Source of the DNA: a virus
Length of the DNA stretch: 64,000 nt
Direction: 5' to 3' (one strand)
Virus record (IMG/VR): IMGVR_UViG_3300030438_000078
Coordinates: 92,994-156,993 of that record
The notes below the pieces were generated by a model that did not search any database, was not told the origin of the DNA, and saw only the letters and a list, made by a program, of their open reading frames with translations. Shown piece after piece: positions 1 through 64,000 of the stretch. Numbering within the stretch: position 1 is the first letter of the stretch; the number at the start of each line of letters is the position of its first letter. A program made the position numbers and the translations under genes.

Positions 1-95
1 ACTTACATAATTACTATATTTCTTAGAAAAGTAAACTTTATCACTTATTTTTTCTAATCTCAATGTTTCTAACAGCGGTGTTAGTTTTATATCTC

Positions 96-614
96 TTAAT
101 TCCATCCTAAGGTTTTTAATTCTAACTCATACGCAAATTTTATTTCATCTAAATCTAAACTATATATTCTAAATAGGGGCGATTCTGTTTGATTGTGAGG
201 TCTATCTATAATTAATGCAGGCAACCCAGAATTAATTGCCTGCATCACATTGGATATACTATCGTCTATCAAGACATCACATACCCCTTTTATAATATCT
301 GCCTTATTACCTTTTTGATAATACATTTGGTAAATAGGTCTTATTGGTAAGTTATACTTAGTTAAACAATTTCTAGTATATAATTTACTATTAATCCTTT
401 TTGTAGCATAGATATGTGGTTCAAAATTAGGCTTTTCTAGTAATTCTAAATTTTCCCAGAAATGTTTATTATGTTTCAAAGTATAAACATTTTTTGTAAT
501 GGTACTGTTTACCATATTTTTCTCTCCTGGAAATAACTCTTGGTAAGCTTTCCAGAAATCGAAAACAGTATCATCCAAATCTAAAGCAATTCTTAAATCT
601 TTATAGAAATTCAT
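96..614 (-). CDS. HAD-superfamily 5'(3')-deoxyribonucleotidase-like protein
   Basis: N-terminal DxDxT motif (DLDDTV) and C-terminal 'VLIDDS' motif typical of NT5C-type HAD nucleotidases; 172 aa. Confidence 0.55.
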   Translation of the reverse strand: MNFYKDLRIALDLDDTVFDFWKAYQELFPGEKNMVNSTITKNVYTLKHNKHFWENLELLEKPNFEPHIYATKRINSKLYTRNCLTKYNLPIRPIYQMYYQKGNKADIIKGVCDVLIDDSISNVMQAINSGLPALIIDRPHNQTESPLFRIYSLDLDEIKFAYELELKTLGWN

Positions 615-822
615 TTATTTCAAAAATATCTCCAATAAAAATATCATATTTTTCGTATAGGTCGTAAATAAAATCATCAAAATTCATAGTATCGTCTAAA
701 TTATTAAAACGGTCAATGAAATATTCCATGATTTTATTTTGACACTCTTCGAAATTTCTCGCCATTACTTTTTTAATGCTACAATTTTCTCCATTAAAAT
801 ATGGATAAAGATACGTATTCAT
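601..822 (-). CDS. hypothetical protein
   Basis: 73-aa ORF on the coding strand of the early block; 14-nt overlap with upstream gene. Confidence 0.3.
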   Translation of the reverse strand: MNTYLYPYFNGENCSIKKVMARNFEECQNKIMEYFIDRFNNLDDTMNFDDFIYDLYEKYDIFIGDIFEINEFL

Positions 823-1064
823 AGTTCTTCTATTACATTTAATTGTTTCTTTATTAAATATTCTATATCTCTCCTATCTACATATATAAAGTGACTATTT
901 TTTAAATCCTCTAATGTAGAATCAAAATCTAAGGAAAAAGCTTCTCTAGTTTTCCAATGTTTTCCAGCTTTTCGAAGATATATAGAATATTCTTCTTCAA
1001 AGTCATTAATTATGCAACCAGGAATACTTTTTGGAATATTACCTTTAACTATTAATACTTTCAT
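819..1064 (-). CDS. hypothetical protein
   Basis: 81-aa ORF, 4-nt overlap (translational coupling) with neighbours. Confidence 0.35.
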   Translation of the reverse strand: MKVLIVKGNIPKSIPGCIINDFEEEYSIYLRKAGKHWKTREAFSLDFDSTLEDLKNSHFIYVDRRDIEYLIKKQLNVIEEL

Positions 1065-1510
1065 TTCTTAAGTAATTCATAAAAAAAACTGATTGGTATA
1101 ATTGCTACTTGTCCACGAGCTGATTCTCCATTTTTTCCTGCCTTTTTCCAGCATATACAAAATGGTTTTTCTTTATCACTACAAGCATCTCTAATATCAA
1201 AATAACTTGGCATATTCTGAGTAAATTTAGCTTGGATATTTACAGGTAATTCACCATTCATATCAACAATATCTATCTTATCTGCATCAGCCATCTTATT
1301 TTGACTTCTGCTAGATACACACCCTTCATATCCAATGTCTCTTAATTTGTGAATTATTTCTAATTCATAAGCATTACCTTTCTGTTTACTTTTCTTAGCT
1401 TGTTTGCTACGTCTAACAGCTGGGTCTGCCCACTCAAAGGTTATCTTAATTTTAGATTTAGCTCCAGAACCAGGTTTGTTAGCCCTAGATTTAATAGAGT
1501 TTACACTCAT
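1061..1510 (-). CDS. putative PD-(D/E)XK nuclease (Holliday-junction-resolvase-like)
   Basis: E..(YELE), D (DADKIDIVD) and K (IQAK) spacing resembles Hjc/RecB-type PD-(D/E)XK core; basic N-terminus; 149 aa. Confidence 0.35.
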   Translation of the reverse strand: MSVNSIKSRANKPGSGAKSKIKITFEWADPAVRRSKQAKKSKQKGNAYELEIIHKLRDIGYEGCVSSRSQNKMADADKIDIVDMNGELPVNIQAKFTQNMPSYFDIRDACSDKEKPFCICWKKAGKNGESARGQVAIIPISFFYELLKK

Positions 1511-1583
1511 TCCTAGTTCTTGTGCAGCTTCTTCTATAGTTTCAAAAGTTTTAGTATTACCATCAGCAAATGTTGCAATTACA

Positions 1584-2600
1584 CTAGTATTTGTCTATTT
1601 TTTCATGTTTTTTAAAATAATTAATTGAGTTTTTAATTAATTCTTGCGTCTTGGCTCTTCCGTACATATGATAGTAATCACTAATATCTTTAGCACCAGT
1701 GTTTCTTGGTATCATAGTAACTATTAGTTCTGGATGCTGTTTTCTAATCTTATTAGTAAACCTAACTCCAGTTAAATCATTATCATATAATAACGCAACA
1801 TACTTGAATCTCTGTTTTAATTCTTCTAAGATTTTATCAGTTACAAATTGTGTTTCAGAATTTGGGGCAATAGCTGAAATACCTAAAGAATACAATGATA
1901 AACAATCTTTCATAGACTTAGTAATAACTACTAATTTACCATTTTTGGGAAGTTGTTTATATCCCTGAATAGTCTTAGTAGAAACATTACCAATAAATCT
2001 AAACTCTTTCCGCTTAGGCATATATATACGCCATTGTTCAACATTTTCTTTCTTACCGAAATAATATCCATATATAGGACTATGTTGAGCAGATTGAGCA
2101 TAAATATTACCATTTAAAAATATAGTTTTACAACTAAATACTTTAAATTTGTTTAATATATCTTTAGTTATTCCAAAGCCACTCCACCATTTTAATTCTG
2201 CTTCTGAAAAATCTTTAATTTCCGCTTGTATAAAAGTCTGTTTTTCTTCCTCAAATTTAGGCTGTATTTTAACAGCCTTTTTTGGAGCAGAATCATGACT
2301 ATAACCAAAGTCTCTTGCTATAATTTTAAGAGCTGTAGAATAGTTACATCCAAATTTTTCCATAACTACCCCTTCGAAAGTTAAACATTTTCCAGAAGCA
2401 AAATCTTTAAAATATAGATTACCAGATTTACCTCTAAAGAAACTACAAGTAACATGATTATCGCTACGCAAAGGAGACTTGAATAGACCTTTCTTAACAG
2501 GAATTCCCAAATAATAGGTCATATAAGTCTCCTCATTGTTTTTAGATAGAAGAAATTCCTTAGTAATTTTTGGTTCAAAAGTATAATTAAACATAGTCAC
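1584..2600 (-). CDS. DNA primase (TOPRIM domain)
   Basis: TOPRIM signature: E in 'IAPNSE' and 'LLYDNDLTG' DxD motif in the C-terminal half; 338 aa; sits in a helicase/ATPase replication cluster. Confidence 0.55.
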   Translation of the reverse strand: MTMFNYTFEPKITKEFLLSKNNEETYMTYYLGIPVKKGLFKSPLRSDNHVTCSFFRGKSGNLYFKDFASGKCLTFEGVVMEKFGCNYSTALKIIARDFGYSHDSAPKKAVKIQPKFEEEKQTFIQAEIKDFSEAELKWWSGFGITKDILNKFKVFSCKTIFLNGNIYAQSAQHSPIYGYYFGKKENVEQWRIYMPKRKEFRFIGNVSTKTIQGYKQLPKNGKLVVITKSMKDCLSLYSLGISAIAPNSETQFVTDKILEELKQRFKYVALLYDNDLTGVRFTNKIRKQHPELIVTMIPRNTGAKDISDYYHMYGRAKTQELIKNSINYFKKHEKIDKY

Positions 2601-2632
2601 TAAGGAATTTTAAATGTTACTCTAGATTTTCA

Positions 2633-3334
2633 TTAAAGCAATTTATTTAAATCAAATTCGTCATCATCAGCTGGTTTGTCAATACCTACTGGATCTTCAG
2701 TTGACAATGGGTCATCTGATTTCATTTCTGTTGGTTTTGCTTTAAGATATTTATCTCTCTGAGTTTCTTCATAATCTGAGAAGAACAACTTAGTACCAAT
2801 ATAGTTATCAGCTACGAAGGATTCACCTTCCTTATTGATACCAACAATACGTGGAACATCAGCAACTACTTTACCATCTCTATTACGTCCAATCAGTTTA
2901 AGTTTAATTTCTGTACCTTTTGCCTTTTCAGTAATCTTAATAAGAGCATTAGCTACATCATCAAAACTCTTAAACTTAGAACTCATAGCCTGCATCTTTT
3001 CAAATCCTGCAGGATTCAAAATCTGAGCAGTTTGGGCTACAGTAGCCATAAGAACTTCAAAGTTAGAAGGCATGATTACCTTACCACCGTTCTGTCCTGG
3101 GAACTCTTTTCTTTCATCATCACCATCTTTTGGGAAGAATTTAGTCAGAGTAAAATAACCTTCTTCATTTTCAAAGTTAATATTAAGAACTTTGTAATGA
3201 GCATTGGGGTCTTTCTTACCTGCAAACTCTTTAATTTCACAACCCATGAATTTTACATCATAGATATTCCAAGGAGCCAAAGGACGACGAGTGTTTCTAA
3301 CTGCTGATTCTGCTGAAATTCCAAAATTAAACAT
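2633..3334 (-). CDS. hypothetical protein with acidic C-terminal tail (possible ssDNA-binding protein)
   Basis: 233 aa; C-terminal 'DDDEFDLNKLL' acidic tail as in SSB proteins; position inside replication module; no firm motif. Confidence 0.35.
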   Translation of the reverse strand: MFNFGISAESAVRNTRRPLAPWNIYDVKFMGCEIKEFAGKKDPNAHYKVLNINFENEEGYFTLTKFFPKDGDDERKEFPGQNGGKVIMPSNFEVLMATVAQTAQILNPAGFEKMQAMSSKFKSFDDVANALIKITEKAKGTEIKLKLIGRNRDGKVVADVPRIVGINKEGESFVADNYIGTKLFFSDYEETQRDKYLKAKPTEMKSDDPLSTEDPVGIDKPADDDEFDLNKLL

Positions 3335-3514
3335 AGTATAATCAATTTAAATATTTTAATAATAATTCTTCTTCATCTTTGCAATCATATTTAATCTCAA
3401 TAAAATAGATATTGTTTTTAAAACAATAATCTTTAACTATCTAATCTCTCTTCTACTATTTTCTAAGCTAACTTTTAATAAAATCTTCCTAAGTAACTTT
3501 CTTAGGCATATTTA

Positions 3515-4102
3515 TTAAAGTTTAAAATCAAATTTACTTAAGTCTGTATCATCTGCGTCAATGTTTAAGTTATCTAATTGTTCTATATCAAGTTCACTCT
3601 CGATATTAATAATCTCTTCAGGTACAGTAGCTGGTTCTTCTTGTACCTTATCTCCTACAAGATAATAAATTCCATTATCTTCGGTAGGTTCCAGCTTAAA
3701 TGTAGTACCATAAGCAGAAAGCTTTTCATTAGCAGCTCCTCTATAACTTACAGTATTACTCTTAGTTAATTTATTACCACCTTTAGTTCCGAAAGCGGCA
3801 TCAGTTCCAATAATAGGAACTGCTTTCTTATCCTTCTTCTTATATTTAATATCTACTCTACAATCTTCACAGATTTGAAGCAGATCGACAGCTCCTTGAG
3901 TTAATACTAACTTATTAGATTCCAGTGTAATAATTGGTTCTGGGTTAGAATCTACTTTAGAACTAGTAGATTTATTACTACTAGATTTACTTGGAGACTT
4001 CTTTTGTTCAGTGGTATCTACTTTTATTTCTTCTTTACCAATATAAGTAATTTCTCCAGTTTGTTCGTTAACATCGTAGTGAAAAAGTATATCAAGTTTC
4101 AT
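3515..4102 (-). CDS. hypothetical protein (Ser/Lys-rich low-complexity linker)
   Basis: 195-aa ORF, stop overlaps start of next gene. Confidence 0.4.
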   Translation of the reverse strand: MKLDILFHYDVNEQTGEITYIGKEEIKVDTTEQKKSPSKSSSNKSTSSKVDSNPEPIITLESNKLVLTQGAVDLLQICEDCRVDIKYKKKDKKAVPIIGTDAAFGTKGGNKLTKSNTVSYRGAANEKLSAYGTTFKLEPTEDNGIYYLVGDKVQEEPATVPEEIINIESELDIEQLDNLNIDADDTDLSKFDFKL

Positions 4103-4797
4103 TATTCTCCTTCGTTATAAGCGTCAATAACTTTAATAATCTCTGCTAAATCATTATCAATCTCCAATTCTTCAAACATACCTAAAGAAGTTTTTGCGAT
4201 ACAAGTTCCATCGCTGTTAGTAATAAGTTTATATTGCATTCTACCGTCATCTCCTTCACTTACTTTAGTAAAGAAAATATAAGTAAACAGACCTTCCAAA
4301 GTTACTTTTTCGGACAGTAATTTTCCAACTGTTTTAATAACATATTTTGGATTCATTACGTCTCCTACATTTTCACTATGAGTTAAGAAAACCATTTTGC
4401 AATCTTCTCTCATTTTCTCAGAATATCTAAGGATTTCCATAGCATGTTGTGCTAATTCACTAAACTTAGTATATCCTACTTCTGTAGCTCTATCAACAAA
4501 TTCATAAGACAATACATACTGAAAATCATCTACTATGACTTGTTTAATATTTGGCATCATTTTATCAATGATTTGAAGAATTTTCAGAATTTGATCCCAC
4601 TTAGAACTTACATAATAATTACCAGTCACATTCTTACCTTCTATTTTCAGAGGAACATATTTCTTTTTATATCCTCTAAAAGGTAAAGGTTTACCTGTAG
4701 TACTGATAATAAAAGTTTCTTTCGGGTCGAGGTTTCTTAAACTTGTACTTTTTCCAGTACCTGATTCACCAACAATAGCAATAGTCTCTGCAGCCAT
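4102..4797 (-). CDS. P-loop ATPase (RecA-like core; Sak4-like or helicase-loader-like)
   Basis: Walker A 'IVGESGTGKST' near N-terminus, Walker B-like 'VIVDDF'; 231 aa; adjacent to DnaB-like helicase. Confidence 0.5.
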   Translation of the reverse strand: MAAETIAIVGESGTGKSTSLRNLDPKETFIISTTGKPLPFRGYKKKYVPLKIEGKNVTGNYYVSSKWDQILKILQIIDKMMPNIKQVIVDDFQYVLSYEFVDRATEVGYTKFSELAQHAMEILRYSEKMREDCKMVFLTHSENVGDVMNPKYVIKTVGKLLSEKVTLEGLFTYIFFTKVSEGDDGRMQYKLITNSDGTCIAKTSLGMFEELEIDNDLAEIIKVIDAYNEGE

Positions 4798-5915
4798 TAT
4801 AATACAAAATTAAAATCATTTTCTTTATAATCTAATCTATTTGTATTATCTAGCTCGTTTTCTACCATAGTAGAACAATCATCTTTCAATAAAAAGTTTG
4901 GACTTAGATACTTATCATAATCATAGATTTCATCTGGTTTAGGAAGTTCTGCATAATGAGAACAATCACCATAGAAACCCATAGGTACTAAAATATCTGA
5001 AGTTCCAAAACGACTCTTTAGAAGAAACACCCCAATAAATTTCTGTTCAAGAATTTTAATGTTATATTTCTTATAAGTATTGAGTTTATACTTGTGAGGA
5101 CTAAATACAGCCATTACTACTTGACTATCATCATATAAAGATCCGGAATCTTTAAAGTCATTTTGATTTGGATCTTGCATACTCTGCTTTAGTCTTTCAT
5201 CACTTCCAGAATTTCTATTAAACTGGGCAACATGAATAGGAGATACAATCTTACATACATTTCTAAATCTTACAGAGTCTCTAGAAATAGCATCCATTTC
5301 ATCTTTCTTAGTTCTACCACTGGTATTTTTAACTAAGCTACAATGGTCAATACTAATTCCTAAGACTTGATTAGGATTATTAGGAATAAATTCTTCCCCT
5401 TCCCATCTTCCGAATTTTTTTAGAGTTTTAGTTACTTCCCGTATATAAACTTCTTCAGTTAATATACCTTCATAACTAATGATTCTCTTGTCCAATTCGT
5501 CTATAAAATCAGAACATTGTTCTAGTATATAAAATTCATCATCAGATAATATACAATCCTTACCTCTAGAGAATATCTTCTTAAATTTTAGTTCAACACC
5601 AAAATTATCAAAGATATACATAGAAATAAGTTTTGCATATACCTGAGGTCTTGTCATTTCCAAGTTAAACATCAACCAATATGGGTCTAGTTCTGGACAT
5701 TCTCCCTCTAGATAATGAATTAAAGGTTGATACATCAAAGCCCATAACATATAAGTTGATTTACCTGTTCCTGATGCACCTCCGATTAGATAACTAGTCC
5801 CCGGAAGAAAACCGTCCATATAGAGTTCAAGTTTAGAAGAACCTATACTTAAACCTATATTTTTTCCTTCTCTACCTTCTTTTACAAGGTTAAAGAACTC
5901 TTCTTTTCCTGTCAT
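4797..5915 (-). CDS. DnaB-like replicative helicase (C-terminal RecA-like domain)
   Basis: Walker A 'GGASGTGKST', 'ISIDHCSLV' (DnaB H3-like), 'VAQFNRNSGSDERLKQ' resembling the DnaB 'SQLNR...R' arginine-finger region; 372 aa. Confidence 0.6.
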   Translation of the reverse strand: MTGKEEFFNLVKEGREGKNIGLSIGSSKLELYMDGFLPGTSYLIGGASGTGKSTYMLWALMYQPLIHYLEGECPELDPYWLMFNLEMTRPQVYAKLISMYIFDNFGVELKFKKIFSRGKDCILSDDEFYILEQCSDFIDELDKRIISYEGILTEEVYIREVTKTLKKFGRWEGEEFIPNNPNQVLGISIDHCSLVKNTSGRTKKDEMDAISRDSVRFRNVCKIVSPIHVAQFNRNSGSDERLKQSMQDPNQNDFKDSGSLYDDSQVVMAVFSPHKYKLNTYKKYNIKILEQKFIGVFLLKSRFGTSDILVPMGFYGDCSHYAELPKPDEIYDYDKYLSPNFLLKDDCSTMVENELDNTNRLDYKENDFNFVL

Positions 5916-6532
5916 ACTAGTTTAATCGCATCAGTGTTAACATTACCTATATCTCCTTTTTGTAATGCTTCTAACTCTAACCATTTGTGATCAATTACAA
6001 AATTAGCTAGAGTACAGCATATATAATTTGTGTTTTCTTTAGCCCAATTTATAAGTCCTATAATATATTCATGAGTTTCAGGATTCCACTTAATAGTTTT
6101 ACCATAATATCTATAGAAATCTTCCAAAGTATCAAACTTCTTGGAAACACTTCTCAGACCTGTAGTACTACCATTAATAATTCCAAACATAGGATATGTT
6201 TCGAATAACTCTTTACCCATGTCAAAAGATGACCTATAAAAGTTTTTAATAAAATTCTTGTTAAAGGTTATATCTTCTGGAACGAATCTTTGACCTTTAT
6301 CAGGAATTTTATATTCTTTAGTAATAACTCCTTTATCTTGCAAAGATATTAGAAGTTCTCTAATTCCACCACGACACTCTGTTGGTAAATTAAAATACTC
6401 GTTAATATAATTAGAATTATCACCATCTTGGATAAGAAGTATAATAGAAACAAACAGTAATTCATTAGAATTTATTTTATATTTTTCTAAGAATAAAACC
6501 TGTTCGTTTATTGTCATTTCACAATTTTTCAC
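5912..6532 (-). CDS. hypothetical protein
   Basis: 206-aa ORF, 4-nt overlap with helicase gene. Confidence 0.4.
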   Translation of the reverse strand: MKNCEMTINEQVLFLEKYKINSNELLFVSIILLIQDGDNSNYINEYFNLPTECRGGIRELLISLQDKGVITKEYKIPDKGQRFVPEDITFNKNFIKNFYRSSFDMGKELFETYPMFGIINGSTTGLRSVSKKFDTLEDFYRYYGKTIKWNPETHEYIIGLINWAKENTNYICCTLANFVIDHKWLELEALQKGDIGNVNTDAIKLV

Positions 6533-6620
6533 GCGTATAAATTAATAATTTCCACAACTAATCTATACACTAAGTTTTTAATACTTGTTAAAGCTGGATA
6601 ACTTAGTTACGTGAATTTTC

Positions 6621-6791
6621 TCAATCTTCTGATTCTTCCTTTTCAGTAGCTGTTTCTAACAGGATTCTATAATCTTCTTTTACTTTTTTAAGTTCTTTAG
6701 TTAAAGACTCTACCTTCTTATTAAGTAAATTAGCTTTCTTTTCTAATTCTCTTTTCATTTTATTATACTCTTGTCTGCTATAATATTCCAT
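6621..6791 (-). CDS. small coiled-coil protein (57 aa)
   Basis: ATG at 6791, TGA at 6621; K/E-rich heptad-like sequence; below the 60-aa cutoff of the ORF track, fills a gap on the coding strand. Confidence 0.3.
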   Translation of the reverse strand: MEYYSRQEYNKMKRELEKKANLLNKKVESLTKELKKVKEDYRILLETATEKEESED

Positions 6792-6793
6792 AG

Positions 6794-7990
6794 TTAAAAA
6801 CGATAAGTAAAATTTTGAACTTTCTTTTTATAAGGTTCCCATGGTTCTCCATTAAGAAGTTTTATTAGATTATCGACATCAATAGTAACATAACTACTGT
6901 TTTGATGTGACTTTCTAAACCATTCACATTCTACTGTTCCCTCTATTACTAGAGTAAACATTTCTGCATATTTGGAACCCTCCTTTCTAATTACTCTACC
7001 AGTTGATTGAGTAGCTTTAATAGGGCTAGAATCTACACCAAGTACAATACCTATTGATAATCCAGGACAATCAAAACCTTCAATAGCTAATTTACAACTA
7101 TTAATTACTCCTTTATTAATGGTATTAAACTCATTTTGAGTAATTCGATTTTTCTTTTTCCCTTCTTTACCAGTATATACATAACTTGGTATATCTTCCT
7201 TTCGGAGCATAGAATCTAAAGATTCTGCTATTGAAGTATTAGCAGAAAAAGTAATAATTTTCTTATCTAATCTATTCTTTATAATCTCAAAAGCCACATC
7301 TAGCTTTTTAGGATGATAATGAATAAATTTCTTTCTGCTTTGTAGACTTCTCATAAAAGCAGTAGCATGATAAGTAATTTGTTTAAATACTTCTTTTCTT
7401 TTAGATTCGTCTTTCTCATTTTTACATAATTCATCTCTATATTTGGCTCTATTTATGAAACCATGTTTTCCTAACATACCCATAACTAATTCCCAATCAA
7501 AGTTAAAATATTCAAAATGAGAAACAAATTCTTTATTATATTCTTTATAGGTATCCAAATCATCTACGGTTATGATAACTTGATATTCTGTAAAATCAGA
7601 AACCCAACCGTTTAGTTTAGCCACCTCTAAAGTAATAGTATCTACTACTGGACAATATTGATTTATTAAAACATGTTTACCATCTAGTCTTTCTATGGTT
7701 GCAGTTAAACCTAATATCAATTTATACTGAACTATTTTAAATATAGAAGAGAATGTGTCTGCTGCAAAACGATGAATTTCGTCTAATACCAATAGGTCAC
7801 ATTTTATTTTGGTTTTTGCGGCTGTATTTATAATAGCCACTTCTACATTTAGTCCTAATCCATTACTATCAATATGGTCTAACCACTGAAGTCTTAAAAG
7901 GTCAGTAGGAACTACTACCAGTACTCTTATACTAGGATACTTAGTTAGTAACTTTTTAATGGCGTTTAATGCCACACGAGTTTTTCCATA
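6794..7990 (-). CDS. SF2 (DEAH-type) helicase, exon 2
   Basis: Begins 'YGKTRVALNAI' (end of Walker A), motif II 'LVLDEIHR', motif III 'GLTAT', motif VI 'QSTGRVIR'; reading frame is open upstream to 7990 with no start codon. Confidence 0.65.
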   Translation of the reverse strand, partial: YGKTRVALNAIKKLLTKYPSIRVLVVVPTDLLRLQWLDHIDSNGLGLNVEVAIINTAAKTKIKCDLLVLDEIHRFAADTFSSIFKIVQYKLILGLTATIERLDGKHVLINQYCPVVDTITLEVAKLNGWVSDFTEYQVIITVDDLDTYKEYNKEFVSHFEYFNFDWELVMGMLGKHGFINRAKYRDELCKNEKDESKRKEVFKQITYHATAFMRSLQSRKKFIHYHPKKLDVAFEIIKNRLDKKIITFSANTSIAESLDSMLRKEDIPSYVYTGKEGKKKNRITQNEFNTINKGVINSCKLAIEGFDCPGLSIGIVLGVDSSPIKATQSTGRVIRKEGSKYAEMFTLVIEGTVECEWFRKSHQNSSYVTIDVDNLIKLLNGEPWEPYKKKVQNFTYRF

Positions 7991-9168
7991 CAGTTTTGTT
8001 ATCGTTAAGCTTTTTATCTTAACTTCTATAACTTTACGCTATAGCTCAGCGTACCTTTTTGTCCACTTATTTCAGTTGGGACAGAAACCACTCTTGGGTC
8101 TATTTTATTCTCTAATATAGAGGTTCAAGACCTACGCGTTACGATGGTATAGATTTTTTAGTTTCTATACTTATCTCGGGATTAACATACATCTAATCAT
8201 CACGACTCAAGCTACAGTCTTCCTCGATATTGGTTTCTAATAATTCAGTAAATTCCTCTACTGAACGGCTACCTTTTTTAAAGAAATTATATAACTTATA
8301 TTTTCTATCTAAGTAGATAGTACTATTATTGTATATATAATTAATAAACTTAATACTATTTTCTTTATTCCAATCTAAATAAAAGATTTCTTTAGAATGT
8401 CTTTTATCATGTTTTAATGAAGCTATTGTGTCAGAATATTTAATAATATTATTTAACATATCCATAGTTCCTAATACTATTACTCTAGGTGTTACTGTAT
8501 GTATATGTACATATCTAGTAATACAACCATCTCCATCAAAATAACCACGAATGAAATGCTTAACTAAATTTTCTGAAATATTTGGAAACTTTAGAGTTAA
8601 AGATTTATTAGGAGTACATCCCAGATTATTTAGAGTAGTCCAAAAATGTTTATTTGCAATACTAAATCTACATCTATTATTATCTATCAGTAGATTCTTA
8701 TTGTATCCAATAAACTTTTTAAACTTCTCTAAATGCTTTAAATCTTTTATTCCTAAAGATAATTCAAAACCATAGATACTTTTTATCCCTTCTCTAATAG
8801 GAGAACTATTAATAGTTCCGTCTGCAAATATAAAGCCTATCCAATAAGCTTTCTCTTCTGTATCTATAGAATCAAAAATATGTTCATTGAATTTAGAACA
8901 GTTTTGTTTATTAATTATCTCAATTCCTAACTCTTTAAAATGCTTAGAAAGAGTTCTTCTATCTACTTTTTCCCGATTTCCCATTTGAGTTAATGAGATA
9001 TCAGTTGTTTGAAATTCAAATGCTAATTTTTCCCAGTCTAAATTTTTCATAACTTGTACATTTTGATTATATACAATGTTACTTAAATTTTAAACCAGTA
9101 CAAAAAAAAATAATTTCTTAAGGCTGCTCTTGAACTATTATTTAATTATAGCTCAAAGAAAAATTGTA
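7991..9168 (-). mobile_element. self-splicing (group-I-like) intron with internal homing-endonuclease ORF interrupting the helicase P-loop
   Basis: Exon 1 ends ...ACG GGT (T G) at 9169 and exon 2 starts TAT GGA AAA ACT (Y G K T) at 7990, restoring an intact 'TGYGKT' Walker A; upstream exon ends in U and intron ends in G as in group I introns; in-frame TAA 9 codons into the intron; GC-richer structured segment 8035-8125. Confidence 0.55.
8193..9050 (-). CDS. LAGLIDADG-family homing endonuclease (intron-encoded)
   Basis: Two LAGLIDADG-like motifs: 'YWIGFIFADGT' and 'RGYFDGDGCI'; 285 aa; located wholly inside the insertion. Confidence 0.7.
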   Translation of the reverse strand: MKNLDWEKLAFEFQTTDISLTQMGNREKVDRRTLSKHFKELGIEIINKQNCSKFNEHIFDSIDTEEKAYWIGFIFADGTINSSPIREGIKSIYGFELSLGIKDLKHLEKFKKFIGYNKNLLIDNNRCRFSIANKHFWTTLNNLGCTPNKSLTLKFPNISENLVKHFIRGYFDGDGCITRYVHIHTVTPRVIVLGTMDMLNNIIKYSDTIASLKHDKRHSKEIFYLDWNKENSIKFINYIYNNSTIYLDRKYKLYNFFKKGSRSVEEFTELLETNIEEDCSLSRDD

Positions 9169-9273
9169 ACCCGTGCAGCCTTCTATAGTTCCCTTTCCTT
9201 TAGATAATAACCATTTCCTTAAACTTTCCTCCTGACGCTCATCACGAGTTAGAGGAGTAAAAAGGTCTTTCAT
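9169..9273 (-). CDS. SF2 helicase, exon 1 (35 codons)
   Basis: ATG at 9273 overlapping upstream TAA (TAATG); encodes 'MKDLFTPLTRDERQEESLRKWLLSKGKGTIEGCTG' ending in the first half of Walker A. Confidence 0.5.
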
Positions 9274-10136
9274 TAATCAATATTTCTAGTAACATCCCAG
9301 CCTTTAGTTTCTGCAACTTTCAGAATTTCGTCAATTTTATCCTCCCATTGTTTTGCCTGATTTTCACATTGATTTTGAAAACGATATAAAACTTTATTAG
9401 AAAGCAATTTCAATTGATCGCTGGTTAAATTAGCATATTTATCTCTCTTAAGTCTAAACATAGATCTAAATTCTGCATAACTTAATCCAGTATCACAGAT
9501 TTTCAAAGTAATAAGAGGATTAAGTCTCAACTCTTTACTTACTACTTCAAGTCTATTTACAGCTTTACCTGTAACAGGGTCTTTTCTGTATAAGTCTTTC
9601 TGCATTTCTTGTTGAGTAAACCACAATCCCATTTTAACAATAAAGTTAAGAGTAAGGTGAGAATTATCAAATAAACCCAAAGAATCTAAACAAGCATCCA
9701 TTACCAAACTAACTGGAACCTGTTCAAAGTCTACTGGCAATCCATTCATTATGTTACCAATAGGATAAGTTTTCAACTCTTCCTGAGTCAATACTTCTTT
9801 ATTATTCTTAACAATACTCCTCAAATCTTCCAAGCATCTTGTACTTGTATATTGCTTTTCCGCTCTAAGCCATCTAATAAGAAGCTCTGCACGACATCTC
9901 TTAATCTGGTCAGATACAATTTCTAGCAAAGTTATACGTCCTGGATTCTTAGAATCAGTATTATACAACATTTGCATACAATGATTATAGAACTTTCTTA
10001 ATTGGTCATACTCTACATCAACCAATTTAATTTCTTCCTGAACTCCATTTACTTTTGGACCTTTCCATACATAAGTGTTAATGTCATTAGCTTTGTCGTT
10101 TAAAGCTTCTTTCAGCTTATCTCCTAATACAGTCAT
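9273..10136 (-). CDS. hypothetical protein
   Basis: 287-aa ORF upstream of, and translationally coupled to, the helicase. Confidence 0.45.
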   Translation of the reverse strand: MTVLGDKLKEALNDKANDINTYVWKGPKVNGVQEEIKLVDVEYDQLRKFYNHCMQMLYNTDSKNPGRITLLEIVSDQIKRCRAELLIRWLRAEKQYTSTRCLEDLRSIVKNNKEVLTQEELKTYPIGNIMNGLPVDFEQVPVSLVMDACLDSLGLFDNSHLTLNFIVKMGLWFTQQEMQKDLYRKDPVTGKAVNRLEVVSKELRLNPLITLKICDTGLSYAEFRSMFRLKRDKYANLTSDQLKLLSNKVLYRFQNQCENQAKQWEDKIDEILKVAETKGWDVTRNID

Positions 10137-10181
10137 AAATTATACTTTAATAATATTTCATAATTAATCTAATTTAATTGG

Positions 10182-10505
10182 TTAATCTAATATAATATTG
10201 TCACTTCTAGAAACTTTATATTCTCTTATAAACTTAAGAAAAATAATATTAGTATCTTTGTAAGCTACAAAGTCGTTACCGTCGTACCATTTATCTATTC
10301 CTGCTTCAACATATTTCAGTTTCGCATAACCTGTGTCATCTATATCTATTACAGATTGTTCCCAATTAGGAAATTGTACACACATCACATAATGATTATC
10401 CATATCAGTGTATTCTAGATTCTCAAATACGTAATTTATGTAACCCATTGGGTCTGATGCTTTAGCTACTAACTTAACTTTATATGTTACTTCTTGGGTT
10501 TCCAC
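10182..10505 (-). CDS. hypothetical protein
   Basis: 107-aa ORF. Confidence 0.4.
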   Translation of the reverse strand: METQEVTYKVKLVAKASDPMGYINYVFENLEYTDMDNHYVMCVQFPNWEQSVIDIDDTGYAKLKYVEAGIDKWYDGNDFVAYKDTNIIFLKFIREYKVSRSDNIILD

Positions 10506-10696
10506 ACATCAAATGTGTTAATATCCTCAAACATTTTACAGCCATAAGCTGCAAAGTTGCTAAAGAGTTTATCCATATTAGGAAGACATGGATAGTTTTT
10601 GCATCTTACACAACTGCGTTCTGGATGTTTATAGTGAAACCCATCTTTGTCCTTAAACATTACTTCAGCAATAGGCATAATACTATCAATATACAC
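10487..10696 (-). CDS. hypothetical Cys-containing small protein
   Basis: 69 aa; overlaps neighbours at both ends. Confidence 0.25.
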   Translation of the reverse strand: MYIDSIMPIAEVMFKDKDGFHYKHPERSCVRCKNYPCLPNMDKLFSNFAAYGCKMFEDINTFDVWKPKK

Positions 10697-11043
10697 GAAC
10701 CAGCAGTTCCATATTTTATTATATTCTGCTTTCTTTTTAAGGTTTTATTAAGATTCTCTATGGATCTATTTTTATCTTTAATAACATTATCATAATAAGT
10801 AAGTTGTATTTTTCTTAAAGAATCTGTTTTTTCCCAACTTTTATTTATTAGTTTGAGATTATTAATCTCTTTATTTAAAAGTGGGACAGTTTCAGTAAGT
10901 TTTTTATGTTCAACGAATATCAGATTTGCTGTCCTCAATTGCTCTCCTGTTATTGTAATCTTCGATGTACTTTGTGAAAAAGAGCAAATTGGCACTATCG
11001 GAGCTAGACATAATAATAGAAACTTCTTTCTCATAATTATCAT
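10660..11043 (-). CDS. putative secreted/lipoprotein
   Basis: N-terminal signal-like 'MRKKFLLLCLAPIVPICSFSQ'; 127 aa; overlaps 10910..11245 in another frame. Confidence 0.35.
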   Translation of the reverse strand: MIIMRKKFLLLCLAPIVPICSFSQSTSKITITGEQLRTANLIFVEHKKLTETVPLLNKEINNLKLINKSWEKTDSLRKIQLTYYDNVIKDKNRSIENLNKTLKRKQNIIKYGTAGSCILIVLCLLLK

Positions 11044-11245
11044 TAATATCTTTTATCTCTGACTCTATTGAATCATTAGATATATTAATACTATCTCTAA
11101 ATAATGAATCTTGTTTAATCTCTTCAATATGAGGAGGGTTTACCTCCTCAATATTTACAGGTTTCTCAGTATTTAGAATTAATATCAATATAACTAATAC
11201 GCATACTACTAGACCAGAAATAAGTATTTTTTCACTTCTAGTCAT
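10910..11245 (-). CDS. putative membrane protein
   Basis: TM segment 'ILISGLVVCVLVILILIL'; overlaps 10660..11043 by 134 nt, so one of the two may be mis-called. Confidence 0.3.
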   Translation of the reverse strand: MTRSEKILISGLVVCVLVILILILNTEKPVNIEEVNPPHIEEIKQDSLFRDSINISNDSIESEIKDINDNYEKEVSIIMSSSDSANLLFFTKYIEDYNNRRAIEDSKSDIR

Positions 11246-11801
11246 TATAGTTCTTCAACTTATTAGCTAAATCAGTATATTTATTGAGATCAGTTCCTTC
11301 TAAAGCCATATTGACTATATTTCTCTCATTTTCATTTAGAGAATTATATTCTTCTTGAGTTTTCTTTTTCTTTTCATATCTAGCCTTAGAATCATTATAT
11401 CCTTTAATAATTCTTTCTGGATTCTCTTTAACAAACTTACTTTCTTGTTTAAGAAGAGCTTTAATCAAAGTTTTGTTAACAACTCCTTTAACAGAAGAAC
11501 AGAGAACAGGATTGGAAAGATTATTCAAAGCTTTACGATAAGCAATTTCTCTACCTTTATTTTCATCGAATTTATCTTCTGGATTACAAACAGAATAACC
11601 AATAGATACCATTCTTTCTACATAATGTCTTTTATTGTATGATGCATATTCATCATATACATACGAAATAGCTAATTCTAGCTCATCATAATTTTCTGGA
11701 GCACTACTAATAGCGCATACAACAAATTTATGTTCTACACCTTTGAAATCAACAAATGAATCAATCAAGTATTCAACTACGTTACTTTTCATAATCATCA
11801 A
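11238..11801 (-). CDS. hypothetical protein
   Basis: 187-aa ORF. Confidence 0.45.
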   Translation of the reverse strand: MMIMKSNVVEYLIDSFVDFKGVEHKFVVCAISSAPENYDELELAISYVYDEYASYNKRHYVERMVSIGYSVCNPEDKFDENKGREIAYRKALNNLSNPVLCSSVKGVVNKTLIKALLKQESKFVKENPERIIKGYNDSKARYEKKKKTQEEYNSLNENERNIVNMALEGTDLNKYTDLANKLKNYND

Positions 11802-12060
11802 TAATTTTATAGCCGTTATTAATTAAATAATCTTCCGGGGCAAATTCTAATGTGAAAAACCTATATATACTATAGTTTTTCTTTTTCAACTTAACATCTT
11901 TCTTTTTTAAAGTAATAGGCTTATTAGAAGAATAATGTTTTTCATCTAATAATGAAGCTCCCCAACTCCATATTAAATATAGTTCAGAATGATAAACAAA
12001 TTTATCGTTGACGTAAACAATATTCTGGTCTTTTTCGTAAGCTTTCTGTAAGATTGTCAT
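11782..12060 (-). CDS. hypothetical protein
   Basis: 92-aa ORF. Confidence 0.35.
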   Translation of the reverse strand: MTILQKAYEKDQNIVYVNDKFVYHSELYLIWSWGASLLDEKHYSSNKPITLKKKDVKLKKKNYSIYRFFTLEFAPEDYLINNGYKIIDDYEK

Positions 12061-12499
12061 AAAATATAGTTACCATTTTAAGAATAAATGAATTTTGTTT
12101 CCTATCATAATAGTCATTCCAGGACTTTTCATTATAATGTTTTAAAATGTCTGTAACTCTTACTCTAGAATAGAAAGTTTCACATAAAGTTCTATCATTG
12201 TGACATTTATTTCCGTTTATAAAACATCCGCCAAGTAATATTCCATAATGAAAATTACTAGTCTTTATTTTTGTAAATGTTTTATTTATTGGGTCATCAC
12301 TCCAAATAACTAACTTATATCTAAAACCATCTTTCTTAAGTAGGCTTGCTAATATATATGCAATATAACAGCATCCACCTGCGTTTATGTGATATTCAGA
12401 ATTTAGATACTTACAAAAACTATCTAATTTCTTAGATATCGCTCTTTGTACTTCCGTAGATTTGTAGTCTAATTTCTTCTTTTGCCTTTTTAAACTCAT
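12002..12499 (-). CDS. hypothetical protein
   Basis: 165-aa ORF. Confidence 0.4.
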   Translation of the reverse strand: MSLKRQKKKLDYKSTEVQRAISKKLDSFCKYLNSEYHINAGGCCYIAYILASLLKKDGFRYKLVIWSDDPINKTFTKIKTSNFHYGILLGGCFINGNKCHNDRTLCETFYSRVRVTDILKHYNEKSWNDYYDRKQNSFILKMVTIFYDNLTESLRKRPEYCLRQR

Positions 12500-12722
12500 C
12501 TAGATACTGTTTTAAAGTTACAATTTCCTCTTTATTAAATTTTTTACTAGCAGCATATCTACAACACCTGTCTATAGCTACTTCAAGAGGATAACCATAT
12601 CCTTCTATCTTAAACTCTTTTCTCGGATTCTTCCCTCCTATATCATACAGAAGTTCTAAATCAAAGAAAGGAGAAGAATCGCTTATTGGTGTAAGTCTAT
12701 AAAAGGAACCTTCAATTACCAT
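12432..12722 (-). CDS. hypothetical protein
   Basis: 96-aa ORF. Confidence 0.35.
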   Translation of the reverse strand: MVIEGSFYRLTPISDSSPFFDLELLYDIGGKNPRKEFKIEGYGYPLEVAIDRCCRYAASKKFNKEEIVTLKQYLDEFKKAKEEIRLQIYGSTKSDI

Positions 12723-13077
12723 TCTCTACTCCTTTAATTAATGATTCAATATAATCAGCTCTAGCTTGTATAGCATCATATAAATCCTTGATACTTTCTG
12801 CATTTTCTATATTTTCATAAGTTTCGTCATATATACAAGGGCATACCATCGTGTAGCTTTCTCCTTGTCCGTGTATACAATCTGGACAAAATCCATTAAT
12901 AGGTTTACATAAATGACAAGTTCTAACACTTCCAAAGCCTGTTATTTCATGTATAACACCTTCAAAATATGCTCCATCTTCTGTATATAATTTGTTATAT
13001 ACCTCTTTTAACTGCTCAATAGTAATACTTTTATACAATTCTACTAATTCTTTAGCAGATTCTAAATTTTTTACCAT
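12712..13077 (-). CDS. hypothetical Cys-rich protein (possible zinc-binding)
   Basis: 121 aa with CHLCK..CPDC..CPC cysteine cluster. Confidence 0.4.
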   Translation of the reverse strand: MVKNLESAKELVELYKSITIEQLKEVYNKLYTEDGAYFEGVIHEITGFGSVRTCHLCKPINGFCPDCIHGQGESYTMVCPCIYDETYENIENAESIKDLYDAIQARADYIESLIKGVENGN

Positions 13078-14060
13078 ACTTTTTCTACAATTAATTTGTC
13101 GGATTTAATGATTTTATCCCAATCCTTGTAGGAATTAGAAATAATAACTTTATCAAACTTATCAAGAACTTTTCTTAATCCTTGTTCATTAACAGCATGA
13201 CAAACAATCAAAGTAAATACTCCGTCTGGATATTTCTCTTTAAGTACTTCTAATTCTCCCAAGAAAGTTCCACCACCATCACACAAATCATCAACAAATA
13301 CAAAATTCTTAGAAGTTAAATTCGCATAATCAATTTCAAAAGATTCAATCTTACCTGTTTTTAAATTACGTTTCTTATTAAAAGTAATCATGCCTCTTTT
13401 TTTATAGAATCCATTATTTAAAAATCCTTGATATCTTTCTCTAGAACCTTCATCTGGATATATTATAGTAGAGTCTTCTGGGAAGTCGCAGTCCAATGTA
13501 CATAAGAAATAATTTCCATAGGACCCCATTAAATCTACTGTTTTATCTGAATGAGGTTCAAGAACTTCCACATCATAGCAACTAAAATTCTTAAGTATAT
13601 TACTTACAATTTTTAGAGAAAAAGGTCTATTAAAATCCATTACTCTATCCATTCTCATAGACATTAAATAAGTAATATATAAGAACCATTTTACTTCATG
13701 TCTGCTAAGAATATCATTAACTTGCATTAGAATAAATAATTCATCTGCATTAGTTACTCTACAAATAACTTTTATTTCTTGTTTTCTATCAATTTCTGAA
13801 TCAATAGATATTTGTTTTTCTCCATCAGGAAAAGAGAAAATAGTGTAAGAGGTTCCTTCTCTAGTTAATTGTGCTGCATTAACTTCTAGAAAGTCTAACT
13901 TATTTGCCTCACATAATTGCTTTATAGTAAAACTTTTTCCTGATCCACTTTCTCCAGTTAATATAAAGTGTGGTCTAAGTCTGCACTGACTGTTTTTAAA
14001 TATTTGAAATATTCTATTTATTTCTTTTATTAAAGTTTCTTGACCTATTATTTTATTCAT
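13071..14060 (-). CDS. two-domain protein: N-terminal P-loop NTPase + C-terminal phosphoribosyltransferase-like domain
   Basis: Walker A 'LTGESGSGKSF' at N-terminus; C-terminal 'FVFVDDLCDGGGTF' matches the type-I PRTase PRPP-binding motif (hydrophobic run, DD, xxxGGT). Confidence 0.45.
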   Translation of the reverse strand: MNKIIGQETLIKEINRIFQIFKNSQCRLRPHFILTGESGSGKSFTIKQLCEANKLDFLEVNAAQLTREGTSYTIFSFPDGEKQISIDSEIDRKQEIKVICRVTNADELFILMQVNDILSRHEVKWFLYITYLMSMRMDRVMDFNRPFSLKIVSNILKNFSCYDVEVLEPHSDKTVDLMGSYGNYFLCTLDCDFPEDSTIIYPDEGSRERYQGFLNNGFYKKRGMITFNKKRNLKTGKIESFEIDYANLTSKNFVFVDDLCDGGGTFLGELEVLKEKYPDGVFTLIVCHAVNEQGLRKVLDKFDKVIISNSYKDWDKIIKSDKLIVEKVW

Positions 14061-14207
14061 TTTCCAAATAAAATTTTATAAGAACGTTTTTTATTTATTC
14101 CACTGCCTTTATTATACCATAGTATTACTTTATCACCAGCAAAATCTATACTAGGTTCATAATGAATATAGATTACTAATACAATTAAAAATATAAATAT
14201 TTCCATA

Positions 14208-14465
14208 CTAAATAACGTGTAAATCGGTAAAAGGAATATCATTCCCTATATAGGAATATATTCCAAACCAACTAAATATTACCCATAAAGACTCTTGAAT
14301 TTCTTGACCCTCACAATAATCTACTGGATAAATTCTTTCTATAAGCTCTTTATAACAGAGAGTGTATTTCTCTAAATTTTCTTTTCTCTTTCTCTGATTT
14401 TCAGTATTTAAAATATCTGCACCAGATTTAGTTAGAGTTATAGAAACAGTTTCATTTAATTCCAT
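14208..14465 (-). CDS. hypothetical protein
   Basis: 85-aa ORF. Confidence 0.3.
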   Translation of the reverse strand: MELNETVSITLTKSGADILNTENQRKRKENLEKYTLCYKELIERIYPVDYCEGQEIQESLWVIFSWFGIYSYIGNDIPFTDLHVI

Positions 14466-14577
14466 GTTTATTTCGTTTTGATAGAACCAGGTCTTGTTGT
14501 AGCAGCTTGAAATGTTTTAGACTGTTTTTCCCACCATTGAATTTTCTGTTCTAGATACTGCTTTCTTTTTTTGTACT

Positions 14578-15294
14578 TCATAATAAATTTTGTTTAAGAA
14601 TGTTTAATACTTCTGATTTAGGAACATTGTATTTAATCCATATGATTTTTATATTGTTATTATCACAATATTCCTAAATTAACTAATCTCTTTTCTGCTA
14701 TTTTTCTAGAGAAAATGGAATTAATCTATTAGAACATTTAAAATAATCACATTCTTCATAATGCTGTTTTCCGTTATATTCTATATATACATCTCCTACT
14801 TTAAAATCAATAAAATATTTTTTATCATCAATTTTAAGGTAAAAGTTATGGATATATGAAATATTATTTTCCTTTAACCAATTTTCTATAAAAATTTCTC
14901 CTAAAGATTTAGGTTTACATAAAGGACATCCTGACTATCTTAAAAAATCTCCAGGTCTTATTTCAAAAAATCCATGAATAGGACATCCTATAGTTACTTT
15001 AGTATCATTATTTTTATATTCTACCTTGGAATAATCAAAATTTTTATTAGGAAATCTATCTTTACATTTTTGTATAAAAAGTTCATTATTTAATTTTCTA
15101 TTAGTTATTCCATTTTTAATACCTTTCCATGATCCATTTTTCAAACGACTTGCTGAAACTGTTACTTCTCCTAATACAGGATGTATTACTATTACAGAAC
15201 AACGCCATCCTGTATATACAGTTTTACTAAAGTCACAGCTAGGATATAATTTCTATACTCGTTCTAAAAATTCACTCTATGTTAATTTTCTCAT
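14578..15294 (-). CDS. endonuclease-like protein with six in-frame TAG codons (TAG-recoded gene, or pseudogene)
   Basis: Single frame of 239 codons from ATG 15294 to TGA 14578 whose only internal stops are six TAGs; the translation is protein-like throughout and contains 'FIDFKVGDVYIEYNGKQHY' (Vsr/DUF559-like endonuclease motif) and 'CPLCKP'. Confidence 0.5.
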
Positions 15295-15386
15295 AATAAT
15301 TTTCCTATTTAATTTATGACTACCATGCTTGTTTTGCTTGTAACCATTTAACTCTTTTACTGTACTTCATAATTTTTAAATTTTAA

Positions 15387-15788
15387 TTAATCCCAAAATG
15401 TTCTAAACCAATATTCTCTCATTTTACAATATAGATACCAAGCTTTTTCTTCTCTCAAAGTTGATTTACTAATATTTTCAAAACACTTTTCTGAGAGTTT
15501 ATCCTTTCTAAAGTATCTATACTTGTTTTTAGTATTAACATAGATAATACCTTGATCTATTTTCTCCCAATCAAAGTCTTTATCCATACTTATATCAAGT
15601 AAACGAAGTGTTAAATTGATTCTTTCGGCATCACGTATGTTGTCTACATGAAGACCTTTATTCTTGATATAATCCCCCATCTTTTTAAGAGCAGCTCTCT
15701 CCATGTCAAGAATAAAACCATAATCCCAAGGCTCAAATTTAACAGCAGCTTTTACTACTGATTTACATTTACATTTTCTAAGTTTCAT
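15387..15788 (-). CDS. hypothetical protein
   Basis: 133-aa ORF, 4-nt overlap with rnhA-like gene. Confidence 0.4.
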   Translation of the reverse strand: MKLRKCKCKSVVKAAVKFEPWDYGFILDMERAALKKMGDYIKNKGLHVDNIRDAERINLTLRLLDISMDKDFDWEKIDQGIIYVNTKNKYRYFRKDKLSEKCFENISKSTLREEKAWYLYCKMREYWFRTFWD

Positions 15789-16213
15789 ACTAATTGAGAT
15801 GCTTCATTAGCTAATTTGTCAGCTAGGTTATTATATTCGTTTCTATCATGTCCTTTTACCCATTCAAATCTTATGTCTGAACAGAATGAGGAAGTTTTTT
15901 CATAAACTTTATCATAAGCCTGCCATAAATTTACGTTAGCTTTTCTTTTCCAACCTTTAGTCGCACAACCTATAACATATTGAGAATCAGTATAAATAAT
16001 AACTGATTTAATAGGTCTGCTAACAGCATTTAAAGCTGTTATTACAGCTAATAGTTCACATTTATTATTTGTAGTATTTTCTATTTTTTTACTGAATGTA
16101 TGAACTTTTTCTCCATTTAAAAGAAATACTACACTAATTCCTCCAGTATTTCTTAATGGACTAAAAGCTCCATCAGTATAACATTCTAGAACTACTTCCG
16201 GTTTTCCTTTCAT
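15785..16213 (-). CDS. rnhA: ribonuclease H
   Basis: Canonical RNase HI residues: 'YTDGA' (D), 'NNKCELLAVITAL' (E), 'IYTDSQYV' (D), 'VKGH..N..ADKLA' (H, D); 142 aa. Confidence 0.85.
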   Translation of the reverse strand: MKGKPEVVLECYTDGAFSPLRNTGGISVVFLLNGEKVHTFSKKIENTTNNKCELLAVITALNAVSRPIKSVIIYTDSQYVIGCATKGWKRKANVNLWQAYDKVYEKTSSFCSDIRFEWVKGHDRNEYNNLADKLANEASQLV

Positions 16214-17182
16214 TCACTCCTATAAATTTTTCTAGAGCAGCCCTATAAAGGGTTGTTCTAGAGATAAATAGATTACTGTAAAGTGTCACAAACTGCTACA
16301 GTATCATTCATTACTGAATCCATTACTGTAGAATCATTTACTACCATAACTGAATCAACGTTACTTACTTCTTTATCTGAATTTGCAACATTTCCACAAG
16401 CTGACATAACAGCAATCATACTAAAGAGAAAAATAAATTTTTTCATTGTTAATAAAATTTTAAAAGTTAAACATCAAAATAAAAAAAGAGTGGTTACTGT
16501 ATCTGTGCTTCATAAGATACTTTCACCACTCCCTATTACCATAAAGGCTTGTACCGTTATTAGGTTGGTCAACCTCCCTCTTCATCTTGTTGAGAATTTG
16601 GGATAATAGTCACCAAGTTTAAAGATTACTTGTAACTGAAGCACTAAAAGTAGAGTAAGTTTCACCCCTTACTCAATCGTAACTACAACAGTCCTGTATT
16701 TCTACACTCCCGATGTAATATTCGCAATAATCGCAAAATAATTTCTTATAATTAATATTGATAGGATTCAAACCTACATTGTGTCTATAGCCACACTATA
16801 TGAGCTTTGTAACTTACAATACGACTTTACGTTTACCTTCAGTTACGAGATTAAAAGTCTCTTAGTTTTCATATGGCGTCTATTCAATTTCGCCACAATA
16901 TTTATAAGAAATTATTTTACGATTACGTAACTCCTTCAACACATGGTTGACGAGATATGTAGGAAGCTAACACGCAGACAAAAGCAAGAACCAAGGCAAA
17001 GACCCGATTATACTAGCAAAGACAAAGATAAAGACTAATTTGAGAAATATAACTTCTCATATTGTATAAAACTTTGTATAATCGGCGAATAATTTTTGGT
17101 TACAGATTATAAATCTGATAAAAATATGCTTTTATTTTAATCCATTTTAAATTTTGTTAGCCTCCTACAGAAAAACTTCTAA

Positions 17183-18094
17183 TTACTTAGAAGAATCGCA
17201 TTGTTTCTGAATTTCCTTAAATGTATCAAGGAGATTAGAAGGCAATACAATTTTTAGTTTAGAGATTCTTTCTCTTTCAGAAGTAACCCAGTTATTAAAG
17301 TCACTTCTAGCAACCCTCATAGCTGAATTATATTCATCATATTGTTTATTATATTCGTCTACTTTTCTTCTGAACTCTTGCTCTCGTTCCATACTGATTC
17401 TATTGACATCAGCTTGAATCTCAGCTTTCATAGCATTAAGTTCTTTCTCATAGGAACGATAAATTTCCTGAAGTTCAAAGAATAATTTCTCTACATCTTT
17501 ACTATCTACTGTAGGATAATAGTAATAAAGAATAAGATCTCTACCAGAACCTTCTTTGGTAATAGGACTATTCTCTATATTATGCATTTCTTTTCTAGCT
17601 TTAGAGAAAGCTCCTTTAGGGTGAATATATTTACCATATGTAGAAGCAAATGCTTCAAGTTTAAGATATTTATTTCTCTTGTTAATATCCCAAGAATTAA
17701 TAACATCTTCCTCTAAAACAGAAACTGCATATTCTGGATACTCTGGAGTACTTGGCACACCATATCCAGTATCTTTAATCCATTTCTCTAATGTTAGAGA
17801 TTTTAGACTAATTAACTGAGCATCTTTTTCTTTAATTGCTTCTCTTACCCAAGCACAGAAAGCATTCATCTTAGAAATTTGTTCCAAATTTTTCTTTACA
17901 GAATCTAGAGATTTCCATCCCTTAGACATAATCTTTTCAGGAGATTGAGAATCAATAGATGAAACACAAGTTTTATATAGTTTTATACTATTTAATGATT
18001 CTGTAATAGATTGAATCATTTCCTGTGCTACATTAGCATAATAGTTTGCAGAAGTTGAATTTAATCCTTCTGCTCCAAAATAAACATTATTCAT
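17183..18094 (-). CDS. hypothetical protein
   Basis: 303-aa ORF. Confidence 0.45.
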   Translation of the reverse strand: MNNVYFGAEGLNSTSANYYANVAQEMIQSITESLNSIKLYKTCVSSIDSQSPEKIMSKGWKSLDSVKKNLEQISKMNAFCAWVREAIKEKDAQLISLKSLTLEKWIKDTGYGVPSTPEYPEYAVSVLEEDVINSWDINKRNKYLKLEAFASTYGKYIHPKGAFSKARKEMHNIENSPITKEGSGRDLILYYYYPTVDSKDVEKLFFELQEIYRSYEKELNAMKAEIQADVNRISMEREQEFRRKVDEYNKQYDEYNSAMRVARSDFNNWVTSERERISKLKIVLPSNLLDTFKEIQKQCDSSK

Positions 18095-18291
18095 ATTTTA
18101 CCTAATTTTGTTAATTGTTTTAAAACACTTTCATGACCTTCTATAAAACCAGCTCTATAAGCATTTCTTATTAATGCTTTAAAAGATTCTAGTTCTTTAT
18201 TTGACTTTAAGAAGTTTTCTTTATAAAGCTTTTCTAATTCCTCAAGGTATCTTTCCATAAGTTTATAATCTTATTGTAAAACCTAGATTAG

Positions 18292-18375
18292 TGACGCAGA
18301 AGGGAGTTGAACCCTCAATCCCAAATGGGCACGGGTGTTTAAGACCCGTCTGTATACCAATTCCAGCACTGCGCC
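18292..18375 (-). tRNA. tRNA-Leu (anticodon UAA), type II
   Basis: Acceptor GGCGCAG/CTGCGTC, anticodon stem CGGGT/ACCCG with loop CTTAAAC, long variable arm, T-arm GGGTTCAACTCCC. Confidence 0.75.
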
Positions 18376-18483
18376 ATTATACACAGAGGGCAGAAGTTGT
18401 TTCTACCCTAACTGTGTATCAATAATACATCTACGAATGTTAATTCGTTAGTTAATAAATGTTATTTTCTATTAAATAGAAAA

Positions 18484-18858
18484 TTATTCCAATTCAGCAA
18501 TTTTCTTTTTCAATTCTTCAATAGAAAGATTTTCAAGACTAGCTTCTTCTTTCTTAGCAAGAATTTCTTTCAATCTGTTCTTTTCAGTCAATCTCTGTTT
18601 CTCAGAATCTTTCTTAACCTTCTCTTCAAGTTTAGTGTTGATGATATCTTTCAAGATATCTAATCTCAACTTAGAAACCTTATCTTCTGGAGTCGTTTCA
18701 GAGATAAATGACTTCTTAGGATTCTTAGAAAGTTGTTCATCAATGGCTACTGCCATTTTATCTAGAGCGGTCAAGCTCAAATCCCACAAATCTTCTACAC
18801 TCAAGTTTCCTTTTACTGTTGCAAAACGCAATTTTGTTTTAGATGCTTCTTTATACAT
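18484..18858 (-). CDS. hypothetical K/E-rich coiled-coil protein
   Basis: 124-aa ORF. Confidence 0.4.
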   Translation of the reverse strand: MYKEASKTKLRFATVKGNLSVEDLWDLSLTALDKMAVAIDEQLSKNPKKSFISETTPEDKVSKLRLDILKDIINTKLEEKVKKDSEKQRLTEKNRLKEILAKKEEASLENLSIEELKKKIAELE

Positions 18859-18860
18859 AA

Positions 18861-20858
18861 TTAAAATTTAATTTTAAAAGGTTTATTATTAACTTTAATA
18901 ATTACTTCATTAGATTGAGTAAGAGAGAATCCCAAACCACTAAGCTGGTCATCACTATACTCAGTTTTAGCTTTAGAAGCTAATGCTTCAAATACTCTTC
19001 TATGATTTCTTTCAAGGTCACTTCTCAGATATTCGTTAAAGAAACCTCTTACAGGGTCAGGATTTTTACATCCTTCAATCATAAAGAATAAGTGTTTATT
19101 ACCCACTTCATTTCCTTCCCAATGATTAGGTGAGAACATAATAGATGATACTTTCTGGAACTTCATAGTATCAACATTCCATTCCTTAGTAGACTTAACT
19201 GAAGTAGAGCCTTCTGGAATAATAGGCTGAATAGATATAGTCTTATCTTTAGCTACTATAATATTAGCAACTTTTACAACTGTATCAACCATTTTATTAT
19301 AGTTAAACTTATGAAGTTCTCCATTAATTTCAATCTCTACTTCAAAACCTACATCGACACTTTCTCTTTTATTAAAGTTATTAATATAAACAGTGTAAGT
19401 TCCCACATTCAATCTATTAGGATCTGTCCACACAACATTTTCAACAGCATCTCTAACTGGACGATTAACATTCATATCAACATCAAGAGTTCCTCCAGAA
19501 ATACCATGTCTGTTACCAAAATAAATTTCTCCTCCTGCTGGTTGAACTACATGTAAATCCAAATCATCCAAATTAAACCAGTGAAGAGAAGCACGCATAA
19601 ATCCATCGACATTACCACCTGCAGCTTTAACTTTCTCTTTAAATGAGTCAGCAAGAGAACCATTATAAACCCATGCAAAGTTATTATTCCACTTAAATAA
19701 GTGTCCTGCATCTGGGTTTTCTGGAGCGGTTAAAGTTACTAAATTAGGAATATGTTTGTTTTCAACAAGAATAGAAACATCAGTAGAGCCTGGAAGAATA
19801 TCTTTCAAGAACTTATCTACAGATACTTCTTCAGCTTTAGTAAATGTCTTAGGATTAACAGTAGCTTCAGATATTAGAGATTCAAACATTCCTCCTTTCA
19901 TCTTAGCTTTAGTATCTCTGTTTACAAACAATACGTCATTAACAGAAATATCTTCTACTTTAGCATGACGACGAGGAAGTGCATCAGTAAGTCCTAATTC
20001 TTCTACAGTCTTCTGAGCAGCTTCAATCTGTTTCTTAGTAATTAATGCTGTAGGTCTTTTATAGTTAGAAGGAGCCATAATACTTTCATAAGCTCTTACA
20101 GCTCTTTCAAGATCCATTCCTTCACTTAGGTTAATAAGCAAAGTTCCCATAGCTGTATTTCTAATTTTAGCTACTTGAGATTTATAGTTTAACCAACAGT
20201 AATTAGAAAGGTTAGAAGTTGGAGCAGTTTTCTTAATTCTCAAAAATTCTTGTAGTCCTTTAAGGAATTCAGCACCACGATAGAGAGAGTTATCTTCAAT
20301 CAAATCAATAACTGTTTCTACTGATTCGTCAGTAAGTTCTTTAATAGAACGCTCAAGAACTTCTTTTCTTGCTCTTACATCACCTCTATAACCATCTACA
20401 GTATCAAATTCAAGATTTCTTTTGTTAAATTTAAATCTTTCTGGAATGGTTACATAAAGATGATGCCAAGTTCTTGTAGTACCATCAGTAAGTAATTGAA
20501 CATTATGGTCACAACCAAGAAATTCATTCACATCTTGAATAAAGATATTACATATAGCAGCTTGTTTAACTAACTTAGCCATTTCCTGAGCAGCTTTCTC
20601 GAATCCAGGAGAATGAACATCATCCCAGAAAGTTTTAGTTTCATAAGTCAATGGGTCAATAGCTACTACCTTTCCATAATGTCTAATGAAGGACTTACAA
20701 GCATTACAATTATGTTGCTGCCTTTCATCTGGGTCATCAAATGAGAGAAGATAAGCCGTCCAAAGCAAATCTTTATCTACATTAACTACAAAAAGGTTAT
20801 CACTAATCATATTGTTAAACGCAACTTCTACATCTTTCTTAAATCTGATAAATTCCAT
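18861..20858 (-). CDS. large hypothetical protein (665 aa)
   Basis: Long uninterrupted ORF on the coding strand; no motif I can name. Confidence 0.5.
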   Translation of the reverse strand: MEFIRFKKDVEVAFNNMISDNLFVVNVDKDLLWTAYLLSFDDPDERQQHNCNACKSFIRHYGKVVAIDPLTYETKTFWDDVHSPGFEKAAQEMAKLVKQAAICNIFIQDVNEFLGCDHNVQLLTDGTTRTWHHLYVTIPERFKFNKRNLEFDTVDGYRGDVRARKEVLERSIKELTDESVETVIDLIEDNSLYRGAEFLKGLQEFLRIKKTAPTSNLSNYCWLNYKSQVAKIRNTAMGTLLINLSEGMDLERAVRAYESIMAPSNYKRPTALITKKQIEAAQKTVEELGLTDALPRRHAKVEDISVNDVLFVNRDTKAKMKGGMFESLISEATVNPKTFTKAEEVSVDKFLKDILPGSTDVSILVENKHIPNLVTLTAPENPDAGHLFKWNNNFAWVYNGSLADSFKEKVKAAGGNVDGFMRASLHWFNLDDLDLHVVQPAGGEIYFGNRHGISGGTLDVDMNVNRPVRDAVENVVWTDPNRLNVGTYTVYINNFNKRESVDVGFEVEIEINGELHKFNYNKMVDTVVKVANIIVAKDKTISIQPIIPEGSTSVKSTKEWNVDTMKFQKVSSIMFSPNHWEGNEVGNKHLFFMIEGCKNPDPVRGFFNEYLRSDLERNHRRVFEALASKAKTEYSDDQLSGLGFSLTQSNEVIIKVNNKPFKIKF

Positions 20859-20860
20859 AA

Positions 20861-21058
20861 TTATTTCTTTTTGGTTAGTATATTGTGATTTAATTTTCTT
20901 AAAGTTTCAGAAGGTTCTTCATAAAATTTATCTTCACCTTCTTCAACTATGTCATAAACATAGAGAATTTGTTGAAATCTCATGTCGGAATAATTATCCA
21001 TAATCTCAACAATTTTGCGAATAATGGCTAAGTTATCTTTACGTCTATCATTAATCAT
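20861..21058 (-). CDS. hypothetical protein
   Basis: 65-aa ORF. Confidence 0.3.
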   Translation of the reverse strand: MINDRRKDNLAIIRKIVEIMDNYSDMRFQQILYVYDIVEEGEDKFYEEPSETLRKLNHNILTKKK

Positions 21059-21079
21059 TTTGAAAATGTTCTCATTATA

Positions 21080-21586
21080 TTAAACTCCGCTTTTCTGTTC
21101 AATTTCATATTTCTTTAAAATCTTGTTTTCTAATGATTTTAATTTGGTGATATAATCTGGATCTTCTGCATAATTTATTCTCTGTAAGAATCCATAATAG
21201 TCTTCTCCTTCTTTATATCTATTTAAGATATATCTCTTATAAGCGAATATACAGCTAATCCAGCTATCAAACTTGAAATATTTCATTTCATTTGAATTAT
21301 ATAATCCAAATAAATTGTAGTTCTCTAAACATAATCTTGATTTAAAATTTCCAGATTCTAGTATTGCTTGGGCAGTAATAATAGCTGGATTTGGAAACTC
21401 GTAATGCTTTAAAGTTTTATACAAAACTTCTTCATTTACTTCTTCTAGGAGATAGAACGGATGTTCAGGAAGTAATACTACATTTTCTATACTATATACA
21501 TTTTTGTGCATCCAATGATGCCAAGAATATCCGACAAAAAATCCGAATATTATACTAAAAATCAAAATTAATCCTCTTACTTTCAT
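21080..21586 (-). CDS. membrane-anchored peptidoglycan hydrolase (GH73 glucosaminidase-like)
   Basis: N-terminal TM 'LILIFSIIFGFFVGY'; 'AQAILESGNFKS...NYNLFGL' matches the GH73 'AQAxLESGwG...NNxFGi' catalytic region. Confidence 0.55.
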   Translation of the reverse strand: MKVRGLILIFSIIFGFFVGYSWHHWMHKNVYSIENVVLLPEHPFYLLEEVNEEVLYKTLKHYEFPNPAIITAQAILESGNFKSRLCLENYNLFGLYNSNEMKYFKFDSWISCIFAYKRYILNRYKEGEDYYGFLQRINYAEDPDYITKLKSLENKILKKYEIEQKSGV

Positions 21587-21629
21587 TTTATTTATTTTAA
21601 AGTTAGTGTATACAAAAATACCCCAGTAA

Positions 21630-22313
21630 TTATTGATTACTGAGGTAGTCAGAAACTAGTCTATAAGCTTCTTGTAATAAACTTATTGTTGGTTTCATTT
21701 TATTGTCTATTACAATTATTTTATAAATATTGAGAACTTCTTTATAATAAATGGAAGTACAAGTTAAGAAGATTTGAACATCTTCATTAATACTTCCAGT
21801 ATTGAATTCCTGTTTAAATAATTGAGACAAAGCACTTATTTCTTGTATATTCCAAGTAGATTTTGGCTTCTCTAATGTTTTTAACATTAATGAAGAACAT
21901 TTATTTCTTTTAACTTTAGAGTTTATTATTTCTCTATTAAAAGTTAATGCACTCTTTTCTGGAGAATTATTTAATGCTTGCTGAATCTTAGTAACAGCAG
22001 GCATTTCACCAGTAGAAGAACCCTTTTGTATGGGTTCTTTTAATGCCTTGATAATAGATAATGGAGAAATAAAATCTTTAATTTGTTGAGCATTCCACAA
22101 TAGTAATTTTCCATTATTATCTCTGACAGTAACCATATATTTAGTCCCGCCATTGAAAGGAATTACTACTTGCAAATCAGCATCAGTATTTTTGCTAAAA
22201 TGGTCAGATACTCTAATTTTGATGTTTCCTACAACAAAATATCTAGACTCTGTTGTTTCTGCATAAATAATGCTGTCTGCGGTTGCTTGTAAATACTTTT
22301 CTAATCTAGTCAT
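21630..22313 (-). CDS. hypothetical protein
   Basis: 227-aa ORF. Confidence 0.45.
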   Translation of the reverse strand: MTRLEKYLQATADSIIYAETTESRYFVVGNIKIRVSDHFSKNTDADLQVVIPFNGGTKYMVTVRDNNGKLLLWNAQQIKDFISPLSIIKALKEPIQKGSSTGEMPAVTKIQQALNNSPEKSALTFNREIINSKVKRNKCSSLMLKTLEKPKSTWNIQEISALSQLFKQEFNTGSINEDVQIFLTCTSIYYKEVLNIYKIIVIDNKMKPTISLLQEAYRLVSDYLSNQ

Positions 22314-22570
22314 AAAAATTTATTAATTTATTAAATGATCCGACTGTGGACTCACAACAACTTGAATCAAGTACTCTACAGATTGAGCTAAGCCGGAATT
22401 GTATTAATCATCAGAATAGGTACTAAGACGAATTCCACTAATCATAGTCATAAATCCCATAATACCTATTCCAGCACAATGGTCTCCAGATAACCCGTCT
22501 TTAAATACTATAGTAATTACTATTAAAGCAAATCCAAGTATTATTGTTACTAAAGATACTATTATATTTT

Positions 22571-22777
22571 TCATTTTATTATTTTATTTATTATATCATA
22601 AGCAAAATAGCATATTCCAGCTATAGGAATCCAAATAAGACCTCCTATACAAAAAGCATAAATATATTCTACAGGTTTTGTTATTGTTAAACCTATCAAA
22701 TAACAAGGTGCTATAATTACTAAATAAATTACTACTGATAGTATAGGGGTTAAAATAATCTTTAATAATGTTTTCAT
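22571..22777 (-). CDS. small membrane protein
   Basis: 68 aa, two hydrophobic segments. Confidence 0.35.
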   Translation of the reverse strand: MKTLLKIILTPILSVVIYLVIIAPCYLIGLTITKPVEYIYAFCIGGLIWIPIAGICYFAYDIINKIIK

Positions 22778-23637
22778 TTTAATTTTCTTTTTTGTCCATG
22801 ATACTCTATGCCTCTAAATGAGGTTTCTTCATCAAATCCCAATCGTTCAATAGTTAAAGAATTTTCTAATTTTTCTTTTTCTTTTTGTAAACGATTATAA
22901 GTTCTTAAATATTCTTCATTCTTTAGTTGTTGTTCTTTTTTCCATTTCTTACGATTTTTCTTTTTAATCCTTTTATATTCAGCAGTATAAATCTTTCGAT
23001 CTTTATAAGACATTCTTTCAGGCTCTTTATATTCGCAAGGTATAAAGCATTTAGATATATTACTATGTAACCATTCTGAGCATTTTGTTTTAGTATTTTT
23101 GTAATACGCATTTTCAAATGCTATTATGATATTTCTAGTAATTTCTGCTTCGTGTGTTAAATATAAAACATCATAAGCACTATTTCCAAAGAATATTTTA
23201 AAGGTATTATAGATTTCGTCAGTTATTGGGTATTTTTCAATATTCCATTTATATTTGACTGGGGTTGATCTTTTAGGTTTTTCTTTTACTTTATATTTCT
23301 GAATATTATAATTTTCATCAACATAAAAACCTCCTCTAAAATTCCCATGCCAATCTCTATCTTGATTAAATTTCTCTAAAAATATTTCTCTTGCTGTTAA
23401 GTTATAGGCTTTTATATTTCCATATCTTTTTAAAAAATCAGAATATACTTTACCAAAAGGTTTTCCAATAGATTTATTTAAGATAGTTCTAACAATTCCT
23501 TTTAATGAACCATATTCATCACAGCCATGCCACCAATGTTTAAAATCATAAGTATGGCTTCTTCTCATACATTCCCTATATTTAGGTACTTGAACATTAA
23601 ATTCTTCCATATTTAACATATTAAAGTTTGTGGACAC
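22774..23637 (-). CDS. hypothetical basic protein
   Basis: 287-aa ORF with K/R-rich C-terminus. Confidence 0.45.
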   Translation of the reverse strand: MSTNFNMLNMEEFNVQVPKYRECMRRSHTYDFKHWWHGCDEYGSLKGIVRTILNKSIGKPFGKVYSDFLKRYGNIKAYNLTAREIFLEKFNQDRDWHGNFRGGFYVDENYNIQKYKVKEKPKRSTPVKYKWNIEKYPITDEIYNTFKIFFGNSAYDVLYLTHEAEITRNIIIAFENAYYKNTKTKCSEWLHSNISKCFIPCEYKEPERMSYKDRKIYTAEYKRIKKKNRKKWKKEQQLKNEEYLRTYNRLQKEKEKLENSLTIERLGFDEETSFRGIEYHGQKRKLK

Positions 23638-23664
23638 GCAGAGGTTCGAACTCTATCTTCCAGA

Positions 23665-24270
23665 TTATCGTATCCTCTGCGAACTTTCATTTAAATTGCC
23701 ATAATTTTCAGTAAGAGCGTGACAATTTGGACATAAAAGTTCTAAGTTATCTTCATTATTATTAAGACAATTTCCATCTTTATGATGAACTTGTAATGGA
23801 ATTAATCCAGAATAGGGATTTGTTTCATGCCATCTGCATTTACAACATTTACTATCATATTTCTCAAAAATATATCTTCTAAGATAATTTGATAATTGAT
23901 CATTTCCCTTAATTCCTGTTTCTTCTCCATTTTTCCATCTTTCAATATAAGTTGTATAGGCATGTTCTTGTTGACATTTATACGAGCAGTATTTTTTATT
24001 TTCGGAAGGTAATTGTTTTCCACATACTAGACAATAACGAGCATTTTTGTTCTTATTAAAATGTTCATTATTATTAATTGTTCTTCTTTTTGGGAGTTCT
24101 ATACCTAATTTCTTAGCTTGTTTCTTAATATTTGCCCCAGTACAACCATATCGTCTACCTATTTCCTCGTAAGATAATTTATCTTCAAAGATAAGTTGTT
24201 CTAATTCTTCTTTAATATATTTACCCATAAGTGGACCGTGTGAGATTTGAACTCCTCTTTCATCTTGCAA
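23665..24270 (-). CDS. HNH homing endonuclease with N-terminal HTH
   Basis: 'VHHKDGNCLNNNEDNLELLCPNCH' HNH motif; N-terminal 'IGRRYGCTGANIKKQAKKLG' HTH; the start is more likely the internal Met at 24228, which avoids overlap with the tRNA-like element at 24232-24304. Confidence 0.65.
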   Translation of the reverse strand: MQDERGVQISHGPLMGKYIKEELEQLIFEDKLSYEEIGRRYGCTGANIKKQAKKLGIELPKRRTINNNEHFNKNKNARYCLVCGKQLPSENKKYCSYKCQQEHAYTTYIERWKNGEETGIKGNDQLSNYLRRYIFEKYDSKCCKCRWHETNPYSGLIPLQVHHKDGNCLNNNEDNLELLCPNCHALTENYGNLNESSQRIR

Positions 24271-24304
24271 GGATGATGTGCTCCCAGGTTACACTACACA
24301 GCCC
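24232..24304 (-). tRNA. tRNA-like gene, possibly tRNA-Ala (UGC) with atypical T-arm
   Basis: Acceptor GGGCTGT/ACGGTCC (two G.U), anticodon stem TCATC/GATGA with loop CTTGCAA, T-loop TTCAAAT but T-stem pairs poorly. Confidence 0.35.
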
Positions 24305-24461
24305 ATGTTACAAATTTTCTTTTTAATTGGTGAATATTTGCTAAAATGTCCACGACTAGGATTCTGTCACCTAATCACACCAGATAAGTTTTTGTATTGA
24401 CATTTACCTATACCTCGCCAAGGCTGGCTTCAACTTAAACTCGGAACAGATTTTTGTGGGT

Positions 24462-24535
24462 ATGGTAGGATTCGAACCTACTATCTTCTGCTTAACAGCA
24501 GTAGCTTATACCACTTAAGCTTCACTCCAATATCA
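24462..24535 (-). ncRNA. degenerate tRNA-like element (T-arm GTAGG-TTCGAAT-CCTAC, no matching 5' acceptor strand)
   Basis: Canonical T-arm and a D-arm-like hairpin (GCTTA-AGTGGTA-TAAGC) but the 5' partner of the 3' acceptor strand (CATACCC) is absent and no 7-nt anticodon loop can be formed. Confidence 0.3.
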
Positions 24536-24754
24536 TCCTCTTACATCTGTAAGTACCCCTTTGGTACTTACCTTTTCAATGATACATTATTTTCTAATAA
24601 TTAGCATTCCAGTAGGAGTCATAGCATATGTCTCTTCTACCTTGTTAATGTACCATTTAGTTGCTTTCTTCACGAGATTCATTACCTTTTTCATAAAATT
24701 TTAAGTTTTAAGTTAATAATTAAAAATCTAGATAGAGCTGCAAGAAGGAAGTCG

Positions 24755-24840
24755 TTGCGGATACAAGATTCGAACTTGTGACACCTTATGAGTGTTCCAG
24801 CTTATGAGACTGGCGAGATAGACCACTTCTCTAATCCGCG
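24755..24840 (-). tRNA. tRNA-Met-like (anticodon CAU) with 17-nt extra hairpin duplicating the anticodon loop
   Basis: D-arm GAGA-AGTGGTCTA-TCTC, anticodon arm CCAGT-CTCATAA-GCTGG, then ACAC-TCATAAG-GTGT hairpin (CTCATAAG repeated twice), T-arm ACAAG-TTCGAAT-CTTGT, acceptor CGCGGAT/ATCCGCA; 86 nt. Confidence 0.5.
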
Positions 24841-24896
24841 ATATTAATTAATTATAAAAGAGAATTTAGATTACAATTTTTAAACTTATCTTTTAG

Positions 24897-24970
24897 AGCA
24901 GAGTAACAGATTCGAACTGTCTCCTCGACCTTGGAAGGGTTACGTGCTGACCATTAAACACCAACTCTGC
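24897..24970 (-). tRNA. tRNA-Gly (anticodon UCC)
   Basis: Acceptor GCAGAGT/ACTCTGC, anticodon loop CTTCCAA, T-arm GACAG-TTCGAAT-CTGTT; 74 nt. Confidence 0.75.
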
Positions 24971-25012
24971 AAATGGGAGTTATACGATACCCCCAAAACG
25001 TATATATATAGT

Positions 25013-25342
25013 TTAGTTAAGTGTTAATCCTTGAGCATCAATTTCTGCAACAATCTTAATTGCTGCAATTTTAGAAGGATTTCCCTTTATTTTATTATAA
25101 AGAGTAATATCCCTTGCTTCATTAACTTGGTCTGGAACATTCATTTTTGACTTTCCCTTTTCAACAGTTTTCCAAGATACTACTTCGCATTTAGTAATAT
25201 CATAGACACTATCATTTCTATCTATATATACTTTAAAGAAATTCTTTTTGTAGTTGAATTTTTCAATTCTTTTAAAGTTCTTTACTGTTGCATGAAATTT
25301 CAAATCACAAGTTCCGTTTTGTTTAAAAATCAATTCTGCCAT
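25013..25342 (-). CDS. hypothetical protein
   Basis: 109-aa ORF. Confidence 0.4.
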   Translation of the reverse strand: MAELIFKQNGTCDLKFHATVKNFKRIEKFNYKKNFFKVYIDRNDSVYDITKCEVVSWKTVEKGKSKMNVPDQVNEARDITLYNKIKGNPSKIAAIKIVAEIDAQGLTLN

Positions 25343-25383
25343 AAAATTAATTCAATTAAAATTAAACTCAAAGTTAAAAATTG

Positions 25384-25743
25384 TTAATCCTCTATTTTAT
25401 AGAAAATATTAGGATATTTATCAAGAATTTCAGTTACAAACTCTTCTGCTTCTTCAACAGTATCAAAGTAATAACATTCTTTATGCTCTTTAGAGAATTT
25501 TAATATAACATGAGGATTGTAATATACTACCCCATTCTCTAAATAAGCTTCATATTTTGGTAATTCCCTTACCATTTCTTCTTCAGTATAAGTATCTAAC
25601 CAAAATTCCCAATAATCATAAGGCTGTTTCCACCAAAGGAATTTATGAACGCCTACTTTATGTTCCCAATGTGGATCTATTTCCTTTTTGAGAAAAATAA
25701 TTTCTCTAATTAGATTCCCATTAATATATTCTGCCATAATCAA
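25384..25743 (-). CDS. hypothetical protein
   Basis: 119-aa ORF. Confidence 0.4.
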   Translation of the reverse strand: MIMAEYINGNLIREIIFLKKEIDPHWEHKVGVHKFLWWKQPYDYWEFWLDTYTEEEMVRELPKYEAYLENGVVYYNPHVILKFSKEHKECYYFDTVEEAEEFVTEILDKYPNIFYKIED

Positions 25744-26153
25744 TCATAATAATCCGGACAATCGGACCCATTTAGATTTTTATAATTTTTATCACAATTT
25801 CCATGATTAAAATGTGTACAAGAGAAACAATCAAACCAAGTAATGGGTTCTTCAGCTTCTTGTTTTACCCGTTTCTTGGAATTATGTCTGTCTTTTCTAT
25901 TCTTAATCTTACTTTCTATTTTTTCCATTGTAGTTCTATAAGGAACTGTACAATTCTTTAAAATCTTAGCATACTTGCTATCATTCAAAAAATCTACAAT
26001 AGATTCACAGATTTTACGATTTTTCCTAGTTATTTTTCCACTCTTTATTCCATTAACAGGAATATACCAATGCATACCAGAGTTATAAACTCTCTTAACT
26101 CTTGAAAGCCATTTTCTTTTAGATTGCTCTCTTCTTTCTCCTCTAGTCTTCAT
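25740..26153 (-). CDS. hypothetical basic protein with C-terminal Cys/His cluster
   Basis: 137 aa; 'CFSCTHFNHGNCDKNYKNLNGSDCPDYYD'. Confidence 0.4.
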   Translation of the reverse strand: MKTRGERREQSKRKWLSRVKRVYNSGMHWYIPVNGIKSGKITRKNRKICESIVDFLNDSKYAKILKNCTVPYRTTMEKIESKIKNRKDRHNSKKRVKQEAEEPITWFDCFSCTHFNHGNCDKNYKNLNGSDCPDYYD

Positions 26154-26170
26154 AAATTAGGATTAACAAA

Positions 26171-26866
26171 TTAATAGGTTTTTAATTCTATTCTTTCGTC
26201 TACATATCTTCCAGTAGCTATAATAGTACAACCTTTAGGAAGATTCCACTTTCTTATAGTTCTAATTAAAGCCTTAACACTTCTACATTTCCAACAACAA
26301 CTACTTGTCCAAATACCTAATTCATCAGGCAATAGAAATCTTTTAATATAAGAACTATAGTCTAGAGAATAATCTTCTAGATAGACATCAATAAAGAAAT
26401 AATATTTTCTTCTCCTTTGGTCTCTATAGAGATAGTTTTTATGTTTCATCCAGTAATATCTTTTAACTATCTTTATTTTAGATTTCTCTTCTGGATATTT
26501 AAAAGTATCATATTCACTGGTTCCATTCAAGACAGAATCAACAAATTCATTATAGACTTCTCTCATTCTTTGCTGAACAAATTCAAACGGACAATCTTTA
26601 ATAAGAAAGTAATCAAGACTTTGTGGAGTATTCATTACTGGTCTTTCACATACTTCCATATTTTCTTTAGTCCAATAATTATATACATAGTTGTATACAT
26701 GAATTACTGTACCATTAGGACAAGTATATGTCTTATTCTTTGCCCACTCTAGAAATTTCTGATATTCTTCATAATCAGAAAGATAAGTTTTATCTATTCC
26801 TGCCATATTAATATAAATCTTTAGAACATAATAATTTAATATTAGGAAAGGCTCTACTTTCTTCAT
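26171..26866 (-). CDS. hypothetical protein
   Basis: 231-aa ORF. Confidence 0.45.
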   Translation of the reverse strand: MKKVEPFLILNYYVLKIYINMAGIDKTYLSDYEEYQKFLEWAKNKTYTCPNGTVIHVYNYVYNYWTKENMEVCERPVMNTPQSLDYFLIKDCPFEFVQQRMREVYNEFVDSVLNGTSEYDTFKYPEEKSKIKIVKRYYWMKHKNYLYRDQRRRKYYFFIDVYLEDYSLDYSSYIKRFLLPDELGIWTSSCCWKCRSVKALIRTIRKWNLPKGCTIIATGRYVDERIELKTY

Positions 26867-27116
26867 TTATTTGTCCAGCTTCTAAGGCTATTTTATAACC
26901 TTCTTCTCTGCTTACAAATCTTCCTTTAGAAGTGTAGAAGCCTTGAGCATTTGGTGTAATATCCATTTCATCAGGAAACCTTTGATAAATATCATGATGT
27001 CGATAACCTAACTCTATATCAAGTATATCATTAGTTCCTTCATGATATGGATTTCCACAGGATTCTCTCCTTTTTAACCTCTTAACAGCAGCACACAAAA
27101 TATATTCTCTGTTCAT
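26808..27116 (-). CDS. hypothetical protein
   Basis: 102-aa ORF. Confidence 0.35.
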   Translation of the reverse strand: MNREYILCAAVKRLKRRESCGNPYHEGTNDILDIELGYRHHDIYQRFPDEMDITPNAQGFYTSKGRFVSREEGYKIALEAGQINEESRAFPNIKLLCSKDLY

Positions 27117-27619
27117 TACCAGTCAGTACATAAAGCAAGTTTAATAGTTTCTTCTCCTAATATACCAATAGCTTGTTGAGCAAGTTCCTTTGATTTAAAA
27201 TAAACTATATCAGAAATATAAACAGTCGCACAACCAATTTCTATTTTTCTATTACATATTCTAAGATAATATTTATTTTCTTCATAAGTACTATTCCAAT
27301 TAGGTTGCCAATCACCATTAAGATATTTAGCAACATTCATTAGTTGAATAATTGCTAACAGTTTTTTTACCTGTTTTTCAGAAGTACAGTTACTTCTAAA
27401 CTCCCTATTATTCAAAAGAATCATACTATCAAGATCATCTACCCTTTTGCGAGCCCATCCCGTATTGTCCATATAGTATATAGGTCTATCAAAAAACAAT
27501 TCTTCATATACATCATCAAGAGAAAGTTTCTTTCTAAATCTAACCTCTCCATCAACTATATAGGATTCCATTCCTTCAGGAACCTCTATTTTGACTCCAT
27601 TTATTTCCATGTTAATCAA
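27116..27619 (-). CDS. hypothetical protein, paralog family member 1
   Basis: C-terminal '...W.PNW......KYY..I.N.KI.IG......YF...KELA..AI.ILGEE' shared with 33732..34445 and 34820..35305. Confidence 0.45.
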   Translation of the reverse strand: MINMEINGVKIEVPEGMESYIVDGEVRFRKKLSLDDVYEELFFDRPIYYMDNTGWARKRVDDLDSMILLNNREFRSNCTSEKQVKKLLAIIQLMNVAKYLNGDWQPNWNSTYEENKYYLRICNRKIEIGCATVYISDIVYFKSKELAQQAIGILGEETIKLALCTDW

Positions 27620-28094
27620 TCATTAGATAATCTTTAACCAGCTGTTCATTATTTTTCAGGAATTCATTACGTTGGTATGCTGTGTGAAACGATAGAAAAT
27701 GATATGTATTACTTAATTCTATAGATTTTATTCTATTACCCACTCTTTGAATCATATATTTTAGCTTTTTATCGGACCATTCTTTATCAGTAATTTCTCC
27801 TCCGTAATAAGGCATAAGCTGAGAAATCATAGCCATAGCAAGCATAGATTTAGCTACTTTTTCTGATGCTACTATATTTCTATTATTATTATTAGCTAAT
27901 ATACTATGAATACCTATTATTCCACTAGCAGTCCCTATATAATAACCTTTAATAGTAGTGTTAGTATCAATTAAATCTTGATAGGTTCTGATTACTGGCT
28001 CTTTCTTCTCTTCTTTTTTCTCGTCTTTTTTCTCTTCTTTTTTAATGATTTTAACTTCGCAATCGTCTGGTATTTCTATTGTTACTGTTTTCAT
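27612..28094 (-). CDS. hypothetical protein
   Basis: 160-aa ORF; KKEE-repeat linker. Confidence 0.4.
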   Translation of the reverse strand: MKTVTIEIPDDCEVKIIKKEEKKDEKKEEKKEPVIRTYQDLIDTNTTIKGYYIGTASGIIGIHSILANNNNRNIVASEKVAKSMLAMAMISQLMPYYGGEITDKEWSDKKLKYMIQRVGNRIKSIELSNTYHFLSFHTAYQRNEFLKNNEQLVKDYLMID

Positions 28095-28554
28095 AATTTT
28101 CTATAATTTTTTCTATACTATTTAAAGTACCTTTTATTGATTTATTTACAATTCCATATATTATAAATAACTCTTTTGCCTTTGTTTCATTAGATTTACC
28201 TTTTCCAAACAATATATCTTTTGCTTCAGATATAATTGCTTCGATAGGTCTATACATATCTTCAGTAATATAAGGTCTAAGATACTCTATAAATTCAGCT
28301 AATTCATCGCTTTTCTTCTTTTTCTTTTTAGGGATATAATAATCTATTATCATATCAAAATCGTATTTCAACATAATATCAGATTTATCAATAACATCTA
28401 AATAATCAATAACTTGACTTTCAATAGATGTTTCTGATAATTTATATCCTAAAAATTCTTCTCCTGGGATAACTTCAAAGTTATGCTCAATAGGAACAAT
28501 TTTTCTAACTATCTTATGATTACTTAATGCTACAAAACATACCTTAGTTACCAT
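28051..28554 (-). CDS. hypothetical protein
   Basis: 167-aa ORF. Confidence 0.4.
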   Translation of the reverse strand: MVTKVCFVALSNHKIVRKIVPIEHNFEVIPGEEFLGYKLSETSIESQVIDYLDVIDKSDIMLKYDFDMIIDYYIPKKKKKKSDELAEFIEYLRPYITEDMYRPIEAIISEAKDILFGKGKSNETKAKELFIIYGIVNKSIKGTLNSIEKIIENYENSNNRNTRRLRS

Positions 28555-28952
28555 ATTCTCTTCAATGCTTCTAAAATGCCGAAACTTAATGCATCTTCAA
28601 ATGAATCAAATTCAGCATTATCCCCATACTTACCAGTAGATTTATTAGACCAGCAATCATCATCATTCGGTTCATAGAACAATACTTGAACTAAGTAATT
28701 AACTCTAGTCTTATAAGCTTCGTAGGTAATTTGTACATAACAATTATGCTTCTCTCTTAGCCATTTCTGAGTTTGATATAGAGTGGGTCTTGAAATCCTA
28801 TATTCCTTTGGAAAACTATTATTGTGATTTTCTTTAAATCCAGAATTAAATATAACCCCATTTATATTATACCACGAATTACAAGGTTCATTAAAACCTT
28901 TTTCTTTGAGAAGCTTTGCTATTTCTAATGTTACAAAATCTTTTTTATTCAT
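28548..28952 (-). CDS. hypothetical protein
   Basis: 134-aa ORF. Confidence 0.4.
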   Translation of the reverse strand: MNKKDFVTLEIAKLLKEKGFNEPCNSWYNINGVIFNSGFKENHNNSFPKEYRISRPTLYQTQKWLREKHNCYVQITYEAYKTRVNYLVQVLFYEPNDDDCWSNKSTGKYGDNAEFDSFEDALSFGILEALKRIW

Positions 28953-29208
28953 TTTTCAATTTTCTTACTTTAATAATTCCAGTACCTCTACAGGTTCCAC
29001 AAGTCTCAGTATCACATAAGGCTCCAGGACCGAAAGTTAAAATACCAAGTATAACTCTGTCTCCAGTAGACATTTTTACAGTGCCCACACCATTACAATG
29101 TGGGCAATATTTTTCAATATATTCTACTTGTTCCACTTTCTGTATTGTACATGAATCATCACATGATACTAGAATACATACTAACAGAAATGACAAATAT
29201 TTAATCAT
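28945..29208 (-). CDS. small exported protein with DnaJ-type CxxCxGxG zinc-finger repeats
   Basis: Signal/lipobox-like 'LSFLLVCILVSC'; 'CPHCNGVG' and 'CGTCRGTG' repeats. Confidence 0.4.
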   Translation of the reverse strand: MIKYLSFLLVCILVSCDDSCTIQKVEQVEYIEKYCPHCNGVGTVKMSTGDRVILGILTFGPGALCDTETCGTCRGTGIIKVRKLKNE

Positions 29209-29210
29209 AA

Positions 29211-29579
29211 CTATTTCTTAATTTTTAATTGTTCTACAGGAATACCAAGTTTATCAGCAATTTCTTGCATAGTAAGTACTACTTCTTTAGATTTTTCCCA
29301 AAGTACTTTACCCCTACTTAATCCACCTAACTCTTCAGAAGTTAAATCATATATACAAATTATTTTATGGGAATAATATTTAATAAAATATTCAATAGCA
29401 CTCCAACTACTTTTATTATAACAAATCAGTCCTAATCTCCCATTTAAAAGAGGAAATACAACATAAGATAATTCTTTATCATTATCTTGAATTTCAATAA
29501 CCATTCCTGGTTTAATTTCTACTCCATTTATTACATATTTTGCCATAATATTTTTTCTTTTATAAGTAAAACCTTTCAA
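29211..29579 (-). CDS. hypothetical protein
   Basis: 122-aa ORF. Confidence 0.4.
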   Translation of the reverse strand: MKGFTYKRKNIMAKYVINGVEIKPGMVIEIQDNDKELSYVVFPLLNGRLGLICYNKSSWSAIEYFIKYYSHKIICIYDLTSEELGGLSRGKVLWEKSKEVVLTMQEIADKLGIPVEQLKIKK

Positions 29580-29815
29580 TTTAGCAGCCTTTCTAAGAAT
29601 TCTTCTACATCAGTTACTAATTCTCTATCATGAGCTTTGATACATCCCATTGAAAAATTCGTACAGTTTCCGAATAATCCATATCTATTAATACATAATA
29701 ACGGTGATTTATAGAAACTGTCTATATCATTAATACTATAACCCCATTCTTCAAGATAAGGTTTAATGTACTCCCATAATTCAAGAGTACATTTAATACA
29801 AGGTATTTTATCCAT
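29576..29815 (-). CDS. hypothetical protein
   Basis: 79-aa ORF, N-terminus resembles that of 33732..34445 (MxKxPxIKC..LWEEIK). Confidence 0.35.
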   Translation of the reverse strand: MDKIPCIKCTLELWEYIKPYLEEWGYSINDIDSFYKSPLLCINRYGLFGNCTNFSMGCIKAHDRELVTDVEEFLERLLN

Positions 29816-29819
29816 ATAC

Positions 29820-30008
29820 TTAATCTCCTAATGTTAAATATATCATATAAACTGAAAATATGCTTACTGCAATGAGCATTATATAAGGCATATAATCTAA
29901 TATTAAAGCAATTAAAAACATAATTAAACCCGCTGCTATAATCATACCTAAAAGTGTTATTACAGCTGTTAATAATCTAAATAAATCCATAACTCTTATA
30001 AATAACAA
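29820..30008 (-). CDS. small membrane protein
   Basis: 62 aa, almost entirely hydrophobic (two TM helices). Confidence 0.35.
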   Translation of the reverse strand: MLFIRVMDLFRLLTAVITLLGMIIAAGLIMFLIALILDYMPYIMLIAVSIFSVYMIYLTLGD

Positions 30009-30051
30009 AAGCTTGCTCCTATTTCTAAGAACAAGCTATAATACAACAAAG

Positions 30052-30136
30052 TAGAGCAGGTGAGACTCGAACTCACACACCTTTCGGTGCTAGATCCTAA
30101 ATCTAGCGTGTTTCAACCAAGTTTCGCCACTACTCC
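30052..30136 (-). tRNA. tRNA-Leu (anticodon UAG), type II
   Basis: Acceptor GGAGTAG/CTGCTCT (two G.U), anticodon arm CTAGA-TTTAGGA-TCTAG, variable hairpin CACC-GAAA-GGTG, T-arm GTGAG-TTCGAGT-CTCAC; 85 nt. Confidence 0.7.
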
Positions 30137-30245
30137 AACATTAATCATATATAGGCTGATTAATCCAATAATCAGCTTCAATATCTTCAAATATTTCCTT
30201 TACTTCTTCATCTGTTAATTCTTCCATAATTATAAGTTTTTATCG

Positions 30246-30319
30246 TGGACTAGGTGGGATTCGAACCCACAATCTTCAGTTTATGAGACTGCTGCTTCAA
30301 CCTCTTAAGCTACAAGTCC
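30246..30319 (-). tRNA. tRNA-Met (anticodon CAU)
   Basis: D-arm GCTT-AAGAGGTTG-AAGC, anticodon loop CTCATAA, T-arm GTGGG-TTCGAAT-CCCAC; 74 nt. Confidence 0.7.
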
Positions 30320-30326
30320 TAATAAG

Positions 30327-30398
30327 TTGCTCTAGGAGAGTACGATTCTCCAATTTCAGAACCAAAACCTGACGTGTTGCCGATTACACCATAGAGCA
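30327..30398 (-). tRNA. tRNA-Gln (anticodon UUG)
   Basis: Acceptor TGCTCTA/TAGAGCA, D-arm GTGT-AATCGGCA-ACAC, anticodon arm TCAGG-TTTTGGT-TCTGA, T-arm GGAGA-ATCGTAC-TCTCC; 72 nt. Confidence 0.7.
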
Positions 30399-30440
30399 AT
30401 GTGTAAGGAAAGACTTTTTTATCTTTCCGTTACAATTATA

Positions 30441-30836
30441 TTAAACCAATTTATAACCTCCAACACAACTCCACATACTTTTACGATTATTAACATCTTT
30501 TAAGATATAGTAATAATCGAGGTATGTATAAGACATTCCAATTAGAGTATAAGTATTACCATCATTCATTTTGACTTGCTTTCCAAAGAGATTTCCCATA
30601 TTTCTGAACCATACGGGAAAATCTCTTCCAAAACCATCCTTTATTTCATTATTAGCTAACTTTTCTCCATCGAATATCTCAACTTCTTCTCCTTCATTAT
30701 ATTTCCAAGTATTATTTATAAATCTCTCATATTCCCAGACATTATATCTTTCTTCATAATTTCTTTCTTCTGGTTTTTTAGCTAATGCGGGTTCAGCTAT
30801 CTTTTTTAATTCTTCAGCGATTTCTTTTCTTGTCAT
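30441..30836 (-). CDS. hypothetical protein
   Basis: 131-aa ORF. Confidence 0.45.
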   Translation of the reverse strand: MTRKEIAEELKKIAEPALAKKPEERNYEERYNVWEYERFINNTWKYNEGEEVEIFDGEKLANNEIKDGFGRDFPVWFRNMGNLFGKQVKMNDGNTYTLIGMSYTYLDYYYILKDVNNRKSMWSCVGGYKLV

Positions 30837-30910
30837 AATGGTAATAATTGATTTACTTTTCTATATTTTTAGATACTAAACATATAATCTAAATATTTAA
30901 AGTTAAATGC

Positions 30911-30950
30911 GGAGGTAGCTGGATTCGAACCAGCTAAATACCATACCTCC
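30911..30950 (-). ncRNA. tRNA-like minihelix (acceptor stem + T-arm only, 40 nt)
   Basis: GGAGGTA-TGGTATTTA-GCTGG-TTCGAAT-CCAGC-TACCTCC: perfect 7-bp acceptor stem and canonical T-arm joined by a 9-nt linker; no D or anticodon arm. Confidence 0.4.
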
Positions 30951-31007
30951 TATCATAGGGACTTGTTATACTTTACTATTAGATTAGTTAGTCCTTATGC
31001 ACAAGAA

Positions 31008-32978
31008 TTACTTCACTTCTTCAAAAGTATCAGTAGTTTCTTCTTTAGTTTCAAGCTTCTTTCCTTTTACAATATTCTGAACAGTTTCCTTGAACGGAAT
31101 AGATTCAAGAGTTTTCAACATCGGGCTTACACTTTCAGCAATACTTGTCATAAACTGAGCAGCAGTATTCTCGTTACCATATACAGTAACATTACCCAGA
31201 TTGATATGTTCATACATCTTAGCAGAAGCTGCGGCAATTTCCTTATACTGGTCAACAGTCTTATACTGTACAACCATGTCTGGTGTCATACCATTAGCAA
31301 TCATTTCCTTAACTGCCAATGCAGGAGCCATTTCAATAGCCTGGACTTTATCAGCTTCAGCCATCAAAGAAGCTCTTTTACCTTCAGCTTCAGCAAGAAG
31401 TTTCTTACGAGTACCTTCAGCTTCTGCTTCCATCTGCAATTTAGTAGCATCTGCTTTAGCTTCTGCTTCTTTCAGAATCCTAGCTGCTTCAGCTTCTGCT
31501 TCAAGAATTGCTTTCTGTTTTACTGCTTCTGCTTCAATAGTAACTTTCTCTTTTTCCTTCTGAGCAGGAACAATAGTCTCAGCATGCAATTTAGCTTCCA
31601 CAGCAAGAGCCGTAGCTTCATTTACTTCAAGCTGTTTTTCTTGTTTTGTTTTCTCAATCTGCATCTGAGCTTCTACTTTAGAAGTACCTGCAACTTTCTC
31701 AGCTTCTGCTGCTGCTTGTGCAGCTTCTCCTTTAGCTTTAGATACCTCAATAGTAGCCATATGTTCTGCTACACCAGCTGATTTACCAGCTTCTGCTGCT
31801 TTCTGTCTCTTTTCAGATTCATACTGTGCAACAGCCGCTTCCTGCTCATTAATTGCTTTCTGAGTTTCAGCCACCTGTTTCTGTTTAGCTTGTGCTACAC
31901 GAGTTTCCTTTTCAGCCATAGCTTCTGCTTTTCTAGCATCTGCCTCAGCTTGAGAACGTGCAATATTAGCTACTGCTTCAGCTTGAGATTTAGCTTGTTT
32001 AGAATCAGCTTCAGATTTAGCTTGTGCGATATTAGCTACTTTTTCAGATTCTGCTTGAGCTTTAGCTGTTTCTGCCTGAGTTTTAGATTTAGCTACATTA
32101 GCTTCCTGTTCAGCTTGCTGAGCAGCAATACCTGAAAGTTTATTCTTTTCTGCTTCTGCTAACTTGATTTCCTTTTCCTGGTTAATTTCTGCAACTTTTA
32201 CTTCTTTCTCTTGTTTAGTCTGAGCAACCTGAGTTTCTCTTTCCTTTTCAGCATTAGTTACAGCAATTTGACGTTCCTTTTCAGTTTCTGCAATCTGAAT
32301 ATCTCCTTTCTTCTTTTCTTCTGCAATATCTGCTTGTGCCTGAGCTTGAGCTTTAGTTGCAGCTTTCTGACCAAGATTCTTGATATAGTTTGCATCATCT
32401 GAGATATCAGCATTATTAATATTAATAATACTAAATCCCACTTTATTCAATTCAGTTTCAATATTCTCTTTTGCTTTACCTAAGAACTTAATTCTATCAG
32501 CATTAATTTCTTCAATAGTCATTGTTGCCATCAAAGATCTTACTTCACCAATAAGAATATCCTGAATCTGACCAGCAATTTCTTTAGTATTAGCAGTTAA
32601 GAATCTACTTGCAGCATTTTGCATCAAAGTTTGAGATGTTCCAATACCAGTAGTTAATGTTACAGGAATAGTAACTTTAATCATCTGGCTAGATACACCG
32701 CTTACAGAAGTCTGAATCTGAATAGGTTTCAAACTCATCTTTCTCCAATCCTGAATAATAGGCATTACGAAAGTACCCCCACCATGAATAATTTTAGAAG
32801 GCAAGATTACTTCTTCCTTCTTTCCAGTTGTCGGATTAGTTACTGTCTTTTTACCAGCTTTACCAAACACAACCAAAATTTCATCAGAAGCACATTTGCG
32901 ATAACGAGACAAAAGTCCAATGAAAGTGATAACTACCAATACTACAATAATTCCTGCAATAATAAAAGTTGATGTCAT
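31008..32978 (-). CDS. flotillin-like SPFH/band-7 membrane protein
   Basis: N-terminal TM, SPFH-like core, then ~350 aa of E/A/K/Q-rich coiled coil ('AQAQAQADIAEEKKK...AEAEAEAARILKEAEAK'), the architecture of YqiK/FloT flotillins; 656 aa. Confidence 0.65.
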   Translation of the reverse strand: MTSTFIIAGIIVVLVVITFIGLLSRYRKCASDEILVVFGKAGKKTVTNPTTGKKEEVILPSKIIHGGGTFVMPIIQDWRKMSLKPIQIQTSVSGVSSQMIKVTIPVTLTTGIGTSQTLMQNAASRFLTANTKEIAGQIQDILIGEVRSLMATMTIEEINADRIKFLGKAKENIETELNKVGFSIININNADISDDANYIKNLGQKAATKAQAQAQADIAEEKKKGDIQIAETEKERQIAVTNAEKERETQVAQTKQEKEVKVAEINQEKEIKLAEAEKNKLSGIAAQQAEQEANVAKSKTQAETAKAQAESEKVANIAQAKSEADSKQAKSQAEAVANIARSQAEADARKAEAMAEKETRVAQAKQKQVAETQKAINEQEAAVAQYESEKRQKAAEAGKSAGVAEHMATIEVSKAKGEAAQAAAEAEKVAGTSKVEAQMQIEKTKQEKQLEVNEATALAVEAKLHAETIVPAQKEKEKVTIEAEAVKQKAILEAEAEAARILKEAEAKADATKLQMEAEAEGTRKKLLAEAEGKRASLMAEADKVQAIEMAPALAVKEMIANGMTPDMVVQYKTVDQYKEIAAASAKMYEHINLGNVTVYGNENTAAQFMTSIAESVSPMLKTLESIPFKETVQNIVKGKKLETKEETTDTFEEVK

Positions 32979-32990
32979 AAATTTAATTAA

Positions 32991-33542
32991 TTAGTTAAAA
33001 TAATATTTACCTTGTTCAAATCTTGTAATTGTTACTTGTTCTCCAGATTTATATTCTTTAGCAACAGCTTCTGGATAAGCTTCTATACTCTGTAACATAC
33101 CATTAATTTCTACAATAATAGTACATTGAGTTTCACCAGGAATATTCATAGTCCCGACTCTGCCTATTAAAGTCGCCCCTTCTTCTGGAATAACTAAGTG
33201 TTGAAGTTTTAAACAAAGTTTATATAAATAGTAAAGTATAACCACAAATAATATTCCAATAACCAATGCTATTAGAAAATCATACCACTGAACTTCAGAT
33301 GTCATATTTTTAATGCTTAACCATCCAAAAGAACCCATTAGAAAATGAATTAATCCTTTGAATGATACCACATCACTAACAGCCATATCAAGTTCTCCGT
33401 CCAAATCTACATCAAGATCAGTATCCCCACCAAACCAAGATAAAATAAATTGAACAATAAAAATACCATACGCAATGGCAGCTACTAAATAATAAAGATT
33501 TACCATATTATTTCTTATTACAATATTTACAATCTGGGTCAT
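32991..33542 (-). CDS. NfeD-like membrane protein (flotillin partner)
   Basis: Several TM helices followed by a C-terminal soluble beta-rich domain; immediately upstream of the flotillin gene as in yqiJ-yqiK/nfeD-floT operons. Confidence 0.55.
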   Translation of the reverse strand: MTQIVNIVIRNNMVNLYYLVAAIAYGIFIVQFILSWFGGDTDLDVDLDGELDMAVSDVVSFKGLIHFLMGSFGWLSIKNMTSEVQWYDFLIALVIGILFVVILYYLYKLCLKLQHLVIPEEGATLIGRVGTMNIPGETQCTIIVEINGMLQSIEAYPEAVAKEYKSGEQVTITRFEQGKYYFN

Positions 33543-33729
33543 GTACTACTCCACCTGTGGCAGATTTAGAAACAGAAGTTCTAAATTTAATATACTGATG
33601 ATTTTGATATTCAAAATGAGTAACAAAGTCAAAAGGAATTACTCCTTCTTGACTAACTCCAACTGAAGTTTTTTGTCCTTCACATCCACACAATAACACT
33701 ACTCCTAATAAAAGAATAATCTTTCTCAT
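33508..33729 (-). CDS. putative lipoprotein
   Basis: 'MRKIILLLGVVLLCGCEG' signal plus lipobox; 73 aa. Confidence 0.4.
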   Translation of the reverse strand: MRKIILLLGVVLLCGCEGQKTSVGVSQEGVIPFDFVTHFEYQNHQYIKFRTSVSKSATGGVVHDPDCKYCNKK

Positions 33730-33731
33730 AC

Positions 33732-34445
33732 TTAGTCAAACATATATTCAATTTCTTCTCCTAAGATTTTAATAGCTTTCTCTGCTAATTCTTTAGTTTT
33801 GAAATAAGTAATTGCACACTGTGTAGAAAATACAGAAGAAATTCTTATTTTAGCATTTTCTTTATAAATACAATATTTTCGTTCACGTGGATCACTCCAA
33901 TTTGGTTTCCAGCCATCATTCAGATACTCAGCAATAATAGCAAGATTATGCATAATTGCCCACTTTGGAGTTTCTTTTGTTGGAACAACCATAAGACTAG
34001 GAGTATTCTTTACTACTTTATCAAATATTTCTTCTAAAGTAGGCAATTCTTCTAATTCATCTTTAGTAAAAGCTTGAAGAGCAATTTCTTTCAATGTACC
34101 ATCACTCTTATACCATTCTCTAGCTTTTTCTAAGCTTACTTTAACATTTCTTTCTTCCATTTTATATTCTTTATTTAATAACCTAGCAATAGCTGATAAA
34201 AATTCTTCTTTAGTTTTAACTAGATAACGATATCCTTTTTCAATTTCAGTATCATCAGAATAACTAGTATTTCCTATTTCAAATCTAGACGAACTTGGAC
34301 CACCATAATTAGAAACTAAATAAGGCAGTTGTTTCCAATAATAAGAAATACTAAAGTAAGAAACTCCCCAAATATCAAGCTGTTCCTTAATTTCTTCCCA
34401 CAGCTTTTCATTACATTTAATTACTGGATATTTTCTCATTTTCAA
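33732..34445 (-). CDS. hypothetical protein, paralog family member 2
   Basis: Shares N-terminal 'EKAREWYKSDGTLKEIALQAFTKDELE' with 34820..35305 and the C-terminal 'YFKTKELAEKAIKILGEE' box with 27116..27619. Confidence 0.45.
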   Translation of the reverse strand: MKMRKYPVIKCNEKLWEEIKEQLDIWGVSYFSISYYWKQLPYLVSNYGGPSSSRFEIGNTSYSDDTEIEKGYRYLVKTKEEFLSAIARLLNKEYKMEERNVKVSLEKAREWYKSDGTLKEIALQAFTKDELEELPTLEEIFDKVVKNTPSLMVVPTKETPKWAIMHNLAIIAEYLNDGWKPNWSDPRERKYCIYKENAKIRISSVFSTQCAITYFKTKELAEKAIKILGEEIEYMFD

Positions 34446-34574
34446 ATTTAGCTTTTAATCGTTCGTATTCAGCTTTTTCTAATTGTCTTTCTCAGTTGGA
34501 AATGCTTCTTCTCCAACTTTGTAATACAAAATTTTTTCTACTTTACAGTTCATAATTAATTATTTTAAATTGTG

Positions 34575-34644
34575 TGTGTTATAGTGGATTCGAACCCACT
34601 ACTTTCTAACATAGTTTGATGTTCTACCATTGAACTAATAACAC
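34575..34644 (-). tRNA. tRNA-like gene, anticodon arm not resolvable by eye
   Basis: Acceptor GTGTTAT/ATAACAC, D-arm GTTC-AATGGTA-GAAC, T-loop GTTCGAAT; only ~20 nt between D- and T-arms so a canonical 17-nt anticodon arm does not fit. Confidence 0.4.
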
Positions 34645-34819
34645 TATAAATTGTTAATCAAAAGCCATTACTGTGATTAATACCGTTACAGCGCCTATAA
34701 CAAATTCTATAAATAAAACATCCCTTCAGCCAAACATACATCCTGAGAAATAGTTACTTGGGAAAAAGCTGTCACACCCATTAAGAGCGTGAACAGCAAA
34801 AGAGTAAAAAATCTCTTCA

Positions 34820-35305
34820 TTAGAACAAATATTTAATATCTTCTCCAATTAATTCGATTGCTTTCTCCAAATCTTCTCTCGTGTTGAAATACACAACTCC
34901 AGGATATCTTGCTCCACTATGAGTTCCAACCTGAAGTTCATTTCCGTACATTCCTTTAATGAAATATTGGGTAGTAGGAACAAGACTCTTTGAATTGAAA
35001 TACTGTGCTATTGTAGACAGCTTATGAATAACAGACCATTTTCTGTCTTCACAATCTGGAACAACGTAATACTTAGGAGTAGTAAGTCGTACTTCAGAGT
35101 AAATCTGATTAAAATTAACATACTCCAATTCTTTCTTAGAATAAGTTTTCAATGCCAATTCTTTCAAAGTAGCGTTACCTGATTTATACCACTCTTTTGC
35201 TTCATTTAAGCTGATTGCAATGTTTCTTTTTTCTTCCATGTTTAAATATTTTTTATAAAATTTGACAAATTCTTCTGCTGGGATAATATTATAGTTATAT
35301 TTCAT
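34820..35305 (-). CDS. hypothetical protein, paralog family member 3
   Basis: 'LNEAKEWYKSGNATLKELALKTYSKKELE' and C-terminal 'YFNTREDLEKAIELIGED'. Confidence 0.45.
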   Translation of the reverse strand: MKYNYNIIPAEEFVKFYKKYLNMEEKRNIAISLNEAKEWYKSGNATLKELALKTYSKKELEYVNFNQIYSEVRLTTPKYYVVPDCEDRKWSVIHKLSTIAQYFNSKSLVPTTQYFIKGMYGNELQVGTHSGARYPGVVYFNTREDLEKAIELIGEDIKYLF

Positions 35306-35385
35306 GTAGAAGTTTTTAAAAGCAAATTTTCCTTCACTAATAAAATAACAAGTTTCTTCTTTATAAGAATCCCAATATGAATAAC

Positions 35386-35979
35386 CTATAAAACTCTTTC
35401 AGTAGACCATCTATAGCCTAATTTATCAGCTATTTCCAATACTTGGTTAGCTAATTTCTCAGTTGGGCACCAAGTATGAATATACTGTTTCAATTTCTTA
35501 TTCGCTTTTGGCAACATAGTAGATACTACTGGATGAACAGTCTTTGCTTTTAATCCACAAGTCTTTACAAGTTCTTTCAGCATTATGGAAAAAGCCAGCA
35601 CATTTTCATTCCAAGTAGGTTCCGCCCATTCTTGCAAAGTGAACATTGAATCTTTCGGTTTCTTTCACATCTTCATTCTTGATAATCATTTCAATTTGAT
35701 AAGCAAGTTCGTCTACTGAAACATTACCAAAGAAGCCAAATTTAGGAACATCACAGAATTTACAATGCATTGGACAGCCTTTCTGTGTAGATATAGTAGC
35801 AACCCATTTGTTGCGCAAATCTACTTTTGTATTAGCTACTCCATTAATTTCTTTGTCAATCCAAGAAAATTAGCTTTAATGTTATTTTCTTTTCCGTAGT
35901 CACCAACTGTGAGAAACTCAAGTTTGTTATTGGTGTCTACATAAATCTTACCCGTATGGGTTCTAACGATTTTAATCAT
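35386..35979 (-). pseudogene. radical-SAM-domain gene disrupted by at least two frameshifts
   Basis: Three consecutive ORF pieces in different frames (35819-35979, 35606-35818, 35386-35646); middle piece carries the radical-SAM Cx3Cx2C cluster 'GCPMHCKFCD'. Confidence 0.4.
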
Positions 35980-36239
35980 TTTGATTCAATAAAAGTTATT
36001 TTAGATTCCCAAACTCCCCAATTACTACTTTCTTGAAAGATTTTATTCTTAGGAACATATCCAGAATCCATGGGTTCAGTTAGATAAAACAAATTAAGTT
36101 CTTTCCAAGTAGCCATAATCAATTTCTCTCCTTTTGGAAGATTAATTGTCATATCACCACCATAACTTCTTGCTCTTTGATTTTCAGTACAAGAAGCTAG
36201 TATAAACACACTAGCTAATGCAATAAATAATTTTCTCAT
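35976..36239 (-). CDS. putative lipoprotein
   Basis: 'MRKLFIALASVFILASC' signal plus lipobox; 87 aa. Confidence 0.45.
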   Translation of the reverse strand: MRKLFIALASVFILASCTENQRARSYGGDMTINLPKGEKLIMATWKELNLFYLTEPMDSGYVPKNKIFQESSNWGVWESKITFIESK

Positions 36240-36313
36240 TTTAATATTTACTTTTTATAGCTTTTATAATACTAACAATTCCAACAAATATAATAATTAA
36301 TTACTTCCGTAAC

Positions 36314-37189
36314 TTATTCTGCTTTACTATTTTTGAAAATTTCTTTTATTTGGTCGGCTACTTTTTGAGCGGCTTCTGGGGTATGGAAATAGTTTCCTCT
36401 CTTATATAAAACATCTTCATGAGGACATGCATCTGCAAATTCTCCAACAACATCAAGAGCACCATTTATGGTATAATATTTTCCTCCTTTCCTTGCTCTC
36501 CATCGAATATCCTCAAGTTGTTTTGTTTCAGGATTCCATCTTTTTCCTACTTCTACTAGTTTATTAAATAGCTCTTGTTTTTCAGATTCTGATGCAGGAA
36601 TAATACTATTACAATATTTACTTCCCCCACCAATGCTGTCCAAAATCAATCTACCATTTAAAGACAAAAAAGGAGGAGTAAAGAATCCATCTGTTTCACT
36701 AAAGTTCTTGTTTGGATAAATACATATCATGTAATTCCTTTTATAAGAGTTATTGTTAACATCATCTAATATAACCTTAACAATATCTCCGAATTTAGGA
36801 ATGTAAATATCTTCTAAGCACTTCTTTTCTGGATTCCATTTCTTGTTATATTCTTTCTCAAGTCTTTCAAGGAAGGAAGATTTCTCTTCAGATGTGGCAT
36901 ATCTTATTTTTTCTTTTCTTAAACCAAATCCATATCCATCTTCATTGCATATTGTAATAGAACCATCATTGCTTATTCCAGCATAATACCCATTAAGCCC
37001 TAAATGTATTGCTTCACTATTTGGATTATATATAAATATTGAACCATCTATTACAAGAAAATCTCCATCCTTTGGCTTAAACTTTTCTTTAAATTCGATA
37101 TCAACGATAATTTCTCCATTCTCAATAGAGACATTTGCATGTTCTACTTCCATACCTTTAGGAAGTTTATTTCTGTACGTTTTCTTCAT
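36314..37189 (-). CDS. hypothetical protein with internal duplication
   Basis: 291 aa; two repeats of '..KKWNPE.K.LEDI..'. Confidence 0.45.
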   Translation of the reverse strand: MKKTYRNKLPKGMEVEHANVSIENGEIIVDIEFKEKFKPKDGDFLVIDGSIFIYNPNSEAIHLGLNGYYAGISNDGSITICNEDGYGFGLRKEKIRYATSEEKSSFLERLEKEYNKKWNPEKKCLEDIYIPKFGDIVKVILDDVNNNSYKRNYMICIYPNKNFSETDGFFTPPFLSLNGRLILDSIGGGSKYCNSIIPASESEKQELFNKLVEVGKRWNPETKQLEDIRWRARKGGKYYTINGALDVVGEFADACPHEDVLYKRGNYFHTPEAAQKVADQIKEIFKNSKAE

Positions 37190-37496
37190 TATTTAAATCT
37201 TTTTCGTAAACATATTCTACTAAAAACTCATTATTTCCAAATACCATAGCTTGAAGAACTACAATTTTATCTGCATATATTTTATCGCAAGTTCGTTCAG
37301 CCCACTTCCATTTCTGTTCTACTAATCTTGGATAATCTGAAAATACCCATTCAGCCATTTTGGAGTTATAATGAAATCTTACAAAATTACTTCTTGGATG
37401 AGATTTCTGAATTATTCCAGTACAAGGAGAGTTAAAAGATACTTTATTGGTTATATCTCCAATTTTAAAAGAAGTATATATCATAGTAACTACCAA
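37167..37496 (-). CDS. hypothetical protein
   Basis: 109-aa ORF. Confidence 0.35.
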   Translation of the reverse strand: MVVTMIYTSFKIGDITNKVSFNSPCTGIIQKSHPRSNFVRFHYNSKMAEWVFSDYPRLVEQKWKWAERTCDKIYADKIVVLQAMVFGNNEFLVEYVYEKDLNNEENVQK

Positions 37497-37984
37497 TCTA
37501 TAATAGAAATCATTCTACATGCTCTTTTAATTCTCCTAATGAGAAGGTTTGAAGTTTTCCATATTTAGGAATTTCTGTCCCTCGTTCTTCACAATCTTTT
37601 TTAATACTATCTACAAATGGTGTAGAATAGTTTTCCCATTTTTTATCTGATAATTCCATAATTATCTGTTTTTAATAACTTTCAAATTAAAGAATAAAGC
37701 TGAATTAAACTACCATTTAAAGTCTTAGCACCGACACTCCGTATTCGGTCTCTTTAGAGTAAAAAGATAAACCGCCAATAGGCTGACTCACTTTATTCAA
37801 ACTAGATTTATTCTAATTAACACAATTAACATGCAACCCAGAAATTGTTAATTGATAGCCGTTATCATTTCTATGCATCCCTCATGGAAAGGCACACTAC
37901 AGCCTATGACTAGAGTTGTTTAAGACGCGGCGAATGTTTATAAACGTGGTAACAATTTTAAGACTTAGTCTCTAGTTATAGTAG

Positions 37985-38024
37985 GATAAGTAAGAATCGA
38001 ACTTACAAATACCGTATATCCTAA
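37985..38024 (-). ncRNA. tRNA-like minihelix (acceptor stem + T-arm only, 40 nt)
   Basis: AGGATAT-ACGGTATTT-GTAAG-TTCGATT-CTTAC-TTATCCT; same 7+9+17+7 architecture and GGTATTT linker as the element at 30911-30950. Confidence 0.35.
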
Positions 38025-38088
38025 AATAAAAAATGCTCAGAAGGTGTTTCACAACAGCTCCTAAGCTACACTATTAACTAATTAAAAC

Positions 38089-38472
38089 TTATATTAGACA
38101 CTCTGGTTTTAGAACCAGATAACCTTTTCTCTTGAGAAATTCGATTGCTTCTTTTATTTTTCTCTTTTCCTCTTCTTCTTTTTCTTTGTTGTCTTTCTTC
38201 TTTTCAGTATAGATTTTAGTATATTTATATTGAATTTCTCTCGCTTCAATTAATATATTTTCAACCTTTGACTTGTGAATAGGATTAGGAGAAAATCTTA
38301 CAACTCCGTTGATAGAATGAGCATATCCTTCTTCTAATAAAAGAGAAGCAAACATGTTGTATCCTACATACGTAGAAATTTCTTTCTTGAATTGTGATAC
38401 TTTTAATTCAGGATTTCTCATTCTTAATTGATTAAGTTGTCTTGTTAAGACAGTAACATCTAATTTTTTCAT
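38089..38472 (-). CDS. hypothetical protein with K/E-rich C-terminus
   Basis: 127-aa ORF. Confidence 0.4.
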   Translation of the reverse strand: MKKLDVTVLTRQLNQLRMRNPELKVSQFKKEISTYVGYNMFASLLLEEGYAHSINGVVRFSPNPIHKSKVENILIEAREIQYKYTKIYTEKKKDNKEKEEEEKRKIKEAIEFLKRKGYLVLKPECLI

Positions 38473-38501
38473 AATTTTATCTATTTAACGCGTTAATGAT
38501 G

Positions 38502-38575
38502 TGGATCGTGTAGGGCTTGAACCTACGACCTTCTGCTTGTAAGGCAGATGCTCTAACCGACTGAGCTAACGATCC
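38502..38575 (-). tRNA. tRNA-Val (anticodon UAC)
   Basis: Fully canonical: acceptor GGATCGT/ACGATCC, D-arm GCTC-AGTCGGTTA-GAGC, anticodon arm TCTGC-CTTACAA-GCAGA, T-arm GTAGG-TTCAAGC-CCTAC; 74 nt; GC-rich relative to the genome. Confidence 0.85.
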
Positions 38576-38948
38576 TTATTATACAGTGTGTTGCTACACC
38601 AAAGCATTCCCGTATGTCTTACCAGAAATGAGTTCATAACCTCGCCTTACTACCTTATATACGCTACTTATTAGTAGCTCAAATACTATCTAATGAGTGA
38701 CTTTTCTCAAAATGTATCGGGCAGATTCATGTTGTGGATATCTCCATTATAGCACATCAACAATAGCTATTAACTCTATTATCATTTAGCACTTATATGG
38801 CACTTTTTGCACACTCTTTAAAAGATGGCTACTTCTAAGCCTACTTCCTGTATATGCAGCATCTATATTGATAGTTAATATTTGTTAATTTTCCATAGCT
38901 GCTGCAATTAAATATATTAACAAAAACAGACAAATTAAATACTCCATA

Positions 38949-39191
38949 TCAATCACACCAGGTTTGAAATACTTTCTTAGTTAATGGGTAATTCCCTTTA
39001 AATTTAAAGGAATATCTATAAATTCTAGTTTCTTTAATATGCTTTAACTCATACTTAAAGAAAGGATAGAATATAGTCATTAGGAATATTCCTAATGATA
39101 ACAAAATCATGGAAATTACCTTTACAAGATACTCTATTCCCCATACTGGTAGAGTAAATGCCCATCTAATTATTGTAAGTAATGTAATCAT
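38949..39191 (-). CDS. small membrane protein
   Basis: 80 aa with hydrophobic helices. Confidence 0.35.
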   Translation of the reverse strand: MITLLTIIRWAFTLPVWGIEYLVKVISMILLSLGIFLMTIFYPFFKYELKHIKETRIYRYSFKFKGNYPLTKKVFQTWCD

Positions 39192-39424
39192 AGTTCTACT
39201 GATATTAAGGTTGAATGTAATGTTAATTCAGTCTCAGATATTGGAATCAATGTTCCGAATACTGAAACATATTTCTGTTTTTTAATTACTATAGAAGTAG
39301 AGATAATCTCAACCTCTTTTACATTTTTCTCATGTTGTTCTTTTAAATATTCAGTGTGAATCTTCTTGCTAGCTTCATAATTCTCAGAAGAAGCTAAGCA
39401 ATTACGGTTAATTCTTTTTCTCAT
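39188..39424 (-). CDS. hypothetical protein
   Basis: 78-aa ORF. Confidence 0.3.
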   Translation of the reverse strand: MRKRINRNCLASSENYEASKKIHTEYLKEQHEKNVKEVEIISTSIVIKKQKYVSVFGTLIPISETELTLHSTLISVEL

Positions 39425-39632
39425 ATTGTTCAGTTTTAATTAGTTTTTCAAGTTCTTTTATTTCATTTTCTCTTTCTTTGATATATTGAGGATCAGGTTC
39501 TACTCCATAGAAAGTAGCTCTAGCTTTATATTGGAATATTTCAGCATACTTATCCGCAATTCTATCATGTATTCCCTTTAATTTTTCTACTGTCATAATC
39601 CAAAATATTTGTTGCTCCCCAGCAGGACTCAA
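39408..39632 (-). CDS. hypothetical protein
   Basis: 74-aa ORF; 5' end overlaps the tRNA-like gene at 39614-39694, so the true start may be internal. Confidence 0.3.
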   Translation of the reverse strand: MSPAGEQQIFWIMTVEKLKGIHDRIADKYAEIFQYKARATFYGVEPDPQYIKERENEIKELEKLIKTEQYEKKN

Positions 39633-39694
39633 ACCTGCGACCTACTCGGCACTAATTTCTATACCAAGTGCTCTATCAACTGAGCTATGGAGGA
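39614..39694 (-). tRNA. tRNA-like gene with enlarged (~14-nt) anticodon loop
   Basis: Canonical D-arm (GCTC-AGTTGATA-GAGC) and T-arm (GCAGG-TTTGAGT-CCTGC), acceptor TCCTCCA/TGGGGAG; anticodon stem CTTGG/CCGAG encloses 'TATAGAAATTAGTG' instead of 7 nt; 81 nt. Confidence 0.45.
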
Positions 39695-39881
39695 AAACTT
39701 CTAAATCTTAGAAATAGAAGCTATTCGTATACTTGGGATATAGATAGTACTATATCATCTTCTATTTCATAAACTGAATCAAGATCATATACTCTATCAC
39801 AATCTCCTTCTTCTAGAACGATATCCTTAGATAAATCTTCCTCAGATAATTCTTGTAGAAATTTCAGTAATTCATTTCCCG

Positions 39882-40127
39882 TTATGGTAAATAATTTAAA
39901 GTATATTGCATTATTGTAGTAATATAATCGGTACCTATGATTTTTCCAGACTGTATGAAATAATCTACATCATCAATGCTATTACCTACACTACCACAAA
40001 ACATATTACTTGAAGAGATGTTCTTCCAATAATTTCGCAATTCTTCCTCATTATTACATATGTCAATAGCTTGACATATTGCATGAGTTTTAACATTTAC
40101 TGTAGTTTTAATTAGTTTATACTTCAT
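39882..40127 (-). CDS. hypothetical protein
   Basis: 81-aa ORF. Confidence 0.35.
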   Translation of the reverse strand: MKYKLIKTTVNVKTHAICQAIDICNNEEELRNYWKNISSSNMFCGSVGNSIDDVDYFIQSGKIIGTDYITTIMQYTLNYLP

Positions 40128-40281
40128 AATAGTTAGTTTTTACGACCAAATGTGTAATAATGTATCCATGACCATATTGAAGAAACTGTAAAGCCAGCTT
40201 TCATAACAAATGGTACTTCAATCCAGAACATTCCTACAGTTATAATTGTGCATAATACTGCAACAATTAAGCAAAGATACT

Positions 40282-40479
40282 TCATAACAAATCCCATTCT
40301 CTAAGTGCTTCATTAGGAGTACATCCAGATTTAATAGACTGAAGTACTTCATACTCTAATCCATTCTCTTTTGCAATTTTGATAGCGTCTTCTTTACTCA
40401 TTTTCTCCGCCAATTTTTTGATTTTATTCTTTATAAATTTGCTCATATTTCTCAGCTTCTGATTGTTTATACTTTTCAA
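40282..40479 (-). CDS. hypothetical protein
   Basis: 65-aa ORF. Confidence 0.3.
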   Translation of the reverse strand: MKSINNQKLRNMSKFIKNKIKKLAEKMSKEDAIKIAKENGLEYEVLQSIKSGCTPNEALREWDLL

Positions 40480-40612
40480 TTTGCATTCCTAGGAATATTG
40501 CTACTGCTAAAGCAGCAATCATCCAAAAAATTGATGTATCATCATTTATAGTTATAGCTGCTGTTCCAAGTAAACTCATTACTATAACAAGAAAAATAAT
40601 TAATGCTAACAT
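40424..40612 (-). CDS. small membrane protein
   Basis: 62 aa, two hydrophobic helices. Confidence 0.3.
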   Translation of the reverse strand: MLALIIFLVIVMSLLGTAAITINDDTSIFWMIAALAVAIFLGMQIEKYKQSEAEKYEQIYKE

Positions 40613-40775
40613 ATTTCAAAGCTTAATAATTCCAGAAATCATATTATCTCCAGAATCTCTATATCCAAAAAGAACTGGACTCCATTCTTTTACATATTGT
40701 CTATGCTGTAAAATAGACAAATCTAAATTTTTTGGAGATTGGATATACAATTCTGGAAAATTAGTTAAAAGCCAA

Positions 40776-41171
40776 TCAAATGTTTTTTTCTAATCCTACA
40801 CCTCTAAGAGAAAAAGTAAATGAAATATATTTATTTCTAATTTTACTATTCTTCATTTTACTATAAATATATATCAAATCAGGCCCACAATTTAATATAG
40901 ATTTACAAAAATCACAATCAACAAATGTTATTGGTGGATAATTAGAATTTTGATTTAAAATATCAAATTCTCCTATTAGAGAATTTTTTCTTATTTCGGC
41001 ATTTACTGGATTAAAGTCTACTAATACTACTTGTTTATGATAAGGTAATACTTTTATATACTCTTCTGGATGAGTACCAGCTAATCCTAAAATTGTTTTT
41101 GCCTTATTAATATGTGAAAATAATTTATTTTGTACATATCTTTTTACTTTTGCATCTAAATATTGTTCCAT
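40776..41171 (-). CDS. hypothetical protein
   Basis: 131-aa ORF. Confidence 0.4.
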   Translation of the reverse strand: MEQYLDAKVKRYVQNKLFSHINKAKTILGLAGTHPEEYIKVLPYHKQVVLVDFNPVNAEIRKNSLIGEFDILNQNSNYPPITFVDCDFCKSILNCGPDLIYIYSKMKNSKIRNKYISFTFSLRGVGLEKNI

Positions 41172-41231
41172 TTCAGTTTTAATTAGTTAATCCTGACACA
41201 AATGTGTTTCGTCTTAATTTTCAAAGACTCA

Positions 41232-41486
41232 TCAGAGGATTTTTAAAAGTATCCCCACCGCTGTGGGGATTTTACAAATGTCCACCAAGAACAGACCTTC
41301 CTGTGCCACTATACTTTGAATTGTTTCACAACAACTACATAGTCTCTGGGCATACCCATTATGGTCTTGTAACAATTTAAATATAACATGACAACTTTTT
41401 TGTTTCACAACAATTTTATAAGATGGGTTCTCTATTCTGGAATCGAACCAGATCTTCCCACACTTGTGGTAGTGCCCATACACCAT
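41232..41486 (-). CDS. hypothetical Cys-containing protein
   Basis: 84-aa ORF. Confidence 0.35.
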   Translation of the reverse strand: MVYGHYHKCGKIWFDSRIENPSYKIVVKQKSCHVIFKLLQDHNGYAQRLCSCCETIQSIVAQEGLFLVDICKIPTAVGILLKIL

Positions 41487-41493
41487 TAGAGAA
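41428..41493 (-). ncRNA. truncated tRNA-like element without an anticodon loop
   Basis: Acceptor TTCTCTA/TAGAGAA, T-arm TCTGG-TTCGATT-CCAGA, short D-hairpin, and a CCAC-AAGT-GTGG tetraloop hairpin where the anticodon arm should be; ~66 nt. Confidence 0.3.
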
Positions 41494-42249
41494 ACTCTAC
41501 CTCATATATCTAGAATAAGGTAGAGGATTATTTCTCAACTTAATTCTCAGTTTTCCATTCTGAGAATAAAATTGTGACGTGTATCAACGTTCATATATTT
41601 TACAGGTAGCTAATCTGTAAACGTATACGAATAGATTCGAGATGGAAAATAAAACCTTATGAGTTTCTCTCTTACTATCTAGCTTTAGTGTTTCCACAAT
41701 CGAGCGGCTTATACTCGGCAACTTCTAATACAATAAAAAATACAGTTAAAATGACATACATGGTCTACTGGTATGTCAGCAGTACTTTATATATTGCTAA
41801 TAGATGACCAATTCTATAGCTCAATCCTCCTTACTCATGAGATAAGTTTGCGAACTCTCATTTTCATTAGTAGCAGTTATTTTCAGATAAAGGCTTATCT
41901 GCGTAGCCTGGCGTTAGAGTGAAATAATTTAAAAATTGAATGTCATATATTTCCCAAAAAGTCTATACTATAAAATACAAACTTGGCGGAAAATTTTAAA
42001 ATTTGGGAAAATGCGGAAAAATGGGGTTGGCTTTCGTGCACCAATTTTCTCCACACTCTCCATGTTTTGAGTTCTACAAAATAAAAATAATAAATTTATG
42101 CACGTCTTTCCGTGCTGTCAGATAATAAAACTAAAACTTTAAATATAATTCTCAGAAATTTGCTTTGTTGTTTTGTTTTCTCCGTTAACCAAGATTCCAA
42201 TGATGGAGTTCATATGGATATTTTATTTATACTCATAATATCTTAGAGT

Positions 42250-42447
42250 TTATTCATCTACAAATACAAATCTAATAGCCATAGGTTTGCATTCTGGAGA
42301 CTTTTGATAGATTAAAACATATACCCAAGAAATTCTCGGATAAACAGTGTTGGCACCTATGTCTAATCTTTCATCAGTCTCAGGGTCATAAAAAGCTCCG
42401 TAACTATACAATAATTTTCTAGTCACAAACTTTTCTCGTGTGCTCAT
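42250..42447 (-). CDS. hypothetical protein
   Basis: 65-aa ORF. Confidence 0.3.
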   Translation of the reverse strand: MSTREKFVTRKLLYSYGAFYDPETDERLDIGANTVYPRISWVYVLIYQKSPECKPMAIRFVFVDE

Positions 42448-42501
42448 TACTACAAAGATAATAAAGTAATAAAGAAAAGGGGAGATTATCTCCCCTTAAT
42501 C

Positions 42502-42954
42502 TTACTCTGCGTCATAGTCCTCTACTTCCAAAACATAAGTGTTTTTGTTGTACGCACGTCTGTTTTCAGTTGCGGGAACTTCTTCTGAAGTTTTCTTCTT
42601 CACTACGAAAATAACATTATGGTCAATACACCAAACCAAAAACTTTGCGTTTTCGATAGGTGTTGAGCCGATGGCTGGCGCGTCATCATCTATTTCCACG
42701 CCTGCAAAATGTTTTGCACCGATAGACGCCCCCGTATTAGTGGTGAACGTGATAGGCACGAAGTTGTTGTTATTGTTACTTTGCCCATTGTCTTGCAATT
42801 CGACTTTTGTCATAGAGGCTAGACTAAATTTATCCCCCTTATTCAAGCCTGCAACAACACTCCGCTCATTACCGTTTAAACCTAAACTTTCTACTACCTT
42901 GTTTGCACGTTCTTCTACGCTTACCTGTTTGTTTTTCAATTCATCTAGTGTCAT
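42502..42954 (-). CDS. hypothetical protein
   Basis: 150-aa ORF; last gene of the minus-strand block before the divergent intergenic region. Confidence 0.45.
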   Translation of the reverse strand: MTLDELKNKQVSVEERANKVVESLGLNGNERSVVAGLNKGDKFSLASMTKVELQDNGQSNNNNNFVPITFTTNTGASIGAKHFAGVEIDDDAPAIGSTPIENAKFLVWCIDHNVIFVVKKKTSEEVPATENRRAYNKNTYVLEVEDYDAE

Positions 42955-43251
42955 AACTTTTTGATTTTAGATTAATAATTTGTTTTAGTTTTATATCAAT
43001 ATACAGGGGGGGGACTAAAGGGGTTGCGGACCGTCTCTTAACTTACTCTCATAATTTTCGGAAATCTGAGAACTTAACCTCAAAATATAAATTCGGAAAT
43101 TATAAACACCTAGGGGGCATTTTATATAAAGTACCTATACCAGTTTGCTAAAGATTTAAAGAAATTTGAGAATAATGAAATTAAAATTTTTTAACTTTGT
43201 ATTTAACATTTGCAACCATATTGTTGTATATAACTTAAAACAAAAAGAATT

Positions 43252-43659
43252 ATGATTACAGACTTAGAAACATTGTTAAACGAAGACTAGTTTAGAGAAC
43301 TAGTAAAAGCTATCTATGAAAATAGAGAATATAATTACGAAGAAAATGGATTAAAAATTAATGCCAATTCTAACGATAATTCTCTACAACTATCAATAGC
43401 TTATGATGAAGATAAAAAAGAAAATAGTTTAGTTCAAAAAGAACTTGATAATTTTCAGAATTATTTAAAAGATATGGATGATGATTTATTTACAGAAGTA
43501 TGTGATGCTCTAGATAATGAAGAAATACAAAAAATTCAGAATTGTCTAAACTCTAATAAATTAGAAACAGTAAGAGCTGCTATAGTTAAGTTTAAGAGTG
43601 TTGCGAGAAAGATTATTACTGATAAAATTGTTTATCTTAATAACTTACTATATGCTTGA
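43252..43659 (+). CDS. hypothetical protein containing one in-frame TAG (codon 13)
   Basis: ATG 43252; TAG at 43288-43290; frame stays open and protein-like to TGA at 43657-43659 (136 codons); ORF track only reports the distal 61 aa. Confidence 0.45.
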
Positions 43660-43798
43660 ACAAATTGCTCAAATCAGGATATTGCTTGCACTGGTTAATG
43701 ATAATATGCAGGCAATATCCCATGAAAACGAATCTCTAAGAAAAGAGATTGAAAGATTACAAAAAGAAAATGAAGAACTAAAAAATAAGAAAGATTAA
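43652..43798 (+). CDS. small coiled-coil protein
   Basis: 49 codons, ATG overlaps previous stop (ATGCTTGA); '...SLRKEIERLQKENEELKNKKD'. Confidence 0.35.
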   Translation: MLEQIAQIRILLALVNDNMQAISHENESLRKEIERLQKENEELKNKKD

Positions 43799-43807
43799 AT
43801 AATTAAT

Positions 43808-43881
43808 TGGGGTATGGTCGTAATTGGTTAACGGGTCTGACTCTAAATCAGAAATTCTGGGTTCGAGTCCCAGTACCCCGA
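43808..43881 (+). tRNA. amber suppressor tRNA (anticodon CUA, reads UAG)
   Basis: Acceptor TGGGGTA/TACCCCG, D-loop TAATTGGTTAA, anticodon arm TCTGA-CTCTAAA-TCAGA with CTA at 43843-43845, variable AATT, T-arm CTGGG-TTCGAGT-CCCAG; 74 nt. Confidence 0.8.
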
Positions 43882-43900
43882 CAATTAAAACATTAATAAT

Positions 43901-44221
43901 ATGGTAAAAGCAGCTATCTATTTAAAGAACGGTCTAGTTTGTAAGACAAACAATATTGAAAAGAAATTAAAGAGAGAATCCCAAACAATAGAGATATTAG
44001 AAGAGTGGAAGTTTGATAGTGATTTATCTAAATTAGATGAGAAATATAACTACTGGAATAGAACATTAAATAGGAATACTAAAGAAGAGGAGATTTTAGA
44101 ATCAAGATTATATCGCTATATAAATCCAAAAACTAAATGTACTATTCTCAGTATTTATTCAGATTTAGAACAATGTAAATCTTATATTAGAGACTGGAAT
44201 GAATATGAAAGAATTAAGTGA
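43901..44221 (+). CDS. hypothetical protein
   Basis: 106-aa ORF directly downstream of the suppressor tRNA; no internal TAG. Confidence 0.45.
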   Translation: MVKAAIYLKNGLVCKTNNIEKKLKRESQTIEILEEWKFDSDLSKLDEKYNYWNRTLNRNTKEEEILESRLYRYINPKTKCTILSIYSDLEQCKSYIRDWNEYERIK

Positions 44222-44524
44222 ATACAATAGAGAGATTTAGATTAAATATGCTAAAGTAATGGTAGATGCTTCTATAGAAGCTATTGAGAATATATATAAA
44301 GAATTAAAAGATTCTAATTTATTAAATGAACAATTTGTTTTAGATTGGTTAGATAAATTAAATGAAATAAGTGTAAGATGATAATATTGCTTCTAAGATT
44401 AGAGGTGAGCATGTTGATTATATATTTAGTAATGAAATAAATATTAGGGAAACACTTAAAATACTAGATTGTATAGTCTTAACTACTAGGACTACTTTTG
44501 TGAAAATACTAAAGTAATATATTA

Positions 44525-44803
44525 ATGATAGACTTTAAGAAAACAATAATTAATTTACATGAAAAATTTCCAGAATATGATTTAGACACATTAATAAAAA
44601 TTATAGATGCTATTGTAGAAACAACAGATTACAGTAAATTTAACTATCCTTCTGGAGTTAGACAACCTTGGATAGATACCTCAAAAGTAACTTGTACTCC
44701 AGAATCTAATATATCTTATACCAAAAATACTTCAGATAAATGGATTGATATTATCAGTAGTGGGGTTCAAATCAGAAATCCACACGATACTATTATATAT
44801 TAA
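44525..44803 (+). CDS. hypothetical protein
   Basis: 92-aa ORF; followed by a terminator hairpin. Confidence 0.45.
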   Translation: MIDFKKTIINLHEKFPEYDLDTLIKIIDAIVETTDYSKFNYPSGVRQPWIDTSKVTCTPESNISYTKNTSDKWIDIISSGVQIRNPHDTIIY

Positions 44804-44807
44804 AAAG

Positions 44808-44848
44808 AAATACCCAGCCCAGCTTAATTGCTAGGTTGGGTATTTTTA
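44808..44848. terminator. bidirectional intrinsic terminator between convergent genes
   Basis: AAATACCCAGCC-(14 nt loop)-GGTTGGGTATTT followed by TTTTT on the plus strand and A/T-rich on the other; sits between plus gene ending 44803 and minus gene ending 44911. Confidence 0.45.
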
Positions 44849-44910
44849 TATCGCATATTTAGTGTACTTTGAGAGATTACCTTGTATATTATCCGGATTT
44901 ACTACATCGT

Positions 44911-46464
44911 TTACAGAATATTCTTGCCAAAATAGACAGGAACAGTTTTATCATCCATTAGTAATCTTTTCTTTTGTTTTAAAGGGGTATATAACTTTTT
45001 AGTAATTCCACTAGGGGAGTACTCAAACTAATTATATTCAGAATTCAATAATGCATCTTTAAGCTCCTATGAAGTTACAGTTGTCTGATTTCCTTGATAA
45101 ATATCTTCATAATCGGGTCTTGTATCATAAAATCCCTTCTTATTTAAAGGTCTACTACTTACACCCATAGTATAGGGATTCATTCCAATTATTTCTGCTT
45201 GCTATTCTGGAAGTAACTATACCTTACCTCTAAATCCACTAGAAGTGTTACCAAAATTTAAATGACTTCTTCCCATTTGTGTAACATCTATTTCACCAGG
45301 AAAACCTCTATAATCAGTAGCCTTTCTAACCCCAAAAGTCTTTGTAGGAAATTCATAAAGTACTTTTATTCCGATAGGTTCTGACGTACCTAATCCAGAA
45401 AATTCTTCCCAAGGAGTAGTGTGGGATATAAATAGTTTCTCACCCTCTATATTAGTACTAGGTAATTTACTTGATCTTGCCATTCTATAATAATTATCCC
45501 CATTTCTAGTAGATAAAAAATTAGACCATTCAGAATTTCTAAAAGCCCGTGTAGCTTTATCTATATTCTTAGGAGAATTATCTAAATTTCTACTTAATAT
45601 TTTAGCTCTAGCCCATTTATTACCAGCTTTAGCTAATCCATATTCAGCTACTCTACCTAATCCTTTAAATACAGGGTTTAAAGCAACTCCTTCTACATAT
45701 AACTAACCTATAGGGTCTGTACCGCTCATACTTATATTAGTAGTAGAGGTTTGTTCTTTACCATTAGCATCTTTCCATCTTACTACTTCAGAATTTGGTT
45801 GCTAACTTCTAGCATTAGCAACCTGTAATCTATTATATGCTTGAGGGTCTTCTTTCTTCATCTATTCTACTACTTGAGAATATTGAGGACCTTTATATTC
45901 TAATTTACCCCAAGCTGTTTGTTTCTTAGGAATTAATATCCCACCCTTTTTAAACTCTTTATTTTTATTTCCTTGCTCTATATACTACTTTAAGAAATTT
46001 CTCTGATTCTCATTTATCGGTATATAAACAGTATTCATTCCTTTATGTAATCTTTTTGTAAGTTCTGGTCGTAGGTCTAATTTATATTTATGTTCTGCTG
46101 GGTAATAAATAGAATCTCCTTTTATCATTGGTATCCCATTTAATTCCTCTAATACAAAATCTTGAACATCTCCAGGAGTAGTAAACAAAAAAGAATTTAG
46201 TTTTTTATTAAAGGTCTTTTCTAAAGCGCATCTAGTTGCATCACTACAGTTATTAGTAACTAGATTATAATCTTTATGTTTTCCGCCTTTATCTACTGTG
46301 TAGGGTCTATATCTATCATCCTTTGACCCAGTTATAGTTAAACTACTATGTCCAGTAAGTGGATATCTACTAACAAAAGGATAATAAGTATTTAGAACTG
46401 CATATTTAGAAGATTCATCTAATAACTCGTTTCCTTCCTAATATTTTGGTATTAATTTACTCAT
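44911..46464 (-). CDS. TAG-recoded protein (517 codons) with papain-like thiol-peptidase-type 'NNC' motif (PPPDE/LRAT-like)
   Basis: One frame from ATG 46464 to TAA 44911 contains about 10 in-frame TAGs and no TAA/TGA; it fuses ORF-track pieces 45985..46188 and 45217..45483; 'HKDYNLVTNNCSDATRCALEKTF' resembles the Cys box of PPPDE/NlpC-P60-like peptidases. Confidence 0.5.
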
Positions 46465-46669
46465 ATGTATTTATCTTTATATATTTAAGCCAACTAAATG
46501 GTTTTCTATTATCTAAGTATTCTAAGTTATCGTCATTGTTATGTGCTTCTTCTTCTAAGGAAATTTCATGATAACAATTCTTTTGTTTATCTTTAATTCT
46601 GAATAATCTAATTAATAAATACTCTAATCCATACCATATATAAAATCCAATAAATAAAGTTTCTATCAT
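46457..46669 (-). CDS. small membrane protein
   Basis: 70 aa; N-terminal TM 'LFIGFYIWYGLEYLLIRLF'; ends TAA; overlaps next gene start by 8 nt. Confidence 0.4.
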   Translation of the reverse strand: MIETLFIGFYIWYGLEYLLIRLFRIKDKQKNCYHEISLEEEAHNNDDNLEYLDNRKPFSWLKYIKINTYE

Positions 46670-46794
46670 CTATTTAGTATGAATCTTTTCATGATTTATA
46701 TCTATATTTGATAAACTATCTTTAGTAAATAAGATTCCAAATAGATTTATTGCTTTGTATCCTTTAAATGGAATAAATTTATTTTTAATTATTA

Positions 46795-46986
46795 TCATAT
46801 TATATAATACCAATCAGTACGTTCTCTTACTCCTTTATCTTTTAACTATTGAGAATTTAGATGATAATCACCGTTTCTAAAATTCAACTCTTTATCTACA
46901 TAATTCCAGTAAAAATATCCATGCCATCCTGGAAGAAGCAAAGTCTTTCCAGTTACAGCATATAAAGTAGCTTGATTATAATTCAT
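46795..46986 (-). CDS. small aromatic-rich protein with one in-frame TAG
   Basis: ATG at 46986 overlaps the TGA of the holin-like gene (ATGA); TAG at 46846-46848; ends TGA 46795. Confidence 0.35.
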
Positions 46987-47258
46987 AGTATAATTATTAA
47001 TATACCTAATATTATTCCAATTAAATCTGCTATTATATCTTTCCAATCCCATCCAGTACCATTTGATCTGAATTTATCATATAATTCTTTTGATATAGAA
47101 GCAACTATTGCTAATGCTACTCCTACTTTCAAATTAAAAACTCCTACTATTAATACAATAGCAAAATTAATTATCACATGTTTTAATTTATCATTTCCTT
47201 TTATAAGAGAAATAATATTATTTATCCAATTTTTTATTGTTTCCATCCTTATTACCAA
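46983..47258 (-). CDS. holin-like membrane protein
   Basis: 91 aa with two or three TM helices ('FAIVLIVGVFNLKVGVALAIVASI', 'IIADLIGIILGILIIIL') and charged loop; located in a lysis-like cassette. Confidence 0.45.
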   Translation of the reverse strand: MVIRMETIKNWINNIISLIKGNDKLKHVIINFAIVLIVGVFNLKVGVALAIVASISKELYDKFRSNGTGWDWKDIIADLIGIILGILIIIL

Positions 47259-47469
47259 ATTTCCAAATTCCTGTTACACTATCTATACCTAATAGTCCCA
47301 TGCAACACCATAGAACTGTATCTATCATTAATGGAGCTTGTATAACTTCAACTGTACAATATACCAATACTAAAAGACATATTATCCAACCAGTTAATCC
47401 GCAAACTCTCTTAGAAGATACTCCTGATTGAGAAATTACTACTTCCTTCAAAAATTGTATAAATCTCAT
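47218..47469 (-). CDS. membrane protein (holin/spanin-like)
   Basis: 83 aa, two TM helices, basic C-terminus; ATG overlaps TGA of upstream gene (ATGA). Confidence 0.4.
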   Translation of the reverse strand: MRFIQFLKEVVISQSGVSSKRVCGLTGWIICLLVLVYCTVEVIQAPLMIDTVLWCCMGLLGIDSVTGIWKFGNKDGNNKKLDK

Positions 47470-48485
47470 CTCTTAAAATATTGATTTATAACATCAGAGT
47501 AATTATCCACCTACTAAAAAGCATCATTTAATCCTCCGTTAATATATATATTATACATATCCTATATGGATTTAGAACTATTTAATCTACTTTTAAATTT
47601 ATTAGGCATTTTGTAGTAAGCATATAACATTCTATCTTCTGAACCTGGATTATTCTTAAAGAAAGCATGAACTGAATTTCCATACTTTTCTATTAATAGT
47701 TTTTTAGCATCGTTCAATTTCATATTAATAATCTCAGCTGCATCATTCAAAGATAAATTATCTTTTCCCCATACTTTCATTTTATTATCAAACGGTTTTT
47801 TATAAGTTAATCCAGTAATATTTAATCTTTGTTTGACGTCGTCTAAATTATCCAATCCAAAGTTTCCTAGTTTTTTATAAGATGTATTTCCAGGATTTTT
47901 AGTGGGATTTCGGGCAATTACAACACTATCTGGATCGACTGTTAATTTAGAATTAAGCATATTAGTAGCATAGCCTTCGTTTAACAGTACATTTAATAAT
48001 CCCCTCTTATGGGCAACATTAGAGAGTACTCCATTTAACTATTTTCTGTTTTTATCTAAAAATGAATATTTCCAATTTTTATCTATACCATTTTTATCTG
48101 TACCCCATTTAGTATTTACAATTACTTTATAATTAGGAGAGGTAACTTCTCCACCATCTTCATGTTTTTTAATTAAACCATAAGTTCCTTTCTTTAATCT
48201 TTTAATTGTAATCCATCCATTATCTAATATTGACCTATGTCCATCTGGCTTATGAATCTTCGAACCTTCCTCATGTTTCCATTTAGCAGCATTTCTAGCA
48301 AAGTTAGCCCTCTTCTTTTGTAATGGAGTAGTCTTAGGATTTTTTAATACAGCTCTTGCATGCTCCTATACACTTCTTCCTGCCTTTTTAGCAGAAGCTG
48401 TAAACTTTCCTCTGTTCTTCTTTTTAATATGAATACCAGAACCTTTCTTATATATCTAGCATCCAATAAATTCTAAATTGTTCAT
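47466..48485 (-). CDS. TAG-recoded basic protein (340 codons), candidate lysis/virion protein
   Basis: ATG 48485 to TGA 47466 with in-frame TAGs at 48456, 48366, 48039, 47562, 47514 and 47511; extends ORF-track piece 47562..47960 in both directions; very K/R-rich N-terminal third. Confidence 0.45.
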
Positions 48486-48730
48486 AAATTAATTAATTTC
48501 GCATGAATCTTTCTGTGACAATTACTACATACACAAATACACTTATCTAATTCTATTTTAAATAATCTAGTTGGTAAGTATTTAACAGACTGAGATATAT
48601 TATATACTTTATCATGTAAATGATGAACCTCTAAACAACAATATGCTGTTTCTCCACAAATACAACATTTATCTTTTTTATCCTTTAGTAATAATTTATT
48701 ACCATTAATTACTTCTGAAGGCTGTTTCAT
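48482..48730 (-). CDS. HNH endonuclease
   Basis: 'CCICGETAYCCLEVHHLHDK...CSNCHRKIH' HNH zinc-finger motif; 82 aa; ATGA overlap with downstream gene. Confidence 0.6.
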   Translation of the reverse strand: MKQPSEVINGNKLLLKDKKDKCCICGETAYCCLEVHHLHDKVYNISQSVKYLPTRLFKIELDKCICVCSNCHRKIHAKLINL

Positions 48731-48867
48731 AAAACACAGAATTAATTATTAATTATTAATATATTATAATAAATAATGATTTGTATCTTACAAAGAATAT
48801 TAATATACTTGAAAAGTATAAAATAAATATAGATAAATGTATTAAATGATTTAATGAACTATGATTA

Positions 48868-49782
48868 ATGGATAAAAGTAAAATTACAAAACAGAATGGC
48901 AACATTGCTTTTGAAGAAGAAGCTCACATTTATTATGATGTTACTTGCCCAGAAAAGAAATTTGTATCTGTGACTACGTTAATTCATTCTTTCACACAAC
49001 CCTTTGATAAAGAGTTCTGGTCAGCTTATAAAACATTAGAGAAACTTCTATCTAAGGATGAATGGTCTATAGAAAAAAAGTCTTTATTAAATACTAAGAA
49101 ATTTGATAAGGTCTTACTAGAACTTCATAATATTGATGTGAATGATTTTAATAGAGAGCAGCAATCTATCTTAGATGCATGGGATTTAGAGAATAGAAAC
49201 TCTTGCGAAAGAGGAACTAAAATACATGCAGAATTAGAAAACTCTTTTTATAAAAAGAAGAAGAATATAGATTTAAGCAAATACCAAATTGGTGGAAAGT
49301 TTGAATGTGTTAAGGATTATAATGAGTTAGACTTAGAAAATGGGGTATATCCTGAATATCTTATATCTAGAGTATCTGATGATGGAAAATTGAGAATAGC
49401 CGGTCAAATTGACTTATTAGTTAAAAAAGGAAATAAAATAATTATAGGAGACTGGAAAACTAATAAGAAAATTGAATTAAAATCATTTTTTGATTCTAAG
49501 ACTAAGTGTTCTACAAAAATGAAATATCCTTTAAATAATTTAGATGACTGTAATTATAATCACTATTGTTTACAATTAAGTACATATGCTTGGATGATTC
49601 AAAAATTAAATCCAGAATTTGAGATTGAAGATTTAGTATTAGTACATTTTGACCATAGTGACAATATGACAGTGTATCATTTACCATATTTAAAAGATGA
49701 AGTAATCAGAATGTTAGCTTATTATAAAAAAGAGTCTATTCTTTCTGAAAATAGAAACAAACGTAAACGTATAGAATATTAA
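48868..49782 (+). CDS. putative PD-(D/E)XK-family nuclease (RecB/Cas4-like exonuclease fold)
   Basis: 304 aa; 'GQIDLLVKKGNKIIIGDWKTNKK' matches D..(E/D)xK core; no TAG codons. Confidence 0.45.
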   Translation: MDKSKITKQNGNIAFEEEAHIYYDVTCPEKKFVSVTTLIHSFTQPFDKEFWSAYKTLEKLLSKDEWSIEKKSLLNTKKFDKVLLELHNIDVNDFNREQQSILDAWDLENRNSCERGTKIHAELENSFYKKKKNIDLSKYQIGGKFECVKDYNELDLENGVYPEYLISRVSDDGKLRIAGQIDLLVKKGNKIIIGDWKTNKKIELKSFFDSKTKCSTKMKYPLNNLDDCNYNHYCLQLSTYAWMIQKLNPEFEIEDLVLVHFDHSDNMTVYHLPYLKDEVIRMLAYYKKESILSENRNKRKRIEY

Positions 49783-49784
49783 TT

Positions 49785-50000
49785 ATGTCAACAGAAGAAA
49801 TAAATAAAAGAAGAGACATATGTAATCATTGTGGAATATATGATTCTAATAATGATTTATGCAATGGGCATTTATATATTAATCCAGATAATAATGATGT
49901 AAGTATAAATCCTAAAATTGGATATATAAAAGGATGTGGATGTTTATTAAGTAGAAAGATTCCTAATGAATTGAAACATTGTCCTGCAAAAAAATGGTAA
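49785..50000 (+). CDS. small zinc-ribbon protein
   Basis: 71 aa, 'CNHCG...CNG...CGC...C'. Confidence 0.35.
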   Translation: MSTEEINKRRDICNHCGIYDSNNDLCNGHLYINPDNNDVSINPKIGYIKGCGCLLSRKIPNELKHCPAKKW

Positions 50001-50335
50001 TGGACAAATTATTATATGGAACTCCAGCAGTAGCTAATCCTAATAAAATTTATATATTAACAGATGCCGATTATGTTAAAGTAGAAAATAAAGAAAAGAT
50101 GATAAAAAAATGGATCAAAGCAATATTTATTAAACCTTTTACTATTTTAAAAAGTATATGGTTTAATTTAACAAAAAAACAGGAAGATCTCTCAGAAAAG
50201 AGATTAGAAATATGTAATAACTGTGATAAGAAGATTAACATTAAATATGTAGGAGATATATGTGATATTTGCGGATGCGTATTAGATAATAAAACAAGGA
50301 TTAAAGATGAACATTGTGATTTATGTAAATGGTAA
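49979..50335 (+). CDS. hypothetical protein with C-terminal Cys cluster
   Basis: 118 aa; 'CNNCDKK...CDICGC...CDLCKW'. Confidence 0.35.
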   Translation: MSCKKMVMDKLLYGTPAVANPNKIYILTDADYVKVENKEKMIKKWIKAIFIKPFTILKSIWFNLTKKQEDLSEKRLEICNNCDKKINIKYVGDICDICGCVLDNKTRIKDEHCDLCKW

Positions 50336-50341
50336 TGAATT

Positions 50342-50938
50342 ATGGAAGAATTAAGAACAGAATTAAACAGTAATGAAAAGTTAGCATTAGCTACAACAGG
50401 AATGGAAGGAACAGGAAAACATTTTATTATTAATGGTGAAACTGCTGATAAAACTCTACAAAGAGAAAAGGCAATGACTTTTAATACTAAAGTTGATGAA
50501 TTTAATGATAAATTTGAAAGGCATAATAAAGCATTAGAAGATTTTGCTAAAGATTTATCTGAAGATATAAATGGTCTAGAAATCATGCCTATGTTTGGAT
50601 ATGCTTTGATTAAACCTTTTGACCAGAATCCTTTCCAGAAAGTTAAAGTTACTAATAGTGGTATTATTACAGATTTAGGTGGATATACTCCTACTTATAA
50701 ATCTCATGAAACTGGAGAAATTGAAGAAGAACAACAATATATTAAAGTCGGAACAGTTATTGAAGTTGGACATAAATGTGAATTCTTAAAACCTGGTGAT
50801 GTAGTATTCTACACTATTGCTAGTGAATGTATGGTTCCATTTTATAAACTTGGTTTTGTAGTAGTTAATGAAAACAGAATTCTAGCTGTTGTAAATGAGA
50901 AATTAACAGATAGAAAAAAGAATATTAATAAGGGTTAA
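50342..50938 (+). CDS. GroES-like co-chaperonin with N-terminal extension
   Basis: C-terminal ~100 aa ('MPMFGYALIKPFDQ...VKVTNSGIIT...EIEEEQQYIKVGTVIEVG...LKPGDVVFY...RILAVVNE') has the Hsp10 pattern: mobile loop, roof hairpin, conserved hydrophobic tail. Confidence 0.45.
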   Translation: MEELRTELNSNEKLALATTGMEGTGKHFIINGETADKTLQREKAMTFNTKVDEFNDKFERHNKALEDFAKDLSEDINGLEIMPMFGYALIKPFDQNPFQKVKVTNSGIITDLGGYTPTYKSHETGEIEEEQQYIKVGTVIEVGHKCEFLKPGDVVFYTIASECMVPFYKLGFVVVNENRILAVVNEKLTDRKKNINKG

Positions 50939-50939
50939 T

Positions 50940-51164
50940 ATGGAAGAAGAGAAGATTTATTTCCGACCTGGGGATTGTGTTACCTTAAAATAGCATAAGG
51001 TAATGCATTCTCCAGTTATGCTTGTTTTAAGAAAAGAAGCTGCTTTATTTAAAGATAATTAGAGTCTTAAAGGACTAAGATGTAGATGGTTTACTGATTC
51101 TGGGCTAATGCAGGAAGCGGTATTTAATACAAAAGATTTACAATTAGTAACAAGTAATTTTTAA
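50940..51164 (+). CDS. small protein with DUF2158-like 'PGD.V.LK' motif; three in-frame TAGs
   Basis: First plus-strand gene containing TAG codons; 'IYFRPGDCVTLKQHKVMHSPVMLVLRK...LRCRWF' resembles YodC/DUF2158 small proteins. Confidence 0.4.
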
Positions 51165-51168
51165 TAAA

Positions 51169-52461
51169 ATGGCATTAAATTTAGACCCAGAATTTGTACA
51201 TTATGTTTAGGGTATTTATGGAAACGCTGATTTAGATGGTAAAGTAATTAAATAGTTATATTAGACATGGAAGAGTAATCCTTAGTTTATTATAAATGCT
51301 TATAATTAGAAAAATCAAGTTCAGCAAAATAAACCTTAGCTAGCTTCAATGGCTAATAATAATATTAGATAGATTAATAAGCCAGAAGTAGCACAGGATG
51401 ATTTAAGTGGAATTACTAATTTTGGAAACGCATTTAAAATAGCTAGTTAGAGAAATTTAAGTTAGTTTAAATGGAAGGGAACTAAAGCTAATCCTAGTGG
51501 ATTATTTGCAGTTGAATTTGCAACAAAAAAATAGTCTACATCTAAGCCTACTAAGCCTACTAAACCTTCTCCTACTTCAAATAATTCTAACTAGTCAAGT
51601 CCTTCTTCTACTCAAACATGGTCAAGTTTACTTGAAAAAGCTCCGACTCTTGATTTAATAGAATCAGTAAAAGGAAAATCATTTTGGGATGGAACCTTTT
51701 TTCCAGTAGATAAATCTTTAGTTAAAAAGGCTCCTTCTCCTGTAACTAATAGTTCCTCTACTTTGAAACAAGATGTTCCAAGTAGTCCATTGCCAAGAAA
51801 TAGAGAAGCCGAATCATAGGCAAGACAATCAGCTTTTGAAAGAATGACATACTAGAATTGGAGAAGTAATAGACCCTCTGAAAATAGTTATTTTAGAGCA
51901 GGTTATAATTCTATAACTCCATCTTTTTATTAGTAGGGAGGTACTATGTAGCAACAATAGTCTTCTCAAGAATAGGAATTACAAAAAGCTTTCTTAGCAT
52001 ATTTAATTTAGGATGCAGCATAGCAAGGTATTCAATTACAATCAGAACAAGATTTACAAGCATATGCTTAGCAACTTGGAGAAGAAGGTATAAAAGCTAA
52101 GTATCAAGAATTTATGCAGAAAATGCAAGGAGGAACAATGGCTAAACTTGGGACAAAGTTAGAATATATTAAAAAACTAAAAGGAGTATGTCCAGAAGGC
52201 TATGAAATGTCCTATTACAAGGTAGGAGGAAGAATCTGCAAAACTTGTTAGAAAATGCATAAAATGGAAGCTGCATAGAAAGGGAAGAAACTAAATGCAG
52301 TTCAATAGTTTAAGAAAGATATGAAAACTAAAGATGAAGCATCTAGAGATTCTATAGCTATCAATAAATGGCAGGATTAGGATACAATGGCTAAGAAAGG
52401 AAATAAAGGAAACTTTAAAAAAGGAACATGGGTTCCAGATAGAAAGAAATATAAAAAATGA
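51169..52461 (+). CDS. Gln(TAG)-rich hypothetical protein (431 codons)
   Basis: Continuous protein-like frame with more than 25 in-frame TAGs, ends TGA; Ser/Pro/Thr-rich linker and C-terminal Cys motif 'CPEGYEMSYYKVGGRICKTC'. Confidence 0.5.
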
Positions 52462-52494
52462 GATTTAATTATCTTATATAAATGGGTATGATTT

Positions 52495-53055
52495 ATGAAT
52501 GTGTTTAGTTTTAATTCATTAAATAAAAGTTTAGAAATTAATGAACCTGAAATATTATTGGTAAGAGAGTTTAAAGCTTTAGTGGATAGGGATTTTACTT
52601 CTATGAAAGAAAAAGTTACTAGAGAACTCACTTATATCTTTCTAGCAATAGATTGGAAAAGTCCCTATAACCAATATTCTGAATAGGAAAGACATGAAGA
52701 AGCTTTAAATGATTCTGGATTAACAGAATCTGAATTTAATGATCCTATATTTAGAGAAGCATGTAGAAAATATAGGGCTTTATAGGATTCTAATAAATCA
52801 ATTAAGTTATTAGAAGCTGCTAAAAGAGCAGCTGATTAGTTTATAGATTATTTCGATACCATAGTAGACTTAAATGAAAGGGATAATAATGGAAAGCCTG
52901 TTTTCTAGGCAGAAAAAGTAATGAAAGAAATGGCTTAGTTACATAAGGTACATGAAGAATTAATTACCCTAGAAAATGAAGTTAAGAAGGAGCTTACTGA
53001 ACAGTCTACTATTAGAGGTGGTGGAGAAGACGGTTTTGATCCAGGAGATATTTAA
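52495..53055 (+). CDS. hypothetical protein upstream of terminase (candidate small terminase subunit)
   Basis: 187 codons, 5 in-frame TAGs, ends TAA three nt before the terL ATG. Confidence 0.45.
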
Positions 53056-53057
53056 TT

Positions 53058-55208
53058 ATGGGAAGAAAGAAAAAAATACTACCTGAAGAATTATAGATTA
53101 TAGTAGATGAAGTAAGAAATAAATAGGAATAGGAAGATGCTCAAGAAGCTAGAGAACTAGTATAGAAGTTAAGACAGGAAAGGTCTAATGATAAAACATA
53201 TTGGGATGTAAAAAAAGAAGAAACAATAGAAGTATTTGACCCAACATTATCTTATGAGTTAACTGGATATAGACCTATAGATGAAACTCATGGATTAGAC
53301 TTTAATCCAGAATGGTTCACAGAAACTAGGGAGGTTTATAAGAAAACTGGAAAATATTGTCCGTATCTAAAAGATAGTAAGAGATATAATGAATTTTGGA
53401 AAGAGCAATATAGAAGATGTAAATACGGAATGACAGTTAATGGTTACACTATTACTGGAGATAATTACTTCTTTTTGAATTTCTATTAGTTACCGGCTAT
53501 TGATACTAACTAGGCTTCTGGTTCTGGAACTAGAGATGATTTTCCAATATTTTTCGCATCTCATTATATGTTCTTCCATTATTTACAAATGGCAAGAGTA
53601 CTTCATAAGCATGCAGCTTTGATGAAAGCTCGCTCGATAGGTTTTAGTGAAATAAATGCTTCATTATCAGCAAGAATGTATTCTGTGATTAGAAAAAGTA
53701 GAGTGATGATTACTTGTTATAATGATACCTTCTTAAAGGGCACATTTAATAAGTTTGATCATGCTTTAACTTTTTTAAATACATGCACTAATGGAGGATT
53801 CTTTAAAAGAAGAATTACAGATTAGGATCTAAAAAAGAAATCTGGAACTTAGATAAAAATAGATGGACAGTTTGAAGATACTGGATTTCAATCAGAAGTA
53901 CTAGGAATTAATGGAGCTAAACCATCTAATATTCGTGGTGACCGTGTTGATTTATTAATATTTGATGAAGCAGGTTCTTGGCCAGGTTTAACTACTGCAG
54001 TTGTACAAGGACAAGAATTATGTGAAGTATAGGGTGTTCCTAGAGGTACTATGTTATTTGGTGGAACTGGGGGCGATATGGGGGCACCTTTGGAAGGTCT
54101 TAAAAAGATATATTATAATCCTAGGTCATTTAAAATACTTCCATTTAGACATAATTGGACACAAGATGGTACTACTATAGAAAGCGGATTCTTTATACCT
54201 TACTTTTTACAATCTCTTAATCCAGAATTTATGGATAATAGAGGAGTTTGTAAAATTGGAGAATATAAAAAATTCTTACAAGAAGAACGCGACAATCTAT
54301 TAGCTGTTCCAGAAGAATATTTAAAGAAATGTGCTGAACGTTGCTGGAATGCAGAAGAAGCATTTAATCTTGAAGGCGTTAATAAATTTAATAAAATAAA
54401 CATAGCTAATTAGTTAGCTACTATAAGACTTCATAAACAAGGTCCAAGACCTGAAGTAGGAGTAATAGATTACTATTATAAAAATAGCCAACATACTCCA
54501 GAAAATATAGCAGGTTTTAAATGGATGCCTAATCCTAATGGTAAAGTAAAAATATTAGAACACCCAGTATGGTCAGATTTATATAAAGAATAGATAGAGA
54601 AATTAAGAAAGAAAGCCGAAGAAAATGATGAAGAATTTACTGTTCCTGTATATAAAGAAATGAAAGACTTGTATGTTGCAGGAATAGACGGTATTGATAT
54701 TGGTGCAAATTAGACTTCTAAAGAAACTAGAGATCCTTCAGATTTCTGCATTACTATTAAGAAGAGAGCTTTTGGACTTAATGATCCTCAATATGTAGCA
54801 ATATATAAAGATAGACCTGGAAATATTAGAGAAGCTTATAAAATTGCTATGTGCTTAGCTAGATATTTTAACTGTAAAATAAATATAGAAGCAACTCGTA
54901 TGAGTATGGTTACTTGGGCTAGAGAAAATAAATGTTTACAATACTTTATGAAACGTCCAAGAGCTACACTAACAGATATTAAAAATGGTACTACTAAGTA
55001 GTACGGAACTCCTGCAACTAAAACTATTATTGAACAGCATACAGATTTAACAGCTGACTTTGTTGAAGATTACTGCCATACTATATGGTTTGAAGAAATG
55101 CTTGATTAGCTTACTGGTTATAATGATGAAAATAAAGGTAAGTTCGATATTATAGCATCAATGGGTATCTTAGTTATGCCCCTATATATAGTAATATATA
55201 TAAGATAA
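53058..55208 (+). CDS. terL: terminase large subunit
   Basis: 717 codons with about 14 in-frame TAGs; ATPase Walker B 'RVDLLIFDEAGSWP' followed by a nuclease-domain region 'LYVAGIDGIDIGAN'; size and order (immediately before the portal-like gene) fit TerL. Confidence 0.7.
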
Positions 55209-55495
55209 TTCCGCAAAATCGGTGAAGACTAAGATGATTAAATTTATTGAAGAACATTAAATAGAAAATTTAATAAATTTAATCATTATGTTAATACCGA
55301 GGTAACTTAATTAATCGTTGAGTACCGTAACGCGTAGGAGATGAGCGTTATAGAGAGCAATAATTCTCCCAAGAGTGTGGAACATCCTATAGTGGATGAA
55401 AATGTACGCTGACCCGTCTGATGATTAAATCAGAATATAGTAAGGAGGAAACTCCCGGAATTATTGAATAAAAAATCAATAAGATAACAAAAGTG

Positions 55496-55714
55496 ATGAC
55501 AGAATTAGCAGATTAGGAATTGTCTGGAAGACAACCTTCTTTAGTTGTTAAAGATGTTGAAGAGTTTCAAGATTTTGGATATTATAGAGATGAAAGGGGT
55601 TATATAAGACATGGTGTAATACCTAAGAGAGAACCTCAACTAATTAATATAAATATAGAAAAATATGATGACCCATACAGAATTGAAACAAGCGATCCTA
55701 GATTATATACGTGA
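55496..55714 (+). CDS. hypothetical protein
   Basis: 73 codons, TAG at codon 7, ends TGA. Confidence 0.35.
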
Positions 55715-55967
55715 ATTATATGAAATGGAATATATAGGAGGTTTAGAAATAACTGACCTAGATCCAGTAGGTTATAAAATTTCTTTTAATTTTGATAAAT
55801 CTGAAATGCCTTTAGTTATTATAGCAGATTTACCAGATGAAGAATTTTTACCTTTTATAAAAGAAGAATTAAGAAGTAGAAAACTTCATAGAGTTAAATA
55901 TTTTGGAGCTACTAAACTTCCTCCAGAACCTATAACAGTTTGTAATGAAAGAAAAAGAACTTATTGA
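55665..55967 (+). CDS. hypothetical protein
   Basis: 100-aa ORF overlapping both neighbours. Confidence 0.35.
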   Translation: MMTHTELKQAILDYIRELYEMEYIGGLEITDLDPVGYKISFNFDKSEMPLVIIADLPDEEFLPFIKEELRSRKLHRVKYFGATKLPPEPITVCNERKRTY

Positions 55968-58128
55968 CAAAACTAATGCTGCTATTTCTGAGTTGGTATA
56001 TGACAAGTATGAGTTACAAAAAGCTTATAATTATTACAATGGTAAAAGAGACCCAGAATAGTATCGTTACTTAGAAGAAAATTTTGGAATAGGAAGTCCT
56101 ACATCAGTTGAGTTTACACCTCTATTAAAAAAGCATGTAGATGCTTTAGTTGGAGAATATTTAGGAACTCCTATACTTCCAAAAATTTCTTGTAAAGACT
56201 CTGAGACTATATCTAGTATTACTAGAGAAAAATAGTTAAAAATAATTGAAGGGATAGTTAAATTTTTAAAAGATCATTTAAATAATTCTATTCTCAGATT
56301 TATAGATGGAAAAGATATAACAGATAAAGCTATTAAAGAATAGCTAGACAAATTAATTCAAGACATTGACCAATCATTTATTTCTCAATATGAAATTGCT
56401 GCACAGCACGTTGTGTATTACATAATGCAATCTAGAGAAACAGATTTAATTACTAAACTAAGATAGTTATTAACAGATTTACTTATTACTGGATATACTT
56501 TCTTTAGAGTTAAACAATCTTTAAGTGAAAATAATATTGAAATAGAAGTACTAAATCCATTAAATACTTTTATAGATAGAAATCCAGATTCTCCATATGT
56601 TAGAAATTCTTATAGAGCGGTTATTAGACAATGGTTAACTAAGAGTTAGATATTGGCTAAGTATGGCAAGGAACTATCTAAAGAAGATTTAAAACAATTA
56701 AAAGATGATTGGTATGATAGTGACGGTGCTGCTGTTTATAGAAGAGAGTTCACAGCTTCTAATACATGTACAGTAGTAAATGATGATTGGAATAATGACA
56801 CAATACCTGGTTATCCAGATAATGAATATAGTACAAAACGATTCTAGCTTATCCCGGTGTATGAAGTAGAATGGATTGAAACAGATGATAACTTTATAAT
56901 GTAGAGATATACTACTATAAGAATAGGAGAAAATATTTATATACTTAGAGGTCTAGATAAAAATGTTATTAGGTCAAAAGATAATCCTAGCTTCTGTGGA
57001 CTTTCAGTAAATGGAGTATATTTTTTAAATAGATCTAAATAGCCTTATTCTCTAATATTAAAATGTGCTCATTTGTAGGATAGATATGACTTATTAAACT
57101 ATTATAGAGACTCTTTAGTAGCTAATAGTGGTTCTGCTGGTGTTATTATGGATATGTCCCTATTGCCTAAGAACTTAGGAGTAAAATGGCCTGAAAGAGT
57201 AGAAAAATGGTTAGCATATAAGAAAGCAGGTATAATGTGGGTAGATAGTTCTCAAGAGGGCAGAAATGATAATGGTAATGCTCCATTAAATACTATCTTT
57301 AACGGATTTGATGATACTTTAAAAGCTCAAGCTATTCAAGCAATAGAGTTAGCAATCTAGGGAGTAGAACAAACTACCTCTTCAATTACTGGAGTATTTA
57401 GAGAACGTCTTAATGGTATAGAACAAAGAGATGCCGTAACTAATATTAAATAGGGAGTAGCTAACTCGTATATTGTTACTAAACCATATTTCCAACAAAT
57501 GGATTTAATAACCTGTGAAATCTTACTAGATAGTTTAAATCAAGCTAAAATAACTTATAAGAAAAAAGGTTTAACTGGAACTATTATTTTGGGAGATAAA
57601 TATTAGTAGATATTTACTGCACTTCCAGAGCATTTTACTTTAACTGATTATGATATTCATGTAATTTCTAGTACACAAGTAATGGAAGATATGTAGACTA
57701 TAAAATCTATAATTCCAGAATTTGTAAAAAGTAATTAGATATCTCCAGATATTATATTAGAAGCTCTAACTTCTAAAAGTATGACTGATTTAAAATATAA
57801 AGTTAAAAAAGCTATGTAGGCTCAGAAAGAAGAGAATAATTAGTTATAGCAGCTATAGCAAAAACTAGAAGAAACTACATAGCAAGCTCAATAGTTATAG
57901 TAGGAATTATAGAAAGCATAGTAGAAGATACAGTAGCTTGATGAAACCAAACTTAACTTAGAATAGCATAAGATTCAGCTAGAATATTAGGTTAATTGGT
58001 TTAAAGCTCAAACTGATAGGTCTTATAGAGATAGATAGATGGATATAGAAGAAAAAAGAACTGAAGTAGAATTAGCTCAGTTAAAAGATGGGAATCCATA
58101 TAATGATAAAATTAGACAATTAATCTAA
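55945..58128 (+). CDS. portal-like protein (728 codons) with TAG-encoded Gln-rich C-terminal tail
   Basis: Large gene directly after terL; dozens of in-frame TAGs; C-terminal 40 codons contain about 13 TAGs ('QAQKEENNQLQQLQQKLEETTQQAQQLQQELQKAQQKIQQL'); portal assignment rests on size and synteny only. Confidence 0.5.
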
Positions 58129-58865
58129 TGGCAGTAATAGGAACAAAATTATATAATAAAGAATATCAACAAATATATCCAGAATCAGATGCTTCAGTAA
58201 TTATTTGTAATGGTTCTGGAAATAAATCTTATGTAGAAGAGGATATTAAAAAGATATATAAATAGATATCTGATCTTACTGGGGCCACTGAAACTATAAA
58301 TAATATTATAGTTAAAGTACATTATTTACCTTCTAATATTTCTAATGAATCTGATATTAAATTATCTGAGAAATAGTGGTCAGATACATTTGAATTACCT
58401 AGTGAGGAGAATCCCTATGTTTGGAAAAGAACTTTATTTACATATGAAGGAGCAGAAGATGGATAGGGAACTACTATATATGAAATAGTTGCTACAGACA
58501 CTTCAACTATTATTTAGACAATCTATACTAGAACAGAAGGGATTACACCAGTAATAGAATATAAACAAAAAGTAGATGAAAAAGGAAATCCTTTATATAT
58601 AGACTCAGATGGAAGAGAAACTACTGAAGTAACTTCTACTAAAGCTTATGATTATAATTATTACTGGGATGGTTCAAAGGCTAATGGTATAAATAATCTT
58701 CCTCCTACTCCACCAGAATAGACTTATACTTGGACAGATTACCCTCAAGATATTAGTCTATCTTTTACATCTGTATTTATGTCTAGAAGAATTAGATAGG
58801 GAGGAAAGTGGGGACCCTTATCTACACCAGCACAATATGGTCAGTGGCCAGTAGGTACTAATTAA
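58128..58865 (+). CDS. hypothetical structural protein
   Basis: 246 codons, 8 TAGs, ATG overlaps portal TAA (TAATG). Confidence 0.45.
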
Positions 58866-58876
58866 ATTATATAATT

Positions 58877-59605
58877 ATGGAATTTAGTGTTGATATACAT
58901 ACTCAAATAAATGGAGAAATAACTATAGAAGATTTCTCTAAAGAATACATGCAGTATATAGATGAAGATGTTGAGGTAGTTACTACTTTTGATTTGTTTA
59001 AATATAGTGAAAGTGCTACATTAAATAGTGTAATCAAATTAGGATTATGCGATGCAGTATTAATAGATGTATTAATTAATAATCATTCTGAAGATTTAGA
59101 TTCATGTACTTTTAAAGTTACAGATGATGGTTATTATGTAATAGACCATATTGTACTACCTAATATGAAATGGTATGAAAACGCTTCTGAAGAATATAAA
59201 AACTACTATGAAACTATCTATGTAACTGATGGAGAAAAGTTATATAAAGAAGTCGAAGAAGAATTAGTAGAATGTACAGTAAAAGAAATATTAGAAAGAA
59301 ATACAGAAGGGACTACTATAAAAAAATGTAAGATAGATGTTATTTTTACAGGCAATATGTAGCAATGTTATATAAACTATTGTAAGAAGATTTTTAATAA
59401 CCTTCTTAATCAATGCTACAAAAAAGAAAATGACTATGATATATATGCCAGAGATTTTATATGGATGACATTAAATATAATAGATTATTTAGTTGGTTTT
59501 AAACAGTTCATGGAAGCTTAGAGAATTATAGAAATGTTCCAATCTTGCGGAGGTTTCTGTAAAAAAGTTACTGAACATAGACAAGTTAGCTGTGGATGCT
59601 CTTAA
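58877..59605 (+). CDS. hypothetical protein
   Basis: 243 codons (ORF-track 58877..59362 extended through two TAGs to TAA 59603-59605); C-terminal part overlaps a second protein-like frame. Confidence 0.4.
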
Positions 59606-59760
59606 AAGAAAAGCAATAATTACTTATAAAAACCTTCTATCTAAAGTAAAGAAAGGTTATAGACCAGATTATAAGGATTTACTAAATTTAATTTGTTTTA
59701 TAAGTCTCCCAGAAAAAATAGATAATTATGATTTTATAAAACAACAACTATTAAATTAGA

Positions 59761-61329
59761 ATGATACAGTCTATCTACACTTCGGTAAATAACGCCGAAT
59801 TAGTTTCGTGTGGTAAAAAAGGTACTCCTATAAAAAGTGAACCAATTCCATTACTAAGAAATAACTTTTTAAGTGAGTATAGAACTGAATTAGAAAAAGC
59901 TAAGGTAAGAAAAAATTTAGGAATTGCTGATGAAGCTAGTTTAATTTGGGGAAATATAGACGGAACTATAGAAGAATAGAAAGATTTAGTTCAATATATA
60001 GAATAGAAATGGGCATATACTTCTGATGTTTCTGAAGATATCTAGACAGTAAAAGATGCTTTAGATTATGCTCTATTTTTTATTGGATAGTATGAAGCTA
60101 ATACAGAAGAAATAGAAGAACTAAATCAAAAAATAGAACAACTTAAATAGTTAATATCACAAACAGAATAGTCTCTTCAAGAAGATATAAACACTAATAC
60201 TGAGAGTATTAATACTATTAATCAAAATATTGAAGAGATAAATAAATAGATAGAAGATATTAATAGTAATATAGAAAATATAGATGTAGATAAAAATATA
60301 TTAAACTGGGTAAAAAATAGTTTAGAAAATTCTAAAACTATAAAATTAGTAGATGATACCACTTTAGAAGTTATTCTGTTAGAATAGGAGGACAATGCTA
60401 TTAAACTTTTGCAATAGCAAGAACTTTCTGAAGGGATGGAACCTTCTGAACATCCCACTGTTCCTGGTTTATATGTTAAAGATTTAGAACCTTTAGTTAC
60501 TAATAATTCATAGAATATAAAAGATATTAGTACTAAAGTAAATTAGAATACTTAGAATATTACCAATATTTAGGAAAATATATCCAGCTTATCTGTATAT
60601 GAAACTGAATTGCCCAATGAAACAGAATCTTCTGTTTTGTAGGGAACTACAGTGGAATAGTTAAAAGGTAAGAATATTAATGAAATTATAGATACACTAT
60701 TATTCCCAACAGTAGTTAGGGATTTAGTTTAGCCTTAGCTATATTATAGTGTTACTCAGAATATTGTAGAAGTAGGTTCCCCTAATATTAATCCAACATT
60801 AGTATTTGTTAAAAATGATGCTGGTAATGAATCTTCTCGAAAAGAAACTATATCTTATAATGAAGAAGAACTAGAGTCATTAGAAACATATTCTTCTATA
60901 GGAGACTATATTTATAAAGGAGTTGTAGAATATGAAGCTGGAGAATACTTAATAGATAATAAAGGTGAGGTTACAAAAATAAGAATTGAAGCAGGTTCTA
61001 TAGAAACATCTACTAAGGTAACAGCAACATATCCTTGGTATGCAGGGAATACTAGTTAGGTACAAAAATAGGCTTTAGTTCCATTTAATTAGCAGACTTA
61101 GGTAATTGAGATTTCTTTAACGGATCAAGCAGTTATTAAACTTCCAGGAAGTAAAACTCAATTAAGTATGTTTAAAGTAAATGGAGGCCTAGGATTCTTA
61201 GATGTAGACTTAACTGGATGGGATATATCTACAGAAAATATTTCTGGATTTACTTATAAAGTTTGGACTAAAAAAGATTCTTATTCAGCAATATTACCAC
61301 ATCAACTTAAATTTACACTTATACAATAA
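59761..61329 (+). CDS. structural protein with coiled-coil/Asn-Ile-rich region (tail-fibre-like)
   Basis: 523 codons, about 25 TAGs, ends TAA overlapping next ATG. Confidence 0.5.
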
Positions 61330-62621
61330 TGGGTTTTACATATACAGGTGATGCTGTGTTAGGAGTGTCTTTATCAGTAGAGACTCCTAAACCTCTGGAT
61401 AGTAGAAGTGTAGTAAATAGTATTCAAGATTTATATACTATTCCAGAGAAATATGCATATGAAGGTATGACCGTTGCAAATAAATCTAATGGAAATCTTT
61501 ATATGCTAGTAGATAAAGCTAATATAGGAGATAAAACAGGATGGAAAGCTTCCTATGAAGCCATACAAATTATTGCTTGTACTGAAGACGAATATAAGGA
61601 ATGGAAAGATAATACAAGTGAAGACTTCTAGCCTATAAATCCAGAGAAATCCTTTCTTCATGAAGATACCTATTATTATATTTATGAAGATAGTCTATCT
61701 GCTGAAACAGAAGATTAGGAATATTTATCAGCAGCTTGGGGTAAACAAATAGAAGAATAGTTAAAAGCTAAAGCATTAAATACTACTGTAGTTGCTTTAC
61801 AATAGAAGGTAGATGCTGATATAAAAAATCTTTCTGATAATTATACTACTACTTAGTAGTTATAGGAATAGTATTATAATAGAACAGAAATAAATGAAAA
61901 GTTTTTAACTAAAGAAGATGCTAATAATACTTATGCCACTAAGGAATCCTTAACTGAATTATCAGATTAGATAGCAGAAGAATATGTAACTAAAGAGGAT
62001 TTAAGAGGAGACTCTCCAGAAACTGGTGACGATGATTTTATTTTCGTAACATAGAAAAAATATTAGGAAGATAAAGATGCCCAAGCATTAAATTTTGAAA
62101 CTTAGAATTTAACTACAAAAGATACTAAAACTTCTTCCATAATTATTTAGAAAATCGAAGAAAAAGAAATATCTTAGGAAGAAGGAGAACCTATTATATA
62201 GGAAGAAGTAGTTAGCTAGAATGTAATAACTTCTGAAAATAATAAAGTTCTAATAGATAATAAATAGGTAGCTCTAAGCGAAGAAGTACCTAAGATAGTT
62301 TGTTTACCATAGAATGAATATGATGATATGGTGGAACAAGGAGAAACAGAAGATGATACTTATTATTATACATATGATAAAGAATAGGGAATAGATACTG
62401 GTTATGTTACTCCAGAATATCTAAATTAGAGTTATTATACTAAATATTAGGTAGATTAGCTTATTAAATAGGCTATTGCCGAAGTAACATCTAAAATATT
62501 TCCATTAGATATAGATTCCGAGATTTCTCAAGTATAGGAAGAAGTACTAAATATAGATTTAAAAGCTGTAAGTATAGAAGGAGAATTGTTAAAGTTTAAT
62601 TATGGGAGTGATTTACGTTAA
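61329..62621 (+). CDS. acidic hypothetical structural protein
   Basis: 431 codons, more than 25 TAGs. Confidence 0.5.
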
Positions 62622-62793
62622 TGGTGGATTTAAAAAAGCGAAATTACCAGTTGATTTAAAAGATTCCTCTGTAAATATTGGAGGAAATCAAGGATTAGAT
62701 ATTTCTGTGGAAGATGATGGGATTTTAGTAATTACTTCACAAAATATAGAACTAGATAAGGTAGTAGAAAATGAAATTTTAAATATTATATAA
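62602..62793 (+). CDS. hypothetical small protein
   Basis: 63-aa ORF overlapping the previous gene's 3' end. Confidence 0.3.
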   Translation: MGVIYVNGGFKKAKLPVDLKDSSVNIGGNQGLDISVEDDGILVITSQNIELDKVVENEILNII

Positions 62794-62794
62794 A

Positions 62795-63691
62795 ATGGCA
62801 GCAATTAAGCAAATAAAAGTAGGTGATGTAACTTATGATATAAAAGCTAAGTAGGATATAGATGGAAATGATATAGCTACTACTTATGTTAAAAAAGACG
62901 GAGTAAAAGTTTTAAGTACAGAAGACTTTACTACTAAATTAAAAAATAAACTAGATGGAATTGCTGAAGGTGCAAATAATTATACACATCCTTCTAATTC
63001 TGGTAATAAGCATATTCCAACTGGGGGAAGTAAGGGGAAAATATTAGTCTGGAAAGCAGATGGAGAAGCTTAGTGGGGAGACGATAAAGATACCACTCCA
63101 GCTAAAGTAACTACAGACGCAGATGGCTTAATGAGTAAAGAAGATAAAGCTAAATTAGACGGTGTTGCCGCAAACGCTAATAACTATTCTCATCCTACTG
63201 GTAATGGAAATAATCACATTCCACAAGGCGGAGCTGAAGGCTAGTTTTTAGGATATTCTGCAGCAGGAACTGCAAAATGGGTAAATGCTCCTACTTTTTC
63301 TATAAGTACTGCTACTGATACAAAATTAGGCGGAATAAAAATAGGCTATACTTAGAGTAGTAAAAATTATCCTATTGTATTAGATAGTGGTGGTAAAGCT
63401 TATGTAACTGTTCCTTGGACTGATACAGTTTATACACACCCAAATACTGCTGGTAACAAGCATATTCCAACAGGAGGTAGCCCTGGATAGATATTAGCAT
63501 TTGCTTCTGATGGAACAGCAAAATGGTAGAATACTTATTCAGCAGCCACTGATTCTACTTTGGGAGTAGTTAAACAAGGAACAGCTGTAAAAGATGCAAC
63601 TTCTGGAGTAAGTGCAACATCAGAAAATGTAGCAACTTAGTTAAATGCTCTTTTAGCTTCTTTAAGAACAGCAGGAATTATAGCATCATAA
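62795..63691 (+). CDS. tail-fibre-like protein with three 'N-Y-(T/S)-HP-x3-GN-x-HIP-x-GG' repeats
   Basis: 299 codons with 8 TAGs; repeats 'NYTHPSNSGNKHIPTGGSKGKILVWKADGEAQW', 'NYSHPTGNGNNHIPQGGAEGQFLGYSAAGTAKW', 'THPNTAGNKHIPTGGSPGQILAFASDGTAKW'. Confidence 0.5.
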
Positions 63692-63924
63692 TATGATATA
63701 TAGAAATGGTAAATTAATCTTACAGGTTCAAAAAAATGTTTAGGAACTTGTGGAACAAGTATAGCAACGGGTTCAGAAAGATATAGGAGCTATATATAAA
63801 GGAACTTAGTTAGTATGGTTGACCGTGTACGACGCTATCAGAAGTTGTTTTGGTAGCGGTACATGGTTACCTGATAGACCTTGGTTAAAAGATGATTTAT
63901 GGAAAAATAATTAATTTGAAACAA

Positions 63925-64000
63925 TGGCAAAATTTGAAAATTTACCAAACAAGATTGAAAATTTAGAAACAGAATGGGACCAACATTCTGGTATGGAAGT
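63925..64000 (+). CDS. 5' end of a gene continuing beyond the window
   Basis: ATG at 63925, open frame to window end. Confidence 0.3.

Follow-up and report, generated by a model that had tools for sequence, protein, structure and literature searches.

How a phage could retain a working helicase from a gene that is broken inside the coding sequence of its nucleotide-binding loop is the question raised by this locus, which lies in the window (the whole 64,000-nt stretch analysed) from a gut phage, a divergent member of the crAss-like group in which TAG is a sense codon. The helicase gene lies on the minus strand and adjoins a DnaB-like helicase gene; its first exon (9273-9169) is followed by an insert (9168-7991) and a second exon (7990-6794), and it is plausibly an essential replication gene. 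The principal parts are as follows.

9169-9273, minus strand: helicase exon 1, 35 codons ending in ...EGCTG, collinear with the uninterrupted homologue L001
7991-9168, minus strand: probable group I intron (IA-like), 1178 nt, placed by family profile match, covariation and blastn matches
8193-9050, minus strand: predicted double-motif LAGLIDADG homing-endonuclease ORF, 285 aa, within the P1 loop of the intron (Pfam, PHROG)
6794-7990, minus strand: helicase exon 2, from YGKTRVALN... through the stop codon, with DEIH, TAT and QSTGRVIR motifs

The initial annotation had proposed that these exons rejoin into an intact P-loop, and the sequence bears this out. The ATG of exon 1 shares bases with the stop codon of the gene before it, and exon 2 opens without a start codon, its earliest candidate being a GTG located past the P-loop. 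Joined, the exons match the Pfam families ResIII, DEAD and Helicase_C as well as PHROG 16, indicating a complete SF2 helicase with an unbroken Walker-A motif (GCTGYGKT). Comparison with an intron-less homologue, also proposed earlier, gave the same picture: an uninterrupted 425-aa protein (...EACTGFGKTRCAINCL...) in MT836666 is collinear with the joined product and shares 66.5% identity with it over the full length. At the target region the MT836666 allele reads ...ACAGGCTTTGGTAAAACA..., and the window allele constructed by removing the insert reads ...ACGGGTTATGGAAAAACT....

The anatomy of the insert was also as originally described. The base preceding it is U (9169), its final base is G (7991), the interval from 9168 to 7991 is exactly 1178 nt, and reading past exon 1 in frame yields YNFSLSYN followed by TAA as the ninth codon. 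The interrupted reading frame, with nothing further, is what might suggest a group II intron, an intein or a translational bypass, and the anatomy led us to reject all three, which together we regard as having almost no chance of being correct. The insert begins UACAAU in place of the GUGYG start of a group II intron, it has no domain V, Rfam group II models find no match on it, its RNA core is about 290 nt, and its ORF encodes a LAGLIDADG protein where a reverse transcriptase would be usual. An intein is rejected because the insert is out of frame and closed by the stop at the ninth codon, and 1178 nt far exceeds known bypass gaps.

A search with Rfam models had been suggested as a check, with the lack of a match named as grounds for rejecting the intron; read literally, that is the outcome obtained. 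Across window positions 7800-9400 there was no group I match on the gene strand at E ≤ 10, the window intron remaining below the RF00028 gathering threshold, and three related loci gave no match either. We nevertheless consider this ground for rejection invalid, because the proven T4 td and nrdB introns, scored as controls, also fall short (40.3 and 35.7 bits against a gathering score of 50) and because the family to which the insert belongs displays a covarying group I fold. An ORF-less family copy in cr118_1 reaches 10.7 bits (E = 5) against the same cutoff of 50. We therefore judged the absent match to reflect a limit of model sensitivity and not a defining biological feature.

That family was recovered by direct comparison. 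A family profile built with the window sequence left out matches at 8278-7992 with E = 3.9e-51 (nhmmer), which excludes chance resemblance, and a motif scan found at least 119 viral-contig stretches, of which at least 81 are distinct complete copies. By blastn, the last ~195 nt of the insert match split genes of Staphylococcus, Mammaliicoccus, Clostridium and Bacillus phages, of a Lak phage and of crAss-like phages, and all matches from distant phages stop at 7991-7995, the predicted 3′ splice site. The same core occurs in the split ATPase gene of cr6_1 (crAss), where the intervening ORF is annotated 'intron-encoded endonuclease'; in the split tape-measure gene of Staphylococcus phage 6ec, with an ORF annotated as an HNH endonuclease domain protein; and in the split DnaB helicase gene of cr118_1. 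Further members whose core can be aligned at the DNA level are Lak-A1, MT835492 and the IMG/VR contig L070. In ORF-less relatives of 264-337 nt (L056, L006) a Walker-A motif has its two exon halves separated by nothing but this core. The window itself has a second copy, without an ORF, inside its terminase gene, where the predicted exon junction is 55166|55496; a regular-expression scan of the window for the J8/7-P7′ motif had returned the helicase copy alone, and the nhmmer profile added the terminase copy. The window terminase was identified through PHROGs, a Pfam search of it giving no match.

The shared core folds as a group I ribozyme. Structure was scored by explicit pair counting on 29 non-redundant cores of ~265 positions, over 65 pairs, a covariance model being unable to represent the P3/P7 pseudoknot. 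In these cores 97.3% of cells are paired, compared with 30-45% when partners are slid, and compensatory changes on both sides occur at 49 of the 65 pairs; none of 500 shuffles reached the observed values. The P4-P6 and P3-P9 domains, with their P3/P7 pseudoknot, occur in canonical 5′-3′ order, and the P/Q-like elements AAUAUCGGKGAA and UAAUCCCGAG are present together with an A-rich J8/7. Unguided MAFFT alignment with RNAalifold recovers P6, P7, P7.1, P8, P9 and P9.1. In the window, the elements of the core, from 5′ to 3′ on the gene strand, are the following.

8244-8265, minus strand: P2 hairpin UUCAGUA/UACUGAA, all 7 of 7 pairs changed on both sides
8232-8237, minus strand: P3 5′ strand GAAACC, 6 of 6 pairs compensatory, 100% paired, crossing P7 to form the pseudoknot
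8176-8227, minus strand: P4 (UCGAGG/UCCCGA) and P5 (GAC/GUU), with one A·C mismatch in P4, its A being A8224
8143-8175, minus strand: P6/P6a hairpin, 9 of 10 pairs compensatory, also found by unguided RNAalifold
8133-8137, minus strand: P7 5′ strand GCGUA, 100% paired, G-C to A-U covariation in 11 of 29
8097-8132, minus strand: P7.1/P7.1a extension between P7 and P3′ (covariation analysis); P7.1 pairs 8132-8128 with 8101-8097, 4 of 5 pairs compensatory, and the inner P7.1a occurs in 14 of 29 sequences
8084-8089, minus strand: P3 3′ strand GGUUUC, with invariant CCAAGAGU directly before it
8060-8083, minus strand: P8 hairpin (covariation analysis)
8049-8059, minus strand: J8/7 AAAAGG, then P7 3′ strand UACGC (family alignment and covariation)
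8004-8046, minus strand: P9.0 5′ bases A8046 and G8045, then P9 (8044-8026) and P9.1 (8023-8004) (covariation)

The tRNA-like segment singled out earlier at 8035-8125 thus corresponds to P7.1-P3′-P8-J8/7-P7′-P9 of the ribozyme core. Extra helices between P7 and P3′ (P7.1/P7.1a or P7.1/P7.2) reportedly define subgroup IA, a definition attributed to Michel and Westhof in 1990, and the window intron has such helices.

We then placed the splice sites by their pairing partners, which are listed here.

9166-9171, minus strand: P1 5′ strand, exon GGU plus intron UAC, with the 5′ splice site after U9169
9051-9165, minus strand: non-coding 5′ portion of the P1 loop, preceding the endonuclease ORF and lacking conservation in L070 and L009
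8267-8272, minus strand: internal guide sequence, the P1 3′ strand GUAGCC, pairing with GGU|UAC at 9171-9166
7991-7993, minus strand: P9.0 3′ bases C7993 and U7992 and the omega-G G7991, with the 3′ splice site after G7991

The wobble pair U9169·G8269 falls exactly at the predicted 5′ splice site and the terminal G, present in 29 of 29 aligned introns, at the 3′ site; the boundaries drawn in the initial annotation are exact. P1 covaries on both halves among relatives (L006, L056, L070, L009, L032, L078, L118, L123), with the intron-side variants AAUA/UAUU, UUCU/GGAA, AGAA/UUCU and UAC/GUA and the exon-side variants UGGU/GCCG and GGGU/GCCC. An (A)UUGCCGU element directly 5′ of P2 is conserved family-wide, and the GUA of the guide can also pair with the UAU of exon 2 (P10). 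At the other end, the last two bases before the terminal G covary with two purines after P7′ (GAA-UU, GAG-CU, GGA-UC, GGG-CC), and both P9.0 pairs form in 71 of 81 copies (shuffled mean 47, maximum 55).

When 5′ splice sites were chosen automatically, on the best P1 score combined with an open reading frame, the choice often fell inside endonuclease ORFs because glycine codons there mimic the target. Such picks (FIRGYFDG|DG) were discarded, and the junctions retained were those for which a short ORF-less intron, or else a restored Walker-A motif or orthologous protein, gave support. Separately, we noted an 8-bp complement between AAGGCUGC in exon 1 (about 9183-9176) and GCAGCCUU in the intron (about 9125-9118), possibly a chance match, which is not conserved in L070 or L009.

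Taken together, the helicase gene is very probably split at 9168-7991 by a mobile group I intron that is of IA type and has a P7.1 extension. The covarying fold, P1, P9.0 and terminal G shared across the family agree with the original proposal of a mobile self-splicing intron carrying a free-standing LAGLIDADG ORF, and they lead us to infer that the helicase pre-mRNA is self-spliced. By this model, the gene would be transcribed as a single pre-mRNA, and the intron would adopt its P3-P9 catalytic core with the P3/P7 pseudoknot holding it together. The guide GUAGCC (8272-8267) would pair with GGU|UAC (9171-9166), presenting the U·G wobble at the 5′ splice site, and free guanosine would attack after U9169. 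G7991 would define the 3′ splice site, its docking aided by the P9.0 pairs A8046-U7992 and G8045-C7993. The predicted ligated exons, ...ACG GGU|UAU GGA AAA ACU..., would restore the Walker-A loop, giving the junction ...ACGGGU|UAUGGAAAA... (in DNA form ...GCACGGGU|UAUGGAAAAACU...).

Two other accounts of the locus must be weighed against splicing of an active intron. The intron may be decaying or inactive, in which case the helicase would be a pseudogene, or splicing may need help from a protein, perhaps the LAGLIDADG protein acting as a maturase. Several features of the window copy point this way: the A·C mismatch in P4 occurs at a pair that is G-C in 28 of 28 other sequences, the P5 loop is enlarged by ~24 nt and contains the endonuclease ORF stop codon, P1 is just 6 bp long and closes a loop of ~890 nt, and a competing site within the endonuclease ORF, CGUGGU|UAU (about 8552-8544), pairs with the guide better than the true site. 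Each could lower splicing efficiency. However, A·C pairs are tolerated in many RNA helices, the window copy keeps 64 of 65 scored pairs and every invariant joining segment, and both exons are open and, by their identity to the intron-less homologue, conserved. Compensatory changes in P1 and P10, specific to this lineage, moreover suit precisely this insertion site and so imply that splicing at it has been selected for. We consider decay or helper dependence improbable.

Less probable still, to the point of being very unlikely, is a gene split by a free-standing endonuclease without splicing, its two helicase polypeptides assembling as in some split genes of T4-like phages. The empty Rfam search and the endonuclease ORF's own start and stop codons would fit this account, but the break falls within the P-loop (TG|YGKT), and exon 2 could be initiated only beyond it. 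The covariation already contradicts such a split, which would leave unexplained a covarying ribozyme structure of ~290 nt that stops precisely where exon 2 begins, and ORF-less relatives carry the same RNA alone in similar sites.

The free-standing double-LAGLIDADG ORF noted earlier is well supported. Its motifs are YWIGFIFADG (approximately residues 68-77) and FIRGYFDGDG (approximately 167-176). The protein reaches 28.2 bits with Pfam LAGLIDADG_3 (cutoff 22.5) but falls below the cutoff of LAGLIDADG_1 (20.5 against 23.1 bits), and PHROG 4645 'endonuclease' matches at 2e-54. The product shares 49% identity with the endonuclease of the relative L070; a PDB sequence search with it gave chance-level matches only. 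The ORF terminates in TAG, with its final ~30 codons lying over the guide sequence and P2-P5. A sigma-70 promoter scan upstream of it found 8 sites where 8.7 were expected. The protein, which would be translated from its own start codon within the P1 loop, is probably, to judge from comparable LAGLIDADG enzymes encoded in introns, a homing endonuclease of intron-less helicase alleles: it would cut those of co-infecting relatives, and repair would copy the intron in. The existence of both intron-less (MT836666) and intron-containing alleles fits homing.

The insertion site differs between the window and two relatives. L070 and MT835492 carry a homologous endonuclease within the orthologous helicase, with the same intron at TG[YF]G|K[ST], 6 nt or two codons downstream of the window site. 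At intron position 2 the window has A and the relatives U, and the guide flank is GGUA in the window and GGAA in the relatives. Relative to L070 and L009 the guide change in P1 is compensatory, and the matched changes preserve P1 and create the P10 pairing with the new 3′ exon. A 'sliding' origin, with TACAAT as a relic of the exon codons TATGGT, was dropped; the L009 intron starts TTCAATT, so the window intron's 5′ end is homologous intron sequence. Across the family, insertion favours a GGU|AAR codon pair that unrelated ATPases have in their Walker-A motifs; roughly one family member in three targets Walker-A Gly|Lys codons. It is conceivable, though we hold it only tentatively and think it somewhat less than an even prospect, that the 6-nt shift and the GGU|AAR preference are a natural record of group I intron retargeting, the short guide (GCC) making the universal P-loop a motif-defined homing site. 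Retargeting might proceed by reverse splicing into a neighbouring GGU or by drift in endonuclease specificity.

The nearest points of reference are the group IA introns of T4 td, nrdB and nrdD, which like the window intron have an IA-type core extended between P7 and P3′, lie in nucleotide- or DNA-metabolism genes at conserved catalytic-motif codons and carry a free-standing endonuclease ORF (I-TevI, II, III) in a peripheral loop. The T4 enzymes are of GIY-YIG or HNH type, whereas the window enzyme is a double-motif LAGLIDADG protein. To our knowledge, T4 intron ORFs sit in peripheral loops other than P1, unlike the window ORF, which lies in the P1 loop over the guide sequence and P2-P5. RF00028 scores td and nrdB below threshold, but the window core is so distant that it gives no match at all.

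Phages from a similar setting have been reported to carry group I introns: crAss-like phages of the Delta and Zeta groups (Yutin et al. 2021, PMC7886860) and the Jug jumbo gut phages, for which metatranscriptome reads confirmed 37 of the 76 introns predicted (PMC12880540). As described there, these are, like the window phage, human-gut Bacteroidota-type phages with suppressor tRNAs and recoded late genes, and many group I introns with LAGLIDADG or HNH endonucleases interrupt their essential genes, for example terL. The subtype covariance models used there are those of Selles Vidal et al. 2025. We found no account of the helicase P-loop site, the 6-nt shift or the family structure in the passages of the two papers that were consulted.

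Mobile group I introns that carry homing endonucleases and lie in essential phage genes are textbook biology, reported to be frequent in crAss-like and other gut phages, and that crAss-like phages are intron-rich is already known; the new details are the Walker-A Gly|Lys preference, the 6-nt shift with compensatory guide changes and the ORF-less terminase copy. For annotation, the helicase and terminase are intact genes after intron removal, not fragments, which standard gene callers and Rfam both miss. An absent Rfam match cannot rule out a group I intron; since a family of at least 81 copies is invisible to RF00028, a covariance model specific to it would bring many split phage genes to light. 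The Walker-A preference and the 6-nt shift offer a tractable natural system for target acquisition by group I introns and their endonucleases, and P-loop retargeting, if true, would mean that a homing site is set by a motif rather than by a gene.

The helicase gene is interrupted within its P-loop, and reading in frame beyond exon 1 gives YNFSLSYN followed by TAA. The frame of exon 2 carries its earliest possible start codon, a GTG, 3′ of the P-loop.

9273-9169, minus strand: helicase exon 1, encoding MKDLFTPLTRDERQEESLRKWLLSKGKGTIEGCTG
9168-7991, minus strand: insert of exactly 1178 nt, preceded by U and ending in G
9050-8193, minus strand: separate LAGLIDADG ORF of 285 aa, from the ORF listing
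7990 to the stop codon at 6794, minus strand: helicase exon 2, frame opening YGKTRVALNAIKKLL

Joining the exons restores a 433-aa protein that matches Pfam ResIII, DEAD and Helicase_C as well as PHROG 16 'DNA helicase', with motifs I (GCTGYGKT), II (DEIH), III (TAT) and VI (QSTGRVIR). The 285-aa ORF has two LAGLIDADG motifs, scores above the Pfam LAGLIDADG_3 cutoff and matches PHROG 4645 at 2e-54. In MT836666 the homologue is a continuous 425-aa protein (...GRGTIEACTGFGKTRCAINCL...), 66.5% identical to the joined helicase across the entire query. The initial annotation, which had proposed this comparison with intron-less homologues, was thus accurate on the minus-strand exon bounds, the length and end bases of the insert, the stop codon 9 codons in, the absence of a start codon where exon 2 begins YGKTRV, the reconstituted P-loop and the free-standing double-LAGLIDADG ORF.

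It had also named Rfam group I and group II models as a check on its reading of the insert as a mobile self-splicing intron. On the gene strand of 7800-9400, Rfam gave no match even at E ≤ 10, and at gathering thresholds the whole window returned tRNAs only. As a control, the same search was run on phage T4, whose td and nrdB introns have been shown to self-splice; these score 40.3 and 35.7 bits, below the gathering score of 50 bits of the group I model RF00028. The top RF00028 score of any member of the family described here is 10.7 bits. Because proven T4 introns also fall below the gathering score, the silence of Rfam on the insert is a sensitivity problem and no refutation of an intron.

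Evidence for a ribozyme came from relatives of the insert. By blastn against annotated phages, its final ~195 nt match Staphylococcus phage 6ec, Mammaliicoccus phages, Clostridium phage CB452P1, a Bacillus phage, Prevotella phage Lak-A1 and several crAss-like phages, and all matches stop at 7991-7995, where the 3′ end of the insert is predicted. In the annotated records, the match falls between the two parts of a split gene or in DNA without annotation immediately 5′ of a gene.

Staphylococcus phage 6ec: split tape-measure gene, match directly 3′ of an ORF annotated as HNH endonuclease domain protein
crAss cr6_1: split ATPase, match directly 3′ of an ORF annotated as endonuclease
Mammaliicoccus phi116: match downstream of an endonuclease ORF, two genes upstream of the portal gene
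cr118_1: DnaB-type helicase, split by only ~340 nt without an ORF, the break also within the Walker-A motif (IAGISGSG/KSSFVNT; here and below, a slash marks the insertion or splice site)

A degenerate motif scan of viral contigs found at least 119 stretches, representing at least 81 distinct copies with a complete 3′ end after de-duplication. Among the matches listed, 27 of 81 copies directly precede Lys-Ser or Lys-Thr codons, and the junctions checked are Walker-A motifs of DnaB-type helicases, an SF2 helicase, the cr6_1 ATPase and other P-loop proteins. With the window sequence left out of its construction, a profile of the family still scores the window copy at E = 3.9e-51.

RNAalifold on an unguided MAFFT alignment found P6, P7 (long-range), P7.1, P8, P9 and P9.1, and the remaining helices (P2, P3, P4 and P5) were located by inspection. 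P2 is a hairpin, with the conserved element (A)UUGCCGU on its 5′ side. P3 makes six perfect base pairs with the bases that follow the invariant CCAAGAGU; after it come AAAAU, UCGGUG as the P4 5′ strand, a short P5 and then, within UAAUACCGAG, the P4 3′ strand; these elements are P/Q-like. The structure was scored on an alignment of 29 non-redundant cores, with a separate bracket type for P3, as it crosses P7. Across 65 scored pairs, 97.3% of cells are paired, compared with 30-45% when partners are slid by 1-3 columns; 49 of the 65 pairs show changes on both sides, the covariation score is 0.67 versus 0.06-0.12 in the slid versions, and none of 500 shuffles attained the observed values. The elements run in the order P2, P3, J3/4, P4, P5, P4′, P6, J6/7, P7, P7.1(a), P3′, P8, an A-rich J8/7, P7′, P9, P9.1 and a terminal G, an arrangement that is that of group I introns, plus the extension between P7 and P3′ that marks subgroup IA.

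Two more group I hallmarks are present. At the 3′ end, the two bases 5′ of the terminal G covary with two purines 3′ of P7′ as P9.0 (GAA-UU, GAG-CU, GGA-UC, GGG-CC); of the 81 copies among the matches listed, 71 form both pairs, whereas shuffling gives a mean of 47 and at most 55. At the 5′ end, the GUGGU/AAU exon-intron junction of L056, a minimal ORF-less copy of 264 nt, pairs with AUUGCCGU, placing a U·G wobble at the splice site. P1 covaries on the intron side (AAUA with UAUU, UUCU with GGAA, AGAA with UUCU, AAAU with AUUU) and on the exon side (UGGU with GCCG versus GGGU with GCCC).

The window copy forms the same contacts and breaks one of the 65 scored pairs, with A·C in P4 where the other 28 sequences all have G-C.

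P1, minus strand: G9171 G9170 U9169/U9168 A9167 C9166 with G8272 U8271 A8270 G8269 C8268 C8267
P9.0, minus strand: A8046-U7992 and G8045-C7993, with omega-G at G7991
P10, possible, minus strand: exon 2 UAU (7990-7988) with GUA (8272-8270)

This P1 pairing therefore places the endonuclease ORF within the P1 loop; its last ~30 codons traverse the guide sequence and P2 to P5, and its TAG stop lies inside an enlarged P5 loop. On the covarying fold, P1, P9.0 and the family profile, the insert is almost certainly a group I intron, and the reading in the initial annotation is supported.

In two related gut-phage contigs, L070 and MT835492, the orthologous helicase carries a homologous intron and endonuclease (49% protein identity to that of the window) two codons further downstream.

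Insertion sites of the three helicase introns
L070: protein GATGYG/KTRCAL; DNA GGTTATGGT/intron TTCTAAA; guide flank GGAA-GCCGU
MT835492: protein ASTGFG/KSRIGL; DNA GGCTTTGGT/intron TTCAATT; guide flank GGAA-GCCGU
Window: protein GCTG/YGKTRV; DNA GCACGGGT/intron TACAATT; guide flank GGUA-GCCGU

The intron 5′ ends are homologous. In the window, intron position 2 has changed from U to A and the guide flank, to match, from A to U; the latter change also lets the guide pair with the new 3′ exon as P10. Such compensatory P1 and P10 changes, fitted to the window insertion site, speak against a dead intron and are evidence of selection for splicing there. Judging from the structure and these lineage-specific changes, the window copy is very probably splicing-competent.

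Several further features of the locus were observed. At about 8544-8552 (minus strand), the codons of the second LAGLIDADG motif (..CGU GGU/UAU.., FIRG/YFDG) offer a P1-like pairing with the guide of 9 bp, versus 6 bp at the true 5′ splice site, and the same mimicry, UUUGAUGGU/GAUGG, recurs in relatives; this may be a cryptic splice site or a mere consequence of Gly codons. An 8-bp perfect complement between exon 1 AAGGCUGC (about 9176-9183) and GCAGCCUU in the 5′ part of the intron (about 9118-9125, both minus strand) would put the 5′ splice site in a ~50-nt loop, and may be chance, as L070 and MT835492 do not conserve it. Readthrough of the endonuclease stop TAG (8195-8193) would add 17 residues, to a TAA at about 8141-8139, and the extension (8139-8195, minus strand) would run through P5-P6; the homologous L070 ORF likewise continues into P6-P7. 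In L070, the homologue of the 287-aa gene that is uninterrupted in the window (9273-10136) is split at 2797-4966 (minus strand) into 162-aa and 130-aa pieces, between which lies a second, different LAGLIDADG ORF of 353 aa.

A second, ORF-less family copy, found by nhmmer (E = 4.5e-28), interrupts the large terminase gene at ...KFDIIASMG/MTELAD....

About 53058-55166, plus strand: terminase exon 1
55167-55495, plus strand: intron of 329 nt, with P1 GGGU/AU paired with AUGCCC, P3 UUCCGC with GUGGAA, P9.0 AC with GU and terminal G at 55495
55496-55714, plus strand: terminase exon 2

The joined gene, which contains 15 in-frame TAG codons, matches PHROG 6681 'terminase large subunit' at 6.6e-65 across the junction. 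In other phages (L032 and L084), the family occupies another terminase site, TMLFGGTG/GDMGAPL; the window terminase carries exactly this peptide uninterrupted (about 54080) and so has a vacant, potential homing site.

The terminase is ~27% identical to its nearest annotated relatives, in the Crassvirales, and 43-48% identical to those of unclassified human-fecal phages, and by these similarities the phage is assigned as a divergent crAss-like gut phage. The window has a G+C content of 29.7% and encodes, at 43808-43882 (plus strand), a suppressor tRNA whose anticodon is CUA. Between 44 and 64 kb, coding density is 0.12-0.56 under the standard code versus 0.8-1.0 with TAG as sense; this late-gene region (44000-64000) uses TAG as a sense codon. 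The replication region containing the helicase reads normally under the standard code. Readthrough of the endonuclease TAG late in infection might couple the form of the enzyme to the code switch. A minus-strand tRNA array at 18291-41493 holds 9 (ARAGORN) to 11 (Rfam) genes, at 18.3, 24.2-25.0, 30.0-30.4, 34.6, 38.5, 39.6 and 41.4 kb, including two tRNA-Met and a call at 41424-41493 with an irregular anticodon loop.

Since the T4 td, nrdB and nrdD introns, it has been textbook knowledge that essential phage genes can harbour group I introns with homing endonucleases. For crAss-like phages, Yutin et al. (PMC7886860) describe group I introns in the Delta and Zeta groups, together with suppressor tRNAs, recoding of late genes and a block of replication genes that includes DnaB and SNF2-type helicases, and an account of the Jug jumbo gut phages includes 2,513 predicted group I introns, with 37 of 76 confirmed by metatranscriptome reads (PMC12880540). 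The intron call is clean, with useful side observations, and will not surprise specialists. What may be undescribed is how this family is structured and that Rfam does not see it, that it favours Walker-A Gly/Lys codons, that its insertion site has shifted by 6 nt with compensatory P1 and P10 changes, and that the LAGLIDADG ORF sits in the P1 loop and overlaps the core in its 5′ half.

Follow-up and report, generated by a model that had tools for sequence, protein, structure and literature searches.

A TAG-Recoded Homing-Endonuclease-Like Gene Within the Early Gene Block of a crAss-Like Phage

Results

The Locus and Its Surroundings

The window analyzed here is a 64,000-nucleotide stretch of viral DNA with a GC content of 29.7%. 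A minus-strand block of about 60 open reading frames (ORFs) occupies positions 96-42954, and a plus-strand block, whose ORFs contain 2-30 in-frame TAG codons apiece, begins at about 51 kb; these are called the early and the late block below. The early block contains a homing-endonuclease-like gene of 239 codons, with its ATG at 15294 and its TGA at 14578. Its neighbors are RNase H, a gene termed X, a 37-aa gene (s37), a 102-aa gene and a PRPP-synthetase-like gene (Table 1), and the neighborhood is a replication and nucleotide-metabolism module. Gene X and the 102-aa gene gave no informative match in PHROG and Pfam. A match search showed that the DNA flanking the endonuclease gene resembles crAss-like Bacteroides phages. 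The TGA of the endonuclease gene overlaps the ATG of s37 (ATGA), and the gene has a GC content of 23.8% (GC3 11%) compared with 30.1% for the minus-strand block.

Table 1. Features of the endonuclease locus and of other parts of the window discussed in the text.
Feature	Position	Strand	Details
Homing-endonuclease-like gene	14578..15294	-	Free-standing; 238 aa with TAG as Gln
In-frame TAG codons 6, 14, 120	15279-15277, 15255-15253, 14937-14935	-
In-frame TAG codons 199, 204, 207	14700-14698, 14685-14683, 14676-14674	-
Treble-clef zinc finger	14917..14985	-	C104, H107, C123, C126 (CPIHG...GCPLC); DUF723/DUF4379/CapR type
Vsr-like (EDxHD-type) nuclease domain	14581..14913	-	Residues ~128-238
Predicted catalytic E133, D163, E172	14898-14896, 14808-14806, 14781-14779	-
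Predicted catalytic N174, H178, D203	14775-14773, 14763-14761, 14688-14686	-
Gene X	15387..15788	-	133 aa; left border of slot
37-aa gene, 5'-end remnant	15314..15370	-	MKYSKRVKWLQAKQAW then TAG-TCA-TAA; between X and endonuclease
37-aa gene (s37), intact	14468..14581	-	MKYKKRKQYLEQKIQWWEKQSKTFQAATTRPGSIKTK; right border of slot
RNase H	15785-16213		Neighbor of gene X and endonuclease
ORFs with a single TAG 2-28 codons before an in-frame TAA/TGA	1563-2594, 8139-9050, 11232-11798	-
ORFs with a single TAG 2-28 codons before an in-frame TAA/TGA	14157-14465, 29205-29546, 35302-35646	-
tRNA, anticodon CUA (amber suppressor)	43808..43882	+	Gln-like

Distribution of TAG Codons

Translation reproduced the 239-codon frame that had been described in a sequence-only reading of this DNA. 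The frame has exactly six internal stops, all of them TAG. It lacks TAA and TGA far beyond chance, since the other two minus-strand frames contain 16 and 37 TAA/TGA codons over the same interval. That reading had considered an all-TAG set of lesions to be statistically odd, and a decay model based on single-base nonsense paths out of the gene's own codons bears this out. The probability that a random nonsense mutation gives TAG is 0.14-0.18, and six TAGs out of six have P ~1e-5 to 4e-5 under decay.

TAG accounts for 6/10 of all Gln codons (CAA, CAG and TAG) in the endonuclease gene and for 134/241 in the late block. For 59 other early-block ORFs the share is 0/311, a zero that hinges on trimming at end-proximal TAGs (six ORFs cut at a TAG near the 3' end and two at a TAG in the first four codons, leaving 10,613 codons); without trimming, about eight such TAGs would join the 311 CAA/CAG codons, a share far under the 6/10 of the endonuclease gene. 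By Fisher test, the TAG share of the endonuclease gene differs from that of the early block (p = 1.4e-10) and does not differ from that of the late block (p = 1.0).

The TAG near the 3' end of six early-block ORFs, including 14157-14465, a close downstream neighbor of the endonuclease gene, is most likely the genuine terminator, followed by a backup stop. Early in infection these ORFs probably still end at TAG, and an active suppressor would give them short C-terminal extensions up to the backup stop. The one TAG in the first four codons of two early-block ORFs probably precedes the true start. TAGs spread through the body of an ORF are found in only two cases in the block, the endonuclease gene and ORF 35686-35979. 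This minus-strand ORF has 97 codons and three in-frame TAGs; its first 46 residues match phrog_24834 (function unknown), and the remainder does not look protein-like. Possible readings of the ORF are a gene remnant and a short gene that ends at its first TAG. The claims that all surrounding early genes are TAG-free and that a single gene of the block is recoded come out nearly right. The former holds for the 59 trimmed ORFs but fails for ORF 35686-35979 with its three body TAGs, and the same small ORF qualifies the latter.

TAG as Glutamine and the Suppressor tRNA

The endonuclease translated with TAG as Gln was used as a query and yielded 193 homologues. In an alignment of 23 homologues, the closest relatives have Gln at each of the six TAG positions. 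Three of the six fall on strongly conserved Gln residues in the motifs DFLRQ(S/T)GCP, E.QQ.RD, and L(V/I)QEYC. Related loci carry the designations L001 and upward, and among the codons of the window gene and its relatives in L002, L003, and L006, TAG swaps with CAA/CAG at conserved Gln columns. In the codon alignment of these four family members, column 121 reads TAG/TAG/CAA/CAG and column 211 reads TAG/TAG/CAA/TAG. The invariant Gln of NGxQHY is encoded by CAG/CAA/CAA/TAG, the TAG being that of L006. TAG occurs in 13 columns among the four members, and 1/13 is common to all four. These comparisons indicate that TAG in the endonuclease gene is read as Gln.

The tRNA with anticodon CUA and the phage tRNA-Gln(UUG) at 30326-30398 have in common U1, the D-arm, the variable region, and A73. 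No tRNA gene but that for tRNA(CUA) lies on the plus strand; all others found by ARAGORN or Rfam are on the minus strand, within the early block. Its solitary position fits separate transcriptional control of the suppressor. ARAGORN also listed a peculiar 'tRNA-???' at 41424-41493 (-), its anticodon being just two bases long; Rfam did not confirm it. Three minus-strand tRNA-like genes (34575-34644, 24457-24529, and 39615-39694) were found by Rfam only and are absent from the ARAGORN list. The endonuclease gene has the properties of a code-15 gene, namely TAG at positions where homologues have Gln, a genome-encoded tRNA(CUA), and a frame free of any other stop.

Integrity and Selection

With TAG counted as Gln, a comparison of the window gene with its L002 relative (92% identical) gives a dN/dS of 0.154, and four flanking genes have values of 0.03-0.23. 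The endonuclease aligns end to end without a frameshift, and its zinc-binding and predicted catalytic residues are all present. Judged from these comparisons, purifying selection acts on an intact gene. The sequence-only reading had named a frameshift, a TAA or TGA codon, and the lack of any homologue as grounds for giving up a recoded gene; the clean end-to-end alignment and the 193 homologues leave no trace of these.

A Zinc Finger Joined to a Vsr-Like Nuclease Domain

The protein matches phrog_559 at 2e-36, and further PHROGs of intron-encoded and homing nucleases, the E values ranging from 2e-36 to 3e-11. The treble-clef zinc finger (Table 1) is presumed to bind DNA, and its four ligands are invariant or nearly so in alignments A1 and A4. 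The Pfam match to DUF723 is weak in the window protein and clear in its homologues. A first zinc-finger copy at the N-terminus (residues ~20-60) is degenerate, and its Cys/His ligands are gone in the subfamily. Pfam gave no match to a NUMOD or helix-turn-helix N-terminus in the protein or its homologues, only to DUF723, DUF4379, and CapR-type families.

An AlphaFold2 model was made from a 66-sequence alignment for P0001, a protein 92% identical to the window protein, and has a mean pLDDT of 91.6. In this model the catalytic domain shows the Vsr-type variant of the restriction-endonuclease fold, to which it is assigned. Weak Foldseek matches are also to restriction-endonuclease-like folds. The EDxHD family is defined by the conserved Vsr catalytic residues E, D, x, H, and D, and includes phage Hef (PMC3239194). 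The catalytic residues are E170, D196, N208, H213, and D222 in I-Bth0305I and E25, D51, H64, H69, and D97 in Vsr (PMC3239194). Their predicted counterparts E133, D163, N174, H178, and D203 are invariant or at least 90% conserved in alignments of 23 and 66 homologues, and an additional E172 is invariant or nearly so in the endonuclease family. The match to EDxHD residues is one of order, Vsr-like spacing, and secondary-structure position, with no significant sequence alignment to a PDB entry. A profile search of PDB sequences with the endonuclease gave nothing at E<=5, so that the likeness to I-Bth0305I is one of fold only. The isolated C-terminal 110 residues matched no nuclease family in Pfam. 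The H and the last D are spaced 25 residues apart, in agreement with Vsr; in I-Bth0305I the distance is 9 residues. In contrast to I-Bth0305I, which has a NUMOD/helix-turn-helix module and is intron-encoded, the window protein has an N-terminal treble-clef zinc finger and a free-standing gene, and the two show no detectable sequence similarity. We therefore file the protein as an architectural relative of the EDxHD family rather than a proven member, with cleavage as a predicted activity.

Two other identities were considered. GIY-YIG was rejected because there is no GIY-YIG match in Pfam or PHROG and the fold is Vsr-like. HNH (beta-beta-alpha-metal) was rejected because there is no Pfam HNH match and the nuclease domain is Vsr-like in the model. 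The sequence-only reading had guessed at a DUF559/Vsr-like or a GIY-YIG fold; the modeled fold favors the former and the searches disfavor the latter. The label 'HNH endonuclease', which is attached to phrog_559 and, for this family, to RefSeq phage records such as NC_019401.1, NC_041872.1, and NC_047767.1, is probably a misnomer, possibly prompted by the Cys/His zinc finger. A family labelled 'DUF723', 'hypothetical', or 'HNH endonuclease' can now be assigned to a predicted Vsr-like fold with a zinc-finger module.

A Variable Insertion Slot Beside Gene X

The endonuclease gene lies in a slot bordered by gene X and s37. The remnant between X and the endonuclease gene is also present in L002 and comprises 16 codons of the 5' end of a 37-aa gene, the homology ending at codon 17. 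It is closer to the L001/L088 allele of that gene than to the intact downstream copy, and we read it as a putative insertion or recombination scar. The slot contains an OmpA-like gene in L001, the endonuclease gene and an OmpA-like gene in L088, and the endonuclease gene alone in the window and L002. The OmpA-like gene (10342-11358 in L001 and 10725-11741 in L088) encodes a 338-aa protein with a signal peptide and OMP_b-brl and OmpA domains, an outer-membrane protein or lipoprotein that resembles moron cargo carried within the replication module. The 3' end of gene X is seemingly disrupted in L001 and L088.

A homologue of X lies directly upstream of the endonuclease gene in six backbones, represented by the window/L002, L003, L006, L087, L088, and L089. 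The idea of a different insertion site in each phage was dropped once these homologues were found. In L001 and L090-L093, gene X is present but the endonuclease is not. Only four loci came out of an IMG/VR search with gene X, too few for an endonuclease occupancy rate. The endonucleases of the six backbones are 50-58% identical, and their adjacency to X could reflect long vertical co-inheritance rather than repeated homing.

At E<=1, Rfam showed no group I or group II intron or other RNA in 13800-16300; over the window as a whole its matches were confined to tRNAs. The endonuclease gene is free-standing, as there is no detectable intron RNA. Genes X and s37 on either side are complete ORFs, and the gene is not classed as intron-encoded. 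The wider family counts over 514 relatives in IMG/VR, several of them often sharing a genome; among deposited phages, 293 genomes carry it, one with as many as seven copies. Patchiness, the remnant, low GC, multiple copies, and the decayed copies of L043 and L088 are, at the level of sequence, what would be expected for a free-standing homing endonuclease beside its target gene.

Recurrence in Related Phages

Family members whose in-frame stops, 3-10 of them, are all TAG are found in L002, L003, L006, L007, L039 (two copies), L087, L088, and L089, and most or all of their neighbors are without TAG. In the closest subfamily (>=45% identity) the gene is TAG-bearing in 7/7 loci examined, and nearly all of the more distant family members, from standard-code phages, have no in-frame stop. 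The pattern is thus not peculiar to the window gene, as the description of one isolated gene had implied; it recurs in relatives and has a published precedent (bioRxiv 10.1101/2021.08.26.457843).

A family member at 9998-10741 of L078 has three in-frame TGAs. Each is aligned to Trp, and they include the nearly invariant W of E(N/D)WL; 13/15 other ORFs of that block are TGA-free. By its alignment, this gene appears to be the TGA-to-Trp counterpart of the window gene. GIY-YIG/NUMOD endonucleases also form TAG islands, at 16065-16994 of L003, 3277-3885 of L006, and 13291-14298 of L007. The one in L006 sits between NrdD and an NrdG-like gene. In L003 a helicase gene (15475-17996) is split into DEAD/ResIII and Helicase_C halves by the NUMOD-type endonuclease, which has two TAGs and a GIY-YIG-like N-terminal motif, with no significant Pfam GIY-YIG match. 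The interruption is due to the endonuclease gene itself, or possibly to an intron.

Discussion

A Probable Suppressor-Dependent Endonuclease

We propose, with a probability of roughly 0.8, that the gene encodes a functional free-standing homing endonuclease that is made in full length only with Gln-charged tRNA(CUA), so that its production is confined to the late phase and kept low. The sequence-only reading had offered a TAG-recoded gene as one of two options, and it is this option that gains from the Gln alignment, the codon interchange, the purifying selection, the predicted intact active site, the tRNA(CUA), and the TAG-free genes of the block.

On this proposal the endonuclease gene was inserted in the slot between X and s37 of a crAss-like phage recoded from TAG to Gln. 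It is probably co-transcribed with its TAG-free neighbors, given the same orientation, the closeness, and the lack of a terminator-like site between X and the endonuclease gene. In a host that reads TAG as stop, translation would end at codon 6, with five residues made. Read-through of all six TAGs, and with it the 238-aa nuclease, would come only when Gln-charged tRNA(CUA) has been produced. As six read-throughs are needed, the yield would rise steeply with the suppressor level, and production would be limited to the late, code-switched phase and to a low level. The best indirect evidence that TAG goes undecoded during part of the infection is its complete avoidance by the neighbors. We infer the co-transcription, the timing of the suppressor, the cleavage activity, and the target. 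A terminator scan of 14000-16300 found one weak terminator-like site, which is within gene X. A sigma-70 promoter scan of the same region found 22 promoter-like sites compared with 14.8 +/- 4.5 in shuffled sequences, which is uninformative in an AT-rich Bacteroidota phage.

In an adaptive version of the proposal, the TAGs would be a timer that holds a toxic nuclease to the phase with many genome copies. The main competitor is that the TAGs are tolerated and have no timing function, and we give this somewhat less than even odds. The gene would be functional and TAG read as Gln; C-to-T pressure would turn CAG/CAA into TAG, selection would purge TAG from genes needed before the code switch, and a dispensable selfish gene would drift to the TAG frequency of late genes. 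The TAG share of 0.60 in the gene compared with 0.56 in the late block (Fisher p = 1.0), the GC3 of just 11%, and TAG positions that vary among relatives so that one column in 13 is common to all four are in keeping with such drift. There is no sign that the TAGs were positively selected as a timer, since their share is equal to that of late genes and not above it, and relaxed constraint explains the same data. Against drift as the whole account, the pattern is found in three endonuclease types, several backbones, and two codes, and the intron endonuclease family of Borges et al. statistically favors the recoded stop. Late-only translation of endonucleases has, moreover, been selected by independent means in T4 (PMC2988022). 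The physiological outcome is the same either way, with no full-length protein made without the suppressor, and translation is suppressor-dependent whether the TAGs are an adaptive timer for a toxic nuclease or are tolerated.

The gene could also be a recent import that carries its TAGs as baggage from a recoded phage or a late region and is unadapted to the early block. Its GC is below that of its surroundings, it lies by an insertion scar in a variable slot, and dS between the window and L002 is 0.27 for the endonuclease gene and 0.36-0.57 for its flanks. We nevertheless regard a recent arrival as improbable. The subfamily follows X directly in six diverged backbones, at 50-58% identity and with TAG positions of its own in each, which argues for long residence in TAG-free early modules.

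Similarly low odds attach to a domesticated Vsr-like nuclease that acts late with gene X in repair, recombination, host DNA degradation, or phage exclusion. Repair enzymes also use the Vsr fold, the adjacency of X and endonuclease is kept across diverged phages, and the purifying selection matches that on the neighbors. However, X occurs without the endonuclease in five loci (L001 and L090-L093), the family is multi-copy and patchy with decayed copies in L043 and L088, and free-standing endonucleases are expected to stay beside the gene that they target (PMC2988022).

A recent pseudogene, in which the six TAGs would be inactivating nonsense mutations and which the sequence-only reading had kept as its alternative, is rejected as very improbable: the standard code does break the frame six times and homing endonuclease genes often decay, as in the family copies of L043 (6 TAA, 2 TAG, and 1 TGA) and L088 (nuclease motifs lost by frameshift), but six TAGs out of six are expected under decay only with the P of ~1e-5 to 4e-5 given above, all six align with Gln and are swapped with CAA/CAG in relatives, dN/dS is 0.15, the frame is unshifted with every predicted catalytic and zinc-binding residue kept, and nine further family copies in other phages are TAG-only as well.

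Relation to Known Systems

The suppressor-dependent reading has its closest precedent in the TGA-recoded Agate phages, where a group I intron endonuclease in an early gene favors the recoded stop (Borges, bioRxiv 10.1101/2021.08.26.457843). Borges et al. proposed that recoded stops block endonuclease production until late infection (bioRxiv 10.1101/2021.08.26.457843). The Agate endonuclease and the window gene are alike in being homing endonucleases with recoded stops among standard-code early genes. They differ in that Agate phages recode TGA to Trp and the endonuclease is that of an intron, whereas the window gene has TAG to Gln, belongs to a crAss-like phage, is free-standing, and encodes a Vsr-like/zinc-finger protein. 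The use of recoded stops is significantly preferential in Agate and equals that of late genes in the window. Beyond the Agate case, the pattern seen here is also present in GIY-YIG endonucleases and in a TGA version of the window family.

Block-wise TAG-to-Gln recoding of crAss-like late genes is established (Borges; Yutin PMC7886860; Peters PMC9523058). The window shares with these phages a TAG-free replication module, a TAG-heavy structural module, and a tRNA(CUA), and departs from block-wise recoding in that its endonuclease gene is an exception inside a standard-code block. A literature search found no paper on a recoded endonuclease in crAss-like phages or in the window family; the principle is published.

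T4 offers a different route to a similar end. I-TevI/II/III, SegB, and Aeh1 MobE are present in early or middle polycistronic transcripts and are translated late only (PMC2988022). RNA hairpins hide the ribosome-binding site in T4, and the endonuclease-specific promoters are late, with none early (PMC2988022). Many free-standing endonucleases are promoter-less cassettes between conserved genes (PMC2988022). The T4 endonucleases and the window gene are alike in being embedded among early genes with a product proposed to be late only. In contrast to T4, the block proposed for the window would operate during elongation, with translation terminating at TAG, and a trans-acting suppressor tRNA would relieve it.

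The modest extension made here is that the recoded-island pattern is found in two endonuclease families and in both recoding types. It takes a one-line observation by Borges et al. on one TGA-recoded intron endonuclease to the free-standing endonucleases of TAG-recoded crAss-like phages. More tentatively, and with odds that we consider clearly against it, recoding could be a general leash or code lock on Vsr-like and GIY-YIG selfish nucleases in standard-code early modules under both codes. If so, these unrelated endonuclease families would be written systematically in the alternative code; none of their product would be made before the code switch, and its amount afterwards would depend on a steep threshold. 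Endonuclease lineages would then spread productively only among suppressor-matched phages, and mobile elements would be divided into separate pools by genetic code.

The appropriate annotation is that of an intact code-15 gene, rather than a pseudogene or six fragments. As a lone recoded gene amid a standard-code operon, it is a natural test case for the idea that the code switch times expression, under which the endonuclease product should appear only after the suppressor tRNA.

Further Observations on the Window and Related Loci

Two recoded genes outside the endonucleases, at 6090-7436 of L003 and 1426-3636 of L087, have 14 TAGs each in blocks that are mostly TAG-free, and so depart from the pattern of endonuclease islands. 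Neither gave an informative match in PHROG and Pfam, and the L087 protein contains an HEFGH zinc-protease-like motif.

Two recoded minus-strand ORFs lie between the two main blocks of the window, and both were without an informative match in PHROG and Pfam. ORF 44911-46464 (517 aa, 9 TAG) matched neither database. ORF 47466-48485 (339 aa, 6 TAG) had no Pfam match, and its sole PHROG match, to phrog_20603 (unknown function), is marginal (E 1.3e-4). Because these recoded ORFs are on the 'early' strand, strand alone is no guide to code use at 43-51 kb.

ORF 13071-14060 (-), of 329 aa, is fusion-like. Over residues 1-119 it matches the Walker-A N-terminus of an AAA-type protein, and over residues 65-313 ribose-phosphate pyrophosphokinase. 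The AAA part has a 659-aa gene of its own in L001 (7294-9273), where the match to the PRPP synthetase part is ~2 kb off (6294-7043). A deletion may have fused the two parts in the window phage.

Follow-up and report, generated by a model that had tools for sequence, protein, structure and literature searches.

A CAU tRNA gene with a paired extra arm

The window, a stretch of 64,000 nucleotides of viral DNA, carries on its minus strand a tRNA gene of 86 nt with the anticodon CAU, which we place by direct reading of the sequence at 24755-24840. ARAGORN called this gene as tRNA-Met(cat) at 24754-24840, and comparison with the Rfam model RF00005 gave 52.8 bits, above the gathering score of 29, over the full model (1-71), with the additional bases of the tRNA placed into the variable region as an insertion and with the 1:72 pair marked as non-standard by cmscan. 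The minus-strand sequence of the gene is CGCGGAUUAGAGAAGUGGUCUAUCUCGCCAGUCUCAUAAGCUGGAACACUCAUAAGGUGUCACAAGUUCGAAUCUUGUAUCCGCAA and the RNA, divided into its arms from 5' to 3', reads CGCGGAU UA GAGA AGUGGUCUA UCUC G CCAGU CUCAUAA GCUGG A ACACU CAUAA GGUGU C ACAAG UUCGAAU CUUGU AUCCGCA A; the CCA end is not encoded. The minimum-energy structure from RNAfold has an energy of -24.8 kcal/mol (z = -2.9), and ARAGORN, Rfam and the minimum-energy fold all arrive at the same five-arm cloverleaf. Inspection of the sequence revealed every base that makes a tertiary contact, namely U8, A14, G15:C48, G18 and G19, U54, U55 and C56, and A58. The coordinates of the individual features are given in Table 1.

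Table 1. Features of the long-arm tRNA(CAU) gene, in window coordinates.
Feature	Window position	Strand	Basis
Whole tRNA(CAU), C1 to discriminator A73, 86 nt, no CCA	24755-24840	minus	ARAGORN, Rfam (52.8 bits), five-arm minimum-energy fold
Acceptor stem, 5' strand CGCGGAU; C1 unpaired against A72; G2:C71, C3:G70, G4:C69	24834-24840	minus	Sequence, cmscan; pairs 2-7 100% paired in alignment A1
D arm GAGA-AGUGGUCUA-UCUC; A11:U24, G18 G19	24815-24831	minus	ARAGORN drawing; A11:U24 in 13/13 aligned relatives
Anticodon arm CCAGU-CUCAUAA-GCUGG; CAU at 24804-24806; A29:U41, G30:C40, U31.G39	24797-24813	minus	ARAGORN, Rfam; G30:C40 in 87/88 of the family matches listed
Octamer CUCAUAAG, copy 1, anticodon loop and G39, tRNA positions 33-40	24801-24808	minus	Sequence
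A44 and C48, flanking the extra arm	24796 and 24780	minus	ARAGORN, RNAfold
Extra (variable) arm ACACU/GGUGU, last pair U.G, pentaloop CAUAA	24781-24795	minus	ARAGORN, RNAfold, covariation
Octamer CUCAUAAG, copy 2, top of extra arm, tRNA positions 49-56	24785-24792	minus	Sequence; also in 6 other distinct extra arms
T arm ACAAG-UUCGAAU-CUUGU	24763-24779	minus	Rfam, ARAGORN; compensatory variants in relatives
Acceptor stem, 3' strand AUCCGCA, and discriminator A73	24755-24762	minus	Sequence, Rfam, ARAGORN

The variable region of this tRNA has 17 nt, including a hairpin of 5 bp, where a class-I tRNA has a loop of 4-5 nt. By structure it belongs to class II, which is defined by a variable region of more than 10 nt that forms a stem-loop, whereas by isotype it does not: class II comprises Leu, Ser, Tyr and Sec (PMC9976931), but this tRNA has a CAU anticodon on a body with homology to initiator-like phage tRNAs of class I. 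An earlier reading made from the letters alone (the sequence-only reading) had described a tRNA-Met(CAU)-like gene with a class-II-like extra arm on a Met/Ile-type anticodon, not a standard tRNA type, and with an octamer occurring twice 16 nt apart. The gene, its length of 86 nt, the repeat and the extra arm, which is unusual for Met, fMet or Ile2, are all borne out; the strand has to be corrected, the gene lying on the minus strand. The second hairpin, drawn in that reading with 4 bp and a 7-nt loop, is also real, but ARAGORN, RNAfold and covariation give it five pairs, the last of them U.G, and a pentaloop, CAUAA. A simpler fold with a variable loop of 4-5 nt, which the same reading had named as the result that would speak against it, does not exist. 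Two further arrangements were tried and rejected. With one 16-nt unit removed, direct reading of the sequence gives either an unpaired anticodon stem or a variable loop of 1 nt instead of a class-I tRNA. As for the second hairpin serving as the true anticodon arm, both ARAGORN and the covariance model select the first arm, and the 7-nt loop UCAUAAG would have a C at the position of U33 on a stem of only 4 bp.

The window has a G+C content of about 30% and 14 tRNA calls scattered along it (ARAGORN and Rfam combined), and the long-arm gene is part of a minus-strand run of four tRNA genes (24231-24304, 24457-24529, 24755-24840 and 24896-24970). A second CAU tRNA, with G1:C72 and C11:G24, is found at 30245-30319 and, judged by these pairs, can be available for an elongator or Ile2 role. 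There is also a tRNA with the anticodon CUA at 43808-43882, whose ends resemble those of E. coli tRNA-Gln. Counting TAG as sense lifts the coding density of the 56-64 kb region from 0.25 to 1.39, and the window encodes phage replication genes (a DnaB-like helicase, a Toprim primase and helicases). We read the source as a large AT-rich phage in which TAG is apparently sense in part of the genome; near-identical tRNAs on human-gut contigs point to a gut origin, and the only hint of the host comes from members of the tRNA family in Prevotella and Bacteroides, which suggest Bacteroidota. A search for tRNA-enzyme genes near the tRNA returned only an HNH endonuclease, an endolysin-like ORF and unknowns, and no ORF of 60 aa or more overlaps 24755-24840 on either strand.

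Conservation and covariation of the extra arm

An exact-arm scan of IMG/VR recovered 13 contigs of 60-190 kb, and a gapped scan of the same collection added a sister clade (L014, L029, L033 and L041), the nearest to the window tRNA, whose pentaloop is CGCAA where the window has CAUAA; another member of this clade, L109, was found only in a wider scan because its anticodon stem is CCAGC. Metagenomes yielded 30 contigs that have the variable arm of the window tRNA and 9 that have the sister arm, many of the matches being human-gut assemblies of 155-189 kb. In the 21 close relatives, which are mostly phage contigs from the human gut with lengths of about 140-190 kb, the tRNA is 90-98% identical. 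When the window was compared by blastn with the flanking DNA of relatives, only the 98-nt tRNA stretch and other tRNA genes could be aligned, and such conservation of a tRNA amid flanks that do not align suggests purifying selection or movement between phages and argues against a pseudogene. The T stem occurs among relatives in the compensatory variants ACAAG/CUUGU, GCAAG/CUUGC and GUAAG/CUUAC, and a 175-kb contig (L296) keeps the acceptor, D and T arms with the anticodon stem CUGGU/GCCAG and the extra arm ACAUC-CAUAA-GAUGU. We looked for the 69-nt version that the sequence-only reading had proposed as a check, and no close relative has a form of 69-70 nt; the class-I relatives are more distant and have the same D arm. 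Among GenBank phages there was no close relative of the tRNA, only matches of its 5' half to ordinary tRNA-Met genes, and no similar DNA beyond about 270 bases.

The arm extends well beyond these relatives. A family scan, in which a CAU loop had to be followed by an excess of 10-25 bases, then a T loop and CGCAA as the 3' end, matched at least 119 loci in IMG/VR and at least 120 loci in bacterial genomes, counts that are lower bounds and not frequencies; the search patterns required the CAU loop and the T-loop consensus, and two of the scans also the CGCAA end. When the anticodon, T and acceptor stems were required to be paired, at least 88 distinct tRNAs from viral and bacterial-genome contigs were left, and in metagenomes at least 58 distinct arms were found on one anticodon-arm type alone. 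The arms are of several types: pentaloops like that of the window, GNRA tetraloops such as UCC-GAAA-GGA, which many family members have, a AGACAGUAAUUGCUUGU type and a AGAAGCAGUAAUACUGUGUU type. The AGACAG type is found in the cultured crAss-like Bacteroides phages PhiCrAssBcn22 and 23 (genus Kehishuvirus), where ARAGORN and Rfam (53.1 bits) both find the long-arm tRNA and the GenBank record leaves it unannotated; annotation pipelines overlook some long-arm genes or tag them just 'tRNA-Met'. Among the matches listed, the true long-arm tRNAs of bacterial genomes all lie within dense tRNA arrays (Prevotella and others), and the array of Prevotella sp. KH2C16 adjoins two integrase genes, a HipA gene and an excisionase-like HTH gene, which we read as a mobile-element context. 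Other isotypes at the same loci have long arms as well: 17 of 69 distinct Asn(GUU) genes do, and so, occasionally, do genes for Thr, Cys, Trp, Ile and others, so that the arm may have no tie to initiation. The D arm AGAGAAGUGGUCUAUCUC is common to the window tRNA and many class-I phage tRNAs, so that the arm looks to have been inserted into an initiator-like lineage of class I; class-I tRNAs with this D arm score 54-60 bits in Rfam and the long-arm versions 52-54 bits, so that under the general tRNA model an inserted arm lowers the score by no more than a few bits.

In alignment A1, which holds 13 sequences, the five-arm structure is 97.8% paired and 13 pairs have changed on both sides; none of 500 shuffles reached the observed values, and slid partners paired at 32-46%. 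The extra-arm pair types in A1 are AU/GC/GU/UA and CG/GC/AU/UA. We also pooled the pentaloop arms of all scans, 38 distinct arms, in which 185 of 190 stem cells are paired, against 27-60% with a slid partner, and each stem position shows four to six pair types. The closing pair is U.G in 19 of these arms, C-G in 11, U-A in 2 and A-U in 1, and since this pair covaries, a 5-bp stem with a pentaloop is to be preferred over a heptaloop. The loops are CAAAA (14 of 38), CAUAA (12), CGCAA (5), CACAA (4), CGAAA (2) and CAGAA (1), with the consensus C-R-N-A-A. The long extra arm is thus a conserved class-II-style family trait, neither a second anticodon arm nor an intron, and the window tRNA, far from being a one-off oddity, belongs to a large covarying family. 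The AAGGAGG-like, purine-rich 3' strand of the arm was also considered as a Shine-Dalgarno mimic, about 16 of the 38 arms having an SD core by hand count; we dropped this idea because that number is about what the fixed AA-GG junction gives and because the strand is paired in the hairpin.

The repeated octamer and the origin of the arm

The octamer CUCAUAAG occurs twice in the tRNA, 16 nt apart, and the 16-nt repeat units are identical at 13 of 16 positions. Any repeated 8-mer was found in 563 of 20000 dinucleotide shuffles of the 86-mer (2.8%), and when the 17-nt variable region was shuffled 200000 times, 505 of the shuffles (0.25%, p about 0.0025) had an 8-mer in common with the anticodon arm; at these rates, chance is an unlikely source of the repeat. 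The octamer results from the top of the extra arm, C-U-CAUAA-G, being the same as C32-G39 of the anticodon loop. It is also found on six different lower stems elsewhere, in distinct extra arms, and is therefore not a private accident of the window gene.

Comparison of the extra arm with the tRNA's own anticodon arm shows that 3 of 5 stem pairs, the complete loop CAUAA and the closing U.G are common to both, and the two remaining stem pairs of the extra arm differ from the anticodon stem on both sides; the first loop C, the terminal AA and the U.G closing pair of the anticodon arm are retained. The likeness is closer in two other tRNAs: in L267, 4 of 5 extra-stem pairs are the same as in its own anticodon stem (null probability 0.012), and in L019 the extra stem equals its own anticodon stem, with 5 of 5 pairs and 10 of 10 identical bases (null probability 0.0007). 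Across the 38-arm set, however, the extra stem resembles the anticodon stem only modestly (0-4 of 5 pairs), and L352 and L376, loop-type relatives of L019, lack its perfect stem match, which leaves a duplication origin suggestive and not proven. On these comparisons we hold the matter evenly balanced as to whether the arm is an internal duplicate of the anticodon arm CCAGU-CUCAUAA-GCUGG, minus two loop bases. The internal duplication put forward in the sequence-only reading is thus a reasonable but unproven origin, for which the 13/16 units, the U.G closure, the first C, the terminal AA and the 10/10 match in L019 speak. A duplicated arm would then have been retained as a structural arm, with its loop constrained to C-R-N-A-A. 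The alternative is that the C-R-N-A-A loop and U.G closure were selected for reasons of their own and that the overlap with the anticodon loop is chance. A further candidate source, the V-arm of the window's tRNA-Leu(UAG), which has CACC-GAAA-GGUG where the extra arm has CACU-CAUAA-GGUG, was rejected, because relatives with an identical extra arm have quite different Leu V-arms and the likeness is therefore a coincidence.

Two readings give the second hairpin another meaning. It could be a mimic of the anticodon loop, offering a decoy or a second site to MetRS, an anticodon nuclease or a modification enzyme, and the recurrence of the octamer on six lower stems together with CAUAA in 12 of 38 arms does indicate a loop under constraint; phage tRNAs are also said to diverge so as to evade anticodon nucleases. 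The hairpin, however, has a pentaloop with a covarying closing pair, a geometry unlike that of a 7-nt anticodon loop, and a 7-nt loop forced upon it puts the register off by one and has no equivalent of U33. The bases equivalent to CAU vary over the 38 arms as counted above, the nearest sister clade has CGCAA and many members have GNRA tetraloops. Because the CAU-like loop varies in this way, the hairpin is unlikely to work as a second anticodon or as a MetRS mimic, and the mimicry arm proposed in the sequence-only reading has been given up as an explanation that we rate as having only a small chance of being right. The other reading takes the gene for a decaying pseudogene damaged by a local tandem duplication. 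Its repeat units, identical at 13 of 16 positions, do resemble a product of slippage, but the identity of 90-98% in contigs whose compared flanks align only at other tRNA genes, the compensatory variation of both the T stem and the extra arm, the intact tertiary-contact bases and the score of 52.8 bits make a pseudogene highly improbable.

Initiator marks, role of the arm and related systems

The initiator marks found in the tRNA are CAU, C1xA72, G2:C71, C3:G70, G4:C69, A11:U24, G30:C40 and A73. The pairs A11:U24, G30:C40 and G2:C71 are each present in 13/13 of A1, and G30:C40, which was not imposed by the search pattern, in 87 of the 88 long-arm CAU tRNAs listed; the base N1 opposite A72 is C in 39, U in 36, A in 10 and G in 3 of the 88 family matches listed. 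The C1xA72 mismatch with the 2:71 and 3:70 pairs makes up the determinants of Fmt (PMC6393288); the formylation elements have also been given as the 1-72 mismatch and R11:Y24, with the CAU anticodon as the determinant of MetRS (PMC9976931). A 1x72 mismatch disfavours EF-Tu, and such marks also bar peptidyl-tRNA hydrolase (PMC6393288, PMC9976931). Instead of three consecutive G:C pairs at 29:41, 30:40 and 31:39, the anticodon stem has A:U, G:C and U.G. In E. coli, a full 3GC mutant fails to initiate (PMC6393288), the middle G30-C40 pair being both sufficient and essential there; cells with au/GC/gu variants do grow, but show defects in minimal medium, and variant initiator tRNAs without the full 3GC set are known from mycoplasmas and rhizobia (PMC5389676). 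With only one of the three G:C pairs present, and the 3GC mutant inactive in E. coli, efficient use of the tRNA as an initiator would depend on the host. We read the tRNA as initiator-type from its acceptor, D-stem, A73 and G30:C40 marks, and the idea of an initiator/elongator hybrid, also raised from the letters alone, survives in part: the acceptor and D stems are initiator-type, and the anticodon stem has only G30:C40 of the three G:C pairs.

The main competitor in this respect is an elongator tRNA-Met, or a tRNA-Ile2 with lysidine at C34, which would read internal AUG or AUA instead of start codons. Two of the three G:C pairs of the initiator anticodon stem are indeed absent, the phage is AT-rich, so that decoding of AUA would be useful, and long arms are found on the elongator isotypes Asn and Thr in related phages. 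The near-universal G30:C40 of the family speaks against it, as do C1xA72, G2:C71, C3:G70 and A11:U24, which are marks of initiators and of formylation and oppose EF-Tu binding; an Ile2 tRNA is expected to have a paired 1:72 and elongator-type acceptor and D stems, in place of the 1x72 mismatch and A11:U24 seen here, and a CAU tRNA with G1:C72 and C11:G24 is already encoded at 30245-30319. We therefore regard an elongator or Ile2 role as unlikely. A class-II scaffold of the Leu, Ser or Tyr type that has acquired a CAU anticodon, and would insert another amino acid at AUG, could account for the long variable arm and for A73, the main determinant of LeuRS in E. coli (PMC9976931), and it has a precedent in the allo-tRNAs, which combine a long arm with a reassigned anticodon (PMC5389517). 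Yet homologues of the body are found among class-I initiator-like phage tRNAs that have the same D arm, the D stem is 4 bp long, and CAU is a dominant determinant of MetRS; moreover, the sequence has G15:C48 and not the A15-U48 needed by LeuRS, no G73 for SerRS, and no G34 or U35 for TyrRS (PMC9976931), and we give such an origin hardly any credence.

On balance we favour, as rather probable, a functional phage-encoded Met tRNA of the initiator type with a true, conserved extra arm, the octamer having probably come about by duplication of the anticodon arm. The host MetRS would charge this tRNA through the CAU anticodon and A73, the host formyltransferase would formylate it by way of C1xA72, G2:C71, C3:G70 and R11:Y24, the 1x72 mismatch would hold it off EF-Tu, and G30:C40 would permit it to function at AUG start codons in the P site of the ribosome. 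In the window, the initiator-type long-arm tRNA and the G1:C72 CAU tRNA at 30245-30319 could, by their sequences, divide the labour between them. A class-I initiator-like CAU tRNA lies 10 nt from the long-arm tRNA in L008 and L011 and about 200 nt from it in L109, so that in those relatives the long-arm tRNA is not the sole candidate initiator; in L005 such a tRNA or a second long-arm type lies about 200 nt off. Like the long arms on other isotypes, these neighbours speak against a role of the arm confined to initiation.

As for the arm itself, the recurrence of several unrelated arm types, together with compensatory change, points to an advantage or to selection that keeps an inserted segment folded. 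The arm may set the initiator tRNAs of phages and mobile elements apart from those of the host, and such a distinction could provide an escape from a host activity that inactivates tRNAs, or a handle for a partner. We hold a handle for discrimination or escape of phage tRNAs as a tentative possibility, and place a fold-stabilising or tolerated expansion somewhat short of an even chance; the remaining probability falls to something else. Phage tRNAs reportedly diverge in order to evade anticodon nucleases, in a study said to concern substitutions in the anticodon loop. A stronger proposal, which we think improbable but worth stating, is that long arms are a selected, recurrent hallmark of the initiator-type tRNAs of phages and mobile arrays ('class II initiator tRNAs'), the arm distinguishing the element's initiator from the host's and the C-R-N-A-A pentaloop being the contact point. 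If this were true, the initiator of the element would be immune to an activity, of host or phage, that disables the host initiator, or would be read by a dedicated partner, and the element would gain private control of translation initiation.

In textbook accounts, initiator tRNAs are all class I, and long arms are confined to Leu, Ser, bacterial Tyr and Sec. A full-text literature search of incomplete coverage brought up no earlier account of phage initiator or CAU tRNAs with a long or class-II arm. The family described here indicates that an initiator-type tRNA can bear a stable, covarying extra arm and that this is not limited to one phage. A functional arm would be an unexplored route by which phages protect translation initiation or shape it; a neutral one would be a clear natural example of a class-II-like arm arising from a class-I tRNA, probably through duplication of the anticodon hairpin, which bears on the old question of the origins of variable arms.

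Among known systems, the bacterial initiator tRNA-fMet (E. coli metZWV/metY) shares with the window tRNA the standard 7/5 acceptor/T architecture and all the initiator marks listed above, CAU and A73 included. It differs in having a 5-nt loop where the window tRNA has a variable region of 17 nt with a 5-bp hairpin, and three G:C pairs in place of A29:U41, G30:C40 and U31.G39; the window tRNA is, in addition, phage-encoded and without an encoded CCA. With the class II tRNAs (Leu, Ser, bacterial Tyr and Sec) it has in common the paired extra arm, one unpaired base on each side of it (A44 and C48) and the G15:C48 Levitt pair, whereas isotype and anticodon are different, the D stem has 4 bp and the D loop 9 nt, and the arm seems to have been inserted recently into an initiator lineage of class I and not to stem from an ancient class-II scaffold. 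The phage tRNAs reported to escape host defence are alike in being phage copies of an essential tRNA that are structurally unlike that of the host, and offer a possible rationale for the arm. In the V-arm tRNAs of nematodes, a long variable arm is combined with an anticodon that is normally class I, on scaffolds of Ser or Leu identity. The variant initiators of mycoplasmas and rhizobia have the middle G30:C40 with A:U or G.U flanks and still initiate, but are class-I cellular tRNAs without an extra arm, unlike the window tRNA (PMC5389676). The allo-tRNAs, also found in metagenomes and phages, have a long arm on a class-I anticodon, but are 8/4 or 9/3 scaffolds of Ser or Leu identity with the anticodon swapped, whereas the window tRNA is 7/5 and its initiator-Met body matches its anticodon (PMC5389517). 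Neither of these closest precedents is an initiator-type tRNA with an extra arm (PMC5389676, PMC5389517).

Extra arms and insertions in tRNAs of related phages

Extra arms on isotypes that are normally class I are a broader habit of the related phages. Among the 69 distinct tRNA-Asn(GUU) genes in related phage loci, 17 are 82-90 nt long and carry a long variable arm together with a Ser/Tyr-like D arm (loci L001, L009, L014, L050, L067, L082, L094 and L296, plus others, each matched in the sequence scans for relatives), and long-arm Thr, Cys, Trp, Ile, Pro, His and Asp genes occur occasionally. A tRNA-like gene of 92-95 nt, with a very long variable arm, differs in its anticodon-loop sequence among close relatives, where it reads CGC, CU, UUAG, AGA, AAA or CAA, and the loop is enlarged in some of them. 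In a further type of initiator-like CAU tRNA, CGUGGAG..CUAGG-CUCAUAA-CCUAG-AAAUC-GU[CAUAAAC]GG-UUCGAAU-CCUAC, seven inserted nucleotides (pattern N-N-N-A-A-A-C) appear to interrupt the 5' side of the T stem, in place of a variable arm. The GOLLD RNA that we located adjoins the clustered tRNA genes on a phage contig where a class-I tRNA related to the window tRNA also occurs.

Features of the window and of the loci matched in the scans (L-handles, each with its own coordinates)
Feature	Location	Strand	Assignment or note
HNH endonuclease ORF	window 23665-24270	-	phrog_1271, E = 8e-16
Four unusual tRNA calls	window 24457-24529, 34575-34644, 39615-39694, 41424-41493	-	Rfam / ARAGORN
CUA-anticodon tRNA	window 43808-43882	+	labelled 'Pyl' by ARAGORN
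tRNA-like gene, 92-95 nt, AGGGAGAUACGCAAAUGGCAAAGCGG..GGGUUCGAAUCCC..	L001-L014, L029, L033, L041, L109, L296; e.g. L001 2875-2966
Initiator-like CAU tRNA, further type	L058, L067, L102, L122, L124, L177, L229		phage contigs 185-193 kb
GOLLD RNA	L032 4568-5028		RF02032, 229.5 bits
tRNA array Ser-Ser-Phe-Tyr-Trp-Met(long arm)-His-Cys	L237 (Prevotella sp. KH2C16) 115-7944; also L246, L248, L259, L267

Unusual tRNA genes and apparent TAG recoding in the window

Several odd tRNA genes are found in the window phage itself. Three of the four unusual calls were made by Rfam only (36.5, 50.1 and 30.8 bits) and one by ARAGORN only, as 'tRNA-???' with a 2-nt anticodon; the anticodon region of the 80-nt tRNA at 39615-39694 seems to be enlarged. 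Within the window tRNA cluster, the HNH ORF adjoins and slightly overlaps a tRNA-Ala gene (24231-24304), and it may be a homing endonuclease mobilising DNA of the tRNA region.

We also considered TAG recoding over window positions 40000-64000, where a tRNA with a CUA anticodon is encoded whose ends we take to be tRNA-Gln-like. Reading TAG as sense raises the coding density at 56-64 kb from 0.25 to 1.39 and, together with this tRNA, suggests that the phage recodes TAG over a portion of its genome that probably corresponds to the late genes.

Arrays and repeats in bacterial and phage genomes

Tight tRNA arrays including a long-arm Met are present in cultured Prevotella genomes and, since the KH2C16 array is neighboured by a pair of integrase genes and by genes for HipA and an HTH protein, it is probably mobile. 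In Bacteroides phage PhiCrAssBcn22 (OQ221557.1), ARAGORN and Rfam identified seven tRNA genes at positions 80-1585 of the matched locus L280, among them an 85-nt long-arm tRNA-Met, and the GenBank record annotates no tRNA features over this interval.

Among the listed matches of the bacterial-genome scan (L160-L279), about 100 were rejected as tRNAs; they represent a repeated element with non-tRNA sequence upstream. This element, found in MAGs of Verrucomicrobiota, Chthoniobacterales, Udaeobacter and Terriglobia (as in L217, 1494-2830), frequently occurs in several tandem copies spaced about 270-330 nt apart. In it, an initiator T arm, the acceptor 3' strand and CCA come after GGCUCAUAAUCCCGC-loop-GCGGGAUC. 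The element resembles a tRNA-fMet 3' half together with a GC hairpin.

Follow-up and report, generated by a model that had tools for sequence, protein, structure and literature searches.

A flotillin and NfeD-like gene pair of a TAG-recoded gut phage, most likely derived from a Bacteroidales operon

Gene content and genome context of the locus

The window analysed here is a stretch of 64,000 nucleotides (positions 92,994 to 156,993 of the IMG/VR virus record IMGVR_UViG_3300030438_000078). On its minus strand lie two co-oriented open reading frames, where a preliminary description of this DNA had placed them: one of 183 aa at 32991–33542 and, downstream of it after a gap of 12 nt, one of 656 aa at 31008–32978. 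The second encodes a flotillin-family (SPFH) protein, as indicated by the frame itself and by Pfam, NCBIfam and PDB matches; the first encodes an NfeD-like membrane protein, most likely from an internal start. Both genes stop with TAA and sit in a non-recoded block of replication genes. A scan for sigma-70 promoters and terminators, whose models do not include Bacteroidales promoters, yielded no more sites than in shuffled sequences.

Open frames of 272, 120, 81 and 63 aa are also present on the plus strand at 30963–32402, and they are not genes. Their translations are of low complexity, rich in F, S, C and L, and without any Pfam family. In addition, they are wholly antisense to the coiled-coil codons of the flotillin, whose gene has over 1,000 homologues, and the complement of E/A/K/Q codons is poor in stops. 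The earlier view of these frames as spurious was thus supported.

Judged from its genes, the source of the window is a large human-gut phage, TAG-recoded and probably related to crAss-like phages. TerL and the portal protein matched PHROGs solely when TAG was read as a sense codon, and a CTA suppressor tRNA is encoded in the window. TerL shared 27–28% identity, over 86–90% of its length, with many crAss-like phages and 44–46% with unannotated faecal phage contigs. The presence of terminase and portal genes bears out the description of the locus as phage-encoded. When 20 kb around the locus was compared by megablast with deposited phages, nothing was found beyond short tRNA-sized matches.

The flotillin gene

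Residues 46–222 of the 656-aa protein (32313–32843, minus strand) matched the Pfam Band_7/SPFH family (PF01145) with E=8.3e-20 and 72 bits, the cut-off being 23.6 bits. The single NCBIfam match was FloT (E=1.7e-45), and the significant matches among PDB sequences were to flotillin-1/2 only (E about 2e-20). The top five Foldseek matches of the predicted model were also flotillin structures. An SPFH core behind an N-terminal TM segment, for which a profile match near residues 40–250 had been proposed as the check, is therefore well founded. On the FloT equivalog model NF058507 the protein scored 156 bits for a threshold of 700, and it is therefore regarded as a member of the flotillin family and not as a FloT orthologue; homologues from Bacteroides likewise reached just 141–155 bits.

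According to the ranking of PDB, NCBIfam and Foldseek matches, flotillins are nearer relatives of the protein than are stomatin, prohibitin or HflK/C. An HflK/C-type identity was rejected, as no HflK/C chain appeared among the PDB sequence matches, none among the NCBIfam matches, and HflK/C was recovered through weak fold-level matches alone.

The predicted architecture of the flotillin is a membrane anchor followed by the SPFH domain, a long non-heptad Ala/Glu-rich helix, a second helix and a C-terminal domain. The AF2 monomer (pLDDT 56.6) was used for secondary structure and for the rank order of fold matches only, and the helix boundaries given here are approximate because this model is poor. 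The anchor comprises residues 2–27 (32898–32975, minus strand; AF2 helix 2–27, hydrophobic residues 4–23) and precedes the motif RYRK. Since the positive residues come after the TM segment, the positive-inside rule predicts that most of the protein lies in the cytoplasm. HflK/C is oriented to the periplasm. The SPFH region shared 50% identity with the Bacteroides homologue, and it carries a phage-specific insertion of 14 aa at residues 47–60 that Bacteroidales flotillins lack.

After the SPFH core, the preliminary description had pointed out a very long helical stretch rich in E, A, K and Q, and both the AF2 prediction and the periodicity of the sequence bear this out. This first helix, CC1, extends over residues ~196–466 (31581–32393, minus strand), with AF2 helices of low confidence at 196–226 and 235–466. 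Its composition is E/A/K/Q-rich and non-heptad; its spectrum peaks at 11.05 residues, with a power that was reached by none of 2000 shuffles. By analogy with solved flotillins we refer to it as the wall. Measured from anchor to anchor, the wall spans 271 residues in the window protein, that is, 77 residues (7 hendecads) more than the 194 of most Bacteroidales homologues. Fully extended, these additional 77 residues would measure about 11 nm, by our estimate at 0.15 nm per residue. The spans of the hosts were 194 (most) or 205, and those of the phages were 227, 238, 249, 260 and 271; therefore, the phage walls exceed the host span of 194 by 3 to 7 repeats of 11. The spans that were not multiples of 11 were 13 of the 118 measured, and these counts do not represent independent events because the sequences are related to each other.

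The second helix, CC2, occupies residues 474–561 (31296–31559, minus strand) in the AF2 secondary structure and follows a Pro-containing break (IVPAQKE). From IVPA to QYK it measures 102 residues in the window protein versus 81 in 71 of 71 bacterial homologues. The C-terminal domain and tail (residues 562–656; 31011–31295, minus strand) were delimited by homology and by AF2, which placed helices at 566–586, 604–625 and 629–637 with low confidence. Residues 546–640 shared 40% identity with the Bacteroides homologue.

The gene encoding the NfeD-like protein

The small gene had been described as coding for a multi-TM protein of 183 aa with a C-terminal soluble domain. Its topology held; its length is more likely 171 aa. 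All homologues begin at residue 13, and the stop codon of an upstream ORF (33508–33729) lies 1 nt ahead of the ATG of M13, so that the gene most likely extends over 32991–33506 on the minus strand. The 12 codons in frame upstream (33507–33542, minus strand) overlap the end of that ORF, are covered by no homologue and are probably untranslated.

The AF2 model (pLDDT 79.6) showed three TM helices and, at the C-terminus, a beta domain of five strands. The latter, at residues 115–171 (32994–33164, minus strand), is predicted to be an OB fold of the NfeD type. TM1 and TM2 are connected by an acidic D-x-D-x-D loop (residues 25–48; 33363–33434, minus strand) that includes DVDLDG and ends in SFKG. Across the family this loop has a mean of 7.8 D/E and 0 K/R, and residues S48, F49, K50 and G51 of SFKG are invariant. 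The pattern DxDxDxD was present in 6 of 7 phage and 55 of 71 bacterial members; DxDxDG, found in 32 of 37 close homologues, is common in the phage clade and rare in bacteria.

The assignment to NfeD had been part of the preliminary description, and the fold together with transitive sequence links sustained it; the window protein gave no match to PF01957. Neither the phage nor the Bacteroides proteins matched this family at E≤0.01. Among close homologues it was recovered in 2 of 39 (best E=0.14), and among distant members of the family in 5 of 37 (best E=4.4e-6), where it was the most frequent family. The top PDB match of the family profile was YuaF, along the whole soluble domain (E=0.028), and a profile of the close homologues gave nothing among PDB sequences but spurious hits to repeats or TM segments. 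Together with the N-terminal TM segments and the adjoining co-oriented SPFH gene, these data support the small protein as a short member of the NfeD family, a call that depends mainly on the predicted structure.

Two other affiliations were considered and rejected. The protein did not match the YqiJ_N and YqiJ_OB models (PF21001, PF07290), both of which are matched by E. coli YqiJ, and comparing the family profile with that protein by hhalign gave a probability of 0.2%; membership in YqiJ/DUF1449 was thus discarded. A long NfeD/STOPP form with a ClpP-type protease was also discarded, as the 171 aa hold TM helices and the OB domain only. OB folds are common. This, the lack of a significant Pfam NfeD or YqiJ match and the negative hhalign comparison would fit an unrelated membrane protein with an OB-like beta domain that is not a functional partner of the flotillin; we consider such a protein most unlikely.

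SPFH proteins classically partner membrane proteases, and HflK/C–FtsH structures were among the weaker structural matches of the flotillin. The pair could then regulate an FtsH-like protease as HflK/HflC do, and thereby tune how stable regulators of the phage or the host are. This seems very unlikely, because the flotillin had significant sequence matches to flotillin-1/2 and none to HflK/C, its predicted cytoplasmic orientation is unlike the periplasmic one of HflK/C, and, although long forms of NfeD bear a protease domain (PMC13086221), the small protein is a short one without it.

Origin of the pair

Homologues of both genes form a core chromosomal operon in Bacteroides, Phocaeicola, Parabacteroides and Prevotella. 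We found 77 Bacteroidales loci, complete chromosomes included. The genes flanking the operon are truA, mnmG and PduO. The window flotillin shared 38% identity over its full length with a chromosomal flotillin of Bacteroides finegoldii (E=2e-125); the identity to host proteins reached 50% across the anchor and SPFH domain, and 40–42% further along, over the distal helix and the C-terminal domain. For the small protein, identity to its Bacteroidales homologues was 33–40%. The flotillin and small-protein trees were congruent, and in neighbour-joining (NJ) trees the phage csAssE-Sib branched nearer to bacteria. We consider it very likely that the identity of both proteins, as well as their host origin in a Bacteroidales nfeD-like/flotillin operon, has been correctly assigned.

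Distribution and conservation among phages

The pair was adjacent in 51 of 52 related IMG/VR viral contigs, in 74 of 80 genome loci and in all the other phage loci examined; these observations indicate that the genes did not come together by chance. Both genes are under purifying selection, with a dN/dS of ~0.12 for the flotillin and ~0.32 for the NfeD-like gene. The pair recurred at 57–96% identity inside dozens of viral contigs of 140–193 kb, from many samples and with phage genes on both sides. A single flotillin cluster was indexed in 343 blocks of an assembly collection, and homologues numbered more than 1,000.

The close homologues in Bacteroidales chromosomes, and the deposition of some related contigs (L009–L011) in bacterial MAG bins, could suggest that bacterial DNA ended up in a phage contig through faulty assembly or binning and that the pair does not belong to the phage. 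Its recurrence across viral contigs effectively refutes this explanation, and it is further opposed by the terminase, portal and tRNA genes and the uniform G+C content (~30%) of the window and by the phage copies being just 33–40% identical to the bacterial ones; it is thus extremely improbable.

The preliminary description had called flotillin pairs uncommon in phages. This is true of deposited genomes, as only 7 of 50,697 phage records contained a match, but within the phage clade studied here the pair is the rule. The csAssE-Sib genome (OR575929) carries the same pair, with a flotillin of 38.7% identity and an upstream gene annotated as 'transmembrane protein' of 33% identity (E=4e-26). Vibrio phage KIT04 encodes a Band_7 'flotillin family protein' too; the ORF upstream of it, in contrast, has 82 aa and no detectable family. 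SPFH matches of Band 7 ORFs were listed in 2006 for the T4-like phages 44RR, Aeh1 and RB43. The annotated phage flotillin records differ from the window in that none of them identifies an NfeD-like partner, and the papers found on them do not discuss function or host origin. The literature searched contained nothing on flotillins together with crAss-like phages, on csAssE-Sib or on the function of Bacteroides flotillin.

Proposed role of the pair

Most likely the two genes form an operon, in a crAss-like gut phage that has recoded TAG, and derive from the Bacteroidales nfeD-like/flotillin operon. By analogy with human flotillin, QmcA-YbbJ and HflK/C, the phage flotillin would oligomerise into a dome-shaped cage that sits on the host inner membrane, on its cytoplasmic side. 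The membrane patch enclosed by the cage would contain the TM helices of the NfeD partner, whose OB domain would rest against the flotillin. This OB domain is predicted to be cytoplasmic, like most of the flotillin, and the acidic loop would then also face the cytoplasm. We consider assembly of such a cage, with NfeD as partner, to be probable from these analogies, and the congruent trees give indirect support to an association of the two proteins. As the phage wall is 3–7 hendecads longer than that of the host, the phage proteins would probably form their own taller cages, unmixed with host flotillin, and this would explain why the cognate NfeD has been retained.

Being clearly homologous to the host protein (50% identity for the SPFH domain and anchor, 40–42% for the distal helix plus the C-terminal domain), the phage flotillin could also be a mimic, which would co-assemble with host flotillin or NfeD and disrupt or re-purpose host microdomains in a dominant-negative manner. 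However, wall spans differ by 33–77 residues and the second helix by 21, and a parallel helical barrel like that of human flotillin (PMC11260169) should not accommodate subunits that differ in length. In addition, the phage keeps its own co-evolving NfeD, which would be needless for a simple poison subunit. A mimic is therefore quite unlikely, and separate phage cages are preferred.

With respect to timing, the location in the non-recoded replication block and the TAA stops imply that the pair could be made before the late, TAG-dependent genes. During infection the cage could partition and stabilise part of the host membrane, with the proteins in it, and so keep the envelope working up to lysis. 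Bacterial FloA-NfeD and FloT act in this way under stress, when FloA-NfeD stabilises membrane proteins that have unfolded (PMC11222466). This specific stabilising role is put forward tentatively and is the more doubtful part of the proposal; the absence of a discernible phenotype on deletion of nfeD2 in Bacillus subtilis (PMC4928834) speaks against it. A scaffold for replication or assembly sites and an antagonist of host membrane defences, which the preliminary description had suggested, are speculative roles. The chance that identity, origin, assembly and a general membrane-organising role all hold together seems somewhat better than even.

The cage could instead be a weapon that sequesters specific host inner-membrane proteins, either those through which the DNA of other phages enters (superinfection exclusion) or abortive-infection effectors that target the membrane (counter-defence). 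SPFH cages do enclose clients, such as FtsH in HflK/C (PMC13086221), the pair is in an early, non-recoded block, and the differences in wall length among phage lineages could reflect different cargo. Against this, neither protein matched PHROGs or, at E≤1, any PADLOC-DB defence model, and the phage loci examined showed no conserved neighbour gene pointing to a client. This use of the cage is thus improbable, and a membrane-organising role is favoured over it.

Finally, the enlarged phage flotillin vault could be a dedicated infection compartment on the inner membrane, closed to host flotillin and with a wall height tuned to its cargo between lineages in quanta of 11 residues. The cargo would be the replication/assembly complex of the phage or a caged host machine, such as the DNA-entry channel or a membrane-acting defence effector. 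We regard this as unlikely; if true, it would be the first viral SPFH cage acting as a purpose-built, organelle-like structure in bacteria.

With respect to the preliminary description, this analysis adds the homology to the host's core operon and the expansion of the helical wall in 11-residue steps. The phage clade carrying the pair is abundant in human-gut metagenomes, and a conserved, selected and host-derived membrane-scaffold operon in an early block suggests an active reorganisation of the host inner membrane, which is relevant to how crAss-like phages infect, a subject still poorly understood. The hendecad-quantised series of walls (194 and 205; 227–271) could be used to test how helix length sets cage size; in the work on human flotillin, the size of the cage is reported to scale with the length of the helix (PMC11260169). 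Additionally, the small protein defines an NfeD-like subfamily across Bacteroidales that is missed by current Pfam models.

Comparison with known systems

The gene order had been compared with the nfeD-floT and yqiJ-yqiK operons of bacteria. The first analogy was upheld; the second does not apply strictly, as the small protein matches no YqiJ/DUF1449 model. In Bacillus subtilis, the products of yuaF (nfeD2) and floT (yuaG) are co-transcribed, co-localise by more than 96% and co-migrate, and deletion of nfeD2 has no discernible phenotype (PMC4928834). The window pair differs from this system in the low score of its flotillin on the FloT model (156 versus 700 bits), in a much longer helical region and in its phage genome context. 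In the yqiJ-yqiK operon of E. coli, a flotillin-family inner-membrane protein similarly follows a small protein that has several TM segments and ends in an OB domain; YqiK shared 24% identity with the window flotillin (E=1e-13), and the small protein of the window falls outside YqiJ/DUF1449. The E. coli QmcA-YbbJ complex (PDB 8z5g) is a cage of 26 heterodimers that protrudes into the cytoplasm (PMC13086221). Unlike the window flotillin, QmcA is stomatin-like with a short wall, and it gave no significant sequence match.

The best-matching solved structures, both by sequence and by Foldseek, were those of human flotillin-1/2 (PDB 9bq2, 9l3g). They have in common with the window protein the SPFH domain and, behind it, a charged helix of non-heptad type, rich in Ala and Glu, which in the human 44-mer forms the wall of a right-handed helical barrel, of 186 aa and without heptads (PMC11260169). 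In contrast to the phage protein, human flotillins are heterodimeric, lack a TM anchor and an NfeD partner, and are attached by lipidation (PMC11260169).

The Bacteroidales operon, as found in B. finegoldii JCM 13345, Phocaeicola vulgatus and Parabacteroides goldsteinii, has the same gene order and spacing as the window pair. Its small protein of 164–177 aa has three TM segments, the acidic loop and the OB domain, with the same SFKG and D-x-D loop, and the flotillin gene follows 10–138 nt downstream, most often at about 20–26 nt; FloT is the sole NCBIfam match of the flotillin there too. The operon differs from the phage pair in that it sits among housekeeping genes and in that its flotillin has a shorter wall (194 or 205 residues versus 271) and a shorter second helix (81 versus 102).

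Identification of the flotillin and limits of the pair

The two minus-strand ORFs, at 31008–32978 (656 aa) and 32991–33542 (183 aa), lie exactly where the preliminary description had placed them and are separated by 12 nt. The large protein had been proposed to hold an SPFH core, and the Pfam family Band_7/SPFH indeed matched residues 46–222 (E = 8.3e-20); the outcome named beforehand as a refutation, no SPFH match at residues ~40–250, did not occur. Among the NCBIfam models FloT alone was found (E = 1.7e-45), with a score of 156 bits that is far under the 700-bit equivalog cut-off. When all PDB sequences were searched, the significant matches were flotillin-1 and flotillin-2 only (E about 2e-20), stomatin, prohibitin and HflK/C chains being absent; Escherichia coli YqiK shares 24% identity with the protein (E = 1e-13). 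The AlphaFold monomer was poor (pLDDT 56.6) and secondary structure alone was taken from it: a transmembrane helix (residues 2–27), an alpha/beta region (43–193), a nearly unbroken helix (196–466) ending in a break at IVPAQKE, a second helix (474–561) and C-terminal helices. A Foldseek search of the PDB with this poor model returned flotillin structures in the first five positions; prohibitin, stomatin and HflK/C ranked next. These matches identify the large protein as a flotillin.

The start of the small protein was revised. All 156 of 156 database homologues begin at its residue 13, and the stop codon of an upstream ORF falls 1 nt ahead of the M13 ATG; for both reasons the gene most likely spans 32991–33506 and encodes 171 aa. 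That upstream ORF (33508–33729, minus strand, 73 aa) has a lipoprotein-type signal, MRKIILLLGVVLLCGC, and a weak match to phrog_9091 (E = 6e-5). Given the 1-nt distance it may be translated together with the pair; the relatives examined do not conserve it ahead of the pair. The neighbouring minus-strand ORFs 33732–34445 (237 aa) and 34820–35305 (161 aa) are apparent paralogues, with common motifs including SLEKAREWYKSDGTLKEIALQAF and SLNEAKEWYKSGNATLKELALKTY, alike C-termini and only a marginal PHROG match. The plus-strand frames at 30963–32402, already suspected to be spurious, are by-products of codon composition: they are open and rich in F/S/C/L, run antisense to the stretch of the flotillin gene that is rich in E/A/K/Q codons, and match no Pfam family.

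The NfeD-like partner

The small protein had been read as NfeD by analogy with nfeD-floT (yqiJ-yqiK) operons. Direct sequence evidence was negative or weak, and the clearest answer came from the predicted structure. The Pfam search gave no match to PF01957 (NfeD), and a profile of close homologues matched no PDB sequence. No YqiJ model was matched either, while E. coli YqiJ, used as positive control, matched both of them, and hhalign of the small-protein profile against YqiJ was negative; a YqiJ/DUF1449 identity was therefore rejected and the yqiJ part of the analogy abandoned. The NfeD part was retained on the basis of the model fold and of distant members. In a model based on 37 homologues (pLDDT 79.6), three transmembrane helices precede a five-stranded C-terminal domain. 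An exhaustive profile search yielded 1,064 cluster representatives of the family; among 37 more distant full-length members, PF01957 was the Pfam family most often matched (5/37, best E = 4.4e-6), and their profile had YuaF as its top PDB match (E = 0.028), with the whole soluble domain aligned. We concluded that the small protein is, as far as model and profiles indicate, a short NfeD-family protein belonging to a subfamily missed by current Pfam models. Within the family the SFKG motif is invariant and the TM1–TM2 loop contains a mean of 7.8 acidic residues and zero basic ones. Of the 7 phage members 6 have the alternating D-x-D-x-D loop pattern, as do 55 of the 71 bacterial ones; DxDxDG occurs in 32 of the 37 close homologues.

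Phage genome and TAG recoding

The source genome is that of a phage. GC content is uniform along the window (about 30%) and gene blocks are organised by strand. Ten tRNAs were called (18291–43882), including two tRNA-Met and two tRNA-Leu, with a Gln/Met/Leu cluster (30051–30398) just downstream of the flotillin pair and a suppressor tRNA with CTA anticodon (43808–43882, plus strand) just upstream of the recoded ORFs. ARAGORN gave an irregular tRNA (41424–41493, minus strand) with a two-base "anticodon" (ag) and no assigned identity. In addition, a tRNA-like minihelix (30910–30950, minus strand), with an acceptor-like stem and a T-arm containing GGTTCGAATCC, is located 57 nt beyond the flotillin stop codon; it scored 26.9 bits with the Rfam tRNA model, just below the gathering score of 29 (E = 0.004), was not called by ARAGORN, and could be what remains of a tRNA, or a 3' element resembling one.

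Long ORFs at 44.9–63.7 kb (44911–48485, minus strand; 51169–63691, plus strand) stay open only when TAG is taken as a sense codon, each with 6–30 in-frame TAGs. The large terminase (53058–55208; PHROG E = 1e-63) and the portal (55945–58128; E = 3e-51), both in the plus-strand region, require this reading, as do at least six other proteins. The minus-strand block at 1–43 kb, with primase, helicases and the flotillin pair, needs no recoding. This block also encodes a 665-aa protein (18861–20858, minus strand) matching end to end the unannotated phrog_1735, highly conserved in phages (E = 5e-235), and a 329-aa ORF (13071–14060, minus strand) which, from its ribose-phosphate pyrophosphokinase PHROG match (E = 3.5e-53), is an auxiliary nucleotide-metabolism gene. 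The terminase is 44–46% identical to unannotated human-faecal phage contigs and 27–28% identical to many crAss-like phages across 86–90% of its length; short stretches at ~41.2 kb are 87–98% identical to the crAss-like phages cr272_1, cr273_1 and cr131_1.

Conservation of the pair and origin from the host operon

Flotillin is rare in deposited phage genomes (7 of 50,697 records). The best match, phage csAssE-Sib (OR575929), has its gene already annotated as "flotillin family protein"; the product of the preceding gene, a "transmembrane protein" of 164 aa, shares 33% identity with the window's small protein (E = 4e-26). Metagenomes yielded 1,176 scored flotillin homologues on contigs mostly of 140–190 kb, one cluster being indexed in 343 blocks of the assembly collection. 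In IMG/VR, 52 viral contigs (many of 185–193 kb) carry the flotillin, and the NfeD-like gene is directly upstream in 51 of them; the same arrangement occurs on a 361-kb contig. Against the related phage contig L009, dN/dS was about 0.12 (flotillin) and about 0.32 (small protein), both genes being under purifying selection. The nfeD-like gene and the flotillin gene form a module conserved among these phages.

The small-protein alignment was scanned against prokaryotic genomes, one for each species, and 80 loci were retrieved. Three of them (L009, L010 and L011) are pair-bearing phage contigs of 140–186 kb deposited in MAG bins labelled Gastranaerophilales, Clostridium and Bacteroides, probably by mis-binning. 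The other 77 are almost all from Bacteroides, Phocaeicola, Parabacteroides and Prevotella/Xylanibacter, complete chromosomes of B. finegoldii and B. xylanisolvens included, and their small proteins are 32–41% identical to that of the window. An ORF of 400 aa or longer starts 10–138 nt after the small gene in 74 of these 80 loci; the ORFs tested were FloT-like (E = 1e-41 to 1e-45). The tested host pairs have housekeeping neighbours (truA, mnmG, PduO-type adenosyltransferase). Some Bacteroidaceae have two divergent pairs (L017 and L029, both in MAG CAAFAI01), the types being 177/566 aa (as in Phocaeicola vulgatus, beside mnmG) and the common 165/544 aa, so that the host operon itself has paralogous lineages.

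The B. finegoldii flotillin aligns with that of the window over its full length (38% identity, E = 2e-125), with 50% identity in the anchor and SPFH domain and 33–42% in the helical and C-terminal parts. Neighbour-joining trees of both proteins were congruent: the window's phage clade was monophyletic, csAssE-Sib was nearer to Bacteroidales and bacterial genera grouped alike in both, with E. coli YqiK and the Vibrio phage KIT04 flotillin outside. This congruence indicates that the two genes moved and evolved together. On sequence grounds, these comparisons place the origin of the phage pair in the host's own Bacteroidales operon. In KIT04 (T5-like; L002, 3689–5359) a Band_7 "flotillin family protein" of 473 aa is encoded behind an 82-aa ORF in which no family was detected, so a recognisable NfeD partner is not universal to phage flotillins.

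Expansion of the wall helix

Residues 215–420 of the flotillin show a hydrophobic periodicity of 11.05 residues, with a peak power of 2.43 against 0.48 ± 0.29 in shuffled sequences (reached by 0 of 2,000). To measure the wall helix, two conserved motifs served as anchors: Y[IL]x[NS]LG, where the SPFH domain ends, and the [IV]xPA break. In bacteria the helix spans 194 residues (65/71) or 205 (6/71, +11), in csAssE-Sib 227 (+33) and in the window's clade 271 (+77). Both anchors were present in 118 of 168 phage-side homologues, with populated spans of 238 (n = 36), 249 (n = 15) and 271 (n = 50); two more had a span of 227 and one of 260. Relative to 194, these classes add three to seven 11-residue units. 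The difference from 194 was a multiple of 11 in 105 of the 118, counts that come from related sequences and are not independent events; the remaining 13 were nearly all singletons. The second helix, after the break, spans 81 residues in 71/71 bacterial proteins versus 102–103 in the window's clade.

Eleven-residue repeats with right-handed packing are an established coiled-coil geometry. In human flotillin, 44 parallel helices build the wall as a right-handed barrel that spans 186 residues and lacks heptad repeats, and the authors of the structure argued that helix length sets cage size (PMC11260169). The repeat of the phage wall would be compatible with such packing.

Proposed role and comparison with known systems

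The mechanism that we propose draws on the flotillin complex (PMC11260169), on QmcA-YbbJ, whose 26 SPFH-NfeD heterodimers form a cage that projects into the cytoplasm (PMC13086221), and on Bacillus subtilis FloT and NfeD2, which share a transcript, co-localise at more than 96% and co-migrate (PMC4928834). By analogy, the phage flotillin would form a domed cage on the cytoplasmic face of the inner membrane, held by its N-terminal helix; RYRK directly after the transmembrane segment fits a cytoplasmic bulk. For the NfeD protein, the helices would lie in the membrane patch that the cage encloses, and the OB domain would bind the flotillin. Such a pair could alternatively sequester host membrane proteins, for exclusion or counter-defence, or act in protease control. 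We favour stabilisation of the membrane and its proteins during infection, modelled on FloA-NfeD stress functions (PMC11222466), which is the weakest step of the proposal. Since the wall helices are 33–77 residues longer than those of the host, mixed phage/host cages are unlikely and the phage would need its own partner; a further alternative is that the phage flotillin is a dominant-negative mimic. The pair could be made before the late TAG-dependent genes, as it lies in the non-recoded block and both its ORFs stop with TAA.

In the literature search we did not find discussed the recognition of the phage flotillin's partner as NfeD-like, the derivation of the pair from a core Bacteroidales operon, its strict conservation in an abundant gut-phage clade or the hendecad-quantised expansion of the wall. 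SPFH ORFs of T4-like phages were listed in 2006 (PMC1524935), and the large gene is already named flotillin in a GenBank record and in JGI annotations. The phage locus is a known kind of system, the nfeD-flotillin operon, here carried by a phage.
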